Assembly: GCA_039794345.1 (NCBI GenBank)
Contig: JBDIVQ010000002.1
Coordinates: 6,558-70,557, forward strand
Direction: 5' to 3'
Length of the DNA stretch: 64,000 bases
Source: Phycisphaerae bacterium
Lineage (GTDB): Bacteria > Planctomycetota > Phycisphaerae > Phycisphaerales > UBA5793
A program made the translations under genes and the position numbers. Positions 1-64,000 of the stretch are shown here, in pieces; position 1 is the stretch's first letter, and every line of letters begins with the position of its first letter. The notes beneath the pieces were generated by a model. That model had not been told where the DNA came from. It did no database searches and saw nothing but the letters and a program-made list of their open reading frames with translations.

Positions 1-9619: not shown

Positions 9620-10786
9620 GTGTATGGCGGGCGAACGTACGGCTGCATTGCTGACCGGGGGGACAACGACATGCTAATCCATTATTCGCTCTCGATCGCA
9701 CTGACGCTCATGCAACCTCCTTCTCAGAATCAAGAACCTGTTCTCTCCAAGCTGACAGTTCAGCCGCTCAAGCAGATAGGCGACATCTGCGACGTTGCCG
9801 TCAAACGTGGAGGCTCTGAAGACGAGCCGATCGTCGTCGTGCTAGGCATGCTTGGCTTCACAACAGGTCAACTCGATCGTTTGCCAGCCATTCATTGCGA
9901 CGAACCGACCGCGTTTGCTGCCGCCATGAACGGGCGAATCGTCGAAGACAACGGACGACTCTGGTTCCTTCGAGGGCACGAACACTGGGCAACTGCGGCT
10001 GAGCTTTACGACGAGAGCGGACAACTCGTGTGGCGGGTCCCGCCTGATCCGAAATCCCCGGACTGGAAGGACGCGTCGGGTGTCGAGTTTGTGATACCGC
10101 TTCGGACTCCCGATGGCCTCGTCTTCGCGATCGGGTTCAACGGCACCGACACCATTGCGATGATCCTGCCGGGAAACGCCGAACCCCTTCGATACCGTTG
10201 GAAGCGCACAGGAAGTCAGGCCTTTGCGTGGGATATCGATGGCGACGGCGCCGATGAAATCGCTTACCCCACAGGCGAGGGCCTGGTCGTTCGTCGAGTT
10301 GACAGCACCGTCGTGACCACGATCGCACCGACGAAATCTGGATACCTCAATGATGTCTTCCCGACTCGCTTTCCTGGTCGAGACGGGGGCCCGGCCGTCT
10401 GCATCGGCTATTTCGACAAGAAGGCCGACCGGCAAAGATACGAGATATTCAGTCCCAAGGGAGAGCTGTTAGACTCGGTCGATCGTCCGGCGCCGTATCG
10501 ACCGGCGACGGAATTGGGTGTGAGCGGATACTACATTCGTACTGAGGAAATCGCCACGCAAGGCAATCAGGTCGTCGGTATCGAGACCAACCGCCTGCAT
10601 CTCTCGATGTATCACGACCGCGAACTGATCTCGTCAATATGGATCGATGCCGGTGGAAATGGTCGGACCCGTGTCTCCGGCGGCATGGCGCTATTTGAGC
10701 ATGATGGCGAACGGGGCGCCATCATCGGATTTGGTGCCAGGCTGTTCGTATACCGCATCGCCCTTCCGCCGCAGGCTGATCCGTGA
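9620..10786 (+). CDS. hypothetical protein with an FG-GAP/beta-propeller-like segment; candidate cognate immunity protein
   Basis: It lies directly downstream of the toxin tip in the same lower-GC patch. It contains WDIDGDGADEIAYPTGEGLVV (FG-GAP-like Ca-binding motif). Alternative start ATG 9671 (MLIHYSLSIALTLMQ). Confidence 0.5.
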   Translation: MYGGRTYGCIADRGDNDMLIHYSLSIALTLMQPPSQNQEPVLSKLTVQPLKQIGDICDVAVKRGGSEDEPIVVVLGMLGFTTGQLDRLPAIHCDEPTAFAAAMNGRIVEDNGRLWFLRGHEHWATAAELYDESGQLVWRVPPDPKSPDWKDASGVEFVIPLRTPDGLVFAIGFNGTDTIAMILPGNAEPLRYRWKRTGSQAFAWDIDGDGADEIAYPTGEGLVVRRVDSTVVTTIAPTKSGYLNDVFPTRFPGRDGGPAVCIGYFDKKADRQRYEIFSPKGELLDSVDRPAPYRPATELGVSGYYIRTEEIATQGNQVVGIETNRLHLSMYHDRELISSIWIDAGGNGRTRVSGGMALFEHDGERGAIIGFGARLFVYRIALPPQADP

Positions 10787-11139
10787 CCGGACTGAAGCGA
10801 TCCCATCTGCGGAAGGTCTCGGGCGTGTCGGGATTTACGGCACTGTTGAGCATGTCGGGCTCGGGCGGGTTGACATCCAGCGGTAGCGTCCGCCAAGTTG
10901 CGCACATCCGGGAAGGGTGACCTGCCCCCCCGTTTTATGTGCCAGATGTTGTGAGCGTCGGGATTGCGCGTTCTCTTGCCGTTGGGCGAAACGGGGGGCG
11001 GGGCGCAGCCCCGACGAGAGGCACGCCAAGCGTCGTGAAGCGGGAACGCCCCACCTCGCTCGTTCGCTGCTTCTTGCCCGTCGCCGCAGCCGTGCCGCCG
11101 CCAGCGTCCGTGCCGAGCGCCGCCTTCTCGCCCTCTCCG

Positions 11140-11181
11140 CGCGCAGTTCTCCCCATACTTTGCGTAGTTAACCAGTAGCGG
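11140..11181 (+). promoter_or_regulatory. copy 1 of a 42-bp bipartite conserved element (candidate element-specific promoter)
   Basis: cgcgcagttc-N7-acTTTGCGTAGTTAA-NN-agta-N-cgg. It matches 17070..17111 at 35 of 42 positions, and 4 of the 7 mismatches fall in the spacer between the two conserved blocks. It lies about 60 bp upstream of ORF 11243. Confidence 0.5.
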
Positions 11182-11242
11182 GCCGCGCGGCCTGCCGAGC
11201 CGAGCGTCTCGGACGCTGCCGCCCATTCTCCATCTTCGGAGC

Positions 11243-11488
11243 GTGCCGATGTACCTGCGCGAAGATGATCCCGATGAACTGACGGCAGGCGAGCGGCTCG
11301 ACGAGATTGGCGGCATTCTGGCCGGCGTCGTGCTCGCGATGCGTCGCCCCGGCGCCACAATGGCCACCGACAGCGAGGCCGCAGAATCCGCTGCGACATG
11401 CCTTGACCCTCGCCCATGCTCCGACACTCATCGTCCCACTGGTTTACGCGGCCGAGAGCCGCGGGAAGGAGATGACGCATGGGATTGA
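11243..11488 (+). CDS. small hypothetical protein at the head of the recombinase cassette
   Basis: MYLREDDPDELTAGERLDEIGGILAGVVLAMRR... has a plausible composition and overlaps the DUF2924 gene start by 10 nt. Confidence 0.4.
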   Translation: MPMYLREDDPDELTAGERLDEIGGILAGVVLAMRRPGATMATDSEAAESAATCLDPRPCSDTHRPTGLRGREPREGDDAWD

Positions 11489-12006
11489 ACGTGGGCAGAC
11501 TGCTCGCCGAACTGGACCGCATGACCGGCACGGAACTGCGCCGACGGTACGCCGAGGTCTTCGGCGAGGAATCGCGGTCGGGCAACCGGCAGTGGCTCAT
11601 CCGCCGAATCGCGTGGCGGATGCAGGCAATCGAGGAAGGCGACCTGCCCGAGCGGGCACGCCAACGGGCGATGGAGATCGCCAACGACGCTGACCTGCGG
11701 ATTCACGCGCCGCCACGCGGCGGCATCGCCGGCTCGATTGCCCCCGGCGCGGCGGGCCGCACCGTTACCGCTTCGGCACCCCCCGGAGGTGACGGCCTGC
11801 CGATGCCCGGCGCGTGGCTGACGCGGGAATACAAAGGCCGCTTGATCCGCGTCCGAGTGCTGCTGCGGGGCTTCGAGTACGAGGGCGAGACTTACCGCTC
11901 ACTTTCGGCGATCGCCAAAGTCGTCACCGGCGCCCACTGGAACGGCAACCTCTTCTTCGGCGTCGGGTCGGCGGCGAAGATGCGCAGCAAGGCGGTGCGG
12001 TCATGA
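11479..12006 (+). CDS. DUF2924-family protein (recombinase-associated)
   Basis: LAELDRMTGTELRRRYAEVFGEESRSGNRQWLIRRIAWRMQAIEEGDL...YRSLSAIAKVVTGAHWNGNLFFG matches the DUF2924 pattern. It has an ATGA overlap with the recombinase gene. Confidence 0.75.
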   Translation: MGLNVGRLLAELDRMTGTELRRRYAEVFGEESRSGNRQWLIRRIAWRMQAIEEGDLPERARQRAMEIANDADLRIHAPPRGGIAGSIAPGAAGRTVTASAPPGGDGLPMPGAWLTREYKGRLIRVRVLLRGFEYEGETYRSLSAIAKVVTGAHWNGNLFFGVGSAAKMRSKAVRS

Positions 12007-13565
12007 ACCAACGCGCCAAGTCCAAGCCGCTCAACCGCTGCGCCATCTACACCCGCAAGAGCAGTGAGGAAGGACTCGACCAGGAGTTCAATAGCCTCGA
12101 CGCCCAGCGCGAGTCGGGCGAACTGTATGTCAAGAGTCAGGCGTCCGAGGGCTGGACCTGCCTGCCCGACCGCTACGACGACGGCGGGTTCACCGGCGGC
12201 AACATGGAACGGCCGGCGCTCAAGCGGCTCATGAAGGACATTGAGGCAGGCCGCGTGGACACGGTGGTGGTCTACAAGGTCGATCGCCTCAGCCGCTCAC
12301 TGCTCGACTTCGCACGGATGATGCAGGTATTCGAACAGCAAAGCGTCGCGTTCGTGAGCGTCACACAGTCGTTCAATACCAGCGACTCGATGGGCCGGCT
12401 CATGCTCAACGTGCTGCTCTCGTTTGCCCAGTTCGAACGCGAGATCATCAGCGAGCGCACCCGCGACAAGATGGCCGCAGCCCGCCGCAAGGGCAAATGG
12501 GTGGGAGGACGGCCGATCCTCGGCTACGACATCGAGCCCAACGGCTTCCGACTCATGGTCAACAAGCAGGAGGCCCAGCGGGTCCGTGAGATCTTCGCCC
12601 TCTACCTCAAGCACGAGTCGCTCATCCCCACGGTGCGCGTGCTCAACGAACGCGGCTGGCTGACCAAGCAGTGGACATCGCGCAAGGGCAAGTCGCTCGG
12701 CGGCCGCCCATTCGAGAAGGGCAGCCTCTACGCGCTGCTCACCAATGTGGCCTACACCGGCAAGGTCAAGTTCAAGGACGACATCTACGAGGGCGAGCAC
12801 GAGGGCATCATCGATGCCGAGGTCTGGCAGAAGGCGCAGCACCTGCTCACGCGTAACGGCCGCACCGGCGGCTCGATCGTGCGCAACAAGTATGGGGCGA
12901 TTCTGAAGGGTCTGGTCCACTGCACCGCGTGTCAGCGCACCATGGGCCACACTTATTCGAGCACGAAGGGCCGCGTTGCCTACCGCTACTACGTGTGCAA
13001 CGGCGCGGCCAAGCGCGGCTGGGATTCCTGCCCGTCCAAGTCGATCCCTGCCGGCGAGATCGAGCGCATCGTCGTCGAGCAGGTGCGGGCGATCGGCAAA
13101 GACCCAAGGCTCGTCGAGGCCACGCTCAAGCAGATGCGACGGCAGAGCGACGAGTCCGCCCAGGAACTGCTCAAGGAGCGGACAACCGTGGAACGCCTAC
13201 TTCGGCGACATCACGCCGAGGTGGGCCAACTCGCGGCCGACGCGGCCAACCGCAACGGCGGCACGGCGGCGCGCCTCGGCGACCTGCACGAACGCATCCG
13301 CACGGGCGAGGAGCGCCTGGCCGAGATCAAGTCGCAGTTGGCCACTCTGGAATCCAGCCGGATCGACGAGATTGCAGTGGCGCAGGCGCTCGCCGAGTTT
13401 GACGGCGTGTGGGAGAACCTCGCGCCCAAGGAGCAGGCCCGCGTTCTGCACCTGCTCATCGAGCGCGTTGACTACGACGGCGCCAAGGGCAAGGTGGCGA
13501 TCACGTTTCGGCCCAGCGGCCTGCGAGCGCTGCCGGGTTCGACTGGACGAGGGGAGGCGGCATGA
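12003..13565 (+). CDS. large serine recombinase (integrase)
   Basis: N-terminal resolvase motif CAIYTRKSSEEGLDQEFNSLDAQRE (catalytic Ser). This is followed by a recombinase domain, a zinc ribbon (CTACQRTMGH...YYVCNGAAKRGWDSCPSKSI) and a C-terminal coiled coil. Start is ATG 12003, inside track ORF 11814..13565. Confidence 0.9.
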   Translation: MNQRAKSKPLNRCAIYTRKSSEEGLDQEFNSLDAQRESGELYVKSQASEGWTCLPDRYDDGGFTGGNMERPALKRLMKDIEAGRVDTVVVYKVDRLSRSLLDFARMMQVFEQQSVAFVSVTQSFNTSDSMGRLMLNVLLSFAQFEREIISERTRDKMAAARRKGKWVGGRPILGYDIEPNGFRLMVNKQEAQRVREIFALYLKHESLIPTVRVLNERGWLTKQWTSRKGKSLGGRPFEKGSLYALLTNVAYTGKVKFKDDIYEGEHEGIIDAEVWQKAQHLLTRNGRTGGSIVRNKYGAILKGLVHCTACQRTMGHTYSSTKGRVAYRYYVCNGAAKRGWDSCPSKSIPAGEIERIVVEQVRAIGKDPRLVEATLKQMRRQSDESAQELLKERTTVERLLRRHHAEVGQLAADAANRNGGTAARLGDLHERIRTGEERLAEIKSQLATLESSRIDEIAVAQALAEFDGVWENLAPKEQARVLHLLIERVDYDGAKGKVAITFRPSGLRALPGSTGRGEAA

Positions 13566-13972
13566 TGAGCGGTGGCTCGATGAAGGTCGAAATCGATGTG
13601 CAGTTTGATCGCGGGCGGCGTGGGCGCAAGCGGGCGACCACGGGAAGCCCACCGGATGTCCACCAGGCATCCACCGGCAGACTCCCTCGTGTGACCCGCT
13701 TGATGGCGCTGGCGATCCGCTTCGAGCGGCTGGTCCAGACCGGCGAAGTCGCCAGTTATGCCGAACTGGCCCGGCTCGGACGTGTCACCCGCGCCAGGCT
13801 GAGCCAGATCATGGCGTTTCTCCACCTGGCCCCTGACATTCAGGACGAGCTGCTGAATTTGCCGCCAGTCGCGAAGGGGCGGGATCCGATCACGGAGCGC
13901 GATGTTCGGCCCATTCTGGCAGAGGTGGTGTGGGAGCGGCAGCGGGGAATGTGGCGGGCCCACAGAGCCTGA
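13562..13972 (+). CDS. HTH DNA-binding protein of the recombinase cassette
   Basis: YAELARLGRVTRARLSQIMAFLHLAPDIQDELLNLP is an HTH motif seen next to such recombinases. ATGA overlap with the recombinase stop. Confidence 0.6.
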   Translation: MMSGGSMKVEIDVQFDRGRRGRKRATTGSPPDVHQASTGRLPRVTRLMALAIRFERLVQTGEVASYAELARLGRVTRARLSQIMAFLHLAPDIQDELLNLPPVAKGRDPITERDVRPILAEVVWERQRGMWRAHRA

Positions 13973-14057
13973 TGAAGTTCGACCAGAGACTCGGCAGCGG
14001 CGGCTCTCACTGGTATCCTTGCGTTGTCAGGACATCAGGATAGGAGTTCCCCGACCG

Positions 14058-16250
14058 ATGCAGGGATGCTTTGTGTTCGCGGCTCTTGAAGAGTGTCTCC
14101 ACTCCGGCAATGCCTTGGCAGAGTTGAAGTTCGTTGACACGATTGTCCGTCGCGCTGTGATCGCGGTGCACGATGAGCGAACAGCCACCTTCATCGAGCG
14201 GATGCTCAGCCGAGAATTCGGTGGTGTAGACCCCGAGATTCGCTTTGAGGCCAAGCTGGCAAACGATCTCGATGCCGAGGATTTGGAACTCCTGATTGAT
14301 CTCCCTGACCCGGCCAATCTCAGCGCAGGCTCGCACCCTGCGTGGCTGCGGCCAATCGCCGTCAGGGCGCACGAACTCCGAGACAAGGCGATAAACGCGG
14401 TGGAGTCGGCCCTTCGACCGATTGCCCCGCCCAGCGTTGTTCCGCCCGAGCCATCGCGCGGGTGGGTTGTTTGCAGCGATCCTGAGATGCACTTTGGAGA
14501 TACCCTGCGTGCGATTGAATCAAAGGGTGCCGTGGTTTTCGGCGAAGACGAACTGAGTTTCCTGCACAACCTTCTGGATCTGTACCAGCACACCCGGGGG
14601 AGCGAAGCACTGGCACTGAGCACCGTGCCGACAGCTTTGCTCACGACGACACAGGTCGTCCTTGCAAAACGTGATCTCTACCGGGCTGAAGTGCTGGCCA
14701 TGAACCTGGACGGTGGAGAATACACAACCAAGGATCCAACTTTCCTCGAAATCGCATGCTGCAATCGCATCCTCAGCGATCTTGCGGGGGAATTGAGCGC
14801 CCTCGGCCGTGCCGATGCTCGTAGCCCAGCCACAGTAGCAGCGAGCGTAATCGTGTCAGATCCGCTCGAGACGGCCATCGACTTCCTGGTTCATTGCATC
14901 AAACGGCATCGGCTCCTGTTTCTGTTCTCGGCAGAATGCGCCCGACGCAATCCGCTCGCAATACACAGCAAGACCGGTATCAGAGAGCGTGTGTGCAAGG
15001 AGGATGTGCTGGGATGGAAGCAGATGCTGGAGCATGTGGACTCCGAGGGTCAGTTCCTGTTCGATTACAGCTGGGCGATTGAGAACTTCGCGCAGGAGGC
15101 GATCGCCGCATTCGGCCCGGGAAAAGGGTCGCCGCCAACGACGGCTTCAAATGACGGATCGATTGTGGAGGTCGAGGGAGGTGGACTGCCGTATTGGGTA
15201 GTTGATGAATTCACGACGCATGAACTGGAGCGATCGAGTGACCTGATCTTCGATGCCTGCCGAGCCGTCACAGCGGCCGATTCGCGGAATCGGTTCGCCT
15301 CGCTTGTCGAAATGGCCATCGCGAGGGCTCACCCGGAGGGACACCCTCGCTGGTATAGCAGTGTGGTAGTGTGCTGGGAGTACCTGGAACTGCTTGATAC
15401 GCTGCTCGCGGCTGCGCAGCGGGCGTGCGTTGAGGTGCGCCGACCGCCCCAGCCAAACACCAGTGCCGGAGAATCCGCCACATCGCTCCATCCCAATCCC
15501 GAGATGGCTGAAGCAGAGCAGAAACTGGCGTCGCTCTACCTGCTGATGCTGTTAGCGCAGGCGTACTACAAGATACTCGAGTGCACCGTCTCGATGGCAG
15601 ACTGGTGTACCGCGCTCGATCTCGAACTCAACCAATCGTACCTTTGGGTCACAAAGAACCTCGCGAACCTGTTGAAGAACGACTCTGGCCTGAAGAAGGA
15701 CTTTCCCGAGCCGTTCGAGCCCTTGTTCCCCGACCTCTATCCGTCGACCATCCGCGATCATGAATGGGAGGACATGGTCGGGCCGGAGGCGGACCGGTTC
15801 CTGAGCACCGTGCAGCGTTACACGCTTGAACATGGAATCCGTGATCCAGACAAGGGATCAGCGGCGTGGGCATTCGTCGAGTGGTTTCGTCCGTCAATTG
15901 ACAACGCGATAAAGCAGGCCGAAGCCTACAACGCGCGGATGAAGCGTCACATGAAGGCAGCTCTCAAGCCATCAACGGAGGCAGCACCGGCGACGGGAGA
16001 TTCGCAAGCGACGGTCGGTGCACAACATGGGTGGCTGAAGGTGAGTCAGGTTGCGACGATCACTGGCTTGAATACCGGAGAGGTGAGCCGACTGTGCGAC
16101 CAGTGGGTCGATAGTGCTGGGCGGACGGGCTTAGCTAATAATGGAAAGACCAAGCGCGAGCGACGAATTGACCCATCTGCAATACCGGCGCTGGAATTGG
16201 AAATTCAGCGCACTCGGCAAGTCAAAATCGTGAAGAAGGCGAAGTACTGA
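14058..16250 (+). CDS. 730-aa hypothetical protein with no recognisable domain; possible C-terminal HTH
   Basis: ATG 14058 is preceded by aggataggag. GC is lower than in its neighbours. C-terminal GWLKVSQVATITGLNTGEVSRLCDQ looks HTH-like. A CGGGGC/GCCCCG hairpin follows the stop. Confidence 0.65.
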   Translation: MQGCFVFAALEECLHSGNALAELKFVDTIVRRAVIAVHDERTATFIERMLSREFGGVDPEIRFEAKLANDLDAEDLELLIDLPDPANLSAGSHPAWLRPIAVRAHELRDKAINAVESALRPIAPPSVVPPEPSRGWVVCSDPEMHFGDTLRAIESKGAVVFGEDELSFLHNLLDLYQHTRGSEALALSTVPTALLTTTQVVLAKRDLYRAEVLAMNLDGGEYTTKDPTFLEIACCNRILSDLAGELSALGRADARSPATVAASVIVSDPLETAIDFLVHCIKRHRLLFLFSAECARRNPLAIHSKTGIRERVCKEDVLGWKQMLEHVDSEGQFLFDYSWAIENFAQEAIAAFGPGKGSPPTTASNDGSIVEVEGGGLPYWVVDEFTTHELERSSDLIFDACRAVTAADSRNRFASLVEMAIARAHPEGHPRWYSSVVVCWEYLELLDTLLAAAQRACVEVRRPPQPNTSAGESATSLHPNPEMAEAEQKLASLYLLMLLAQAYYKILECTVSMADWCTALDLELNQSYLWVTKNLANLLKNDSGLKKDFPEPFEPLFPDLYPSTIRDHEWEDMVGPEADRFLSTVQRYTLEHGIRDPDKGSAAWAFVEWFRPSIDNAIKQAEAYNARMKRHMKAALKPSTEAAPATGDSQATVGAQHGWLKVSQVATITGLNTGEVSRLCDQWVDSAGRTGLANNGKTKRERRIDPSAIPALELEIQRTRQVKIVKKAKY

Positions 16251-16509
16251 AGCCGCACGGGGCTCGCTCGCCCCGATCAGGCATCGTGGCCGATCGCTGC
16301 GCGTCTGCTGCGCGAATGCTGCGCACGGCAGAAAGTTGTGTCGAGGGTTGCCTCGCAAGTGTTTATGATTGTGCGACTTGCGTTCAGTGTCTCTTTGCTG
16401 CGCATGCTGTTGAAATGTTGTAATTACGCGATGTTCTGTCGTCGTGCTTTCGCTTGCCCCAAACCGCGCATCGTGCGCGGCGATCCGTGCTGGATTTGGG
16501 GCGACAACC

Positions 16510-17067
16510 ATGCACTTCAACGGCCTCTTCGATTCCGCTACAACCGCGATCATCCTCGCTGCAGCCAGGTGGCTCTCCCGGCGACCCACGTTCACAGCGG
16601 CAGATGCTCCCGAACTCGCTCAGATCCTGGCGTGCCATCTCTGGCTGAAACGGGCACGGTTCGACCCACATCGCGGCGATTGGCCCACTTTCGCTCAGGT
16701 CGTCGTCGATCGGAGGGCCAAGTCCCTGCTTCGAGAGGCAAGGGCTGGGAAGCGACTGCCAAACCAACGTGTGCAATCTTTGCACCGCGAAGCGGCAGAT
16801 GAGAACGGTCGGCCGGTCGACCTGACTCAGAGCCTTCCTCACCCAACCAGCCGCGACGAAGTGAGACGTCGTGACCTGCAAATCGACATGCGCGAGTTGT
16901 CGCGGCTGGACCCGGCCGTCCGGCGCATGCTGGAGGAAGCCTGTCTCACCGGTCGGAAACCCACCCTGGCCCAGTTCAGACAGGCATCACGTCGCCTTGG
17001 CGACCGCGAGATTGCCCGTCTCCGCCAGCTCTTTGAGGACCAGGGACTTCGCGACTATCTCGCATGA
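16510..17067 (+). CDS. ECF-like sigma-70 family factor (divergent)
   Basis: Region-2-like ELAQILACHLWLKRARFDPHRGDWPTFAQVVVDRRAKSLLRE and region-4-like LSRLDPAVRRMLEEACLTGRKPTLAQF...IARLRQLFEDQGL. Start is ATG 16510. Confidence 0.5.
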   Translation: MHFNGLFDSATTAIILAAARWLSRRPTFTAADAPELAQILACHLWLKRARFDPHRGDWPTFAQVVVDRRAKSLLREARAGKRLPNQRVQSLHREAADENGRPVDLTQSLPHPTSRDEVRRRDLQIDMRELSRLDPAVRRMLEEACLTGRKPTLAQFRQASRRLGDREIARLRQLFEDQGLRDYLA

Positions 17068-17069
17068 GG

Positions 17070-17111
17070 CGCGCAGTTCGCCGCGCACTTTGCGTAGTTA
17101 AAGAGTAACGG
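17070..17111 (+). promoter_or_regulatory. copy 2 of the 42-bp bipartite conserved element
   Basis: Starts 3 nt after the sigma gene stop and ends 14 nt before the GGAGGA Shine-Dalgarno of ORF 17137. See copy 1. Confidence 0.5.
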
Positions 17112-17136
17112 CACAGTGATGCCCGGAGGACGCGCC

Positions 17137-17481
17137 ATGGCGGTCCAAGCGTATCGGTACACATTCAACGAGTCAGTCTCATTCTTCGATGTCCTCGCCC
17201 TTCTCGACGAGGCGATCGTCAACACTGAGAGCATCCACGGAACCGATCTGGTGCGTCTCGATGCCCGATTCGCCGAGGACTCCGCTCGCGGCGCTCTGGT
17301 GATCGACGCCACATCACCTGTGGGGCGGACGCTGAACCAGTTGCTCGTCGGCCTGGCTCGGCGCGAGTTCGGCGAGACGGGGTTTGCCGTGTCGCGGTGT
17401 CGGTCCGACATGCCTCGTCACCAAGGCAAACGATCAGGGCGGCGCAGACTGCCACGCCACCTGACCGCGCGGAAGGGATGA
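17137..17481 (+). CDS. hypothetical early protein
   Basis: ATG 17137 has GGAGGA 6 nt upstream. MAVQAYRYTFNESVSFFDVLALLDEAIVNTESIHGTDLVRLDARF... is protein-like. Confidence 0.5.
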   Translation: MAVQAYRYTFNESVSFFDVLALLDEAIVNTESIHGTDLVRLDARFAEDSARGALVIDATSPVGRTLNQLLVGLARREFGETGFAVSRCRSDMPRHQGKRSGRRRLPRHLTARKG

Positions 17482-17482
17482 G

Positions 17483-17806
17483 ATGACGCGAGGCCGCTCC
17501 GCCAAAGCGAGTCGCCGATCAGGACGGGGAGTGCCCAGCGAAGCTCTCGCGAGCATCCGCAGTGCGCCGGCCGTGCCGCGCGATGATGACCACGACGCCG
17601 ATCTGCCGGGCTGCCTCGTCGAGCAGGTGCAGTTCGAGTCCGACGAGTTCTGGCGCGAGTGGAAGCGGGTGCAGCGGGCATCGGGACATCTCGTGCCAGT
17701 CCTGCTGACTCGGCGCAGACGCTCGAAGTGGCTCATCGTGTTTGCCGCCGAAGATTTTTTCGCTCTGCTCGCGGCGATCCGAGCTGCGGAGGACAAGCCG
17801 CAGTGA
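17483..17806 (+). CDS. hypothetical early protein
   Basis: Abuts the previous gene and has a GTGA overlap with the primase gene. C-terminal FESDEFWREWKRVQRASGHLVPVLLTRRRRSKWLIVFAAEDFFALL. Confidence 0.45.
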   Translation: MTRGRSAKASRRSGRGVPSEALASIRSAPAVPRDDDHDADLPGCLVEQVQFESDEFWREWKRVQRASGHLVPVLLTRRRRSKWLIVFAAEDFFALLAAIRAAEDKPQ

Positions 17807-19923
17807 GCGCGAAGCACACGACTCCGAACGGCGTTATCCACGCGGCAGCCTTGGCGGCAAGCGAGGCAGAATTGTGCGTGCTGCCGGCAGAGCGCGACGG
17901 CGATGAGAAGCGGGTTGCACTGCGAACATGGAAGGCATATCAGACGCAACGGCCTTCTGAGGACGACGTCGATCGCTGGTTCCGCAACCACGACGGGGCA
18001 ATGTGCATCGTCTGCGGTGGCATATCGGGCAACCTGGAGATCATTGACTTCGACGGCGGCGGCGAAGCGATGGCGCCGTGGAGTAGCGCTGTCGAAGCTA
18101 TCGCACCGGATCTTCTCAACCGTCTGGTGATCGAGTCCACGCCGTCAGGCGGTTGCCACATCGTCTACCGCTGTGCCGAACCGGTCGCCGGAAACACCAA
18201 ACTCGCGCAGCGGCGGATCGAAGTCGAATCAGGCGATCCCGTCGTCATCGGCGGCAAAGAGTTCGTTCCGCGTCAGGAGCCCTCAGGCGCGTGGGTCGTC
18301 ACGCCGGTCCTGATCGAAACCCGCGGCGAGGGCGGCCTGTTCCTGTGCGCACCCTCCGACGGCTACCGGCTCATCGTGGGTGACTTGTGCAACCCGCCGG
18401 TGATCACTGCTGAAGAGCGCGAGATTCTCCTCGACTGCGCCCGGGCGCTCGACGAGATGCCCAAGCCCATCGTCGGTGCGTCGCCCGTCAGACCGCGAGA
18501 CGCCGCCGGCCCACTGCGGCCTGGTGACGACTTCAATCAGCGCGGCGATCCGCGGCCCATTCTGATCAAACACGGCTGGACGCTCGTCGTACCCGGCGAG
18601 AACGAGCATTGGTGCCGGCCCGGCAAGTCCCGCGGCACGAGCGCGACACTCAAGAATGGGGTCTTCTACGTCTTCTCCACCAACGCCGCACCGTTTGAGG
18701 CCGAGAAGGGCTACTCCCCGTTCGCGGTCTACGCCATGCTCGAGCACAACGGAGATTTCACCCAGGCGGCAGCAGCCCTGCGCGCCGAGGGATACGGCAC
18801 TCCTCCATCAAGCGCGCCGCAGCAGAAGAGCCGCCCGCCCGGCGCTGAAACGCAGGGGCAAACAACGACGCTGGTCCACATCCCGCTCTCAGTTGGCGCC
18901 CTCGTCGATACGCACCCGCGCCTGCGTCTGCCCGTGGTCGAGAACCTGCTGCGTGAAGGCGAGACGCTGAACATCGTCGCCCCTTCGAAGACGGGCAAGT
19001 CCTGGCTCACGCTCGATTTCGCCATCGCGGTCGCCACCGGGAATCCGTGGCTGGACCGCTACGAGACCGTCGCCGGCGATGTCCTCATCATCGACAACGA
19101 GCTGCACCCGGAAACGAGCGCCAACCGCATCCCCAAGGTTGCGCAGGCACGCGGCATCGCGATGGAGCGGATCAGGAACCACATCTTCGTCGAAAACCTG
19201 CGCGGCCGGTTGCAGGACATCTTCGGGCTTGAACCGTACTTCGCGGTCATTCCGCCACGGCGGTACAAGATCATCATCCTCGATGCGTTCTACCGCTTCA
19301 TGCCCGTCGGCGGCGATGAGAACGACAACGGGACGATGGCCAACATCTACAACGTAATCGATCGCTATGCCGCCCTCCTTGGCTGCTGCTTCGTGATGAT
19401 CCACCACTCGACGAAGGGCAACCAGTCCGGCAAGTCGGTCACAGATGTGGGGGCCGGCGCCGGCGCGCAGAGCCGGGCGGCGGATGCCCACCTCGTGTTG
19501 CGACCGCATGAAGAGCCGGGAGTGGTCGTGCTCGATGCGGCCGTGCGATCCTGGGCGCCCATCGAGCCAGTCTGCCTTCGCTGGTCGTTCCCGGTCTGGA
19601 ACGTGGATGAGTCGCTCGACCCGGCGAACCTCCGTAAGGAACGACCCGCGAAGCGCAAAGAGGAGAAGCCGTCTGAACCAATGACGGAGCCGCAGTGGAC
19701 CGTGGAGATGTTTGCAGAGGAGTTCTTCGGGCGCGAGCCCCTGAGCAAGGCGGAGATTCGCGTTGCAACGCAGGGCAGACCTGGCCTGTCCTGGCGCAAG
19801 ACCAATGACCTGCTGGAGATCGCCGAGAAGCGCGGACTCGTGCATCGATGGACCGTTGGGAAGTCGCACAAGGTGGTGTATTCGACCCAGTCGCAGCCAC
19901 TCTACGGGGAGGATGGACCATGA
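17803..19923 (+). CDS. bifunctional primase-polymerase (Prim-Pol) fused to a RepA/AAA_25-like helicase ATPase
   Basis: Prim-Pol-like N-terminus (KRVALRTWKAYQTQRPSEDDVDRWF...MCIVCGGISGNLEIIDFD...ESTPSGGCHIVYRC). C-terminal Walker A (NIVAPSKTGKSWLTLD) and Walker B (GDVLIIDNE). The GTG start at 17803 is inferred. Confidence 0.8.
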   Translation: MSAKHTTPNGVIHAAALAASEAELCVLPAERDGDEKRVALRTWKAYQTQRPSEDDVDRWFRNHDGAMCIVCGGISGNLEIIDFDGGGEAMAPWSSAVEAIAPDLLNRLVIESTPSGGCHIVYRCAEPVAGNTKLAQRRIEVESGDPVVIGGKEFVPRQEPSGAWVVTPVLIETRGEGGLFLCAPSDGYRLIVGDLCNPPVITAEEREILLDCARALDEMPKPIVGASPVRPRDAAGPLRPGDDFNQRGDPRPILIKHGWTLVVPGENEHWCRPGKSRGTSATLKNGVFYVFSTNAAPFEAEKGYSPFAVYAMLEHNGDFTQAAAALRAEGYGTPPSSAPQQKSRPPGAETQGQTTTLVHIPLSVGALVDTHPRLRLPVVENLLREGETLNIVAPSKTGKSWLTLDFAIAVATGNPWLDRYETVAGDVLIIDNELHPETSANRIPKVAQARGIAMERIRNHIFVENLRGRLQDIFGLEPYFAVIPPRRYKIIILDAFYRFMPVGGDENDNGTMANIYNVIDRYAALLGCCFVMIHHSTKGNQSGKSVTDVGAGAGAQSRAADAHLVLRPHEEPGVVVLDAAVRSWAPIEPVCLRWSFPVWNVDESLDPANLRKERPAKRKEEKPSEPMTEPQWTVEMFAEEFFGREPLSKAEIRVATQGRPGLSWRKTNDLLEIAEKRGLVHRWTVGKSHKVVYSTQSQPLYGEDGP

Positions 19924-19947
19924 ATGTCTGGTCGCCAGTTCGTCGTT

Positions 19948-20139
19948 TTCGCTCGTGCGCGCGCTCGCTGAAGCGCTTCGGCGAAGCGCTCAAGCGAAGG
20001 AAGCGCTCAAGCGAAGACCGGTTCGAGGGCTTCGCTCGTGCGCGCGCGCACCCCCCCATACCCCCCCGGGGCGTGCGCTCGAGCGACGCCCCGGGGTTTC
20101 GCTCGTGCGCGCGCGCTCCAGCGAAGCGCTCAAGCGAAG
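19948..20139. repeat. GC-rich direct-repeat and palindrome block
   Basis: ttcgctcgtgcgcgcgc occurs 3 times (19948, 20031, 20098). gaagcgctcaagcgaag occurs 3 times (19983, 20000, 20123). A 33-bp inverted repeat, CCCCGGGGCGT...ACGCCCCGGGG, lies at 20064..20096. Confidence 0.85.
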
Positions 20140-20288
20140 AAAGCGATCCCACACACTTGGCCGCCCTCGCGGGTATCGCGACCACGAGTCCGCCGGCGGA
20201 AATGAGCACACAGCCCATGACAGAACTGACAATACCGACGACACCGATCGCAGCCTCTGTGGATCACCGTTGCCGCGCCCGCAGCGCG

Positions 20289-20475
20289 GTTCTGTCAGTT
20301 CTGTCGGAACGGCGGGTTTTGTCAGTTGTGTCAGGAGTCGCGAGCGTGGAGGATTTGTCGGTTCTGTCAGTTCTGTCATCGCGGCACATCGCGGCGGATC
20401 ATCGGTTTCGTCAGTTCTGTCAGTTTCGTCATCGATGTATGTTGGCGCGGAGCGTGGGTTTTGTCAGTTATGTCA
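20289..20475. repeat. iteron array (candidate replication origin)
   Basis: Twelve copies of the 9-mer GTTCTGTCA and variants, in five clusters of 2-3 tandem units (20289, 20316, 20353, 20405, 20458). They lie between the primase/helicase gene and a double winged-helix ORF. Confidence 0.7.
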
Positions 20476-20608
20476 AAGCGATCAATGGTTCCCCCCTGAA
20501 AAGTGCGGCAATTCAGCGACGCGGGAACAGCAGCGAAACCACACTGACACAAGATAACGCGCCCCTGTCCGACTTCTTGGATTGGCGCGCGGCGCGGAGG
20601 GTTGCGAC

Positions 20609-21979
20609 ATGAGCGCAAGTGTTGATGACACCTTGGTTTGCCGCCTGGCCGGCGAGTTGTGGGCGGTGTTCGCCCCATGGCGCGGGCCGTGGAGCGGCGG
20701 TGGCGCGACGATGGCGTATCTGGCTCGGCGGTCGTTTCGGTCCGGCGCGGGTCTGCGATGGCGGCATGCCGGGCGCGATCGGGATGAGCGGGATGAGAAT
20801 GTGGAAGCGCTGGGCCGGCTTGAGCGGCGTGGGCTGCTCACGCGCCGCGTCGAGAAGACGAAGGTGATCGCCACCAGACTGCTCGACGCCGGGATCGAGC
20901 GGGCGTGCTCATTGGCCGGCGCGCCGTGCTGGTCCGAGGGCCGGGCCGTCTGCGAGCGCCTTGCCGCCATCGATGATGACGCGGCCACGATGACGCACCT
21001 TGGCACCCGGTGGACCGCGGAGTGGGCGTTGGCGGGCACGCCGCCGCATTGGGGCCAGTGCGGCAACGACGAGACCGGGCGCGCCAATCGCTCGCTTCTG
21101 TCTGTTCTTGAAGGGCGGGCGGTTCCTGCGCTGGTGCGCGGGTGGCTCATCAGCGGGGCCGATCTGCATGGGCGGGTGTGGTACGCACTCACCGCCGCCG
21201 GTCGCGCGGCGCTGACGGAAGCGCCGGCCGAAGCGCCATCGGAGATCGAAGGCGACAAGGACTGCGCGCTGGCTTGGCGCGAGGGGGCCCACGCCATGCA
21301 AGTCCGCCTCGCCGCGGCGCCACGCTCGGAGCGCGAGATCGGCCTGCTGCCATTGCCGGTCCACGGCGGGCCGAACGTGGGCGGCGACGTTGGCGCACGT
21401 GGCGATGTGCCCACGGTGGGCGGCCGAGGAGGCAACCTCGCCGCACATCTCGCAACAGGGGGCAACGTCGGCGGCGATGAAACCGCGAGTGGCCGCCCGT
21501 CGGCGGAACTAGGTCGCGATGGCCTACGCGCGCTTAGTCGCGGCAATGACCTCGCCCAGGTTCGCGATCTCCGCGCGGAGGTTGGCGACCTCCTCGTGAA
21601 GCGCGGCGAGTTCCGGGAGGACGAGATCGCGGATGGCCCGGCGGGTGTTCAGGCTGGTCGCGACGATGTTTTGGAAGCGGCACCGGGTCTCGTTCCTGCA
21701 GTCGGACAACTCTCGTCCATTGCGAGTGAACTCCGTCGCGACACCGTCCGCGTCGATTCGGAACCCGTCCCGCTTCAGTATCCTCGCGGCTGGCTTGCGG
21801 ATGGGAAAGGCAGCGATCACTGTCCCGTCGTGCAGCGAAGCGGCGTGGTAGTGCATCTTCCGTCGCCGTGGTCGCCTCATCAATCACCTCCATCTGCTTT
21901 CCGGCCGCCGCCTGCGGCCGCGACCGAGGACAGCATGTCCGCTCACCCGGTCTGTCAACATTTGAGGAGTCCACAATGA
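20609..21979 (+). CDS. hypothetical protein with two winged-helix-like segments (candidate iteron-binding initiator); 3' end uncertain
   Basis: ATG 20609 has GGAGGG upstream. ALGRLERRGLLTRRVEKTKVIATRLLDAG and LSVLEGRAVPALVRGWLISGADLHGRVWYALTAAGRAAL look like winged-helix units. The frame stays open to 21979 and ends in an ATGA overlap with the methylase. Third-position GC drops after about 21520, where a convergent ORF is also open. Confidence 0.5.
   Translation: MSASVDDTLVCRLAGELWAVFAPWRGPWSGGGATMAYLARRSFRSGAGLRWRHAGRDRDERDENVEALGRLERRGLLTRRVEKTKVIATRLLDAGIERACSLAGAPCWSEGRAVCERLAAIDDDAATMTHLGTRWTAEWALAGTPPHWGQCGNDETGRANRSLLSVLEGRAVPALVRGWLISGADLHGRVWYALTAAGRAALTEAPAEAPSEIEGDKDCALAWREGAHAMQVRLAAAPRSEREIGLLPLPVHGGPNVGGDVGARGDVPTVGGRGGNLAAHLATGGNVGGDETASGRPSAELGRDGLRALSRGNDLAQVRDLRAEVGDLLVKRGEFREDEIADGPAGVQAGRDDVLEAAPGLVPAVGQLSSIASELRRDTVRVDSEPVPLQYPRGWLADGKGSDHCPVVQRSGVVVHLPSPWSPHQSPPSAFRPPPAAATEDSMSAHPVCQHLRSPQ
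21524..21856 (-). CDS. hypothetical protein with a C-terminal coiled coil (alternative to the 3' end of ORF 20609..21979)
   Basis: MHYHAASLHDGTVIAAFPIRKPAARILKRDGFRIDADGV...LVLPELAALHEEVANLRAEIANLGEVIAATKRA is protein-like. By eye, its third codon positions are more GC-rich than those of the overlapping + frame. Confidence 0.35.
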   Translation of the reverse strand: MHYHAASLHDGTVIAAFPIRKPAARILKRDGFRIDADGVATEFTRNGRELSDCRNETRCRFQNIVATSLNTRRAIRDLVLPELAALHEEVANLRAEIANLGEVIAATKRA

Positions 21980-23385
21980 AAGTCGAACTGCGGCCGGTGG
22001 CTGAGATCAGACCCTACGAGAAGAACCCTCGCCTCAACGACAATGCCGTTGCGGCGGTGGCCAACAGCATCCAGGCGTTCGGCTGGCGGCAGCCGATCGT
22101 GGTCGATGGCGAGGGCGTGATCATCTGCGGGCACACAAGATGGAAAGCGGCGCAGCGCCTCGGGCTGGAGAAGGTGCCGGTCCATGTCGCGACCGATCTC
22201 ACGCCCGAGCAGGTGCGGGCGTATCGCATCGCCGACAACAAGAGCGGCGAACTGGCGGAGTGGAACATGGAACTGCTGCCGCTGGAGATGGCCGAACTCC
22301 AGGGCGCCGGCATCGACTGGTCGAGCCTTGGCTTCAGCGCCGACGATCTGGCGAAGATCTTCGATCCCGGCGTGCAGGATGGTCTGACCGATCCGGATGC
22401 GATTCCCGAACCGCCCGATGAGCCGATCACGAAACGCGGCGACCTGTGGATTCTCGGCGAGCACCGTCTGCTCTGCGGCGACAGCGCGAGCGCGCAGGAT
22501 GTCGATCGATTGCTTGACGGCCAGCCGATCCATCTGGTCAACACGGATCCGCCATACAACGTGAAGGTCGAGCCGCGCAGCAACAACGCGATCGCGGCGG
22601 GTGTGACTTCGTTCGCGCGGCGGGCCGATCTCCAGTGCGAGCGCTCGACCACAGAGCGCGGCAAGAAGGACCGTGAACGCAAGGCCAAGCGCACGCATCA
22701 CCAGAGTTTCGACGTCGCCCGCCAGGGGGAGAAGAAGCGCACGACGAAGAAGATGCGCGCCAAGGACCGGCCGCTGGAGAATGACTTCGTCAGCGAGGAG
22801 GCGTTCGAGGAGATGCTCGATGCGTGGTTCGGCAACATGGCGCGCGTCCTCATCCCCGGCGGCGGCTTCTACATCTGGGGCGGCTACGCGAACCTCGGCA
22901 ACTACCCGGGTCCGTTGAAGCGTGCTGGTCTGTACTTCAGCCAGGGGATCATCTGGGACAAACAGCATCCGGTGCTCACCCGCAAGGACTACATGGGCGC
23001 GTTCGAGATCGCGTACTACGGCTGGAAGTTGGGCGCAGCGCACCGGTTCTTCGGACCCAACAACGTGTCCGACCTCTGGCATGTGAAGAAGGTGAACCCG
23101 GCGTCAATGTGTCATTTGACTGAGAAGCCGGTCGAGTTGGCCGTGCGGGCCATGCAGTACTCATCGCGCGTCGGCGAGAATGTGCTTGATCTCTTTGGGG
23201 GATCGGGTTCGACTCTGATCGCCGCCGAGCAGACCGGGCGCCGTGCGTACCTGATGGAGATCGATCCGGCCTACTGCGATGTCATCGTCGATCGATACCA
23301 GCGATTCTCAGGCAAGCCCGCCGTGCTTGAAGGCACGGGCGAGTCGCCGATCCCGATGAAGCCGCGCGAGGAGAAGATGCGGTGA
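21976..23385 (+). CDS. ParB-like nuclease domain fused to a DNA methyltransferase (N6-A/N4-C type)
   Basis: N-terminal ParB-N (IRPYEKNPRLNDNAVAAVANSIQAFGWRQPIVVDGEGVIICGHTRWKAA). Catalytic DPPY (LVNTDPPYNVKV). AdoMet site (VLDLFGGSGSTLIAAEQTGRRAYLMEID). Confidence 0.88.
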   Translation: MKVELRPVAEIRPYEKNPRLNDNAVAAVANSIQAFGWRQPIVVDGEGVIICGHTRWKAAQRLGLEKVPVHVATDLTPEQVRAYRIADNKSGELAEWNMELLPLEMAELQGAGIDWSSLGFSADDLAKIFDPGVQDGLTDPDAIPEPPDEPITKRGDLWILGEHRLLCGDSASAQDVDRLLDGQPIHLVNTDPPYNVKVEPRSNNAIAAGVTSFARRADLQCERSTTERGKKDRERKAKRTHHQSFDVARQGEKKRTTKKMRAKDRPLENDFVSEEAFEEMLDAWFGNMARVLIPGGGFYIWGGYANLGNYPGPLKRAGLYFSQGIIWDKQHPVLTRKDYMGAFEIAYYGWKLGAAHRFFGPNNVSDLWHVKKVNPASMCHLTEKPVELAVRAMQYSSRVGENVLDLFGGSGSTLIAAEQTGRRAYLMEIDPAYCDVIVDRYQRFSGKPAVLEGTGESPIPMKPREEKMR

Positions 23386-23447
23386 TCGGTTGTGACGTGA
23401 ACTATGTGTCTGGTGGCGGGCCGGGGCGTGCAATGAACCCACCCGGT

Positions 23448-23870
23448 TCACACGAGTTCGCCGAGCGCCAGCACTCGATCGGCGTACGGCCCGCTGCGCA
23501 GCGCGTTGACCAGCCGCTGATCAGCGGTGACCGCCCGGACCTTCTCCCGCGCGGCCAGGCAGATGTAGAGACTGTCGTAGACGGTGCGGTCTGTCTCGAC
23601 GGCGAATCGAACCGCGTCCGGAAGCAGTGGAAGGGACTCGACGATCTCCACCGGATAGGCGGACAAGTCGCTCGCCATCTGCTCAGCTTCCTCGGCGGAA
23701 AGGTCGCCGCGCCGAACGGCCTTCCACGTCACGGCTGCGACCTCGATCCACAGCAGGTCTGGAGCGATGAGCCGGTACGATTCGCTCAGCAGTTCGCGGG
23801 CCTGCGGCGAGCCGGTCTCGGGAATGAGCCACTTCAGCGCCACGCTGGCATCCACGACGAGCGTCTTCAC
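23448..23870 (-). CDS. vapC: PIN-domain toxin VapC
   Basis: VKTLVVDASVALKWLIPE...YRLIAPDLLWIEVAAV...TVYDSLYICLAAR carries the PIN acidic residues. The GTG start has a GTGA overlap with the upstream antitoxin. Confidence 0.8.
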   Translation of the reverse strand: MKTLVVDASVALKWLIPETGSPQARELLSESYRLIAPDLLWIEVAAVTWKAVRRGDLSAEEAEQMASDLSAYPVEIVESLPLLPDAVRFAVETDRTVYDSLYICLAAREKVRAVTADQRLVNALRSGPYADRVLALGELV

Positions 23871-24247
23871 CGCTGTCGTTCCTCGCGGAGCAGTTCGGTC
23901 GAGTCGGGCAGGCGGCGTCCCTTGAGCCGCTCGTGCCACGCGTCGGTGATGGCGCGGGCCTCGTCGAAGTTGCGATGGGCATCGCGCCGCAGCGCCATGT
24001 GCAGTTCCTGCTGGAGCGAACGGCCGGAGCGCCGGGCCCGATCCTTGAGCACCTCCAGAACATCGGGCGCGACGTCGCGGAGCAGGAGGTTGGCGGACTC
24101 AGCCTGCTTTCTCGAAGCAGCCCCGTTGCCTGACATGGCTTTGGGTGCGCCGCCGCTCTTGACCTTCCGGCTGGGAGAACCGGCGGACGTGCGCTTGGTG
24201 GAACGGCCGCTGCGGCCGGTCTTGGCTCGGGTTCGACGGGTGGTCAT
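23867..24247 (-). CDS. vapB: RHH antitoxin (VapB/FitA-like) with a basic N-terminal extension
   Basis: ANLLLRDVAPDVLEVLKDRARRSGRSLQQELHMALRRD is a ribbon-helix-helix motif. An alternative start at ATG 24136 would remove the K/R/S-rich extension. Confidence 0.7.
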   Translation of the reverse strand: MTTRRTRAKTGRSGRSTKRTSAGSPSRKVKSGGAPKAMSGNGAASRKQAESANLLLRDVAPDVLEVLKDRARRSGRSLQQELHMALRRDAHRNFDEARAITDAWHERLKGRRLPDSTELLREERQR

Positions 24248-24386
24248 GCCCGATGATATCGGTCTGATACCGGCTCGGCAATGCCGCCGGCTCTCGTGCT
24301 GCCCGGCGGCGCCTTGGATCGACTGCCGCAGACACAGCCGCGGCGGCTGGCGCTGCGGCCGTGAATGGTGGAGGCGAGTTGGCGGG

Positions 24387-24809
24387 CTACTCGGCGGTTG
24401 GTGGCGCTCCGGGCGCGCTCGGGTCGCCCGCCTCTTCCGGCCCCTTCTCGCGCAGGGCGTGGTACTCGATCATGGCGTCCTCGTAGACGAAGTCGCTCGC
24501 GGCGATGTGCTTGCGGTTGCGCGCGGGCACGATGCACGACCGCTCCTTGAGGAACGCGATGGCCACCGCCACCTGCGACCACGGCGGCATGTTCGCTTCG
24601 TCGCCGTCGCCCACCTTCGCCCGCACGTCCTCCATCGTGAACGACGCGTTGCCGAGTTGTTCGATGGCGTAGGCGACGTCGTCGTAGACCTGCTTGGTGC
24701 AGGCGTGCTCGTAGGGCGTGCCGCGCCTGGGCACGACGCGGCGCAGCAGCGCGCCGCTCGGGCCATCGACGATGAAAGTCTCATCGAGTTGCTGCGGCAT
24801 TGGCATCAC
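24387..24809 (-). CDS. hypothetical protein
   Basis: Protein-like composition (FIVDGPSGALLRRVVPRRGTPYEHACTKQVYDDVAYAIEQLG...). Belongs to a co-directional minus-strand block. Confidence 0.5.
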   Translation of the reverse strand: MMPMPQQLDETFIVDGPSGALLRRVVPRRGTPYEHACTKQVYDDVAYAIEQLGNASFTMEDVRAKVGDGDEANMPPWSQVAVAIAFLKERSCIVPARNRKHIAASDFVYEDAMIEYHALREKGPEEAGDPSAPGAPPTAE

Positions 24810-24975
24810 CTCCTTCCCGCTTCGTGCGCGGCGGCGAGTAGACGTTCAGGCAGGTGGCGCAGCGGACGCGCTGGCCGTCCTCGATCCAGACGAGGCGGTC
24901 AATGCATCGCTCCGCACAGCGCGGGCATGCGTCCTCGATGGCGACGTGGTAGTCGCTGTTGGCGGCGGCCGTCAT
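24781..24975 (-). CDS. small zinc-ribbon protein
   Basis: MTAAANSDYHVAIEDACPRCAERCIDRLVWIEDGQRVRCATCLNVY has two CxxC pairs. Start is the internal ATG at 24975 of track ORF 24781..25203. Confidence 0.5.
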   Translation of the reverse strand: MTAAANSDYHVAIEDACPRCAERCIDRLVWIEDGQRVRCATCLNVYSPPRTKREGGDANAAATR

Positions 24976-25196
24976 GGTTCCATCTCCTCGCGCGGCTCGA
25001 TGAGATCGAAGATCGCCACCACCGCGAGCATGCCCACCAGCAGCGCGGCGCGTTCGTCGAGGCCGGCGAGATCGCCCCGGGCGCAGGTGCGGATGAGCGC
25101 GGCCTTGTCGCTTGCGGGGATGGCGGCCAGCGTGTCGCGCATCGTGGCGCGAGTCTGGTCGGCATGGGCGAGGAGTCGTTGAACTTCCCGGTCCAT
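24972..25196 (-). CDS. small hypothetical protein
   Basis: 74 aa, overlaps the next gene by 4 nt. MDREVQRLLAHADQTRATMRDTLAAIPASDKAALIR... Confidence 0.4.
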   Translation of the reverse strand: MDREVQRLLAHADQTRATMRDTLAAIPASDKAALIRTCARGDLAGLDERAALLVGMLAVVAIFDLIEPREEMEP

Positions 25197-25199
25197 CGA

Positions 25200-26285
25200 T
25201 CACGCTCCTTTCCCGGCCGCCGTGAAGCGGCCCTTGTCGACCTTGGCGAAGCGCGCTTCCTTGCCCTTGGCGGCGATCTCGCGGATCATCGCCGCGTACA
25301 AGGTCGCGTGCGGCGTGGCGCCGTTGGTCTTCCAGCCCGCGGCGATGGCGCGCTCGGCGATCGTCTTGGCGTCGAGGGGTTCCTTGGCTCGGCCCAGCAC
25401 CTGCGCGGCGGCGTCGAGGCCGCTCAAGCCCTCGCGCTTCTTGCGCGGCTTGGCCTCGGCCTTGCCGTCGGTGGTCTTGCTCGTCGCGCCACCGGCGCGA
25501 GCCTTAGGTGCGCCGCGATCGGGCGGCATGGTGATGCCCAGTTGCGCCGGCGTCTTGCCGGTGAGCTGCTTGATCGACTGCTTGATGTGGAAGACGCCGG
25601 TGACATTTCCCGAGGCGTTCACCTCGCGGCAGCCGGTCTTCTCATCGATAGGCGAGTCGGCGGGCACCCGGTAGAGCAGCGGCGTGCGGCCGTCGATGCG
25701 GAAGAAGAGCTCGTAGAGTTTGCCGTTGCGCTTCCAGCACACATGGTTGCGGCTGGTCGGCAGGTTCTCGACCTGCTTGGCGATCTCGGCGTGGTCGCCC
25801 TTGTTGACCAGCGCGATGCGTGGCGGCGTGCGCCGGCCCTTGCGCTTTGGCGTGGTCGAGGTCGCTGGTGCCGGCGTCGTGCCTTGCTGGGCTGCCGCCT
25901 GCTCGGCCTTCTTCACCCAGCGCGAGCGTTCCTTGCCGTTGATGATCTCGGTGTGCATGACCAGACCCTTGGCGGCGGCCTTCGCGTCGCGCTCGGCGAT
26001 GCGCTCAGCATCCCTGTCAACAACGCGGCCCCCGGGTTTCACGCCGGAGGCCGGTCTGGCATCCTTGTTGTCGCTGCCCTTGGGAGGCGGCGGCGTCGCG
26101 GGCTTGGGCGGCCCGACTTCACTGCGGAGGCGTTGAGCGCTCTTGATCCGCACCTTCTTCTTCGTGCCCAGGTTCGTCGCGTCCCAGCCGCCGTGGCGGC
26201 TCTCGGCGTCGATGCGCACCTTGGCGATCTTGCCGCTCACCTTCGCGGTGTAGGTGCTTCCGATCTTGACCTCGTTCTTCTTCAT
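25200..26285 (-). CDS. DNA-binding protein with a C-terminal HARE-HTH-like domain
   Basis: C-terminal [68 protein letters not shown] resembles HARE-HTH. Basic, low-complexity linkers. Confidence 0.6.
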
Positions 26286-26357
26286 CGTGCTGCTCCTTTC
26301 GTGGTTGCAGCGGTTGGTGAATGTGCGACGGTGACCTTCACCGCCGCGCGTCGTTCA

Positions 26358-26594
26358 TCAGTTCGTTCTCGCCACCGGCGTGATCTCGACCGTGCGCCCG
26401 CACGCGGGGCACACCGCCTTGGTCGGCCGCGCTGCCTGCCGCCCGGCCTCGTAGGCCCGCTCCAGCGCGTCTTTGATGCACCAGACGGCGGTGTCGTGGA
26501 AGTCGAGGCTGTCGCGCTTGCGGGTTTCCAAGGTCTCAAGGCCGAGGGCCTCGCGGGCGATCGTGCTCAGTGTGTTGTCTCGCGTCGTGCTCAT
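26358..26594 (-). CDS. hypothetical protein
   Basis: 78 aa. LGLETLETRKRDSLDFHDTAVWCIKDALERAYEAGRQAA...CPACGRTVEI. Confidence 0.45.
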   Translation of the reverse strand: MSTTRDNTLSTIAREALGLETLETRKRDSLDFHDTAVWCIKDALERAYEAGRQAARPTKAVCPACGRTVEITPVARTN

Positions 26595-26621
26595 GGCGTC
26601 TCCGTTTCGCGTGGTGGTCGT

Positions 26622-26876
26622 TCAGCAGCCCGCGATGCGTTCGATCTCGGTTTGCACGGCGTGGATCATCGAGTTGGTGGCGGCCGCGCGGCCCTTACGG
26701 TCGACGCCGTAGATCGCCATCGCCGCCGCCCGCGCTGCGGCCCAGCGCTCCTCGTCGCTGCTATGGCGCGGCAGTTCGATGCACGTCTGCCCGAAGAGAA
26801 TCTGCGCTCCGTAGTCGGCGTCTCGAATCTCGACGTCGCCCTCGACGCCCTTGATGGTCATTCGTGTGATGGTCAT
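26622..26876 (-). CDS. hypothetical protein
   Basis: 84 aa with protein-like composition (MTITRMTIKGVEGDVEIRDADYGAQILFGQTCIELPRHSSDEERW...). Confidence 0.45.
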   Translation of the reverse strand: MTITRMTIKGVEGDVEIRDADYGAQILFGQTCIELPRHSSDEERWAAARAAAMAIYGVDRKGRAAATNSMIHAVQTEIERIAGC

Positions 26877-26918
26877 GGTGGTGGTCCCTTCCCGCGTGGT
26901 CGCGGTTGGTGGTGCGTT

Positions 26919-27389
26919 TCAGATCGTGGTGACATTGGCGACGAGCATGCAGGCGCGAATCACCGCGTCGAGTTCGCCGCGCTGACCCGCGTCGATCTCG
27001 TCGAGGCTCTTCTCGAAGATGCGCTCGGCCAGCGCCCGCCGCGTGTTGTCGATGTCGATGGGCTGGAGGCTGTAGGTCGGTGCGTAGTTGTCGCCGACCG
27101 AGACATTCGCGCTGCCAGTCTTGTAGGCGGTCAGGCCGTTCTCAAAGTCGTGCTCGGCGAAGGCGTGGACCTGCCTGCGAACCGAGTTGATCTCGATGTA
27201 AAGGTTGCTGATCCGCACGCCGGCGTGGATCACCGGCGACTTGCCGTTGGCGTGGTCGCGATCCCAGAAGGCGAGGATCTCCTCGTCGGTGTAGCCTTTG
27301 CGCCGCAGGTGGTCGAGGTCGCTGACCGAGTGCATCGGGTGCTCGCGCAGGCGTGTGCTCAGGTCGTTCTTCTTCGATTGCTTCGTCAT
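26919..27389 (-). CDS. hypothetical protein (first gene of the minus-strand block)
   Basis: Start is the internal ATG at 27389. MTKQSKKNDLSTRLREHPMHSVSDLDHLRRKGYTDEEILAFWDRDHANGKSPVIHAG... Confidence 0.5.
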   Translation of the reverse strand: MTKQSKKNDLSTRLREHPMHSVSDLDHLRRKGYTDEEILAFWDRDHANGKSPVIHAGVRISNLYIEINSVRRQVHAFAEHDFENGLTAYKTGSANVSVGDNYAPTYSLQPIDIDNTRRALAERIFEKSLDEIDAGQRGELDAVIRACMLVANVTTI

Positions 27390-27690
27390 GGTGTTGGCTC
27401 CTTTCGCCGTTGTTCGCGGGCGGCGTACTCCGCCTCGCATTGCACACATGAGGGCATGAACAGCGCGACAATGCAAGGGCAATTGCCGAGGATTCCAGCA
27501 CATTTCGCAGATTGTGGGGAAGTGCCGATCAATGTGGGGAACCTCGCCGCCGACAGCGCGCCATGTGCTAGGAATCTGCTAGGCCGGGCCGAACATCGCG
27601 CCGTGTTGGCCCACGTTGGGCCGCGCTCGCGGGTGGTACAACGCCTCGACTCGCGCGCGCCAGGCGCGACGTGCGCTACGGAGGGCCGCC

Positions 27691-27945
27691 GTGCCTACGC
27701 CGCGTGACGACCAGCCCGATCGCCCGGGCGGCCTCAACCCGGCCGCTCTATCGGTGACCGACACGGCGCGGCTGTTGACGCGCGTCGGCGGTCAGGCGAT
27801 CAGCGAGGCGATGATCGAGCGCGACATCGACGACGGCGCGCCGACCAATGGCGACGGCACGATCAATCTGGTGCATTTCGCCGCGTGGCTCGTGCGCGAC
27901 ATGGCCGAACGCGGCAGCCCCGGTGGAGGCGATCGTGGCGATTGA
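27691..27945 (+). CDS. candidate terminase small subunit (HTH)
   Basis: GTG 27691 has GGAGGG 6 nt upstream. LSVTDTARLLTRVGGQAISEAMIERDID...INLVHFAAWLV. Lies directly upstream of and overlapping the large terminase. Confidence 0.45.
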   Translation: MPTPRDDQPDRPGGLNPAALSVTDTARLLTRVGGQAISEAMIERDIDDGAPTNGDGTINLVHFAAWLVRDMAERGSPGGGDRGD

Positions 27946-30232
27946 CCCGCGCAGCCTCAAGCCCGGCGAACTCTGCCGCCTGCTCAACTCGACTCCGCTG
28001 GGGGAGGTAATCGGCGAGCGGCAACTCCACCGCCACCGCACCCGCGCCGGCTATCGCATCGGCGACGGGAAGACTGTCGATCTGCTCCGCTACACCGCGT
28101 GGCTGGTCATCGAGCGCCACGAACGGCTCAGTGCGGACGAGTCCACCGAGGATGAGTCGTTCGATGAGGTCGTGCGGCGCGACCGCGACCTGCCAGACTC
28201 TTTCACCGGCCGGGACATCGACGCCCTCCCTGAAATCATCAATCCGGCCCGCAAGGAAGCGTGCCGCCGCAACTTCCGCCTCTTCTGCGAGACCTACTTC
28301 CCGCAGACATTCCACCTCGCGTGGTCGCCCGACCACCTCAAGGTCATCGCAAGGATCGAGCAGGCCGTCCTCGAAGGCGGTCTCTTCGCGATGGCCATGC
28401 CGCGCGGCAGCGGCAAAACGTCCATGTGCGAGATCGCCTGCCTCTGGGCTCTGCTCTATGGCCACCGCGAGTTCATCGCCCTCATCGGCTCGGATGAAGA
28501 GCACGCGGGCCAGATGCTCGAATCGATCAAGGCCGAACTGGAGAACAACGAGGCCCTCCTCGAAGACTTCTCCGAGGCGTGCTTTCCGATCCACTGTCTC
28601 GACGGCATCCACCAGCGCGCCGCCGGGCAACTCTTCGAGGGCAACCAGACGCACATTGGATGGACGGCCCACGAGATCGTTCTGCCCTCGGTGCCGCGCT
28701 CACTCGCATCCGGCGGCATCATCCGCGTCGCCGGCATCACCGGCCGTATCCGCGGCATGAAGTACAAACGCCCCGATGGTCGCAGCGTCCGCCCCTCGCT
28801 GGTCCTCATCGATGATCCGCAGACCGACGAATCAGCGCGATCGCCCTCGCAGTGCGCCACCCGCGAACGCATCCTCGCCGGCGCCATCCTCGGTCTGGCC
28901 GGCCCAGGCCGCAAGATCGCCGGCCTCATGACACTCACGGTCGTGCGCCCCGACGACCTGGCGGACCGTCTGCTCGATCGCGATAGGCACCCGCAGTGGC
29001 AGGGGCAGCGCACGAAGATGGTCTACTCCTTCCCGAGCCGCGAGCAGCTGTGGGCGGAGTACGCGCGGCTGCGGGCCGAGGGACTGCGCGCCGACGCCGG
29101 GATCACCCGCGCCACCGAGTTCTACGGCGAGAACCGTGCCGAGATGGATGATGGCGCCGAGGTCGCGTGGCCGGACCGGTTCAACCATGATGAACTCAGC
29201 GCTGTCCAGCATGCGATGAACCTGCGGCTTCAGGATGAGGCCGCATTCTGGGCTGAGTATCAGAACGAGCCATTGCCCGAGAGCACCGCACTCGACGAGG
29301 ATCTGCTCACTGCCGAGCAGATCTGCGCCAAAGTGAACGGCCACGGGCGTGGCGAGGTGCCCATCGGTTCATCATTGCTGACCATGTTCATCGACGTGCA
29401 GGCCAAGGCGCTCTTCTGGCTCGTGGTGGCCTGGGAAGAGGATTTCACCGGCAACGTGATCGACTACGGCACCGAGCCGGACCAGAAGGACCCCCACGCG
29501 TACTTCACACTCCGCGACATCCGCCGCACACTCGCGGCCGCTTCGCCACGCGCGGGTCTCGAAGGTGCGGTCTACGCCGGGCTGGAGCGCCTCACCGATG
29601 CGATGCTCGGCCGAGAATGGAAACGCGATGACGGCGCCATGGTGCGCATCGACCGCTGCCTGATCGACGCCAACTGGGGCCAGTCGTCGGATGTCGTCTA
29701 CCAGTTCTGCCGCCAGAGCAGGCACGCCAACCTCGTCCTGCCCAGCCACGGCCGGTACGTCGGCGCTTCGAGCATTCCCTTCAGCGAGTACAAACGCAAG
29801 CGAGGCGACCGCGTCGGCCTGAACTGGCGCATCCCCGTCATCACTGGCAAGCGTGCCGTGCGCCACGTCGTCTTCGACACCAACTACTGGAAGTCATTCG
29901 TGCACGCTCGGCTGGCGGTGCCGATGGGCGATCCGGGATGTCTCTCGCTGTTCGGGCGCACCGGCGGGCCATCGAATCGCACCGCGACCAACCACCAACT
30001 CCTCGCCGAGCACCTCACGAGCGAGTACCGCGTGAAGACGCAGGGCCGGGGCCGGACCGTCGATGAGTGGAAACTCCGCGTGGACGGCCTCGACAACCAC
30101 TGGCTCGACTGCCTGGTCGGCTGCGCCGTCGCCGCGTCGATGCACGGCGCCGTCCTCTACGGCACCGACACGCGGCCCGCGCCGCGCCGCCGTATCCGCC
30201 TCTCCGAACTCCAGGGAGGGAGGCGGCGATGA
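27935..30232 (+). CDS. terminase large subunit (GpA-like)
   Basis: Walker A (GLFAMAMPRGSGKTSMCEIA) and Walker B (SLVLIDDPQTDESA), with a C-terminal nuclease-like region. The GTG 27935 start (GGAGG upstream) is preferred over ATG 27848 because the first 29 aa of the track ORF look out of frame. Confidence 0.85.
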   Translation: MAIDPRSLKPGELCRLLNSTPLGEVIGERQLHRHRTRAGYRIGDGKTVDLLRYTAWLVIERHERLSADESTEDESFDEVVRRDRDLPDSFTGRDIDALPEIINPARKEACRRNFRLFCETYFPQTFHLAWSPDHLKVIARIEQAVLEGGLFAMAMPRGSGKTSMCEIACLWALLYGHREFIALIGSDEEHAGQMLESIKAELENNEALLEDFSEACFPIHCLDGIHQRAAGQLFEGNQTHIGWTAHEIVLPSVPRSLASGGIIRVAGITGRIRGMKYKRPDGRSVRPSLVLIDDPQTDESARSPSQCATRERILAGAILGLAGPGRKIAGLMTLTVVRPDDLADRLLDRDRHPQWQGQRTKMVYSFPSREQLWAEYARLRAEGLRADAGITRATEFYGENRAEMDDGAEVAWPDRFNHDELSAVQHAMNLRLQDEAAFWAEYQNEPLPESTALDEDLLTAEQICAKVNGHGRGEVPIGSSLLTMFIDVQAKALFWLVVAWEEDFTGNVIDYGTEPDQKDPHAYFTLRDIRRTLAAASPRAGLEGAVYAGLERLTDAMLGREWKRDDGAMVRIDRCLIDANWGQSSDVVYQFCRQSRHANLVLPSHGRYVGASSIPFSEYKRKRGDRVGLNWRIPVITGKRAVRHVVFDTNYWKSFVHARLAVPMGDPGCLSLFGRTGGPSNRTATNHQLLAEHLTSEYRVKTQGRGRTVDEWKLRVDGLDNHWLDCLVGCAVAASMHGAVLYGTDTRPAPRRRIRLSELQGGRRR

Positions 30233-30423
30233 ACGAAACAACCACCAGCCCGAAGCGCGACCCCGAGCCGCGGGGGATTCGCTGCCCAAGGTGCGGGTGC
30301 GGCCACTTCGAGGTCGTCTACACCCGCCGCATTCCCGGCGGGGCGATCCGGAGGCGGCGGGAGTGCCGGTATTGCGGGAGAAGGGTGACGACCACGGAAC
30401 GGATCTCCGGGATGGCCACATAG
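30229..30423 (+). CDS. small zinc-ribbon protein (NrdR-N-terminus-like)
   Basis: IRCPRCGCGHFEVVYTRRIPGGAIRRRRECRYCGRRVTTTE. ATGA overlap with the terminase stop. Confidence 0.55.
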   Translation: MNETTTSPKRDPEPRGIRCPRCGCGHFEVVYTRRIPGGAIRRRRECRYCGRRVTTTERISGMAT

Positions 30424-30511
30424 GGGACTAATCCTCTTGCAATCCCGCACAAAACCCGTTACACTCACCCAGCCTGCTTTTCACTTGCGCTGGCCCGCAA
30501 GGAGAGACGCC

Positions 30512-32275
30512 ATGCCTTCACCCACCCGCCACGCCGATCGTCTTGGGTCGACGCTGCTGATTCTCCTTACCCTCCTCGCGGCCGCCTTTGCCTCCGCGCG
30601 GTCGCTCGCCGGTCCCCCCAGCGAGATCGCCCGCAAGGTCATGCCCTCCGTCGTGCTCATTACGACCGAGGATGACAAGGGGCAAGCCCTCGCGCGCGGC
30701 AGCGGCTTCGTCGTCGCCGAAGGCGTCATCGCCACCAACCTCCACGTCATCCGCAGCGCCTCCAGAGCCTTCGTCAAGGTCGTGAATGGAGAGACGCCAC
30801 TGGAAGTCCTCGGCGTCGTGGCCGAGAACCGGCAGTGGGATCTCGTCCTCCTGGCCGTGAAGGATCTCAACGCCCCGCCTCTGCCGATCGGCGACAGCGC
30901 TGCGCTCCAGGTCGGCGATGATGTCTACGCCGTCGGCAATCCACACGGCCTGGAAGGGACATTCTCCGCCGGCATCGTCAGCAGCATCCGGCGAATCGAG
31001 GCCGACGCCCTCCTCCAGATCACCGCCCCCATCTCCCCCGGCAGCAGCGGCGGACCGATCGTCAACAAAGATGCGGAGGTGGTGGGGGTTGCGACACTGT
31101 CGGTACAGGAGGGACAGAACCTAAACTTTGCCGTCGCGGCTGCGCAACTTGCAGAACTATTGGCAACACGCACTGACCCAATACCTCTGCAGGCAGCAAA
31201 TGGTCCAACAGAAGAGACACTTACGCCAGCGAGTGACTCAGGCCTGCGGGCTCACTATCAAGCCAAAAAGCAAGCAGCTGACGAGGGGGACGTTGAGGCG
31301 ATCTACCACGTTGGTGTGTTCTACTTGACCGGACTCGGGGTTGATCGTGATGTGTTCGAAGCCCTGCGGTACTTCCGACTCGCGGCAAGCATGGGGCACT
31401 CTGGCGCTATGTTCACCCTTGGTGCGATCTACGAACGGGGGAATGACGTAGACCGGGACGCTCGCGAAGCGATCATGTGGTATCGGAAGGCGGCGGATCT
31501 TGGGTGCACGTGGTCAATGTGCAATCTCGCCGTCATGTATGAGGCAGGAGATGGCGTACCGATCGATTCGACGGAAGCAGTTAGGTGGTATCACAGAGCG
31601 GCCGATCTTGGTAACACTTCGGCGATGTTCAACCTCGGCCTGATGTACGACACCGGCGAGGGTGTATCGGAGGATGATTCCGAGGCGATCAAGTGGTATC
31701 GCAAAGCCGCGGGCCTTGGACATACCGGGGCGATATTCAACCTCGGCCTGATGTATGACAATGGCGAGGGGGTGGTGGAGGATGATCGCGAGGCGCTCAA
31801 GTGGTACCGGAAGGCCGCGGACCTGGGACATACCGGGGCGATGACCATCCTCGGCTTAATGTACGCCAAGGGTGAGGGCGTCGCACAGGATGATCGCGAC
31901 GCAGTCGAGTGGCTTCGCAAGGCCGCGGACCTGGGAAATTCCCGGGCGATGTTCAATCTCGGCGTGATGTACGACCAGGACAGGGGCACATATCAGAACG
32001 ACTCCGAGGCGGTGAGATGGTATCGCAACGCGGCTGATCTGGGGCATGTCAAAGCTATGTTCAATCTCGGCACGATGTATGCCGAAGGCGAGGGTGTGAT
32101 CCAAGACGACATTGAGGCGTACGCGTGGTTCTCGGTCGCCTCGGCCCTTGGGCTGGCGGAAGCACGAGAACCGCGAGACCTCGTCGCCACGCGGCTCACG
32201 GCAGAGGCTCGATTGACGGCCCAGGCTCGCGCAAAGGAACGCTTCGAGCGAATCGAGAAGTCCATGAACAGGTGA
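30512..32275 (+). CDS. secreted trypsin-like (S1) serine protease fused to about 9 Sel1 repeats
   Basis: aaggagag RBS and a signal peptide (LLILLTLLAAAFASARSLAG). Catalytic triad contexts ATNLHVI, WDLVLLAV and SPGSSGGPIV. Tandem Sel1 units from about 31260 to 32150 (AMFNLGLMYDTGEGVSEDDSEAIKWYRKAAGLGHTG and similar). Confidence 0.85.
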   Translation: MPSPTRHADRLGSTLLILLTLLAAAFASARSLAGPPSEIARKVMPSVVLITTEDDKGQALARGSGFVVAEGVIATNLHVIRSASRAFVKVVNGETPLEVLGVVAENRQWDLVLLAVKDLNAPPLPIGDSAALQVGDDVYAVGNPHGLEGTFSAGIVSSIRRIEADALLQITAPISPGSSGGPIVNKDAEVVGVATLSVQEGQNLNFAVAAAQLAELLATRTDPIPLQAANGPTEETLTPASDSGLRAHYQAKKQAADEGDVEAIYHVGVFYLTGLGVDRDVFEALRYFRLAASMGHSGAMFTLGAIYERGNDVDRDAREAIMWYRKAADLGCTWSMCNLAVMYEAGDGVPIDSTEAVRWYHRAADLGNTSAMFNLGLMYDTGEGVSEDDSEAIKWYRKAAGLGHTGAIFNLGLMYDNGEGVVEDDREALKWYRKAADLGHTGAMTILGLMYAKGEGVAQDDRDAVEWLRKAADLGNSRAMFNLGVMYDQDRGTYQNDSEAVRWYRNAADLGHVKAMFNLGTMYAEGEGVIQDDIEAYAWFSVASALGLAEAREPRDLVATRLTAEARLTAQARAKERFERIEKSMNR

Positions 32276-32312
32276 GCCCCCACTTCAGTGACGGAACCTT
32301 CGGACGAGCGAC

Positions 32313-33083
32313 GTGACCAGACTCCTTGACTCTGATGACGAGTATCTGATTGCTCGCACTACGGCTGCTGCGAGAGAACTGATTCAGTTTTGGCATGCCC
32401 ACCAGAAAGCGATGACATCGGGGCCGAAAGCGGCCGGCACATTGTTCGTTCACGCCACAAACTGCTGGCTTTGTGTCTGCAAGCTGCTTCGCGGCTGCGC
32501 GAACACCACAGAGGCGGAGTGCTTCGGCAATGGGGCAGCGGCGGTTCTCCGTTGCCTGCACGACGCCTGCCTTCAACTCGAGTACATTCTCAAAGGGGAT
32601 GCAAAGAAGCAACTGACATCTGATCAGCTTGGCACACTCTATCTCAATTATGAACACGTAGAGCGCTTTCGCTGGATGTCGCGAATCGACTCGTTCACGA
32701 GCGATCTGGCTCGGCATGTGTCGGGCTCGGGAAAGCGCGGCGTTGCGGAGCCACTCATCAAAGCGGCCTATGAACGAGTGGAGGGCGACTACCCAAAGAA
32801 GACTCAATGGTATTCGCAGGCATTGGTCGACATAGCCAAGATCCTTGGTCGTGAAGAGGAGCACTTCTGGTTCCTTGCGACGTACAACAGTTCGGTTCAC
32901 GGGGGCCCAATGGCTGCACTCCATGGGCCGGCACCTTCTGGCGCGGACTCGTACATAGTGGCGAAATGCCTTCTCATTCGAGCCGGAAAAGCACTACATG
33001 ACGCGATCGGGGCTTCGCTCTCTGATGAGAGCAAAGAGGTCTTTGAGGCAACGCCAAGCATCCTTGAGCGGCCAACCGAGTGA
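32313..33083 (+). CDS. hypothetical protein (moron partner of the protease-Sel1 gene)
   Basis: GTG start and lower GC. LIARTTAAARELIQFWHAHQKAM...LQLEYILKGDAKKQLTSDQLGTLYLNYEHVERFRWMSRI... is more protein-like than the overlapping minus ORF 32196..32924. Confidence 0.5.
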   Translation: MTRLLDSDDEYLIARTTAAARELIQFWHAHQKAMTSGPKAAGTLFVHATNCWLCVCKLLRGCANTTEAECFGNGAAAVLRCLHDACLQLEYILKGDAKKQLTSDQLGTLYLNYEHVERFRWMSRIDSFTSDLARHVSGSGKRGVAEPLIKAAYERVEGDYPKKTQWYSQALVDIAKILGREEEHFWFLATYNSSVHGGPMAALHGPAPSGADSYIVAKCLLIRAGKALHDAIGASLSDESKEVFEATPSILERPTE

Positions 33084-33525
33084 CGCGATCATGCTCAGCG
33101 GGACTCGGCTGGCAGGCAACAGGGATTGCATCGAGGACTTGCGATGCGCACCTCGGGCTCAGATTCGGTGCAACAAATGAGCTGCGCGCCACCTGTCCAT
33201 CGTGCGCACGAGGCGCTGCTTCTCGTGTTCGTGTCTACCCGTGTAACGACTTCGCGCCCACCCCTCCCCATCCGCAATCCCTGAGCCTTTCATCCGTCCG
33301 TACCTGACGGATGGACCATGCACTTCCACCTCTGGGTGACCCCGGCCGACTCGTGATCGAGTTGCGCTTTGTCCCTGCGCCTGATCTGGATGACGCGGTG
33401 CAGGAGGCGTGGCTGGCGCACTTGGAGGGGCGACCCGTCGCCACGGCGGTGAACACGTACGCCCAGCGGCAACGCCGGTGGCGCAAACGTATGGCGGTAC
33501 TAATCGACTTCTACGAGGATCAGGG

Positions 33526-33726
33526 ATGGCTGAGTCCGACATCGAGCAGGCGATCAAACAGAGCGCCCAAGGCCCCGCCAAAGCGCAAGGCGACTCGGGC
33601 AGCGTCGAGCAGCACGGCCTCGCGGAGCAGATCGAGGCGGACCGCTACCTCGAGAGCAAGAAGGCGAGCCGGGGCAAGGGGCTGAATGTGAAGTTCGTGC
33701 AACTGGAGCCGCCGGGTACGGCGTGA
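33526..33726 (+). CDS. small head-module protein preceding the portal
   Basis: MAESDIEQAIKQSAQGPAKAQGDSGSVEQHGLAEQIEADRYLESKKASRGKGLNVKFVQLEPPGTA. Very high third-position GC. Overlaps the portal start. Confidence 0.55.
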   Translation: MAESDIEQAIKQSAQGPAKAQGDSGSVEQHGLAEQIEADRYLESKKASRGKGLNVKFVQLEPPGTA

Positions 33727-35231
33727 TGATGCTCAAGCGTCTGGTTTCATCGTGGTTCGGCAGCAGTGGCGGCAAGGCGCCGGCGACGGCGTCGCGTCCG
33801 TCGATGCGAATCGTCCGCGCCAAGTTCGACTCGGCCCAGACCACGACCGACAATCGCCGCCACTGGGCGAACGCCGACGGCCTGTCGCCCAATGCGGCAC
33901 TCTCGCCCGAAGTCCGGCGCATTCTGCGCAACCGGGCCCGCTACGAAGTCGCCAACAACTCCTACGCCAAGGGGATTGTCCTCACACTCGCCAATGACAC
34001 CATCGGGACCGGGCCGCGCCTCCAGATGCTCACGGGCGACACGAAGGCTAACGACCGCATCGAACATGCCTTTGAGCAGTGGTCGCGCGCCATCGACCTG
34101 CCCGAGAAGTTGCGCACCATGCGACTGGCGCGTGCCGAGAGTGGCGAGGTCTTCGGCATTCTCACCAGCAACCCGGCAGTCGATGCTCCAGTCCAACTCG
34201 ATCTGCGACTCGTCGAGCCCGACCAGGTCACGAGTCCGCCGGGCCGCCTGCATCGCGTCGGAGAGGCTGACGGCATCACCTTCGACTCGTTCGGCAACCC
34301 CATCGCCTACACCGTCCTGCGCCGCCATCCTGGTGATGGCGGCGTGTTCGCCTCATCGGGCGACTTCGACACCGTGCCGGCCGCTTCGGTCGTTCACTAT
34401 TACCGTGTCGATCGACCCGGCCAGTGGCGCGGCATTCCCGACATCACACCGGCGTTGCCGCTGTTCGCCCAGTTGCGGCGCTACACGCTCGCGGTCATCG
34501 CCGCTGCGGAAACGGCTGCGGACTTCGCGGCAGTCATCTACACCGACGCTCCTCCCAACGGCGAGGCCGAATCCCTCGAACCGATGGACATCGTCGAACT
34601 CGAGAAGCGTCTGGCGACCGTCCTGCCCGGCGGCTGGAAACTCGGCCAGCTCCATGCCGAGCAGCCTGCGACGACGTACGCCGAGTTCAAGCGGGAGATC
34701 CTCAACGAGATCGCGCGTTGCCTGAACATGCCTTTCAACGTCGCGGCCGGGAATTCCAGCGGGTACAACTACGCCAGCGGCCGGCTCGATCACCAGACCT
34801 ACTACAAGTCCATCCGCGTCGAGCAGAACCACCTCCAGACGGCGGTTCTCGATCGGATTCTCCGCGCCTGGCTCGATGAAGCCGTCCTCGTCGAAGGGTT
34901 GCTGCCCCAGTCGATGCGCCTGAGGGATGTCGCCACGCCGCACACCTGGTTCTGGGATGGGATGGAGCACGTCGATCCCGCCAAGGAAGCCACGGCGCAG
35001 GCCACACGGCTGGCCAACCACACGACGACACTTGCGACTGAATTCGCCCGGCAGGGACGCGACTGGGAAGAGGAACTGCGCCAGCGGGCGCGTGAAGTGA
35101 TGCTCATGAAGGAACTGGGACTGACACCCGCGCAGGCGCAGCCGAGCGCGGACAGCCCCGACGAACCAGATAAGGACGAAGAAGATGGCCAGGAGCAAGA
35201 CGCCAACGCGATCAGCCGCATCGCCGCCTGA
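33723..35231 (+). CDS. portal protein, lambda family
   Basis: TTDNRRHWANADGLSPNAALSPEVRRILRNRARYEVANNSYAKGIVLTLANDTIGTGPRLQ plus a conserved C-terminal half. Sits in the expected position after the terminase. Confidence 0.85.
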   Translation: MMMLKRLVSSWFGSSGGKAPATASRPSMRIVRAKFDSAQTTTDNRRHWANADGLSPNAALSPEVRRILRNRARYEVANNSYAKGIVLTLANDTIGTGPRLQMLTGDTKANDRIEHAFEQWSRAIDLPEKLRTMRLARAESGEVFGILTSNPAVDAPVQLDLRLVEPDQVTSPPGRLHRVGEADGITFDSFGNPIAYTVLRRHPGDGGVFASSGDFDTVPAASVVHYYRVDRPGQWRGIPDITPALPLFAQLRRYTLAVIAAAETAADFAAVIYTDAPPNGEAESLEPMDIVELEKRLATVLPGGWKLGQLHAEQPATTYAEFKREILNEIARCLNMPFNVAAGNSSGYNYASGRLDHQTYYKSIRVEQNHLQTAVLDRILRAWLDEAVLVEGLLPQSMRLRDVATPHTWFWDGMEHVDPAKEATAQATRLANHTTTLATEFARQGRDWEEELRQRAREVMLMKELGLTPAQAQPSADSPDEPDKDEEDGQEQDANAISRIAA

Positions 35232-37194
35232 GAACACGCCGCAGTCGATCGAGATCACCGCCGCAGCGCAGATCGATATCGAGGCTGCTGCCGGCGAGGG
35301 TCAGACGGCATTGCCGCGCTTCAAGATGGTGGCGTACTCCGGCAGCGCCATGCGTGTGGCTGCGTGGCGCTATCCCGTCATTCTCGACCTAGCCGGCCTC
35401 AACATCCCCTCGCAGATGCGGCCGATCCGTTTCAGCCATGATCCAGCCTCGGGTGTCGGTCACACCGACACGATCCGCATCGAGCAAGGGCAACTCATCG
35501 CCTCGGGACTCGTATCGCGCGACACACCAACCGCCCGCGAGATCGTCACCTCCTCGAAGAACGGCTTCCCCTGGCAGGCGTCGGTGGGCGCCTCGGTCGA
35601 GGAGTTCGAGTTCATCCGCGAGGGGCAGAAGGTGCTCGTCAACGGCCGGGAGTTCGCCGGGCCGGTCAACGTCGTCCGCAAGGCGACACTCGGCGAGATC
35701 AGTTTCGTGGACCTCGGGGCGGATGGCAAGACCAGTGTAAATGTCGCGGCGATCGCTGCGAATCAGGAGAACATCATGGACGGTGACACGAAGGACAACG
35801 GGGCCAGCAACAACGGCACGGTGACACAGACCAAGCCGGAGACAGCGCACGATGACGCGAGCAAGGTCAACGCCAGCGCCGTCGAGGACATCCGTGCGCA
35901 GGCGCTCGCCGAGACGAGTCGCATCTCAGCCGTGCGCCGCCTTTGCGCCGGCCAGCATCACGAGATCGAGGCCAAAGCAATCAGCGAAGGGTGGGATGCG
36001 ACCCGCACCGAACTGGAGATCCTCCGCGCCAACCGGCCCAAGGCCCCGGCGATCCACGTCCATGACCAGAATGTGAGCACCCAGGTGCTCGAAGCGGCGT
36101 GCCTGCTCACCGCCGGTCTCGATGCGCCCGAGAAGCACTGTGACAACCAGGCGCTCGACTTGGCGGCCAAGCGGTTCCGCGGCGGCATCGGCTTGCAGGA
36201 ACTGCTCCTCGAAGCGGCGTGGGCCAACGGGTACAGCGGTCGCAACTTCCGCGACAGCCGCAATGTGCTCAAGTTTGCCTTCAACCCCGGCATCGAGGCC
36301 GGTCTGAGCACGATCGACATCGGCGGCATTCTGAGCAATGTCGCCAACAAGTTCCTCCTCGAAGGCTTCTTCTCCGTCGAGCGGACCTGGCGGAACATCA
36401 CCGCCGTGCGCAATGTCAGTGACTTCAAGACGGTGACGTCCTATCGACTCGTCGGCAAGGACCAGTACGAGATCGTCGCCCCCGGCGGTGAACTCAAGCA
36501 CGGCACTCTTGGCGAGGAGCAGTACACCAACAAGGCCGACACCTACGGCCTGCTGCTCGCCATCGACCGGCGCGACATCATCAACGATGATCTCGGCGCC
36601 ATCACGACTGTGCCGCGCAAGTTGGGGCGTGGATCAGGCCTGAAGATCAACGATGTCTTCTGGTCGATCTTCATGGTTAACAGCGACTTCTTCAAGACTG
36701 ACAACAAGAACTTCCTCAGTGGGGCTGACACGGTTCTGAGCATCGACGGCCTGACCAAGGCCGAGGTCGCCTTCATGGATCAGGTCGATGGCGATGGCAA
36801 GCCCATCGGCGTGATGCCCGCGATCATGCTCGTGCCCACGGCGCTTTCCGCCATCGGCAGCCAACTCTTCAAGAGCATGGAACTGCGCGACACGACCGCG
36901 AGCACGAAGTACCCCGTGTCCAACCCGCACCAGGGCAAGTTCCGCGTCGAGGTCAGCCGGTACCTGAGCAACGCCCAGTACACCGGCAACTCGAGCAAGG
37001 CGTGGTATCTGCTCGCCGATGCGGCCGACCTGCCGGTGATCGAGGTCGCCTTCCTCAACGGGCAGGAGTCGCCGACGATCGAGACGGCTGAGGCGGACTT
37101 CAACGTGCTGGGCATCCAGATGCGCGGCTATCACGACTTCGGTGTGAACCTTCAGGATCCGCGTGGCGGAGTGAAAGCAAAGGGTGAGGCGTAA
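35185..37194 (+). CDS. fused prohead protease (S78/HK97-type), scaffold-like linker and major capsid protein
   Basis: N-terminal IRFSHDPASGVGHTD...WQASVGASVEE...ATLGEISFVDLGADGKT (protease His/Ser contexts). C-terminal LSTIDIGGILSNVANKFLLEGFFSVERTWRNI...DRRDIINDDLGAI resembles Mu gpT/HK97-fold capsids. Confidence 0.65.
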   Translation: MARSKTPTRSAASPPENTPQSIEITAAAQIDIEAAAGEGQTALPRFKMVAYSGSAMRVAAWRYPVILDLAGLNIPSQMRPIRFSHDPASGVGHTDTIRIEQGQLIASGLVSRDTPTAREIVTSSKNGFPWQASVGASVEEFEFIREGQKVLVNGREFAGPVNVVRKATLGEISFVDLGADGKTSVNVAAIAANQENIMDGDTKDNGASNNGTVTQTKPETAHDDASKVNASAVEDIRAQALAETSRISAVRRLCAGQHHEIEAKAISEGWDATRTELEILRANRPKAPAIHVHDQNVSTQVLEAACLLTAGLDAPEKHCDNQALDLAAKRFRGGIGLQELLLEAAWANGYSGRNFRDSRNVLKFAFNPGIEAGLSTIDIGGILSNVANKFLLEGFFSVERTWRNITAVRNVSDFKTVTSYRLVGKDQYEIVAPGGELKHGTLGEEQYTNKADTYGLLLAIDRRDIINDDLGAITTVPRKLGRGSGLKINDVFWSIFMVNSDFFKTDNKNFLSGADTVLSIDGLTKAEVAFMDQVDGDGKPIGVMPAIMLVPTALSAIGSQLFKSMELRDTTASTKYPVSNPHQGKFRVEVSRYLSNAQYTGNSSKAWYLLADAADLPVIEVAFLNGQESPTIETAEADFNVLGIQMRGYHDFGVNLQDPRGGVKAKGEA

Positions 37195-37239
37195 GCACTC
37201 AACGACTCGCATCGTTGAAACACGATCAGGAGATCAGTC

Positions 37240-37935
37240 ATGACACAGGCAAGGTTCGTCTCACAGGGCAGTGCGATCGACTACACGCCCGGCAGCGCGG
37301 TTGCAGCCGGTCAGGTGGTGGTCCAGAGCACACTGCCGGGATTTGCGCGTACGCCCATCGCCGCCAACGCGCTGGGATCGCTGGGCGTGGCCGGCATCTA
37401 CGACATCGTCAAGGTGACGGGCGCGATCGACGCCGGCACTGCGGTCTACTGGGATGCCAACGGCGATCCCGTGGGCGGCACCGCGGGGACCGGCGCGTTG
37501 ACGACCACCTCGACCGGCAACGCCTATCTCGGCAAGACGGTCAGGGCCGCAGCCGAGTCCGACGCCACCGCCCGCGTGATCGTCGATCACTCCGTCATCG
37601 GCCTGCAAAGCACACTGACCGGCGCCATCCCCGATCCCGGCGATGCCGGTGCGATTCCCGTCGCGCAGTCGGGTTACGTGCCGATCGTGACGGCCGGCTC
37701 GGAGACTCGAACGCTGGCGATCCCGACGTTTGTGGGCCAGGAGCTGCTCCTGTTCATCAAGACCGACGGCGGTACGTGCGTGATCACAGTCGCGTCGGCG
37801 ATCAACCAGACCGGCAACAACACGATCACGATGGCGGAAGTGAACGACTCGATCCGCCTCCATGCGATCGACAACGACGGCACCCTCGCCTGGCGTGTCG
37901 TGTGCAACGATGGCGCTGCGCTCTCGACGGTGTGA
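37240..37935 (+). CDS. DUF2190-like head decoration/cement protein with a C-terminal extension
   Basis: GSAIDYTPGSAVAAGQVVVQSTLPGFARTPIAANALGSLGVAGIYDIVKVTGAIDAGTAVYWDANG fits the DUF2190 pattern. Confidence 0.55.
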   Translation: MTQARFVSQGSAIDYTPGSAVAAGQVVVQSTLPGFARTPIAANALGSLGVAGIYDIVKVTGAIDAGTAVYWDANGDPVGGTAGTGALTTTSTGNAYLGKTVRAAAESDATARVIVDHSVIGLQSTLTGAIPDPGDAGAIPVAQSGYVPIVTAGSETRTLAIPTFVGQELLLFIKTDGGTCVITVASAINQTGNNTITMAEVNDSIRLHAIDNDGTLAWRVVCNDGAALSTV

Positions 37936-37941
37936 TGCATC

Positions 37942-38325
37942 ATGACCGATTTGCTCAGCCAGGGATTGTCATGGCTCGAAGATCAGCGTCACCAGCACCT
38001 GACGCGGACGGTGACGTACCGGCGCGGAGTGGACGAAGTGGAACTGGCGGCGACGATCGGCCGCACCGTCTTCGAACAGGACGACCATGCGGGCGGGCTC
38101 ATGCGCATCGAATCGCGGGACTTTCTCATTCGCGCCGCCGATCTCGTCCTCACCGCTGAAACGACACTGCCCCAGCCCGGCGATCGAATCATCGAGAGCG
38201 ATTCGATCGCCACGTACACATACGAGGTCATGGCTCCGGGCACTGAGCCACCTTGGCGGTACAGCGACGTGAACCGGGCCACCCTGCGCATCCACACCAA
38301 GCAAGTGGCGACGGAGGCATCGTGA
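37942..38325 (+). CDS. head-tail connector candidate
   Basis: 127 aa; assigned from its position between the head and tail genes. Confidence 0.4.
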   Translation: MTDLLSQGLSWLEDQRHQHLTRTVTYRRGVDEVELAATIGRTVFEQDDHAGGLMRIESRDFLIRAADLVLTAETTLPQPGDRIIESDSIATYTYEVMAPGTEPPWRYSDVNRATLRIHTKQVATEAS

Positions 38326-38747
38326 GCAGCACGATCCTGACCATTGCCGATGCGATTATGGCGAGCCTCAACGGAGCCTCGTTCTCGATGCCCTTCACCG
38401 CCGAGCGCCACCTTGTGCCCAGCCTCGGACTCGAAGACCTGGCGAACCTGCACGTCACCGTCGTGCCTCGGACTGTAACGCGCACCGCCTCGGGTCGTCG
38501 CGACTCCTGGCTCGATTGCACGATCGACGTGGGGGTGCAGAAGAAGGTGGCGGGCGATCCGGATGCCGATGCGCTCATCACGCTGGTCGAGGAGATCGCC
38601 GAACACCTGAGTCACCAGCGGCTGGCCGGGGCGCCCGAGGCGGCATGGCTCAACACAGCCACCGATCCCTTGATTGCAGCCGAGCATCTCGACCAGCAGC
38701 GCGCATTCACGAGTGTCGTGTCGGTCACCTACAGGGTGAGGCAGTAG
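38322..38747 (+). CDS. neck/tail-completion candidate
   Basis: GTG 38322 has a GTGA overlap with the previous gene. 141 aa. Confidence 0.4.
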   Translation: MSSTILTIADAIMASLNGASFSMPFTAERHLVPSLGLEDLANLHVTVVPRTVTRTASGRRDSWLDCTIDVGVQKKVAGDPDADALITLVEEIAEHLSHQRLAGAPEAAWLNTATDPLIAAEHLDQQRAFTSVVSVTYRVRQ

Positions 38748-38768
38748 ACGACGAAAGGACGATGACCC

Positions 38769-39200
38769 ATGGGCTTCAAACTCGGCATGGAGGCCGTCCT
38801 CAACTACAAGGTGGACGGCCAGGGCGCTGGCGGAGCGTGGACGGAACTGACCAATGTCCGCGACGTGACGCTCAATCTCGAAGCGGCCGAGGCGGATCTG
38901 ACCACGCGCGGCAACCAGGGCTGGCGCGCCAACGTCGCCACGCTCAAGTCCGCCACCATCGAGTTCGAGATGGTGTGGGATACGGCTGACGCCGGCTTCA
39001 CCGCGATCAGGAACGCGTATCTCAATAACGGAATCATCGGATTCCAGGTCCTCGATAACACCGGCGGCGAGGGGTTACAGGCCGACTTCATGATCAGTTC
39101 CTTCAGTCGCAGCGAGCCGCTCGAGGAAGGCATCACCGTCTCGGTGACGGCCAAGGTCGCCTACTCAGCTGCGCCGCCCTCGTGGATCGGAGGTGCATAA
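38769..39200 (+). CDS. major tail protein (TP901-1/GTA-like family)
   Basis: MGFKLGMEAVLNYKVDG...WTELTNVRDVTLNLEAAEADLTTRGNQGWRANVATLKSATIEFEMVWD has the pattern and size typical of this family. Confidence 0.7.
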   Translation: MGFKLGMEAVLNYKVDGQGAGGAWTELTNVRDVTLNLEAAEADLTTRGNQGWRANVATLKSATIEFEMVWDTADAGFTAIRNAYLNNGIIGFQVLDNTGGEGLQADFMISSFSRSEPLEEGITVSVTAKVAYSAAPPSWIGGA

Positions 39201-39802
39201 TGCCCAGCAGTACCCTGTCACTTTCCGGCGAGATCGGCGGCGCGCCGCTGGGGGCAACCCTTCAGCGCACCGCGGACGGCTCCATCCGCCAGGGCCCGAT
39301 CACGCTCCCCGCCGCCGAGGCTGGCACGCTCTCGACGCGCAGCACCGACACCACCGGAGTGCTCACCATCGCGGGCACCACCCTTCAGATCGGCGATGTG
39401 ATCGACATCTACTGGGATGGCGGCCGGCGCTACGACGTGGATGTGAGCAATGTGGTGGCCGATGCCGTCACATTCTCTGGCGGAGCCGGCGATGTGCTGC
39501 CCGCTCAGGACACCGCGGTGACGGCCGCCGAGCAGGTTGCGATCGCCCTGGCGTTCAGCGGCGATGAACTCGTCGCCATCGGCGCCAAACTCGGAGAACG
39601 CGGGCATTTGAGCGTGCGTGACACCGGTGTGACCGCGCTGTCGATCGACCTCGTGAAGAACGAAACATGGTTCTGGCTCGACGGCCAGCAGATCGCCAAT
39701 CCGCTCGCAGGCGACTCGGTCGATGGCCTCATGGCGAGCAACGCATCGTCCGCGGCGTCGGCTGTCCTGAACCTCGGCGTGCTCTACGACTCGACGCCGT
39801 GA
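39200..39802 (+). CDS. hypothetical tail-module protein
   Basis: TAATG overlap with the major tail gene. 200 aa. Confidence 0.45.
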   Translation: MPSSTLSLSGEIGGAPLGATLQRTADGSIRQGPITLPAAEAGTLSTRSTDTTGVLTIAGTTLQIGDVIDIYWDGGRRYDVDVSNVVADAVTFSGGAGDVLPAQDTAVTAAEQVAIALAFSGDELVAIGAKLGERGHLSVRDTGVTALSIDLVKNETWFWLDGQQIANPLAGDSVDGLMASNASSAASAVLNLGVLYDSTP

Positions 39803-39849
39803 GCGATCAGAATGGATGGATGCGAACTCTTCAACGATTGGAGCAGGAC

Positions 39850-40035
39850 ATGGCATACATCGGCCTCGGCATGTACGGACTGTTCTTCCTCTGGCTGATC
39901 TGGCTCCTCCACAGGGAGACCAGGGACCAGCAGATCAAGGCCGTGCGAACCTTCCCGGACGGCAAGCCGGGCGACGGAACAGAGACTCCATCGGAGGAGG
40001 CTGCCAGTGAAGACCTTCAGGGACAACGCGGGTAA
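39850..40035 (+). CDS. small single-pass membrane protein
   Basis: MAYIGLGMYGLFFLWLIWLLHRE contains a TM helix. GGAGCAGG lies upstream. Alternative start ATG 39820. Confidence 0.4.
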   Translation: MAYIGLGMYGLFFLWLIWLLHRETRDQQIKAVRTFPDGKPGDGTETPSEEAASEDLQGQRG

Positions 40036-40501
40036 CGAGTGGTCCGTCGAGATCAACGTCGCCGCCCTCAAACGCATTCGCTCACTCACCGGAACGGACC
40101 TGCTCGAAGTGATCAGCGGCGGCGATCTGCTCGAACGCCTCATGCGCGACCCGGTGCTCCTGTGCGACATCCTCTTCGCACTCGTCAAGCCGCAGGCGGA
40201 TCAGAAGCAGATCAGCGATGAAACCTTCGGCGCGGCGATGGCCGGCGACGCGATCGACTCCGCCACGGCCGCCCTGCTCGATGAACTGGTGGCTTTCTGC
40301 CCCAGCCCGAGGGACCGGGCCAACCTCGGGCGGGTGCTGCTGGTGGTCCGGCAGGCGATGGACAAGGCCCGCGATGTCGTCGAGGCGCGACTGGAAGGCG
40401 GCGAGATCGAAAGGATCGTGGAGGAAGCCCTGACTCAACCGACCTCTGGCAACTCATCTGGCGCTGCGCCGGCATCCTCGGCCTCGACCCCGGCAACCTG
40501 A
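40007..40501 (+). CDS. tail assembly chaperone (G-like)
   Basis: GTG 40007 has GGAGGAGG upstream. Assigned from its position just before the tape measure gene. Confidence 0.5.
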   Translation: MKTFRDNAGNEWSVEINVAALKRIRSLTGTDLLEVISGGDLLERLMRDPVLLCDILFALVKPQADQKQISDETFGAAMAGDAIDSATAALLDELVAFCPSPRDRANLGRVLLVVRQAMDKARDVVEARLEGGEIERIVEEALTQPTSGNSSGAAPASSASTPAT

Positions 40502-40521
40502 CACTGCGTGACCTGCTCGCA

Positions 40522-40734
40522 ATGGCGGAGCAACGCCAGCGCGACGAGTGGGCGAGGACTTCATCGATCATGGCACTCATCGCCAACACGCAGCGGAATC
40601 CAAAGCGGCAGCGGGCCGCCAGGCCGAGCGATTTCGATCCGTTCTCACACAAGCGCGCCGTGATGAAGGCGGACGTGTCGGTACTCAAGGAAGTGTTCAT
40701 CGAGGGGCGCGTGCCCAGCCGGCCCCGGGAGTAG
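40522..40734 (+). CDS. chaperone extension (T-like) in the -1 frame
   Basis: This frame is open from 40222. The upstream in-frame peptide LWQLIWRCAGILGLDPGNLTLRDLLAMAEQRQRDEW looks coding but has no ATG or GTG before 40522. Confidence 0.45.
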   Translation: MAEQRQRDEWARTSSIMALIANTQRNPKRQRAARPSDFDPFSHKRAVMKADVSVLKEVFIEGRVPSRPRE

Positions 40735-40736
40735 CG

Positions 40737-41174
40737 ATGCTCGACCTGCGTATCAAGCAGATGTTCTTCGACCGGCCCAAAGTCATGCGGGCCGTCGATC
40801 GTGCGCGTCGGACGGTGCTCTCCAGGGCCGGCGCCTTCATCCGCCAGACCGCCCGCACCAGCATCCGCAAGCGCAAGGGCACGAGCACCCCGGGTAACCC
40901 GCCATACTCGCACGTCGGCCTGTTGCGGAAGTTCATCCTGTTCGGTTACGACCGACAGAGCGAGTCCGTCGTGGTTGGTCCGGTGGGATTCAGGGGCTCG
41001 ACTGCGCCGCGCGTGCTCGAACAGGGCGGCACGACGACGGTCACGCGGAGGCGGCGCGGCAAGCGCGCTGAGCGCCGCGTTCGCATCGCGGCCCGTCCCT
41101 ACATGAACCCGGCGCTGGAGAAGGAGCGGCCGAAGTTGCCGGAACTCTGGCGCAACAGTGTGAGGGGGACGTGA
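40737..41174 (+). CDS. HK97 gp10-like neck/tail component (tentative)
   Basis: MLDLRIKQMFFDRPKVMRAVDRARRTVLSRAGAFIRQTARTSI...GNPPYSHVGLLRKFILFGYD. Confidence 0.35.
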   Translation: MLDLRIKQMFFDRPKVMRAVDRARRTVLSRAGAFIRQTARTSIRKRKGTSTPGNPPYSHVGLLRKFILFGYDRQSESVVVGPVGFRGSTAPRVLEQGGTTTVTRRRRGKRAERRVRIAARPYMNPALEKERPKLPELWRNSVRGT

Positions 41175-41191
41175 TGTCAAACTCGACGACC

Positions 41192-41605
41192 TCACTCAGG
41201 AGCGAACATCGACGGCGGTGGCTGACGCGATGCAGTAAAGTGGTCCGCGAGTTCGTCGATGATCATCGCGCCGTACGCATCGAGCGATTCTCGCACCCGG
41301 TCGTCAACGGGCATGCCGTAGATGTGCAGTACGCCCCAAGGCGGATCAGCCTCGAAGACGCCGTGATGGTCGTCAATAGTTCCCAGGATGCCGTCGAAGA
41401 GTCCGTACGCATCGGTGTAGCCGGACTGATCGAATACCGTCACACCCGATTCGATCGAGTATTCCGGACTACGCACCCAGATTTCATCGGCGATGCGCTT
41501 GTTTGCCGGAGTGTCGGCGATCCAGACGTGCATCCGTCGCGAGAGCGTGCGGAGCGCATCGCCAAAGTTAGGATCGAAGACGATGGCGACGCGGTGAGCC
41601 GTCAT
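41192..41605 (-). CDS. opposite-strand hypothetical protein (moron) inside the tail module
   Basis: MTAHRVAIVFDPNFGDALRTLSRRMHVWIADTPANKRIADEIWVRSPEYSIESGVTVFDQSGYTDAYGLFDGILG... is more protein-like than the overlapping + ORF 41171..41641. GC is lower. Confidence 0.55.
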   Translation of the reverse strand: MTAHRVAIVFDPNFGDALRTLSRRMHVWIADTPANKRIADEIWVRSPEYSIESGVTVFDQSGYTDAYGLFDGILGTIDDHHGVFEADPPWGVLHIYGMPVDDRVRESLDAYGAMIIDELADHFTASRQPPPSMFAPE

Positions 41606-43607
41606 GCGCGCATTGTACTACCGGGGGTGCAAGGTGGCTAACACTCAGGGCATCCGCGCCGGGCGGGCATTCGTCGAGATCGGCGGCGACGATTCGCGTC
41701 TGCTACGCGCCCTGAAACGCGCGCAGGCAAGGCTGAAAGCTTTCGGCGCCGGTGTGCGCCAACTCGGACTGCGCGCCGTCGCCGCGTCGGCCGCCATCCT
41801 CGCGCCACTCGCCGGCGCCACGAAGATCTTCGCGTCCGCAGGCGATCAACTCGACAAGATGGCCGCCCGTACGGGCGTGAGTGTCGAGGCTCTCTCCGAA
41901 CTTGGATTCGCGGCCGAGCAGTCCGGAGCGGACATCGAGACACTCGAAAACGGCATCCGCGTGATGCAACGCACCATCAACGACGCCCGGCGTGGGCTCT
42001 CGACCGCCACGGACGCTTTTGCCGACCTCGGCCTGAGTGTCGAGCATCTGGCTGCACTCTCGCCTGAAGATCAGTTCCAGGCCATTGCCGACGCGATCAG
42101 TCGAGTCGAAGACCCGTCCAAACGCGCGGCTCTGGCGATGCAGGTGCTCGGCAGATCGGGCACCAAACTCCTGCCGTTGCTGGGCAACATCCGTCAGTTG
42201 CGCGGTCAGGCCAGCGGCCTGGGCCTGACGATCTCGACGAAGGACGCTTCCAGTGCGGCCCTCCTCACCGACACGCTCAACATCCTCTGGCGCACAGTGC
42301 GTGTCGGCGCCTTCGTCATCGGTTCCGCGTTGGCGCCGACGATCATCGACCTGAGCAATCGCATCACCCGCATCATCATCGCCACCAACGAGTGGATCAA
42401 GGCGAACCGTGAGTCGGTCGTCTGGGTCGCCAGGGTTGGTGTCGCGATCGGTGGCGTGGGCGCGATCCTCATCGCCACTGGACTGGCGTTCACTCTGCTC
42501 AGTATTGCCGTGGGTGGACTTGGCGGCGCACTGGGCATCGCGGCGGCCATAATCGCCAAGGTCGGCGTGGTCCTGGCCGCGATCCTCTCGCCAATTGGTC
42601 TGCTCATCACCGCCGCCGCATTGCTCGGCGGGACTGTGGTCGCGTGGTCCGGCGCGGGAGGCGCTGCCCTTCAGTGGCTGCGCGATCGGTTCGGTGAACT
42701 CGGCACATTCGTCGGCACCGTCATCGGTGGCATCCGCGATGCACTTGCCGGCGGCGACATCGCACTGGCCGCGCGCGTCCTCTGGGCCGGTCTTCGGGTT
42801 GGGTGGGAACAGGGCATCCAGCCATTGCGTCAGGCCTGGATCGGATTCAGCGCCGGCTTCCAGCGCGCGGCCATCATCGCCTTCTCGGGAACTCGCAAGG
42901 CATGGATCGAGGTGCGCGACTGGTTCGAGCGAAACTTCCCGAACTTCACCGCCGGCATCGCCAAGGGTTGGGCGAATCTCGCCTCGGGTGTGCAACGCAT
43001 CTGGGCCCGCGTCACCAACTGGCTCGCCGATCGATTCACCGAGGTCATGGGGATTCTCGATGAGGCGCTCGATGTCGATGCCGCCAAGGCGCTGAACCGC
43101 CAGGAATTCGACGCCGACCTTGGCCGGATCGAGTCGCAGCGCAAGGACGCGATCGCAGAGGCCGAGCGCCGTCGCAACCGCACCGATGCCGAGCGTGAGC
43201 AGGAGAGGGAAGCGGCCCTCAATGCCGTCGATGCCCAGCGCGATGAAGCCCTGGCGCAACTTGACGAGCAGACCGCTCAGCGTGTCCGCCAGGCCGAAGA
43301 AGCCCTCGCCCGCACCAAGCAGGAACTCGATGAAGCGCTCGCGGCCGCGCGTGAGCGGCGCGAGCAGGCGCTCACCGACGGGCAGGACCCTGCGTCACTC
43401 GCACTCCAGCGCCTGGCCGACTTTGGCGATCAACTCGATGCCCTCGCCAGCCGCGTCAGTGTGCGCGGCACCTTCGACGCCTCGGCCGTCCGTGGTCTCG
43501 CCGCCGGTGATGACAGCGCTGAGCGCACCGCCCGCGCCACCGAGCAGACCGCACGCCACACCAAGCGCCTCGTCGAGGCGTCCAGCAAGGGACTGGCCTT
43601 CGGATGA
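41604..43607 (+). CDS. tail tape measure protein
   Basis: AGDQLDKMAARTGVSVEALSELGFAAEQSGADIETLENGIRVMQRTINDA (TP901-type core), hydrophobic glycine-rich TM-like segments, and a long C-terminal coiled coil. Alternative start GTG 41634. Confidence 0.85.
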   Translation: MRALYYRGCKVANTQGIRAGRAFVEIGGDDSRLLRALKRAQARLKAFGAGVRQLGLRAVAASAAILAPLAGATKIFASAGDQLDKMAARTGVSVEALSELGFAAEQSGADIETLENGIRVMQRTINDARRGLSTATDAFADLGLSVEHLAALSPEDQFQAIADAISRVEDPSKRAALAMQVLGRSGTKLLPLLGNIRQLRGQASGLGLTISTKDASSAALLTDTLNILWRTVRVGAFVIGSALAPTIIDLSNRITRIIIATNEWIKANRESVVWVARVGVAIGGVGAILIATGLAFTLLSIAVGGLGGALGIAAAIIAKVGVVLAAILSPIGLLITAAALLGGTVVAWSGAGGAALQWLRDRFGELGTFVGTVIGGIRDALAGGDIALAARVLWAGLRVGWEQGIQPLRQAWIGFSAGFQRAAIIAFSGTRKAWIEVRDWFERNFPNFTAGIAKGWANLASGVQRIWARVTNWLADRFTEVMGILDEALDVDAAKALNRQEFDADLGRIESQRKDAIAEAERRRNRTDAEREQEREAALNAVDAQRDEALAQLDEQTAQRVRQAEEALARTKQELDEALAAARERREQALTDGQDPASLALQRLADFGDQLDALASRVSVRGTFDASAVRGLAAGDDSAERTARATEQTARHTKRLVEASSKGLAFG

Positions 43608-44404
43608 CCACGGAAGTTCAAGAACGCGGGATCAGCAGGACCTCCAGCAGCGGCCGCAGTCCATCGACCGAGCGCCTCTACTGGGTGCGCGGCACAAGCG
43701 ATGACCTCGAAGCCCTCAACGCGCTCGAAGCCGAGGCGCCATCCTTCCACGGCGGCTTGCCGCTCTACCAGGTCCGTGTCGAAGAGGCTGGCCCCGATCT
43801 CTACGACGGCACCGTCATCTACCAGGTCGATTCCTCCACCGACCCGCCCGGCACCGGCGAGAGCAATTTCACCTTCGAGACCGGCGGCGGCAGTGAGCAC
43901 ATCACCCAGTCGCTCGCCACGATCGCTTCGTACGCCCCGCCCGGCAAGACCGCGCCGGATTTCAAGGGCGCCATCGGCGTCACCGCCGACAGTGTCGAGG
44001 GTGTGGATATCGTCGTGCCCGTCTACCAGTTCACCGAGACGCACTACCTCGACGACAGTCTGGTGACGCCCACATATAAAGGTACGCTCTTCGCCCTCAC
44101 CGGCCGGGTCAACGATGCCCCTTTCAAGGGCTTCAACGCGGGTGAGTGCCTGTTCCTGGGCGTGAGCGGCTCCAAACGCGGCCAGGGCGACTGGGAACTG
44201 ACATTCCGATTCGCCTCGCGACCCAACCGCACCGGACTGAGCATCGGCGACATCACCGGCATCGACAAGAAGGGCTGGGAATACCTCTGGGTCAGGTATG
44301 CCGAGGCGGAGGACGCGACGGCCGGCGCGATCGTGAAGCGCCCTGTCGCGGTGTATGTCGAGCGGGTCTATGAGTCCGGTGATTTCACGGCGCTGGGGAT
44401 CTGA
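43604..44404 (+). CDS. distal tail protein candidate
   Basis: ATGA overlap with the tape measure gene. 266 aa. Assigned by position. Confidence 0.45.
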   Translation: MTTEVQERGISRTSSSGRSPSTERLYWVRGTSDDLEALNALEAEAPSFHGGLPLYQVRVEEAGPDLYDGTVIYQVDSSTDPPGTGESNFTFETGGGSEHITQSLATIASYAPPGKTAPDFKGAIGVTADSVEGVDIVVPVYQFTETHYLDDSLVTPTYKGTLFALTGRVNDAPFKGFNAGECLFLGVSGSKRGQGDWELTFRFASRPNRTGLSIGDITGIDKKGWEYLWVRYAEAEDATAGAIVKRPVAVYVERVYESGDFTALGI

Positions 44405-44406
44405 CA

Positions 44407-45204
44407 ATGAGTGGCGATGCACTCCGCAAGGTGAAATCCGGCGACCCGCTGCGCATCCCCGCGCCGGCCTACAACGCCTTTGTCGATGCGGCAATCGACC
44501 TGCGCCGTCGCCAGCATGAGGAATCGCGCGAGCCGCAGCGCCTGCGCCGCGATAGCGACATCATCCTCGTGCGCAACGACAGCGGATCGACGGTGCCGCG
44601 CTTCGGCATCCTCGGCCTCGACGCGCCGATTGTCGCCCCCGGCAACGCGCTGGAGATCGAACGCGTCGCCTTCATCGGCGTCACGCCGACATCGGGGCAC
44701 GCGGGCCGCTTCGCCGTCCTGCTCGAGACAGCGGCCGCCGGCGCGATCGTCCGCGCTGCGGTCGGCGGCGTGGTTCCCGTCACGATCAACGTCAACGACG
44801 CCAATCACCAGTACGTCGATGTCATTCCCGGATCGACGGTCCGTCTCCAGACGGCGCACAGCGGCGCGGCTCACATTCTGTGGCGCGAGCCGAGCGTCGC
44901 GCTGGGGATCGCAGCGGTCGTGCGTCTGCCGTCCATCGCCGGCGTCAGTTGCCTCGGGTCGTGCCTCATCTTCGACAGCAACGGCTGCCCGGCATTCGAT
45001 CTCCAGACCGCCAGCCAGGTGAACGCCACGGTCGTCACCGGCGGCTCGCTCTCCATCGTCGCCGGCACGCCTAAGAAGCTCCGCCTCACACTCACCCGCG
45101 CCACGGTGACTTTCAACCGCAACGCCTGCGGCGCAGTGATCGGCGTCTCGTCAAGCGGCGCTTCGTCGGTCACTTCCGATCTCAACCTTGACCAGTGCGA
45201 ATGA
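44407..45204 (+). CDS. tail tip/baseplate candidate
   Basis: 265 aa. Assigned by position. Confidence 0.4.
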   Translation: MSGDALRKVKSGDPLRIPAPAYNAFVDAAIDLRRRQHEESREPQRLRRDSDIILVRNDSGSTVPRFGILGLDAPIVAPGNALEIERVAFIGVTPTSGHAGRFAVLLETAAAGAIVRAAVGGVVPVTINVNDANHQYVDVIPGSTVRLQTAHSGAAHILWREPSVALGIAAVVRLPSIAGVSCLGSCLIFDSNGCPAFDLQTASQVNATVVTGGSLSIVAGTPKKLRLTLTRATVTFNRNACGAVIGVSSSGASSVTSDLNLDQCE

Positions 45205-46208
45205 TGGCGCTGGTCCTCGGTCCATCCGGCAATCTCCTCCTCGCCCCCAGCGGCAACCTGTCGTACTCGCTCAACTGCTGCTGCGACCTGTGCGACTGCT
45301 GCGAGCAGATCGTCTGCGGACAGGACACCGTCCATCTGCCCGAGTGCGGCGAGTTCCCACTTCGATACATCGGCTTCACCGCCGACATCGACATCACGCC
45401 CTGCCAGCAGGTCTGCATCATGTGCGGCAGCCCGCACAAGGCGATCGGTCTGGGCAACAACGCCAACATCTCGCGCACCGGCAAGAAACTTGCCTGTGCC
45501 TCGACCGACCCCAATGCCGTCATCATCCCCTCGCCGGAGGACTTCTGCGAAAGCGCGAGCCGCTGCCGCGTCTGGCAGAGTTGCGCCCTGCCCAATGACA
45601 CCATCACCGGCCTCCAGATCGCGCGGTACACCGACATCGGCGTCTTCAACTGCACCGGCAACTTCGACCTCTACACGACAGCGCAGATGACAATCAACCT
45701 CGCCTACGACCACGCCAACCTGCGCTTCATCCTCGCCGTCTGGCTCTCACCCATCGGCGCCGGCGGCCAGGCGACCGGCCTGCTCTTCCTCGCCACCCAC
45801 CCCTTCGACGCCCGCAACCTGTCAGCCTACAGCGCCTTCCCGCTGACCTTCACAAATGCGCTCGGCGCGTGCGAGTGCCTGTGCCCCGACCCGGTCTACA
45901 CGGGCATCCCCGCGCGCTCGTACGCCACGAGCGGGACGGTGGTGCTGCATCTGTACGAGACCTGCGTGGAGGAATGCCCGAGCTCAGACGGCGACGGTGA
46001 GCCTGAGTCATCCGAGGAGCAACCGGACGCCGTGTCCGCAATCGGAGCAGGGACGACGCGGCCCGTCAGCCAGCACGCATCGGCCGCCGATTCAGGCCCG
46101 CCAATCGCCCCGCACCGGCAGATGGACGCAGTAGCGATCGACCAGGCGGATGCTCGCGAGGAACGACGGCACGCGTGCCGGCACTGTCACAAGCGTGCAA
46201 TTGCTTAA
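45195..46208 (+). CDS. Cys-rich distal tail / receptor-binding candidate
   Basis: Last tail gene. N-terminal LNCCCDLCDCCEQIVCG cluster, with many further Cys residues. Confidence 0.4.
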   Translation: MRMMALVLGPSGNLLLAPSGNLSYSLNCCCDLCDCCEQIVCGQDTVHLPECGEFPLRYIGFTADIDITPCQQVCIMCGSPHKAIGLGNNANISRTGKKLACASTDPNAVIIPSPEDFCESASRCRVWQSCALPNDTITGLQIARYTDIGVFNCTGNFDLYTTAQMTINLAYDHANLRFILAVWLSPIGAGGQATGLLFLATHPFDARNLSAYSAFPLTFTNALGACECLCPDPVYTGIPARSYATSGTVVLHLYETCVEECPSSDGDGEPESSEEQPDAVSAIGAGTTRPVSQHASAADSGPPIAPHRQMDAVAIDQADAREERRHACRHCHKRAIA

Positions 46209-46360
46209 GGCAGCCCATCGATGCCGACCGGGTGCTTAGAGTTGCTGGCACGCTCGCGGGCTCACGCGACGACAAGTTGTTCGACGAATCGATGGCGCGA
46301 TGGAGCAGCGACTCCACTCAGTTGAGTGTCGCGACTTGGATGTGTCACGTTGGCTGCGAA

Positions 46361-47158
46361 TCAGGCTCGAGCAAGCACTCCGCTCTCGCGCAAACCCTCA
46401 AAGTAGGAAACGAGCCGCTCCACATGTGGCCGATAACTGACGAGAATACCCGCTTCGATGTTGCGGTGCTGTGCCGCGTCCGTGAAGTTCGCTGACGTGA
46501 TGAGCGCGACTGTTCGATCGACCACGATGCACTTTGCATGGAGGCTCGCCCTAACATGCGAGGCGGGCAGGAGCGAACGAACGTCGTAGTGAAGGGCCGG
46601 GCGTGGAGTCCAGGGCCATTGCCGGGCAAAGAAGTCTTCCGTGAATCGCTGGACAATCTGCTCCGGGAGTGAAGTGTCCGTTGGCCGCCGCGGAATGTCA
46701 AGGCAGAACCAGACCCGAAGGCTTGGATGCTCTGCAACCCGTTCTGCGAGGCGTTTGAAGAGTTCACCGCCTCCGTGCACTGCGTATCCGACGAGAAGCA
46801 CCTCTGTGTGAGCACCGACAAAGAGTTCATTCATCACCGCAAACGTATCGCGCGTTGCGACTCCGTCAACGTGAGGTCCGGATAGCACGAGCTCAAACAG
46901 TGAATCGGGAGCGTCGGTCGCTTCTCGTGTGGTCGCCACATGCTCGAACAGCGTGGCGATCTGTTCAAGTGACCAGCCAGATCTCGATAGCCCTTGGATA
47001 AAGTCCTCTGCGTGCTTCTGCCCAGAGGTGCCGAGCACCTGTCTCAGGGTGTGCGCAGGGACTGCGCCCGACGGCAATGATTGACGGCACAGCGCCGCCA
47101 GCTGCCTGAGGCTCGCAGGTGTGGTGGCTTTGATGAGAGAGATGCCATCGGGGGTCAC
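46361..47158 (-). CDS. drmC: DISARM DrmC, PLD-family nuclease
   Basis: HAKCIVVDRTVALITSANFTDAA is the HxK(x)4D PLD motif. The GTG start has a GTGA overlap with drmB. Confidence 0.85.
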   Translation of the reverse strand: MTPDGISLIKATTPASLRQLAALCRQSLPSGAVPAHTLRQVLGTSGQKHAEDFIQGLSRSGWSLEQIATLFEHVATTREATDAPDSLFELVLSGPHVDGVATRDTFAVMNELFVGAHTEVLLVGYAVHGGGELFKRLAERVAEHPSLRVWFCLDIPRRPTDTSLPEQIVQRFTEDFFARQWPWTPRPALHYDVRSLLPASHVRASLHAKCIVVDRTVALITSANFTDAAQHRNIEAGILVSYRPHVERLVSYFEGLRESGVLARA

Positions 47159-48945
47159 GTGAAGAACTCCGCGTTCAGCAACTCGACCGTAGGTACCACC
47201 AGAGCTCTGTCGAGAAAGTCATTGTGCTGCTCACAGCACGTCTCGGCGATCAGTACGCACCCATGACAGGCGCTTCCCTGCAAGGGCTGGTGGTCGTGTC
47301 GATCAGGCACATGGAACGCGCACACAGGATCGTTAGAGCACAGGCGTGCTTGATCGAGCGCTCGCTTCATGTGGTGCTTGATGCGACGGCCAGCGGCCAC
47401 AAGTCCACCGAGTGTTCCCTCTGCATCGCTCGATCCAGTGTACAGGAGGATACCGTACTGGCCGGCGCTAGGGCGGCAATAGATGCGCTCGCGCAACGAA
47501 GACGACGGATACCCGCATTCTAGTGAGATGGCGGTGATTAGGAGGTGGGCCAAAGTGTGGAGCATGAAGTAAGTGGTGCCCGGAAACACCCGTGTACTCC
47601 CCTCGTGTTCGTCGAGCCACACCTTGAACCCGACCTGGAGCGCGCGGTCCCTCTGCTGAACAGGATCTCGATAAGTCCATTCGGCTATCGCGGCGGGGTT
47701 GAACTGGAGAAAGATACCCTCGCCACGATTTTCGATCGCGGGCAGCCATGAAGTGTCAATGGCAAGGGGCGCTCGTTGGACATCGATCGACAGCTCGCCG
47801 TCGATGTCTGGACCGGCGGCCTCGAATCTCGTGAAGCCCACCTGTGCGACGACCTCGCGCAGCCGGTGCACGAGCACAACCCGATCAATGCCTTGCATCT
47901 GCGGGGAGTGCCACGCAGCCACTGGGAGCGTGCGTGCGTAGAAATCGCCTTCTGGTTGATCAGACCCGAGTTCATCGCGAGTAGTGCTCAGGGCCTCGAA
48001 CTCCGCCTCCTTGACTGGTCGGGTGTCGGAAGCCTGCCCCTCACGGATCCGTCGTATCGCCGCCATGATGTCGTCTTCAGCAAACTCCTTCAGTTGCGCG
48101 GAAACGAGCGGCTTCCTGAGCTCGTATCTCAGCTCCTCGATGGACTCGACGGCGGCTAGGTGAGCATCCCACAGTGTCCGCACCGCCTCGTCCACCGTCG
48201 CGTGTGCCTCAGGAATGGAGATGACGGCCAACAACTGAGGAAAGTAGGCGTTGCTCGCGCTCCTGATGAGCAAGCGGCTTGGAACCCCGCAGCGCTCCTT
48301 CGTGAGCGGACCAAGCCAGGGGCGTGACCCGTCGCAGCTACCAAGAGCCTTCAGGTCGCGTTGAGCGGCTTGAGCCATCCGACGTTCCGCGCCGCATCCA
48401 CACCGCACCCAGACAGAATCGAGGTCGCCGGTCGTGCCTCGCTCTTCGAGATACATCTCGCGTGCACAGGCATCCCCTTCGCCATGAACGAAGGCGCGCC
48501 AGTCGATGTCTCCAACATGGCCTCGCTCGCAAGCGCGGACGAAGCGCACCGGGACGACGGACTGCTTCTTGCCGTCACTGTCCGTACAGCGCCCCTTTTC
48601 AAGATCATTCCACTTGACGAGTCGCCGCGCACGATGGCCCCGGGGTGTCATCTCCGCCTTCTGTACAATGAACCACTCAGGAAAGCGGTAAGTGGTAATG
48701 TCGGGCGTAAACCCTTTGTCCTCTATCGCGGGAGGCGGCTTACGAAGCGTCAATCCCTGTACCTGCAGCAACTCCTCGAGCTTGTGGACCAGTCGTGGCT
48801 CTGAGATCGTGGGCAGAGCTGTGTTCCTGCTGTATCGCCATCCTTCGAGGCCGCCGATAATGACGGCGTGGTCCGGTAAGTCCACCATGGCCCCCGGACC
48901 GAATGTGGTGATGAGCTGGCTGGAGCGGATTTGGGGCTTCGCCAT
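47155..48945 (-). CDS. drmB: DISARM DrmB, DUF1998 protein
   Basis: 596 aa. C-terminal Cys cluster ...QGSACHGCVLIAETCCEQHNDFLDRALVV typical of DUF1998/MrfA zinc-binding domains. TAATG overlap with drmA. Confidence 0.8.
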   Translation of the reverse strand: MAKPQIRSSQLITTFGPGAMVDLPDHAVIIGGLEGWRYSRNTALPTISEPRLVHKLEELLQVQGLTLRKPPPAIEDKGFTPDITTYRFPEWFIVQKAEMTPRGHRARRLVKWNDLEKGRCTDSDGKKQSVVPVRFVRACERGHVGDIDWRAFVHGEGDACAREMYLEERGTTGDLDSVWVRCGCGAERRMAQAAQRDLKALGSCDGSRPWLGPLTKERCGVPSRLLIRSASNAYFPQLLAVISIPEAHATVDEAVRTLWDAHLAAVESIEELRYELRKPLVSAQLKEFAEDDIMAAIRRIREGQASDTRPVKEAEFEALSTTRDELGSDQPEGDFYARTLPVAAWHSPQMQGIDRVVLVHRLREVVAQVGFTRFEAAGPDIDGELSIDVQRAPLAIDTSWLPAIENRGEGIFLQFNPAAIAEWTYRDPVQQRDRALQVGFKVWLDEHEGSTRVFPGTTYFMLHTLAHLLITAISLECGYPSSSLRERIYCRPSAGQYGILLYTGSSDAEGTLGGLVAAGRRIKHHMKRALDQARLCSNDPVCAFHVPDRHDHQPLQGSACHGCVLIAETCCEQHNDFLDRALVVPTVELLNAEFFT

Positions 48946-51900
48946 TACTCATCCCCCCAATCCCTCAAGCCCTTAACGATCAGGTCTACATTGGCCTCGA
49001 CATCTCGCATTGAGCGATTGGCGCGAAATCGCTGGTGGATTGGGGGCAAGCTATCCAGGTCTGGGTCAAGGAAGTCGTAGATGAGGCGCCGGAATGACCC
49101 GGCCTGCTCCTTCTGGTATTGCATTCGTGCACCCTCATACTGAGCGCGATCGGCGAGCCGCACCCAGTCGTCGAGAAGCTGCTGGCAGCGGTCGAGCACC
49201 TTGGTGGCGAGTTGGTTCGCGTCCGCGGGGGAGAGCTCACCGTCATGCGCTCTGGCTCGTTCTGCGATCCGAATCGCGAATGCATCGAGCTGAGAGCGTA
49301 CCGCCAGCACGGCCTGTGCGCCCGCAGCGGGAGTCAGCGTAGCGTTGCCCTGCCTGCAAAGGCCGATCAGGGCAGCGGCAAGGGCTCGATCCAACGCTCG
49401 CGGGGAGAACGGCGTGACACTCGTCGCCTCCACGCTCCGGTAGAATGTCTCATGGAACGCTGTGAATCGCTCGTAGTGCGATCGATCGCGGGGCTTGTGG
49501 ATGTTGAGAAGAGCGGCCACGAGTCCGGGCCTCTCCGGATCACGACCCACTCGGCTGGTGGCTTGGATGTACTCGGCACTGGTCTTGGGCTGGCCGAGCA
49601 CGACCATGAGGCCGAGGCGAATGATGTCTAGGCCGACCGAGATCATGTTGGTCGCCAGAGCGACATCGACATGCTCGTCGCTCCTGAATGGCAGCGCGAG
49701 GCGGCGTTTGGCCTCGGCAACCTTGTCGGTGGATACACGGGAGGTCAGCTCCACAACCTCGTAGTCAATGGTCCTGTCGGCGAAGAGCCGATCCTCCGGT
49801 TCGCGACGGCGTCGGCGACCGTACTCAATGAGCCGAGTACGAACCTCGTCCTCAATGATGCGACGGCTTCCACCCAACTCGCGGAGGGAGTTAAAGTACC
49901 CTAGCACGGTCATGTATGGGTCGGCCGGATTGGCCGGGTTCTGATTCCCGCCTGCTCGCATCCACGCATCCTGTGCTGCGCTCAAGAGCGCGAGCACCGC
50001 ACGGAGCATGACGACCTTGAGGCTGCGGCCCTGGGCAGCGATGCCGATGTATTCACGCGCGGGACTCTCTGTGGCGGGCAATGTTTCGGCGAAGAACGAG
50101 TCCTTTCGATCGGGCCCTGGGCAGGGGAAGACCTTTGTCCGCAAGTAGCCGAAGAGCGCTCGGATCTGGCTGTCCGCACGGCGCACGGTGGCCGTGCTGG
50201 CGATGATCTTGGGCGGCAGAGTAAGGCCGTCGACCTCTAGGCTCGCGAGCGCACCGATCGCGCTTTCGTAGAGGCCCGCGATGGTCCCGAGCGGGCCCGA
50301 GATCAGGTGCAATTCGTCCTGGATGATGAGGTCGGGCGGGAGGAGTGCTCCACTCGGCAAGGGCGTTCCCTTGCCGGGGTCACAGGGTCCGTAGAAGCCA
50401 TTCGCGTCGTATCGGTTCACCTTGCCAAACAGCGTGCCGGTGTGTCCGGTCCACGGTAATGCCGCGAACTTGTCGACGGTCGCGATGATGAAACACGGGA
50501 GGCGACGGTACAACGGCTCGTCGATCGCGACGATCGGAAGGTATCGGTCACCAGTAAACGGGCATCGGTGGTTCGCGCAGTGCACAAGGAGATCTGTTGG
50601 TGCCCTCAGGTTGGGTGACAATCGGAAGGAGTTGCGCGTGAACTTCGTACCGCACCATGGGCACTCTTCGAGTGGAATCGGGGAAGGCTGCCGGTCATCC
50701 TTGAGGAACCGCGTGGTCTTGGTGTAGGCCGTGTACTCTCGATGAGAGCTTTTGTCGCCCTGGTGGCCCATTCGGTTCGGTGTTGCCGCCTGGCCAACCC
50801 AAAGCCCGATCTCGAATGGCCACTCTCCCAGCGCTGGCTTGTTCGCCTCGCGCTCGAATTCCAGTGCGCAGATCAGTGCCGCAGCGCGACCGAGCTGGTC
50901 GAGCGTGAGCAGCCGCAGCGTGTACCGCATCAGCACACTTACACCCGCGCCTTGGATTCCGGGGTTGCGCAATCGACGAAGCACGAGCGTGAATGCGGCC
51001 AGACCCAGATATGCCTCGGTCTTGCCACCGCCGGTGGGAAAGAACAGGAGGTCCACAACCGCCCGGTCGTCATGCCGCGGGTCAACGATGCCGGGAAGCG
51101 TCATCAGGATGAACGCGATCTGAAACGGGTGCCACTTCGGGGCCGTCACCTTGTCCGGCGTTGAACTCTGCTGGATGGCGAAGCGTTGTCTCGCGGCCCG
51201 TGCCATGGCACGGTTGGCAGTAGCGAACGCCTGCAGGACCTGAGGATCCTTAAGTAGTGCGATTCCTGCCTCGATGCGATCCGATGCGATGCGCGCTTCC
51301 GCGAGCATGTCCTGTGCCGTCTGTCGATGGGCGCGTGACAGTGAGGTCAAGACCGTTTGCTGCTGCGCGATCCACGCCCTGTAGTGAGTCACCAGCGGGC
51401 TCAGTTTGGAGGCGGCGTCGGCTGCGTTCGTCAGGCTGCCGAGCGATTCCATGCCAAGCTCGACATCGAGAATCGCCGCCGGAGCGACACGTTCAACCTG
51501 CGCCGTGGGGATCCATGTCGTCCGAACCGTCCGGCAAGTCTGCTCTGTCTTGACTTCCTCTGCTGAGACGCCGTGCCCAACGGCGTACTCATACGCATCG
51601 CGATACTGGAGATCCGCGATGCGGTGGTCCCATTCGTCGGCGACATCGCTGCCGCGAGGGTCCGGCCGTGGCACAAATCCGGGGCTGCAGTGGAGCGTCA
51701 ATCGCACCTGGAACACGAACGCCTTGTACGCCGGTTCGGTCTGACTGCGGAAGTTGACGACAAAGATCGATACTGCCCTCGTCGCGGCGGGCAAGCCGGC
51801 GACACCCGCATCTCTGCTTGTCACGATGAGCCGGATTCCTCCGCTGCCCGGAACATCTACGTCTGCGGGCCTCGAACCCGGCGGCGGAATGGGCACAGCA

Positions 51901-52460
51901 ATGGTGTGCGACTGCGGCGTCCGACGCCAGCCCTTCTTCGCCGGCTTGCCTGCCTCTTCCGCATCGACGGCCGACTCGCCCGCGAGTTCGCCGGCCCCTG
52001 GGCCGAGGCTCCGTTGCGCCGCGGCATCATCGCCTTCGCCGGCCGCGGGCTCGCCTTTCCCCTCCGGATCCTCGAAGGCGTAGTCGCCCCAGTCGATATC
52101 CGCCTTGATCGAATCGACCCTGCCGGGGACGAGCACACTGAGCCCCATGGAACTGGGCAGGAGACTGCGGCGGGCCGCTGACTTCTCGGGATCGGCGCCA
52201 TCATCCAGACCGCCTGGCTCTGCGGGTGAGTCAATCTCCTCCGTCGAGGTCGCGTCGAATCGCTGGACGACATCCGCGGACGCGGGCGTGAGGAAACCAG
52301 TGAGATACCACCGCGTGGGCGGTTCCGGCAGCAACTCGTTGGCGAACGCGTGGTCGTTCGTCGGTCCGACGAGATCAAGGCGAAGTGCCTCGACCAGCGT
52401 CGATCGCACCTCGACACTCGTTGCAGGCAGTTGCGTCTCACTCGGCTGTAGATTCCCCAT
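48945..52460 (-). CDS. drmA: DISARM DrmA, DEAD/DEAH-type helicase
   Basis: Motif I (LLFFPTGGGKTEAYLGLAAF) and motif II (LIIQDELHLISGPLG). C-terminal helicase motifs (ATNMISVGLDIIRLGLMVV, QATSRVGR). 1171 aa. Confidence 0.85.
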   Translation of the reverse strand: MGNLQPSETQLPATSVEVRSTLVEALRLDLVGPTNDHAFANELLPEPPTRWYLTGFLTPASADVVQRFDATSTEEIDSPAEPGGLDDGADPEKSAARRSLLPSSMGLSVLVPGRVDSIKADIDWGDYAFEDPEGKGEPAAGEGDDAAAQRSLGPGAGELAGESAVDAEEAGKPAKKGWRRTPQSHTIAVPIPPPGSRPADVDVPGSGGIRLIVTSRDAGVAGLPAATRAVSIFVVNFRSQTEPAYKAFVFQVRLTLHCSPGFVPRPDPRGSDVADEWDHRIADLQYRDAYEYAVGHGVSAEEVKTEQTCRTVRTTWIPTAQVERVAPAAILDVELGMESLGSLTNAADAASKLSPLVTHYRAWIAQQQTVLTSLSRAHRQTAQDMLAEARIASDRIEAGIALLKDPQVLQAFATANRAMARAARQRFAIQQSSTPDKVTAPKWHPFQIAFILMTLPGIVDPRHDDRAVVDLLFFPTGGGKTEAYLGLAAFTLVLRRLRNPGIQGAGVSVLMRYTLRLLTLDQLGRAAALICALEFEREANKPALGEWPFEIGLWVGQAATPNRMGHQGDKSSHREYTAYTKTTRFLKDDRQPSPIPLEECPWCGTKFTRNSFRLSPNLRAPTDLLVHCANHRCPFTGDRYLPIVAIDEPLYRRLPCFIIATVDKFAALPWTGHTGTLFGKVNRYDANGFYGPCDPGKGTPLPSGALLPPDLIIQDELHLISGPLGTIAGLYESAIGALASLEVDGLTLPPKIIASTATVRRADSQIRALFGYLRTKVFPCPGPDRKDSFFAETLPATESPAREYIGIAAQGRSLKVVMLRAVLALLSAAQDAWMRAGGNQNPANPADPYMTVLGYFNSLRELGGSRRIIEDEVRTRLIEYGRRRRREPEDRLFADRTIDYEVVELTSRVSTDKVAEAKRRLALPFRSDEHVDVALATNMISVGLDIIRLGLMVVLGQPKTSAEYIQATSRVGRDPERPGLVAALLNIHKPRDRSHYERFTAFHETFYRSVEATSVTPFSPRALDRALAAALIGLCRQGNATLTPAAGAQAVLAVRSQLDAFAIRIAERARAHDGELSPADANQLATKVLDRCQQLLDDWVRLADRAQYEGARMQYQKEQAGSFRRLIYDFLDPDLDSLPPIHQRFRANRSMRDVEANVDLIVKGLRDWGDE

Positions 52461-52475
52461 CGCACCCCACGTCGC

Positions 52476-52655
52476 TCAGTCCTTCTTGACCACAACCGCT
52501 TTGCCACCGAGAAGCTTCTGCTTCCACACAGGCCACTGCTCAACCTGTGCGCTTGCCTTCTTCAAGTGCGTCACAAGGGCTGCCCGGGATTGCTGCACTT
52601 TGACAGCCTGCTGGCATTTACCCTTGGGGTCACTGGTCTGAATCCGTGTGGTCAT
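52476..52655 (-). CDS. 59-aa lysine-rich protein overlapping the deaminase 3' end
   Basis: ATG 52655 is preceded by AGGAGG embedded in the deaminase coding sequence. MTTRIQTSDPKGKCQQAVKVQQSRAALVTHLKKASAQVEQWPVWKQKLLGGKAVVVKKD. The stop lies 15 nt before the drmA start. Confidence 0.5.
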   Translation of the reverse strand: MTTRIQTSDPKGKCQQAVKVQQSRAALVTHLKKASAQVEQWPVWKQKLLGGKAVVVKKD

Positions 52656-54147
52656 TGTGCTCCTCCTGACGGGCTTTATCAAACATGTTACTGGCGATCA
52701 GCTCGAGGTCCAAGTACGATGCAGGCAGCATTTGGAGCCTCAAAGTGCCGTTCTCTGGCCTCCACTTCAGAGCTGCCCCATCCAGATTCTTTCGGTTGAG
52801 ACGCCTCCCAGAGCCCAATCTGAGCGAGAACAGGTCGAAGAACCGACGCGGGCCGACGCCGACGAACGGCTCAAAGTGTACGCGCTCGACATCGCCCTCG
52901 GATGCTTCAGCTGACAGCCCGATACAGATCGAGTCCTGGTGAAACTCGCCTGCCTTCGACTTCACATACGGCTCGATGAAGACCACTCGTTCAATACCAG
53001 CTGCCACAATGTGCTTTGCACAGTTGTGACATGGAAAGGTGGTCGAGTACAGCGTCCCGCCCGAAACGGGGATGCCTGCTCGTGCGCATGCGAGCAGCGC
53101 ATCCATCTCAGCATGAACGACTCGGCCGTACTCAGTCAGATCGCGAATCCGACTTTCCTCCAGTACGGTTCGCACCTTCTCGGCTTCGAGACCATGCTCC
53201 GCACTTCGGGAGACGATGTCATCGATGATCCGGTTCTGCTCGACCTTGTTCGAATCACTCCCCCTCGCGAAGTCCCGGCCGTCGCTCGGAAAGCCAACGT
53301 CTTCAGGCATCTTGTCCGTCGCCGGCCAGTACTGACCGCCGAGAGCCTTCGGGCAGTCATTCGCGCCCGTTGCCACAACCTGCTCACCCACATTGATCAC
53401 TGCACCAACCTGCGGCGACAAATCCGCTGATCGCAACGACGCAGCGAACGCCAGGAACATGCAGAATTCATCTAGCGTCGGCGTCACGTACGGATGGCCA
53501 AACAGCAGCGCCAGCAGTCGCCAGATACTTCGCTTCAGCCGATCTTCGTCACCATCAATACGAAGGAAGAAATCAGATAGGTGAAATGTATCCGTCACAC
53601 GCTGACCATGGTCAAGATGCTCATCAGCATCACGTTCGATCAGTTTCTTCGCATTCTCTTCTGAAAGCCGCTTGTCGCTCTTCAGGTATTCCAGTCGCCG
53701 CTGTTCATTGGCGTGAACGCCCACCAGGTAGAACCCCTGCGGGTAGATAGCCCGAAGCCGCTCCACCTCCTCTGGGTGCTTGAGTGAACTCACGATGTAA
53801 GCGCGCTTGGGGCGAGGCTCCGCCTTGCCATCCTCGCCTTCCGCTCGGCCCTTACTGATGACGCTCGCAACTCCCAATGCCAGAATGGAGTTGTCCCCTG
53901 AGTTGAGCCTCGCTTCATTGCCTGCATCCATCAACGAGGAGATGCGTTGGAATTCATCGTTCTCGTCCCACTTCTCGGGCTCGACAAGAAGTGGGATGAT
54001 GTGTTCCGTGACTCGAATGAGTTCGACGTCGTAGCCGATGATTTTCAGGCGATTCTCAAGCGCATCGCGCACCTTGCCAAGTTCTGTCCCCACAGCACCG
54101 ATCAATCCAATGACCAGTTCCGACTCTGCATAGGCGTCTTCAAGCAT
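52630..54147 (-). CDS. AvcD-like antiphage deoxycytidylate deaminase (N-terminal kinase-like domain plus a dCMP/dCTP deaminase domain)
   Basis: Zinc deaminase motifs HAEMDALLACARAG and PCHNCAKHIVAAGIERVVF, plus SPQVGAVI. N-terminal LVIGLIGAVGTELGKV is a P-loop-like start. 505 aa. Confidence 0.8.
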   Translation of the reverse strand: MLEDAYAESELVIGLIGAVGTELGKVRDALENRLKIIGYDVELIRVTEHIIPLLVEPEKWDENDEFQRISSLMDAGNEARLNSGDNSILALGVASVISKGRAEGEDGKAEPRPKRAYIVSSLKHPEEVERLRAIYPQGFYLVGVHANEQRRLEYLKSDKRLSEENAKKLIERDADEHLDHGQRVTDTFHLSDFFLRIDGDEDRLKRSIWRLLALLFGHPYVTPTLDEFCMFLAFAASLRSADLSPQVGAVINVGEQVVATGANDCPKALGGQYWPATDKMPEDVGFPSDGRDFARGSDSNKVEQNRIIDDIVSRSAEHGLEAEKVRTVLEESRIRDLTEYGRVVHAEMDALLACARAGIPVSGGTLYSTTFPCHNCAKHIVAAGIERVVFIEPYVKSKAGEFHQDSICIGLSAEASEGDVERVHFEPFVGVGPRRFFDLFSLRLGSGRRLNRKNLDGAALKWRPENGTLRLQMLPASYLDLELIASNMFDKARQEEHNDHTDSDQ

Positions 54148-54216
54148 CGTCCTGCTCCGATTGCGCAGCGATCCCCAGTTGTATACGATACGGCAAGAGC
54201 CCGTGGTGGCTGGGCT

Positions 54217-56127
54217 TCACAGTTCAACCCCCAGCAGCAAGTCGTCTGACGGAACGCGAGCAAGCTCCACCCGGATCAAGTCTGGCGGAATGTCCGTCTC
54301 TTGCGGCCTTGTTGTCGTGCTCACGATCAGCTGGAACACCGGCGACGAAGTCTGATGCCAGGCAGCGAGCCGGCGCATCAGCCGGTTGAAGATCCCAATC
54401 TCCATGTCGGCCTCGCGAGGGCTGTCGAGGATCATCATTCGGGGGTGATGCCCATATCCATCCATGGCCGATTGAAGCGCCGCAAGGTCAAGGCTCAGAA
54501 CGAGCGCCGACGTGGAGGTCGCTTCCCCAGGGGCACCTGTCCGGCCCACGATGTTGAGGCGGATGGCCTTTGACTCCATCGACAACTCGAAGCGACGGCT
54601 CGCGCCGACAAGCTCTTCGCATAGTGCGGCAAACCGCTTTGGCAGCCAAGCCCGCGTGGTGGCCAGCGACTCGCGAAGCTGACTCTGCTTCTCGCGCGAC
54701 TGATTGATCTGGGTGGTCAGTTCATCGTGCTCGCTCATGGCCCGCGGCAGGCGCGACGTTCGCTGAATATGCCGCTCAACTCGCTGATCCATCGCGCGAT
54801 GAAGAGCAATCCGTCCATCGATGCCGGCCGTGAGGGTGGAGAGGCCCACCTCAGCCTGCCGCAGTTCGGATCGCCGCGCCGTCAGATCGGCGCTGAGTTT
54901 CGGCGTTGTCGCTCGCAACTCCTGTTGCCGCGCCTTGATCTGCTCAAGCTCCCCCTCCAGGTCGGCCACGCCGTCCAAGTCCGGGCTGGGTACCTGCTGT
55001 CGAGCGATCTTCAACTTCGCGGGGCAGTCGTCTGTCTGCAGGTCGCAGAGTGCCGCGAACTGCTCGTACACGGTCCGAGGTCGCTCTCGCCGCCTATTGA
55101 TATGTACAGTCACTGCGTGGGCCCGAGCGGCAAGTGACCTCTCCTCAGCGGTAGCGTCCGCCAGTGACTGGAATGCACGCTCGTAGCTCGCGCGAATGGT
55201 GGCGAGGCCCAGCTTCTTGACTTCCTCCTCGCGAAGAGCGAGCAGTCTCTGCGTCCGTTGCCGTATCAACTCCTGCTCAAGTTGCGAGATGCCGACCGCG
55301 TTCGATTCAAGCAGGGCCTGAAGATCGTTCGTAACCGCTGACTCCTCCGCGCCAATCTGCCGTTCCAGGCTCTTCACCTCGTCGGCCAGGGTCTGCCGCC
55401 GCTGGAGTAAGTCGTCATGCTCCTCGAAGAGCACCTTCTCGCGGTTGTCCATCAACCCGCACACAGAGCGCAGGACGATTGATGCGTCCTCCTTGTCCAG
55501 CACGTGCGTCCCTGAATCGGTCTCCACATGCCGCCACACGAGCGGATGCGCATAACGACACTTCTGATCCCTCGCGATCCAGGCGAGCACATCGAGCCAC
55601 TCGATTGGCCGGCGGGCGTGTGTCAGCAGCGGTGAGGTGACGGGCTCCAGCACTGCGTCACCCAAGCGCCGAAGGAATTCGGCGTAGGCGTCTTCCGGCT
55701 GTTCAGCATCCAGGAGCTCTCGCCACTCGCTCACTCGCGCGGCTCGGGCAACGAGCGTGGAGGGAGCGCCCAGAGGCCGGAGCACTGCCCAACCCTCTCC
55801 GCCTACACGAAACTCGCCGACGACAACACTGTCCGGCAATGCCCGACGGATGGCGACTCGGGTTTGGCTGTCCGCGTATCGAGCTTCGCCGAGAAGGTAG
55901 CGAATCAAACGGGTCAGAAGCGTCTTGCCGACATCATGGCCGAGCGCCTCAACCGCATCGGGTGCTGGTTGCCGCGTGACGATGAGGTTCAGGCCCAGCT
56001 CGAACGGGATCTCGCGGATGATGTCAACAGGCTCGACTTGCCGGAGCAGCACGAGCCGCCGGATCCACACCGGGGGCTCGGACGTGACCGCCGCTGGCGG
56101 AGGATCAGGGAACAATGTATTGGACAT
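54217..56127 (-). CDS. coiled-coil ABC/SMC-like ATPase (DUF3732/ABC-3C-like)
   Basis: N-terminal FELGLNLIVT...LGHDVGKTLLTRLIRYLLG (degenerate Walker A). About 300 aa of central heptad-rich coiled coil. C-terminal TSTSALVLSLDLAALQ...HPRMMILDSPREADME (signature-like, Walker B, D-loop). A strong GGAGG precedes the start, which overlaps the drmMI end by 23 nt. Confidence 0.65.
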   Translation of the reverse strand: MSNTLFPDPPPAAVTSEPPVWIRRLVLLRQVEPVDIIREIPFELGLNLIVTRQPAPDAVEALGHDVGKTLLTRLIRYLLGEARYADSQTRVAIRRALPDSVVVGEFRVGGEGWAVLRPLGAPSTLVARAARVSEWRELLDAEQPEDAYAEFLRRLGDAVLEPVTSPLLTHARRPIEWLDVLAWIARDQKCRYAHPLVWRHVETDSGTHVLDKEDASIVLRSVCGLMDNREKVLFEEHDDLLQRRQTLADEVKSLERQIGAEESAVTNDLQALLESNAVGISQLEQELIRQRTQRLLALREEEVKKLGLATIRASYERAFQSLADATAEERSLAARAHAVTVHINRRRERPRTVYEQFAALCDLQTDDCPAKLKIARQQVPSPDLDGVADLEGELEQIKARQQELRATTPKLSADLTARRSELRQAEVGLSTLTAGIDGRIALHRAMDQRVERHIQRTSRLPRAMSEHDELTTQINQSREKQSQLRESLATTRAWLPKRFAALCEELVGASRRFELSMESKAIRLNIVGRTGAPGEATSTSALVLSLDLAALQSAMDGYGHHPRMMILDSPREADMEIGIFNRLMRRLAAWHQTSSPVFQLIVSTTTRPQETDIPPDLIRVELARVPSDDLLLGVEL

Positions 56128-59100
56128 CGTCCACCTCCACCGGCCAGGCGCGCTTCAGTGCTTCGCCTTCCCTGAACAGCGCTGCCGCCTCCTTCGCCAT
56201 GTCCGCGTGCTCTGGTTTCGTGAGCGTGATGCGTTGATCGGTTCGGGTCACGACTCCGCCGTCCGAAAGCGTCGCGTAGCCCATTGCCGTGAGCGACTGC
56301 CAGAGCTGTTTGAGCGACCCCAGGGGATCCTGCGTGCTGTTGGCTGCCGTGGCGCTGCCATCCGCGTACAACTCGCGAGCTCGCTGGTTTACCGCCAGAA
56401 TGAACATCCGCTCGGCTGCGACCTGCCGGACTCGCGCGGGCGCGAGTTCGTCAAGGATCGCCACCATCAGCTCGACGGCCTCCAGCATCGGAACCGGCTC
56501 GACTTCGAACCCGCCTGCTGGCGCCTTGAACAGGTCTGGGACGGACGCCGCGACTTTCTTACGACCCCGCTTCGCTGCCTTCGGTTTCTTCTCCGCCGCC
56601 TCCGCGGCCAGGCCTGTTCGGCGTTCCTCCTCGGCGCGCTGCTTGTTCAGTTCCAGCAGGCGGGCGAGGACCTCGTCGCGGGTCTCCTCGGGCCAGCGGC
56701 AGCGCCAGGCGAGGCGCTTGCGGGACGGTGGCAGCTTGGCGGCGAACGCCAGGGCCTCGGCCGCGGTGGGCCACCAGAGTTGCTCGGGGACTTCGAGGTC
56801 CGGCGGCAGGTCGTCATCCTCGATGTCGAGGTAGTCGAGGCCGAAGCCGCAGACGGGGTGGATGTCGGTCCAGTCGTAGGCGTCGAGCACGGCGCGGTCC
56901 ATGGCATCGTGCAACTCGCGCAGCTTGAGGATGTCCGCGTCGCCCTCGGCCGGGTCGTGGAAGCGGTTGTAGGTCGCGGTGAGCCCCTCGTTGTTGCGGA
57001 CCATCAGATCGGCACGAAACTCGTAGTACGCCTGGCCCGCCGCCTCCATCCGCGGATTCGTCTCGAAGCCCGCGGGGAGTGGGTAGGTCTCAAAGCAGTC
57101 TGTCGGGGTGTAGCGGAGATCGTCTTTCATGGACGAGGCAAAGAACCGTGCCCACGCTTCGTGAGGCTGGCACTGCAACGTGCAAAACGCCCCCCATGCG
57201 TCAAACGCCAGAACCACGAGCGTATTGGCGAACACCATGGCAGGCGGAAGCATCGCAAAACTCATGTGCGGCGTCGCGCCGCAGTTGATGACGAGCACTC
57301 GAGGGAGGCCGACGATGGCGGCGTAGAGTTCGCCACGAGGACGCAGGTAGAGCCACCAGTTCTCCTTACCCCACTTGTCTTTCTGGGCCAGCCTTTCGGG
57401 CTTGACCCGTTCCTCTACAAGAGCCAACAACTCAGGCCAGCGACGATGAACCTCTGCCTTGCTCAACAAGCCAAAGTTGATCGCATAGCGGCTGTGCGCC
57501 AGTGATGGATCGTTGTTGACTTCCTCTCCGCCGATGTATGGATAGATCGCGTGCTGGTTGTCAGGACGTGCCCTAATCAGAGCTTCCATCTCCGTCAGAG
57601 AAGAAGCAGCACCGCGGCCGCCCAGGCCGTCGAAGGTGAAGCCCATGCCCAAGATAATGACGCCTTGAAAACTCTTCCCCGCGTTTGCTTGCAGGACTTC
57701 GGGGTTGTCGTGAGTGCCGGCGTGGAAAAGATACGCAGAGATCATCGGCACGGGCCGTCCATCGAGTTCGAACGGGCCGGGTAGCTCACCCTTGTGTATG
57801 TGGACGACGCTGACCACGACGGCGGCCTGCCCGGGCCACTTGTAGCGGCGCCGGGCGGCGTAAATCGTGCCACCATGCGTGCAGATCCAACGCAGCCCGG
57901 TAGTGCGGGTATCGCCCTGACCGATGGTGTTGGTCGCGATGAGCCCGAAGCACCCGCACGGGCGGAGCAGGTTGAACCCGCGCCGGAAGAAGTGGGCTAC
58001 GAGATCGGCGTTTCCATGTGCTTCTTCATGCAGTGCCTGCAACCAGTCCAGGTAGTGCTCGCGGTTGCTATTGATCAGCGTGTTCTTGCCTGCAAAGGGT
58101 GGATTGCCGACGATCGCATCGAACCCCGAATCATCGCGGCCGAACACTTCGGGGAACTCGATTTCCCAGTGAAACGGCGCCACCGGTTGCTGACCACCGC
58201 GCAAGTGGCTAAGGGTTGCCTGAATGTTGGTGAAAGCCTTCGCATCGGTCCGCTGCTTCCAAGCCGCGAGCAGGCCGAGGTACTCGTCGCGCGTCTCCTT
58301 CCGCTCCCTGGGCTTGGACCCGTCGAAGAACGACGCGACGCACAGGTCGCCCGCGAGCCGCGCCGGCTCCAGCGCCTCATCCGCGACGGCCAACTTCTGC
58401 GCCTTGTTCGCAGGCGGCATGTCATCGCCCGCGGCGAGGATCTGGCGGCGTTCTCGCAACGCCCTGTCCATCTGCTCCGCGAGCTTGCCCTGCACAAAAG
58501 TCGGCTCGCCCGTGCCCTCCAGGTTGAAGTGGGCGATCTGCTTGCGCGTCAGGCCCACGAGCGAATCGCCCGTGCGAAGCGAGTGGTCGAGGAAGGTGAA
58601 CGGGTGGTCCTTGGCGAGCGTGGCCAGCCAGAGGGAGAGTTTGGCGAGGTCGGTCGCCATCGGGTTCTTATCGACGCCGTAGAGGCAGCGCTGGGCGATG
58701 AGGCGGCGGGCGTAGAGCAGTTCATCCTCATCGGCGGGGATGCGCGGCTTGTAGCCGTGGTGCGCCCACGAGGCGACGAGCTGATCCGCGAGTTGGCGGC
58801 AGGCCTCGACGAGGAACGCGCCCGAGCCCATGGCCGGGTCGCAGACCTTCAGGTCGAGGATCTGGTCGGGCTCGGGGTGCTCGCCGAGTTGCTTGAGGAT
58901 CGGCTCCAAGGCCTTGCGGACGATCGGCTCGGTGAGCGAGCGCGGTGTGTAGTGCGAGCCGGTCTTGCGGCGCTCGTCGGTCGGGACCAGCACCATCGTG
59001 CCAGCAGATACCGGCTGCGGCGTGGCGTTGCGGGCGATGCGGCGTTCGAGCGCGGCGAGCAAATCATCGATGGCGGCGGCATCCTTCACGGCCGCGGTCA

Positions 59101-60556
59101 TGGTGCTGGTGAGCTTGTAGTCGGTTTGGTCCTGGATGGCCTTGGCGCGGTCGGCGGGCTTGGTCTTGAGGAGTTCATCGAGGTCGACCGGCACGGGGGC
59201 ACCGTGAGCCTTGGCGGCCTTGAGGGCGATGGTGGCGCCGGTGGCCCGCTCCAGGCGGAAGCCCATCATGGTCTCGTAGACCGAGCCGATCTGCTCGACA
59301 TCGAGCGTGCGGTAGGAGAGCCGCTGGCCGTCGAGCAGGAGGAGCTTGCGGAGGACGCGCTCGATGGTGCCGTCGGGCACGAGGGGGAGCTTCTTGTCGG
59401 GGAGCGTCTGCCCTTCGAGGAACGGGTAGCGGTCGGGGTCGAAGAGGTGCCCCTCGCGGGCTGGCATTGCAAGGAGCGGGTGCTGGCACCCGAAGAAGAC
59501 GGCGCGGCAGAGGGCGATGATCTGCGGCCACGCGCCGTAGCGGTGGTCCATCGTGTCGGGGTTCTGCTCCGCATCGGTGCGGAGCCGCTCGAAGAGGCCG
59601 TGGATGGAGTAGTTGCGGACGTAGAGGTCGGAGGTGGGCATCAGGCCGCGGTCTTCGGCGTAGAGCAGGAAGACGAGGCGCATGAGGACGGTGAGCAGGC
59701 CCTGGTAGATGGAGTCCGGCTGGTCTTTGAGGACGGACATGAGCAGCTCGGCGTGGGCGCGCTCATCGGCGGCCTGAAAGCCGCGGAGGAGTTCGTAGAG
59801 GGCGTCGAGGACCTGTTGGGCGAGGGTGTTGGAGACGCGGGCCTGGTAGTCCCGGCTGCGCTTGAGGAGCGCGGGGAGGCGCGCTTCGGTGGGTGCCGAG
59901 AGCAGGCGCTCGCGGCTAAGGAGCATCTCGAAGGCCGCGACGATGGGGCGACCCGCGGTCTCGACCATGGCCGCGACGGGGAAGGTGACTGTGCCAGTGT
60001 TCTCGCCGCGGGGCGCGTAGACGAGGCGGAAGTGCGTCGGTGTGGTGAGCAGACCGATGGACACCTCGGCCTCGCGGAGGAGACGCTCGAAGCGGCGGGT
60101 GTGGGAAGCGGTCCAGCCGGAGAGTTCGGAGTCGCGCTGGGCGTCGAGGTCCGTGCCGAGCGGGAGTTCCTGGATGAGAAGCATCCACGGGCGTTCGGGG
60201 TCGGCGGGCTTGGGCGGGACGAAGGCGTAGGTGGGTTCGAGGGTTTCGCCGAACTCCTTGAGCGGGATCTTCAGGGCCTCGGGGATGGGGTGCTCAGGCG
60301 TGGCGCCGATGATGCAGTCGTCGGGCCACTCAAGGAACTCTCGGAGGATGCCGAGTGTCGAGCGGATGATGGGGTAGGGCTTCTCGCGGTCGCCGGCTTC
60401 GGTGACCCGTTCAAGAAAGCGTTGCTGCAAAGGGGCGGCGTTGCGATTGGTCGCCACCTGTGCATCGGCGAGCGCAGCCGGCGACACGACCAGGCCATCG
60501 GGCTGGAGGTACCCGATCCACGTCTGGTGGTCGCGGATGATGGGGTCAACCGCCAT
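56105..60556 (-). CDS. drmMI: DISARM DrmMI, large N6-adenine DNA methyltransferase
   Basis: HYTPRSLTEPIV, motif I (VCDPAMGSGAFLVEA) and motif IV (AIVGNPPFAG). 1483 aa. TGATG overlap with drmD. Confidence 0.85.
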   Translation of the reverse strand: MAVDPIIRDHQTWIGYLQPDGLVVSPAALADAQVATNRNAAPLQQRFLERVTEAGDREKPYPIIRSTLGILREFLEWPDDCIIGATPEHPIPEALKIPLKEFGETLEPTYAFVPPKPADPERPWMLLIQELPLGTDLDAQRDSELSGWTASHTRRFERLLREAEVSIGLLTTPTHFRLVYAPRGENTGTVTFPVAAMVETAGRPIVAAFEMLLSRERLLSAPTEARLPALLKRSRDYQARVSNTLAQQVLDALYELLRGFQAADERAHAELLMSVLKDQPDSIYQGLLTVLMRLVFLLYAEDRGLMPTSDLYVRNYSIHGLFERLRTDAEQNPDTMDHRYGAWPQIIALCRAVFFGCQHPLLAMPAREGHLFDPDRYPFLEGQTLPDKKLPLVPDGTIERVLRKLLLLDGQRLSYRTLDVEQIGSVYETMMGFRLERATGATIALKAAKAHGAPVPVDLDELLKTKPADRAKAIQDQTDYKLTSTMTAAVKDAAAIDDLLAALERRIARNATPQPVSAGTMVLVPTDERRKTGSHYTPRSLTEPIVRKALEPILKQLGEHPEPDQILDLKVCDPAMGSGAFLVEACRQLADQLVASWAHHGYKPRIPADEDELLYARRLIAQRCLYGVDKNPMATDLAKLSLWLATLAKDHPFTFLDHSLRTGDSLVGLTRKQIAHFNLEGTGEPTFVQGKLAEQMDRALRERRQILAAGDDMPPANKAQKLAVADEALEPARLAGDLCVASFFDGSKPRERKETRDEYLGLLAAWKQRTDAKAFTNIQATLSHLRGGQQPVAPFHWEIEFPEVFGRDDSGFDAIVGNPPFAGKNTLINSNREHYLDWLQALHEEAHGNADLVAHFFRRGFNLLRPCGCFGLIATNTIGQGDTRTTGLRWICTHGGTIYAARRRYKWPGQAAVVVSVVHIHKGELPGPFELDGRPVPMISAYLFHAGTHDNPEVLQANAGKSFQGVIILGMGFTFDGLGGRGAASSLTEMEALIRARPDNQHAIYPYIGGEEVNNDPSLAHSRYAINFGLLSKAEVHRRWPELLALVEERVKPERLAQKDKWGKENWWLYLRPRGELYAAIVGLPRVLVINCGATPHMSFAMLPPAMVFANTLVVLAFDAWGAFCTLQCQPHEAWARFFASSMKDDLRYTPTDCFETYPLPAGFETNPRMEAAGQAYYEFRADLMVRNNEGLTATYNRFHDPAEGDADILKLRELHDAMDRAVLDAYDWTDIHPVCGFGLDYLDIEDDDLPPDLEVPEQLWWPTAAEALAFAAKLPPSRKRLAWRCRWPEETRDEVLARLLELNKQRAEEERRTGLAAEAAEKKPKAAKRGRKKVAASVPDLFKAPAGGFEVEPVPMLEAVELMVAILDELAPARVRQVAAERMFILAVNQRARELYADGSATAANSTQDPLGSLKQLWQSLTAMGYATLSDGGVVTRTDQRITLTKPEHADMAKEAAALFREGEALKRAWPVEVDDVQYIVP

Positions 60557-63500
60557 CAGGCGCCCTCCGGGATGAGGTAGACGATGCCCAGGGGCTCGAT
60601 GCGGGCTGACGCAACGGTGTAGAAGCTCACGATGCGTGCGGGCTCTCGCTCCAGGTCGTCCTCCACGTTGTCAATCCATCGCTGCCAGTAGCGGCGATTG
60701 GACTCGTAGGTGCGCTTCTCATCGTCTGTCGTGAAGAGTTTGAGCTGGGAGTCGGCTGACTTGCCAAGTTCGGACTCGATGCGCTTCTTCTGGTCTTCGA
60801 GGATCCGGCGCATCTCCTTGGACTCGGCCTCGCCGCGTTCCTGGAGTTTCGCCTCGGCTTCGGCGCGGGCGGCGTCGCCGCGGCCCTGGATGAAGGGGAG
60901 GAGTTCGTCGAGGTCGCGGGGGAGGGAGGCGAGGTATCTCGCCGCGGCGACTTCGGGCAGGCCGCGTTGCGCACCGGGCTTCAACGCGGTGGTGAGCAGC
61001 TCGACCGTGCGGGCTTCGGCTTCGCGGGCGTACGGCTTGAGAGGTTCGTGCCGGGCTGAAGGGTCTTGCCAACGGGCGGTGACGGTGAGCACTTCTTCGT
61101 GAAGGCGGCTGGCGCCTGGGCCATAGAGCGAGAGCCGTCCGAGGAGCACGACTCGGGGCACATTGTCAGAACTCTGCGCGATGCACGCGCGCGAAAGGTC
61201 GTGGTGCACGAACCCTTGGGCAAGGAAGCGGCCGAGGAGCCGCTGCGCGATGCGATGTTGCAGGTGGACCTGGACGATGCTGTCGTCGATGCCCTTGGGC
61301 GGCTCGAAGACGATCGGCCTGATCGGGGCTTCGCGACGCCAGGAGAAGTCGCGCTTGCCGTTCTCGGGAAGGCTTCTGAGCGTGTCGAGCGTGGGCGCCC
61401 AGGTCGGGTCGCCGCCCTTCTTCGCGTCGAGCCGGGGGAAGATGTAGCGGCCGGAGCCCGGGGGGTCCTCGACGAGCGGCTCGGCCTTGTTGATCTCCAG
61501 CGCGCACGAGAGGGCGTCGCGGAAGGATTCTTCGTCGAACGCGATCCACTTGCGAGCGTCATCGACTCGTCGGTCGAGGCCCGCGATCTGCTCGCGAAGG
61601 TCATCCTGTCGGAGCCGTGCTGCTTCGAGTTCCTCTTCCGTTGTCGCCTGCTTCTCCGGGTCGAGACTGGCGCTGTCGATCGCCCCGGCCATTCGGGCGG
61701 CGTCGGCATGGCGGATGCCGTGCTTGAGCGTGTCAGCGAGCCGCGATTCGAGCACCTGCGAGAGACTCCCGAGTTCCTCGCGGATGGTCTTCGTCTTCCG
61801 CACGAGGGCCTGGAGGACGCGGTCCTCCGGTCGCTGGAGGTAGACGAAGTAGTGGCAGTACACATTGTCAGAGGGCTGTAGCTTCCGGTCGATGCGGCCG
61901 TTGCGCTGCTCAAGGCGGCTGGGGTTCCACGGTACGTCAATGTGGAACAGGTTGTGGCAGTGGGCCTGGAGGTTGAGACCCTCGCGAGCGGCATCGGTGG
62001 CGATCAGAATCCGCACGGGGTGCTCGTCGGGCGGGGCGTTGAAGGCACGCTTGATCTGCTCGCGCTTGTTCGGCGGGGTAGGGCCGTGAAACACTTCAAT
62101 GCGCTCATCTGCTCGGTCGGTGCCGGCGACCGCCGCGCGCAGACAATTGAGGACGTACCGCTTCGTATCCTCGTACTCGGTGAAGAGGATGACGCGGAGG
62201 TCCGTCCACCCTGCACCTCGCGACGGCTCACGCTCGCCGGGCAGGCGGAGCCCGGCACACATCTTCTCTCGCATCCACTGGATCAGGTGCCGGATGCGTG
62301 CATCCGGCAGGCCGCGTTGCTGCTCGGCGATCTGCTCCATGCGTTCGAGAAGTTGCTTCTCGCGATTACGGTCCGCACGGGTCTGGTCGCCGGTCGTGGC
62401 TTCGGTGGCGGCCTCGAACTGGTTGTCTTCCAGGGCTGAGAACTCTTCCTCGGTCAGTGCGGCCCGGTCGTCGTCGCTGTCGATGCCGCTACCAAGAAGG
62501 TCGGCGTCCTCGGCTGCAGCACTGCGGTCGGAAGCGGCGGGGAGTGAAGCCTGTTCTCGCTCCCAGATACGCTCCATCGTCTTGCGGTGGACCCGGAGCG
62601 TCTTCGCGAACGCCTCGACCGAGGAAAGCAGCCGCTGCTGAAGCCCGGAGATCAGAAGCCCTGCGGCGGCCTGCTTGCGCTTGCTCTCTCCCTCAACCCG
62701 TCGTGCGCGAACCTCGCGGTATTCGTTGAGAAAGCGGGAGAGTTCGAGTTCGGGTGCATCCTCGGGCAAGCCCTTGATGTCAACCTGCACGACATGCCGT
62801 TCGGGAAAGCCCCCGGCGACGGTGCGCAGGTCATCCTTGAGGCGGCGGACCATCACGTCGTCGAGGTTGCTCTTGAGCACTTTGACGCCGCGGCAGAATC
62901 GTTGCGAGTCGAGGATCTCCAGCAGGGCGCTGAAGCTGTTCGAGTGGCCATTGTGAGGCGTCGCCGAGAGGAATAGTCGATGTTCGAAGCGTGGGGCAAG
63001 GTCTCGAATGGCACGAGTGATTCGTGAATCGATGGCGTACTTCGCACCGCTGGATGGCGCGGCATGGTGGGCTTCGTCGAGAATCAGCATCGATCCCGGA
63101 CGCAGATTGTCGAGCCAGTCGCGTAGCGGGGCGGCGTACGTTTCGTCGATCAGCAGGCGGTGGGACACGAGAAACCGTGGAAAAGTCGTCCACGGGTTGA
63201 CCCCGAATCCTCGCTCCTCGCGCACACGCTCGACATACTCACGGTCGAGGATCTCGAACACCAGTCCGAAACGAGCCTCCAGCTCATCCTTCCACTGCGG
63301 CAGCATGGAGGGCGGGCAGGCGACAACGATGTCCCGGATGCGCTTGCGGAGCAGCAACTCCATCGCGATGAGGCCCGCCTCAATGGTCTTCCCCAGGCCA
63401 ACGTCGTCGGCGATGAATATGTTGACGCGAGGAAGCCGGAGGGCCTTCCGCAGCGGTTCGAGCTGGTACGCGTCGATTCGGATTCCTGCACGGAAGGGAG

Positions 63501-63924
63501 ATTGAAAGAGCAGCCGGTCTGTCGCGGTTACGCAGTTCCAGCGGATCGAGTTGACGTACGCGGCGAAGAGGCGCGGGGTGTCGAAGCCGCGCTCGCCGAT
63601 CGACTTCCAAGTGTCGTCGCCGACCACTTCACGGTCGATTTCGAGCTCCCAGAGCGCATCGAGTACTTGCCCTTGCGCGTCGTCGTCTAGACACGCGAGT
63701 TGCAGGTGTGCCCCACCAATGCCCGCCTTAGCGCGCTCCACGAGATATGTCCGAGTCCTGACGCGAACCACATCGCCCACTCGCGGTGTATCCGACTTGA
63801 CTTCACGCGTTTGCGGACTCACATGTCCCTCCGCCGGCCCCCAGTCAGAGAACTCGCGCGAACCCTCACAAGTCGAGTGCCCATACGGGTCAGACTGGCC
63901 AGTCTCGGTGTCCGACCCTGCCAC
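60556..63924 (-). CDS. drmD: DISARM DrmD, SNF2-family helicase
   Basis: IADDVGLGKTIEAG (motif I), MLILDEAHHAAP (motif II), LSATPHNGHSNSF, ILIATDAAREGLNLQ and HIDVPWNPSRLEQRNGRIDRKLQ. 1122 aa. Confidence 0.85.
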   Translation of the reverse strand: MAGSDTETGQSDPYGHSTCEGSREFSDWGPAEGHVSPQTREVKSDTPRVGDVVRVRTRTYLVERAKAGIGGAHLQLACLDDDAQGQVLDALWELEIDREVVGDDTWKSIGERGFDTPRLFAAYVNSIRWNCVTATDRLLFQSPFRAGIRIDAYQLEPLRKALRLPRVNIFIADDVGLGKTIEAGLIAMELLLRKRIRDIVVACPPSMLPQWKDELEARFGLVFEILDREYVERVREERGFGVNPWTTFPRFLVSHRLLIDETYAAPLRDWLDNLRPGSMLILDEAHHAAPSSGAKYAIDSRITRAIRDLAPRFEHRLFLSATPHNGHSNSFSALLEILDSQRFCRGVKVLKSNLDDVMVRRLKDDLRTVAGGFPERHVVQVDIKGLPEDAPELELSRFLNEYREVRARRVEGESKRKQAAAGLLISGLQQRLLSSVEAFAKTLRVHRKTMERIWEREQASLPAASDRSAAAEDADLLGSGIDSDDDRAALTEEEFSALEDNQFEAATEATTGDQTRADRNREKQLLERMEQIAEQQRGLPDARIRHLIQWMREKMCAGLRLPGEREPSRGAGWTDLRVILFTEYEDTKRYVLNCLRAAVAGTDRADERIEVFHGPTPPNKREQIKRAFNAPPDEHPVRILIATDAAREGLNLQAHCHNLFHIDVPWNPSRLEQRNGRIDRKLQPSDNVYCHYFVYLQRPEDRVLQALVRKTKTIREELGSLSQVLESRLADTLKHGIRHADAARMAGAIDSASLDPEKQATTEEELEAARLRQDDLREQIAGLDRRVDDARKWIAFDEESFRDALSCALEINKAEPLVEDPPGSGRYIFPRLDAKKGGDPTWAPTLDTLRSLPENGKRDFSWRREAPIRPIVFEPPKGIDDSIVQVHLQHRIAQRLLGRFLAQGFVHHDLSRACIAQSSDNVPRVVLLGRLSLYGPGASRLHEEVLTVTARWQDPSARHEPLKPYAREAEARTVELLTTALKPGAQRGLPEVAAARYLASLPRDLDELLPFIQGRGDAARAEAEAKLQERGEAESKEMRRILEDQKKRIESELGKSADSQLKLFTTDDEKRTYESNRRYWQRWIDNVEDDLEREPARIVSFYTVASARIEPLGIVYLIPEGA

Positions 63925-64000
63925 ATCGCTTTTCAGTTTAGGCGGAAGGAGCGTGGGGTTTGGGAGGAGTAGCCCGCATCGGCCGAACTAGGCTCTCACT

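Follow-up and report, generated by a model that had tools for sequence, protein, structure and literature searches.

The window, by which we mean the whole 64,000-nucleotide stretch of DNA that was analyzed, carries a complete class 1 DISARM operon (drmD, drmMI, drmA, drmB, and drmC) on its minus strand. Two further genes lie between drmMI and drmA: one that we call X, which is not a defined DISARM component, and a deaminase gene. DrmA, DrmB, and DrmC (46361..52460; Pfam Helicase_C, MZB, and PLDc_2) form the core of class 1 DISARM, and the end of DrmMI is occupied by a domain that we call XAD, the adaptor domain upstream of X. In gene order, the features are as follows.

60556..63924, minus strand: DrmD, a 1122-aa SNF2-type helicase (PADLOC 1041 bits; Pfam SNF2-rel_dom, Helicase_C)
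56105..60556, minus strand: DrmMI, a 1483-aa PglX/MmeI-like N6-adenine methylase with a target-recognition domain and XAD (PADLOC 1313 bits; Pfam Eco57I, MmeI_Mtase, N6_Mtase, MmeI_TRD)
56117..56479, minus strand: XAD, the winged-helix-like C-terminal ~120 aa of DrmMI, residues 1360-1480 (HMM, AlphaFold, co-variation)
56105..56138, minus strand: DrmMI/X junction, with GGAGG, a 6-nt spacing, and the X ATG 23 nt inside the DrmMI end (sequence)
54217..56127, minus strand: gene X, a LmuB/YydD-like SMC-family ABC ATPase of 636 aa (ORF, translation, AlphaFold2, Foldseek, PADLOC)
52630..54147, minus strand: AvcD-type anti-phage dCTP deaminase, 505 aa (NCBIfam NF041025, PADLOC dCTPase)
48945-52460, minus strand: DrmA (PADLOC 940 bits)
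47155-48945, minus strand: DrmB (PADLOC 285 bits)
46361-47158, minus strand: DrmC, a PLD nuclease (PADLOC 193 bits)

Gene X is a real open reading frame of 636 uninterrupted codons on the minus strand. The first-pass annotation of this region had given no strand; the plus-strand frame over 54217-56127 is riddled with stops. The peptides that it quoted are all present in the X translation: GHDVGKT at residues 63-69, ILDSP at 566-570, EADM at 572-575, and the heptad-rich peptides LQRRQTLADEVKSLERQIGAEE and LEGELEQIKARQQELRATTPKL. X starts within drmMI, at an ATG (56127-56125) that comes 23 nt before the DrmMI stop codon ends (TGA, 56107-56105); GGAGG precedes this ATG by 6 nt, and an overlap of 17-29 nt with the upstream methylase gene is kept even in homologs of ~30% identity. 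Because X has many relatives of similar length that align with it from end to end, it is not a chance reading frame: there are 44 close relatives, and the family comprises 1681 cluster representatives at E<1e-3 and 703 at E<1e-30 (50% identity clusters), with homologs of ~640-680 aa throughout. GTDB species genomes contain 188 X loci. The distribution is patchy and spans many phyla, plasmids, and several host systems; X was not found in phage records or in IMG/VR viral contigs. Database entries for the family are labeled "chromosome segregation protein SMC," "DUF2326," or hypothetical.

X is a small SMC/Rad50-like ATPase of the Lamassu LmuB/YydD type. Its AlphaFold2 model (pLDDT 89.1) consists of a split ABC head and an antiparallel coiled coil of ~280 residues and of nothing else, so that the earlier statement that no effector domain is fused to the protein holds. 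A Foldseek search with this model, the check that had been proposed alongside the annotation, found an SMC-family head and coiled-coil topology: the best match in the PDB is YydD (4.8e-18), LmuB chains span E-values of 1.6e-15 to 2.3e-10 (9uxh_F 1.6e-15, 9hqu_B 3.8e-13, 9nyg_B 1.5e-11), and SMC, Rad50, and JetC rank after these. The PADLOC LmuB model matches residues 65-614 of X over model positions 34-587 of 610 (E 2.9e-14), and at E<=0.01 the PADLOC scan returned only LmuB and JetC models, the latter weakly. Together, these results bear out both the split ABC/SMC architecture and the Lamassu/Rad50 resemblance that had been proposed. By sequence (single and profile searches, HMMER), comparison of X with PDB chains gave only coiled-coil noise, with the solved LmuB undetected, and a Pfam scan gave no match above noise. 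Membership of X in the DrmE, BrxC, PrrC, or RloC families was considered and rejected, the LmuB and JetC models being the only PADLOC matches at that threshold. The motifs and structural elements of X are listed here from N- to C-terminus, with conservation scored over 256 family members.

55921..55941, minus strand: deviant Walker A, G63-H-D-V-G-K-T69 (256-member conservation)
55564..55572, minus strand: R186-D187-Q188 in a conserved W-[LI]-x-R-D-Q-x-C block (R186 253/256, D187 255/256, Q188 231/256)
54610..55449, minus strand: antiparallel coiled coil, ~residues 227-506, with arms of ~120 residues each and a break near 273-281 (DSSP of the AlphaFold model, helices 227-272, 281-346, and 383-488/493-506)
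55024..55047, minus strand: hook-like Cys361-x6-Cys368-Pro at the coiled-coil apex (conservation and model)
54406..54438, minus strand: Walker B and D-loop, M564-M-I-L-D568-S-P-R-E-A-D574 (256-member conservation)
54310..54336, minus strand: H-loop/switch position, F598-Q-L-I-V-S-T-T-T606 (256-member conservation)

The earlier description of a degenerate P-loop was accurate. The family consensus of Walker A is xGHxxGK[TS], which has V/I/S/L where Gx4GK[ST] has its first Gly; H64 is 99% conserved, and G67, K68, and [T/S]69 are 100% conserved. In Walker B, D568 and P570 are 100% conserved, but the Walker B Asp is followed by Ser instead of Glu (position 569 is S in 78% and G in 21% of members); in the adjoining D-loop region, E572 reaches 88% and D574 95%. 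The switch position has the consensus FQYIVTTTT, with Q599 in 255/256 proteins (99.6%), Thr-rich positions 603-606, and no conserved His. With the first Walker A Gly lost, no Walker B Glu, and no H-loop His, hydrolysis of ATP by X could, judging from these motifs, be weak or absent. R186-D187-Q188 is probably the Q-loop, given its place in the modeled ABC head. At the apex, C361 (235/256, 92%) and C368 (254/256, 99%) lie in a loop between the coiled-coil arms; this Cx6C-P motif differs from the canonical CxxC and may bind zinc and mediate dimerization.

The operon in the window is not the usual setting of X. At most other loci, X follows the trio of ARMADA type I, and X proteins that are 67-75% identical are common to DISARM class 1 and ARMADA type I operons, which points to mobility of the module. 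For example, X stands behind an ARMADA type I trio on plasmid CP080530, which is listed in Table S1 of Bell et al. 2025 (PMC12458937) as an ARMADA Type I helicase record. A near-identical ARMADA helicase was also seen in Mesorhizobium loti, at a decayed locus. Among 67 plasmid records with an ARMADA-I-like helicase, about 8 have X. Because only a minority of DISARM and ARMADA systems have X, it is therefore an accessory, and most of these systems work without it.

The constant partner of X is XAD, encoded upstream, rather than the downstream deaminase. The XAD coding region lies directly 5' of X and past the end of the PADLOC DrmMI model. Among loci that could be resolved, a domain of ~130-170 aa of this kind directly precedes X in 63/68. 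Some of its hosts are PglX/DrmMI-like methylases of ARMADA type I and DISARM class 1, others are type I HsdS proteins, and in both cases the domain is at the C-terminal end; it also occurs free-standing, as in three-gene operons in which a free XAD protein of ~185 aa is encoded upstream of X. The free form is homologous to the last ~130 aa of X-preceding PglX/DrmMI-like methylases and long HsdS proteins, and an iterated HMM seeded with free-standing homologs matches DrmMI of the window at residues 1360-1480 (E 9e-25). The variants constitute one family: 65/69 upstream neighbors are interlinked, with hhalign values of 99.9% and 95.8%; direct hhalign of two of the subgroups is weak (probability 10%), and a bridging subgroup joins them. 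Presence of the domain also follows that of X, since the ARMADA type I methylases that precede X bear XAD (E 2e-60 and 7e-57), and the domain is missing from the methylases at two ARMADA type I loci where X is absent. Further, sequence identities of X and XAD correlate (Spearman 0.79 overall and 0.66 across different host proteins). The coupling of X to the DISARM methylase is thus stronger than the first-pass annotation saw, because DrmMI bears a C-terminal domain that always accompanies the X family.

The AlphaFold model of XAD (pLDDT 76.9) has helices and a beta-hairpin. Its Foldseek matches to MukE, LmuC (twice), and JetB are weak and non-significant, with a best E of 0.12 and TM scores of about 0.4; the match to LmuC chain 9ny5_C, for instance, has E 0.39 and TM 0.39. 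When 18 XAD sequences were searched with PADLOC, one of the 18 matched a JetB/MukE-like model (E 0.006), and LmuC was not found.

These observations suggest how the parts may work together. X and XAD would constitute a two-part cassette whose XAD half is fused to the DrmMI C-terminus. X, which is predicted to fold like LmuB/YydD into an ABC head and a ~17-nm coiled coil, probably dimerizes via the coiled coil and its apical Cys-x6-Cys hook, and would dock on the winged-helix XAD, which occupies the gene position that LmuC has before lmuB. The DNA-recognizing methylase of the DrmD-DrmMI module would thus bear a Lamassu-type DNA sensor. By analogy with LmuB and Rad50, X may bind DNA ends or abnormally structured DNA in an ATP-dependent manner, and its signal could steer or gate the methylase-helicase module on invading DNA so that, for instance, restriction by DrmABC is favored over protective methylation. 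We infer from this analogy that X is a Lamassu-type DNA sensor tethered via XAD to the specificity-bearing methylase and gating the methylase-helicase module, a reading to which we give roughly even credence. The analysis shows the fold and family of X, its linkage and co-variation with XAD, and the variability of the genes downstream; the physical contact between X and XAD, dimerization through the hook, the gating role, and the sensing of DNA ends are inferred. A broader and more tentative proposal, about which we are somewhat doubtful, is that a mobile XAD-X cassette lets the specificity-bearing methyltransferases of three different restriction-like systems (DISARM class 1, ARMADA type I, and type I R-M) read DNA ends or topology in addition to methylation.

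A different role is suggested by ATPases that guard other defense systems. PrrC in type I R-M systems and the PARIS ATPase AriA act as guards, and several ABC ATPases are known from inside R-M or Hma systems (PrrC, RloC, PARIS, HEC-01 to HEC-04). X, tethered to DrmMI or HsdS, might likewise detect anti-restriction proteins, such as Ocr-type DNA mimics or methylase inhibitors, and trigger a backup response. Its specific attachment to proteins with target-recognition domains in three kinds of R-M-like system is what such a guard might show, and in stand-alone operons XAD and X occur together with a small protein, possibly a toxin, that is weakly assigned as GNAT-like (E 0.0065 and 0.027). However, where XAD is fused to a host protein, X has no conserved toxic effector beside it. 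The HNH gene that is frequent downstream of X (10/58 loci) was rejected as its effector, as in one ARMADA type I locus that has no X this HNH gene comes straight after the methylase gene. The nearest structural relatives of X, moreover, sense DNA ends rather than inhibitors, and we consider a guard function unlikely.

X might instead be a DNA clamp or tether that does not sense anything and has no part in recognizing invaders, but helps the methylase complex to remain on DNA or to scan it, for instance in maintenance methylation of the host or in communication between sites. The SMC-like architecture and the tethering to DNA-recognition subunits are compatible with such a DNA-handling helper, and degenerate ATPase motifs could suit a mainly structural role. 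Against this, K68, T69, and D568 do not vary across the 256 proteins, a sign that nucleotide binding is important; LmuB and YydD, to which X is most closely related, serve as defense sensors; and the cassette is patchy and mobile across many phyla, plasmids, and several host systems, in the manner of defense accessories. We regard this role as rather improbable.

The first-pass annotation had placed X as a link between DISARM and the downstream deaminase, and the two could in principle be a functional pair, a Lamassu-like sensor and a deaminase effector that connects DISARM to nucleotide depletion. The genes are neighbors in the same orientation, the 69 nt that separate them contain no predicted terminator, and LmuB proteins pair with many different effectors (PMC12663957). 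Yet the pairing does not extend beyond the immediate kin of this locus. The only loci with the deaminase behind X are L004 and L005, near-identical copies of the window locus, and X homologs at 75%, 72%, 67%, and 48% identity have other genes in its position. Downstream neighbors are heterogeneous over 58 loci, and no deaminase family is among their 25 most frequent Pfam/PADLOC families. The deaminase itself is a full-length match to a single-gene equivalog, NCBIfam NF041025 (467 bits against a cut-off of 400, 5.5e-140, residues 10-442), and to PADLOC dCTPase (6.9e-164). No LmuA C-terminal domain was detected in it, PADLOC gave no LmuA match in the deaminase or in DrmMI, and LmuA is not among the top families of the 58 downstream neighbors. 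Gene order differs as well: the effector gene precedes lmuB in Lamassu (PMC12663957), whereas the deaminase gene follows X. The proposed link does not survive this comparison, a functional pair is very unlikely, and the dCTP deaminase, complete and of a stand-alone type, is best read as an independent defense gene embedded in the operon. An Rfam scan returned only a tRNA and detected no AvcI-like RNA. Lastly, that X is a housekeeping SMC or RecN-type chromosome protein placed beside DISARM by chance is scarcely credible: although RefSeq names X homologs "chromosome segregation protein SMC," X scores 9.8 bits against TIGR02168 SMC_prok_B (cut-off 567) and 9.3 bits against TIGR02169 (cut-off 729), has 636 aa and a model with no hinge as against about 1180 aa with a hinge in bacterial SMC, and always lies within defense operons with its start overlapping the methylase or HsdS gene.

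If XAD-X cassettes do let these methyltransferases read DNA ends or topology, they would provide a second self/non-self signal that gates methylation versus restriction. SMC-based DNA sensing has not previously been described in combination with epigenetic immunity, and we found no description in the literature of a link between the X family and methylases. The question bears on what, besides methylation, allows DISARM, ARMADA, and BREX-like systems to distinguish host DNA from invading DNA, and on how they avoid mistaken methylation of phage DNA; for a subset of such systems, a Lamassu-type SMC sensor fixed to the target-recognition subunit would offer a concrete, testable answer. It would also mean that the Lamassu sensor can be reused without its usual suicide effector. 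Recognition of the XAD-X cassette can improve the annotation of many defense loci.

As described, DISARM class 1 and ARMADA type I include neither an SMC-like gene nor a methylase with XAD. ARMADA type I consists of a YprA-like helicase, a BrxHII-like helicase, and a PglX-like methylase (Bell et al. 2025, PMC12458937). "SMC" is not found in the main text of that paper and, in the supplementary material that was accessible, occurs only within strain names and locus tags (PMC12458937). Like X, PrrC, RloC, and the Hma-embedded HEC-01 to HEC-04 are ABC ATPases nested in R-M-like systems. RloC has a coiled-coil insert with a hook. Unlike these ATPases, X has no anticodon-nuclease, TOPRIM, NERD, or PIN partner domain, and it is tied in via a domain fused to the methylase or HsdS. 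PrrC, RloC, PARIS, and HEC-01 to HEC-04 have been described as ABC ATPases embedded in R-M and Hma systems (bioRxiv 10.1101/2024.01.29.577857). The Hma system itself (SNF2 helicase, m5C methyltransferase, and HmaC) was rejected as an identity for this locus, as its methyltransferase is of the m5C type (PMC8565338), the methylase here is N6-adenine PglX/MmeI-like, and X has no HmaC match. With Rad50/SbcC and with JetC/MukB of Wadjet, X has in common an SMC-family head, a coiled coil, and an apical Cys motif. It is much shorter than either, has no hinge, and resembles them with weaker scores than it does LmuB/YydD; its locus encodes neither a Mre11/SbcD nuclease nor JetA/JetD. Where Rad50/SbcC has a CxxC hook, the apex of X is C361-x6-C368-P, with no SbcD/Mre11-like neighbor. 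XAD weakly resembles winged-helix partners of the MukE/JetB type.

The closest counterparts in fold and size are Lamassu LmuB (short Lamassu/ABC-3C; DdmC of Vibrio cholerae) and Bacillus subtilis YydD (DUF2326), which share with X an ABC head split by a ~280-aa coiled coil. Short Lamassu LmuB proteins are SMC/Rad50-like ABC ATPases of ~550-700 aa with a head split by a coiled coil, and X has this architecture and size. Its Walker B, MMILD568-S, fits the short-Lamassu pattern hhhhD[Q/S/T/E] (PMC12663957). Walker A of LmuB is a prototypical Gx4GK[S/T] (PMC12663957), from which X departs in lacking the first Gly, unlike published LmuB; at the apex, X has Cx6C-P in place of CxxC. In published Lamassu work, LmuB dimers sense DNA ends, LmuB with a deviant Walker B still hydrolyzes ATP, and LmuC, encoded just before lmuB, touches both LmuB and DNA. 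Lamassu has an adjacent LmuA effector with a conserved C-terminal domain, and the X locus has no LmuA. In type II Lamassu, LmuC, a small HTH/winged-helix-like protein, is encoded just before lmuB; XAD occupies this position relative to X and may be a winged-helix-type counterpart, but XAD, rather than being free like LmuC, is usually fused to a PglX/DrmMI-like methylase or to HsdS.

X, at 54217-56127 on the minus strand, is an open reading frame of 636 aa; the plus-strand frame is riddled with stops, and all of the peptides quoted in the first-pass annotation are found in the X translation. Naming by PADLOC, Pfam, and NCBIfam places X third in a minus-strand operon that is a complete class 1 DISARM system with two additional genes.

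Genes of the DISARM operon (X from its ORF; all others named by PADLOC, Pfam, and NCBIfam)
60556-63924, minus strand: DrmD, SNF2 helicase
56105-60556, minus strand: DrmMI, PglX/MmeI-like N6-adenine methylase
54217-56127, minus strand: X
52630-54147, minus strand: AvcD-type anti-phage dCTP deaminase
48945-52460, minus strand: DrmA
47155-48945, minus strand: DrmB
46361-47158, minus strand: DrmC, PLD nuclease

Because the X ATG lies 23 nt within the 3' end of drmMI and is preceded, 6 nt upstream, by GGAGG, it is reasonable to infer that X is translationally coupled to drmMI. Overlap with the upstream gene (17-29 nt) recurs in homologs that are just ~30% identical.

A prophage-like block on the plus strand (11814-46208) adjoins the operon, and DISARM may be its cargo or may merely be adjacent to it.

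Genes of the prophage-like block
11814-13565, plus strand: large serine recombinase
17659-19923, plus strand: Prim-Pol + AAA_25 primase-helicase
21868-23385, plus strand: ParB-N6/N4 methylase
27848-30232, plus strand: GpA-type terminase large subunit
33723-35231, plus strand: lambda-type portal
35185-37194, plus strand: capsid protein

Two very long plus-strand ORFs, 3452-8941 (1829 aa) and 23382-27707 (1441 aa), the latter inside the block between the ParB-methylase and terminase genes, had no Pfam match at E<=1e-5. Between the terminase and portal genes, an unusual location for such a protein, 30437-32275 (plus strand) combines a trypsin-like protease domain with eight Sel1 repeats. The sole Rfam match in the window, a tRNA gene (2961-3033, plus strand; 66.8 bits), could be the integration site for the mobile region. 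Past the window end, upstream of DrmD, a contig identical to the window (L004, 1-1877) carries on the opposite strand genes for an nSTAND_NTPase7 protein (1049 aa) and a NucS_C-like protein; as these flank DISARM, they suggest that it sits within a larger defense island.

Pfam, NCBIfam, and PDB sequence searches returned no meaningful match for X, and PADLOC LmuB profiles cover nearly all of it (best E 2.9e-14). The AlphaFold2 model, built with 30 homologs in the input, is confident (pLDDT 89.1) and comprises an N-terminal beta-rich ABC half-head with a P-loop, two long antiparallel central helices (about residues 227-346 and 383-506) joined by a short apical region, and a second half-head at the C-terminus. 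In Foldseek searches of the PDB, the top match to this model was Bacillus subtilis YydD (4.8e-18), alongside four independent Lamassu LmuB structures (1.6e-15 to 2.3e-10), with SMC heads, Rad50, Smc5/6, MukB, and JetC further down the list. The split ABC/SMC-like coiled-coil architecture proposed in the first-pass annotation was therefore correct, and the modeled fold identifies X as an LmuB/YydD-type SMC-family ATPase.

The nucleotide site, scored over 256 family members, is conserved yet unusual. In Walker A (xGHxxGK[TS]), GK[TS] is invariant and the first Gly is gone; in Walker B (hhh[HL]D[SG]PREAD), the Asp is invariant, with Ser or Gly as the next residue. The Q-loop is probably an RDQ block, and the FQYIVTTTT segment has no H-loop histidine. 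The coiled-coil apex carries Cys-x6-Cys-Pro (C361 in 92% and C368 in 99% of the 256), which is hook-like yet differs from the canonical CxxC hook.

Searching the X profile against 1.84 billion cluster representatives recovered 1681 proteins at E<1e-3, 703 of which also pass E<1e-30; the best 150 of the 1681 matches are mostly ~640-680 aa long. The family occupies 188 loci of GTDB species genomes, in Planctomycetota, Verrucomicrobiota, Acidobacteriota, Myxococcota, Pseudomonadota, Spirochaetota, and others; the nearest relatives belong to Planctomycetota and Phycisphaerae, which makes the window probably planctomycete.

Nearly every upstream neighbor of X falls into one of three classes. The first is a PglX/DrmMI-like methylase that comes after an SNF2 helicase and, in most cases, a YprA-like helicase as well, the same gene order as in ARMADA type I (Bell et al. 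2025, PMC12458937). The second is a type I HsdS of unusual length within an HsdR-HsdM-(YhcG)-HsdS-X operon, where the bracketed gene, between hsdM and hsdS, encodes a YhcG/DUF1016 PD-(D/E)xK nuclease (6792-7952 in homologous locus L037; 4194-5375 in L018). The third, in a few planctomycete loci, is a free ~185-aa protein that itself follows a ~155-aa GNAT-like protein (weak Pfam matches, E 0.0065 and 0.027).

By phmmer, the last ~130 aa of the X-linked methylases and long HsdS proteins are homologs of this free 185-aa protein, with E values as low as 1e-14; we call the shared region XAD. An iterated HMM places it at residues 1360-1480 of the window DrmMI (E 9e-25), past the end of the PADLOC DrmMI model at residue 1332. 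Distant loci have divergent versions that group as a single family (65 of 69 upstream neighbors by single linkage; hhalign between subgroups, 99.9% and 95.8%), and XAD is present in 63 of the 68 resolvable upstream neighbors. Pairwise identities of X and XAD are strongly correlated (Spearman 0.79), also where the XAD host proteins differ (0.66); L023, with an HsdS host, and L010, with a methylase host, share 63% identity in X and likewise in XAD. XAD and X therefore travel as one cassette, grafted onto various specificity-bearing proteins. Annotated plasmids with and without X served as a natural control: the ARMADA type I methylases before X in Mesorhizobium AR02 and Caballeronia SBC1 have XAD (E 2e-60 and 7e-57), whereas the X-less loci of Sphingomonas MM-1 pISP0 and Paracoccus marcusii have shorter methylases that end without it. 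The AR02 plasmid (CP080530) is listed as an ARMADA Type I helicase carrier in Table S1 of the ARMADA paper, the text of which makes no mention of an SMC-like gene (PMC12458937). In three R-M-like systems, XAD is covalently joined to the target-recognition-domain proteins.

The AlphaFold2 model of DrmMI 1338-1483 (pLDDT 76.9, core above 90) contains four helices, a beta-hairpin, and a final helix, a predicted winged-helix-like fold. Foldseek gave no significant match for it (best E 0.12); the list is mostly winged-helix proteins and includes MukE (TM 0.42), LmuC of two Lamassu structures (TM 0.39), and JetB. A PADLOC JetB/MukE-like model matched one of 18 XAD sequences (E 0.006). The modeled resemblance to SMC accessory proteins (MukE, LmuC, JetB) is no more than suggestive.

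We propose that X dimerizes through its coiled coil and apical Cys pair and would bind XAD; its recognition of DNA ends or unusual structures would depend on ATP and would serve to direct or gate the DrmD-DrmMI module on foreign DNA. The fold and the XAD-X cassette, taken alone, are very probably right; the DNA-end gating step is tentative, and for the whole package, from fold to gating of DrmD-DrmMI, we put the chances at about even. Ranked by weight among the alternatives, the foremost is that X guards the methylase against anti-restriction proteins, which we consider unlikely, followed by a non-sensing DNA clamp that aids methylation, which seems slightly less likely again.

Much less probable is the functional pairing of X with the deaminase that the first-pass annotation read from the position of X, because the deaminase follows X solely in contigs identical to the window. 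Across 58 loci the 3' gene varies: HNH_2 (10), Peptidase_M78 and HTH_3 (four each), ThsA, YhcG, and RES (two each), and GmrSD, Abi_C, Fic, Schlafen, and others (one each). In DISARM operons with a 75%-identical X, two small genes replace the deaminase (L093, 11959-13047), and with a 72%-identical X the interval holds IS21 transposase genes, GmrSD, an AAA_15/AAA_21 ATPase with a partner gene, and RelE-HTH before DrmA (L092, 12093-21423); a 67%-identical X is the last gene of an ARMADA type I operon. Given these differing inserts, the X-DrmA interval seems to be a hot spot at which independent defense genes become embedded, which fits the published "embedding" of such genes inside other systems (bioRxiv 10.1101/2024.01.29.577857). 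The deaminase is outside the X unit, and the invariant genomic partner of X is the upstream XAD, not the downstream gene. The NCBIfam anti-phage deaminase model spans residues 10-442 of the deaminase, leaving a ~60-aa C-terminal tail (443-505) uncovered, and Rfam detected no AvcI-like RNA in the window. HNH was rejected as an effector of X: it directly follows the methylase in the X-less Sphingomonas MM-1 pISP0 locus and is therefore an ARMADA accessory. ARMADA type I-like operons repeatedly end in a gene for an HNH endonuclease of ~260 aa, whether or not X precedes it (L099, 23083-23883; L096, 13946-14716); the portion of the ARMADA main text consulted does not give this endonuclease as a type I component (PMC12458937). 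That X is a housekeeping SMC is extremely improbable, although RefSeq names its plasmid-borne homologs "chromosome segregation protein SMC" or "DUF2326 domain-containing protein."

Within the literature searched, we saw no account of a fused adaptor domain tying an SMC/LmuB-like protein to DISARM, ARMADA, or type I R-M. The closest comparison is Lamassu, in which lmuC directly precedes lmuB, as XAD precedes X; LmuC models resemble HTH regulators, and LmuC contacts LmuB and DNA (PMC12663957), the analogy on which X would bind XAD. Stand-alone operons on Planctomycetota-type contigs, with no methylase adjoining (L086, 7537-10485; L089, 952-3888; L020, L022, and L026), encode a ~155-aa GNAT-like protein, a ~187-aa free XAD, and a ~648-aa X; they reproduce the LmuA-LmuC-LmuB order and may represent a Lamassu-like system whose effector is an acetyltransferase. 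Short LmuB proteins share with X a deviant Walker B (hhhhD[Q/S/T/E]) and still hydrolyze ATP (PMC12663957). However, X has no LmuA, and the Walker A of X is non-prototypical, whereas that of LmuB is prototypical; X should therefore not be filed as Lamassu, although it probably functions like LmuB.
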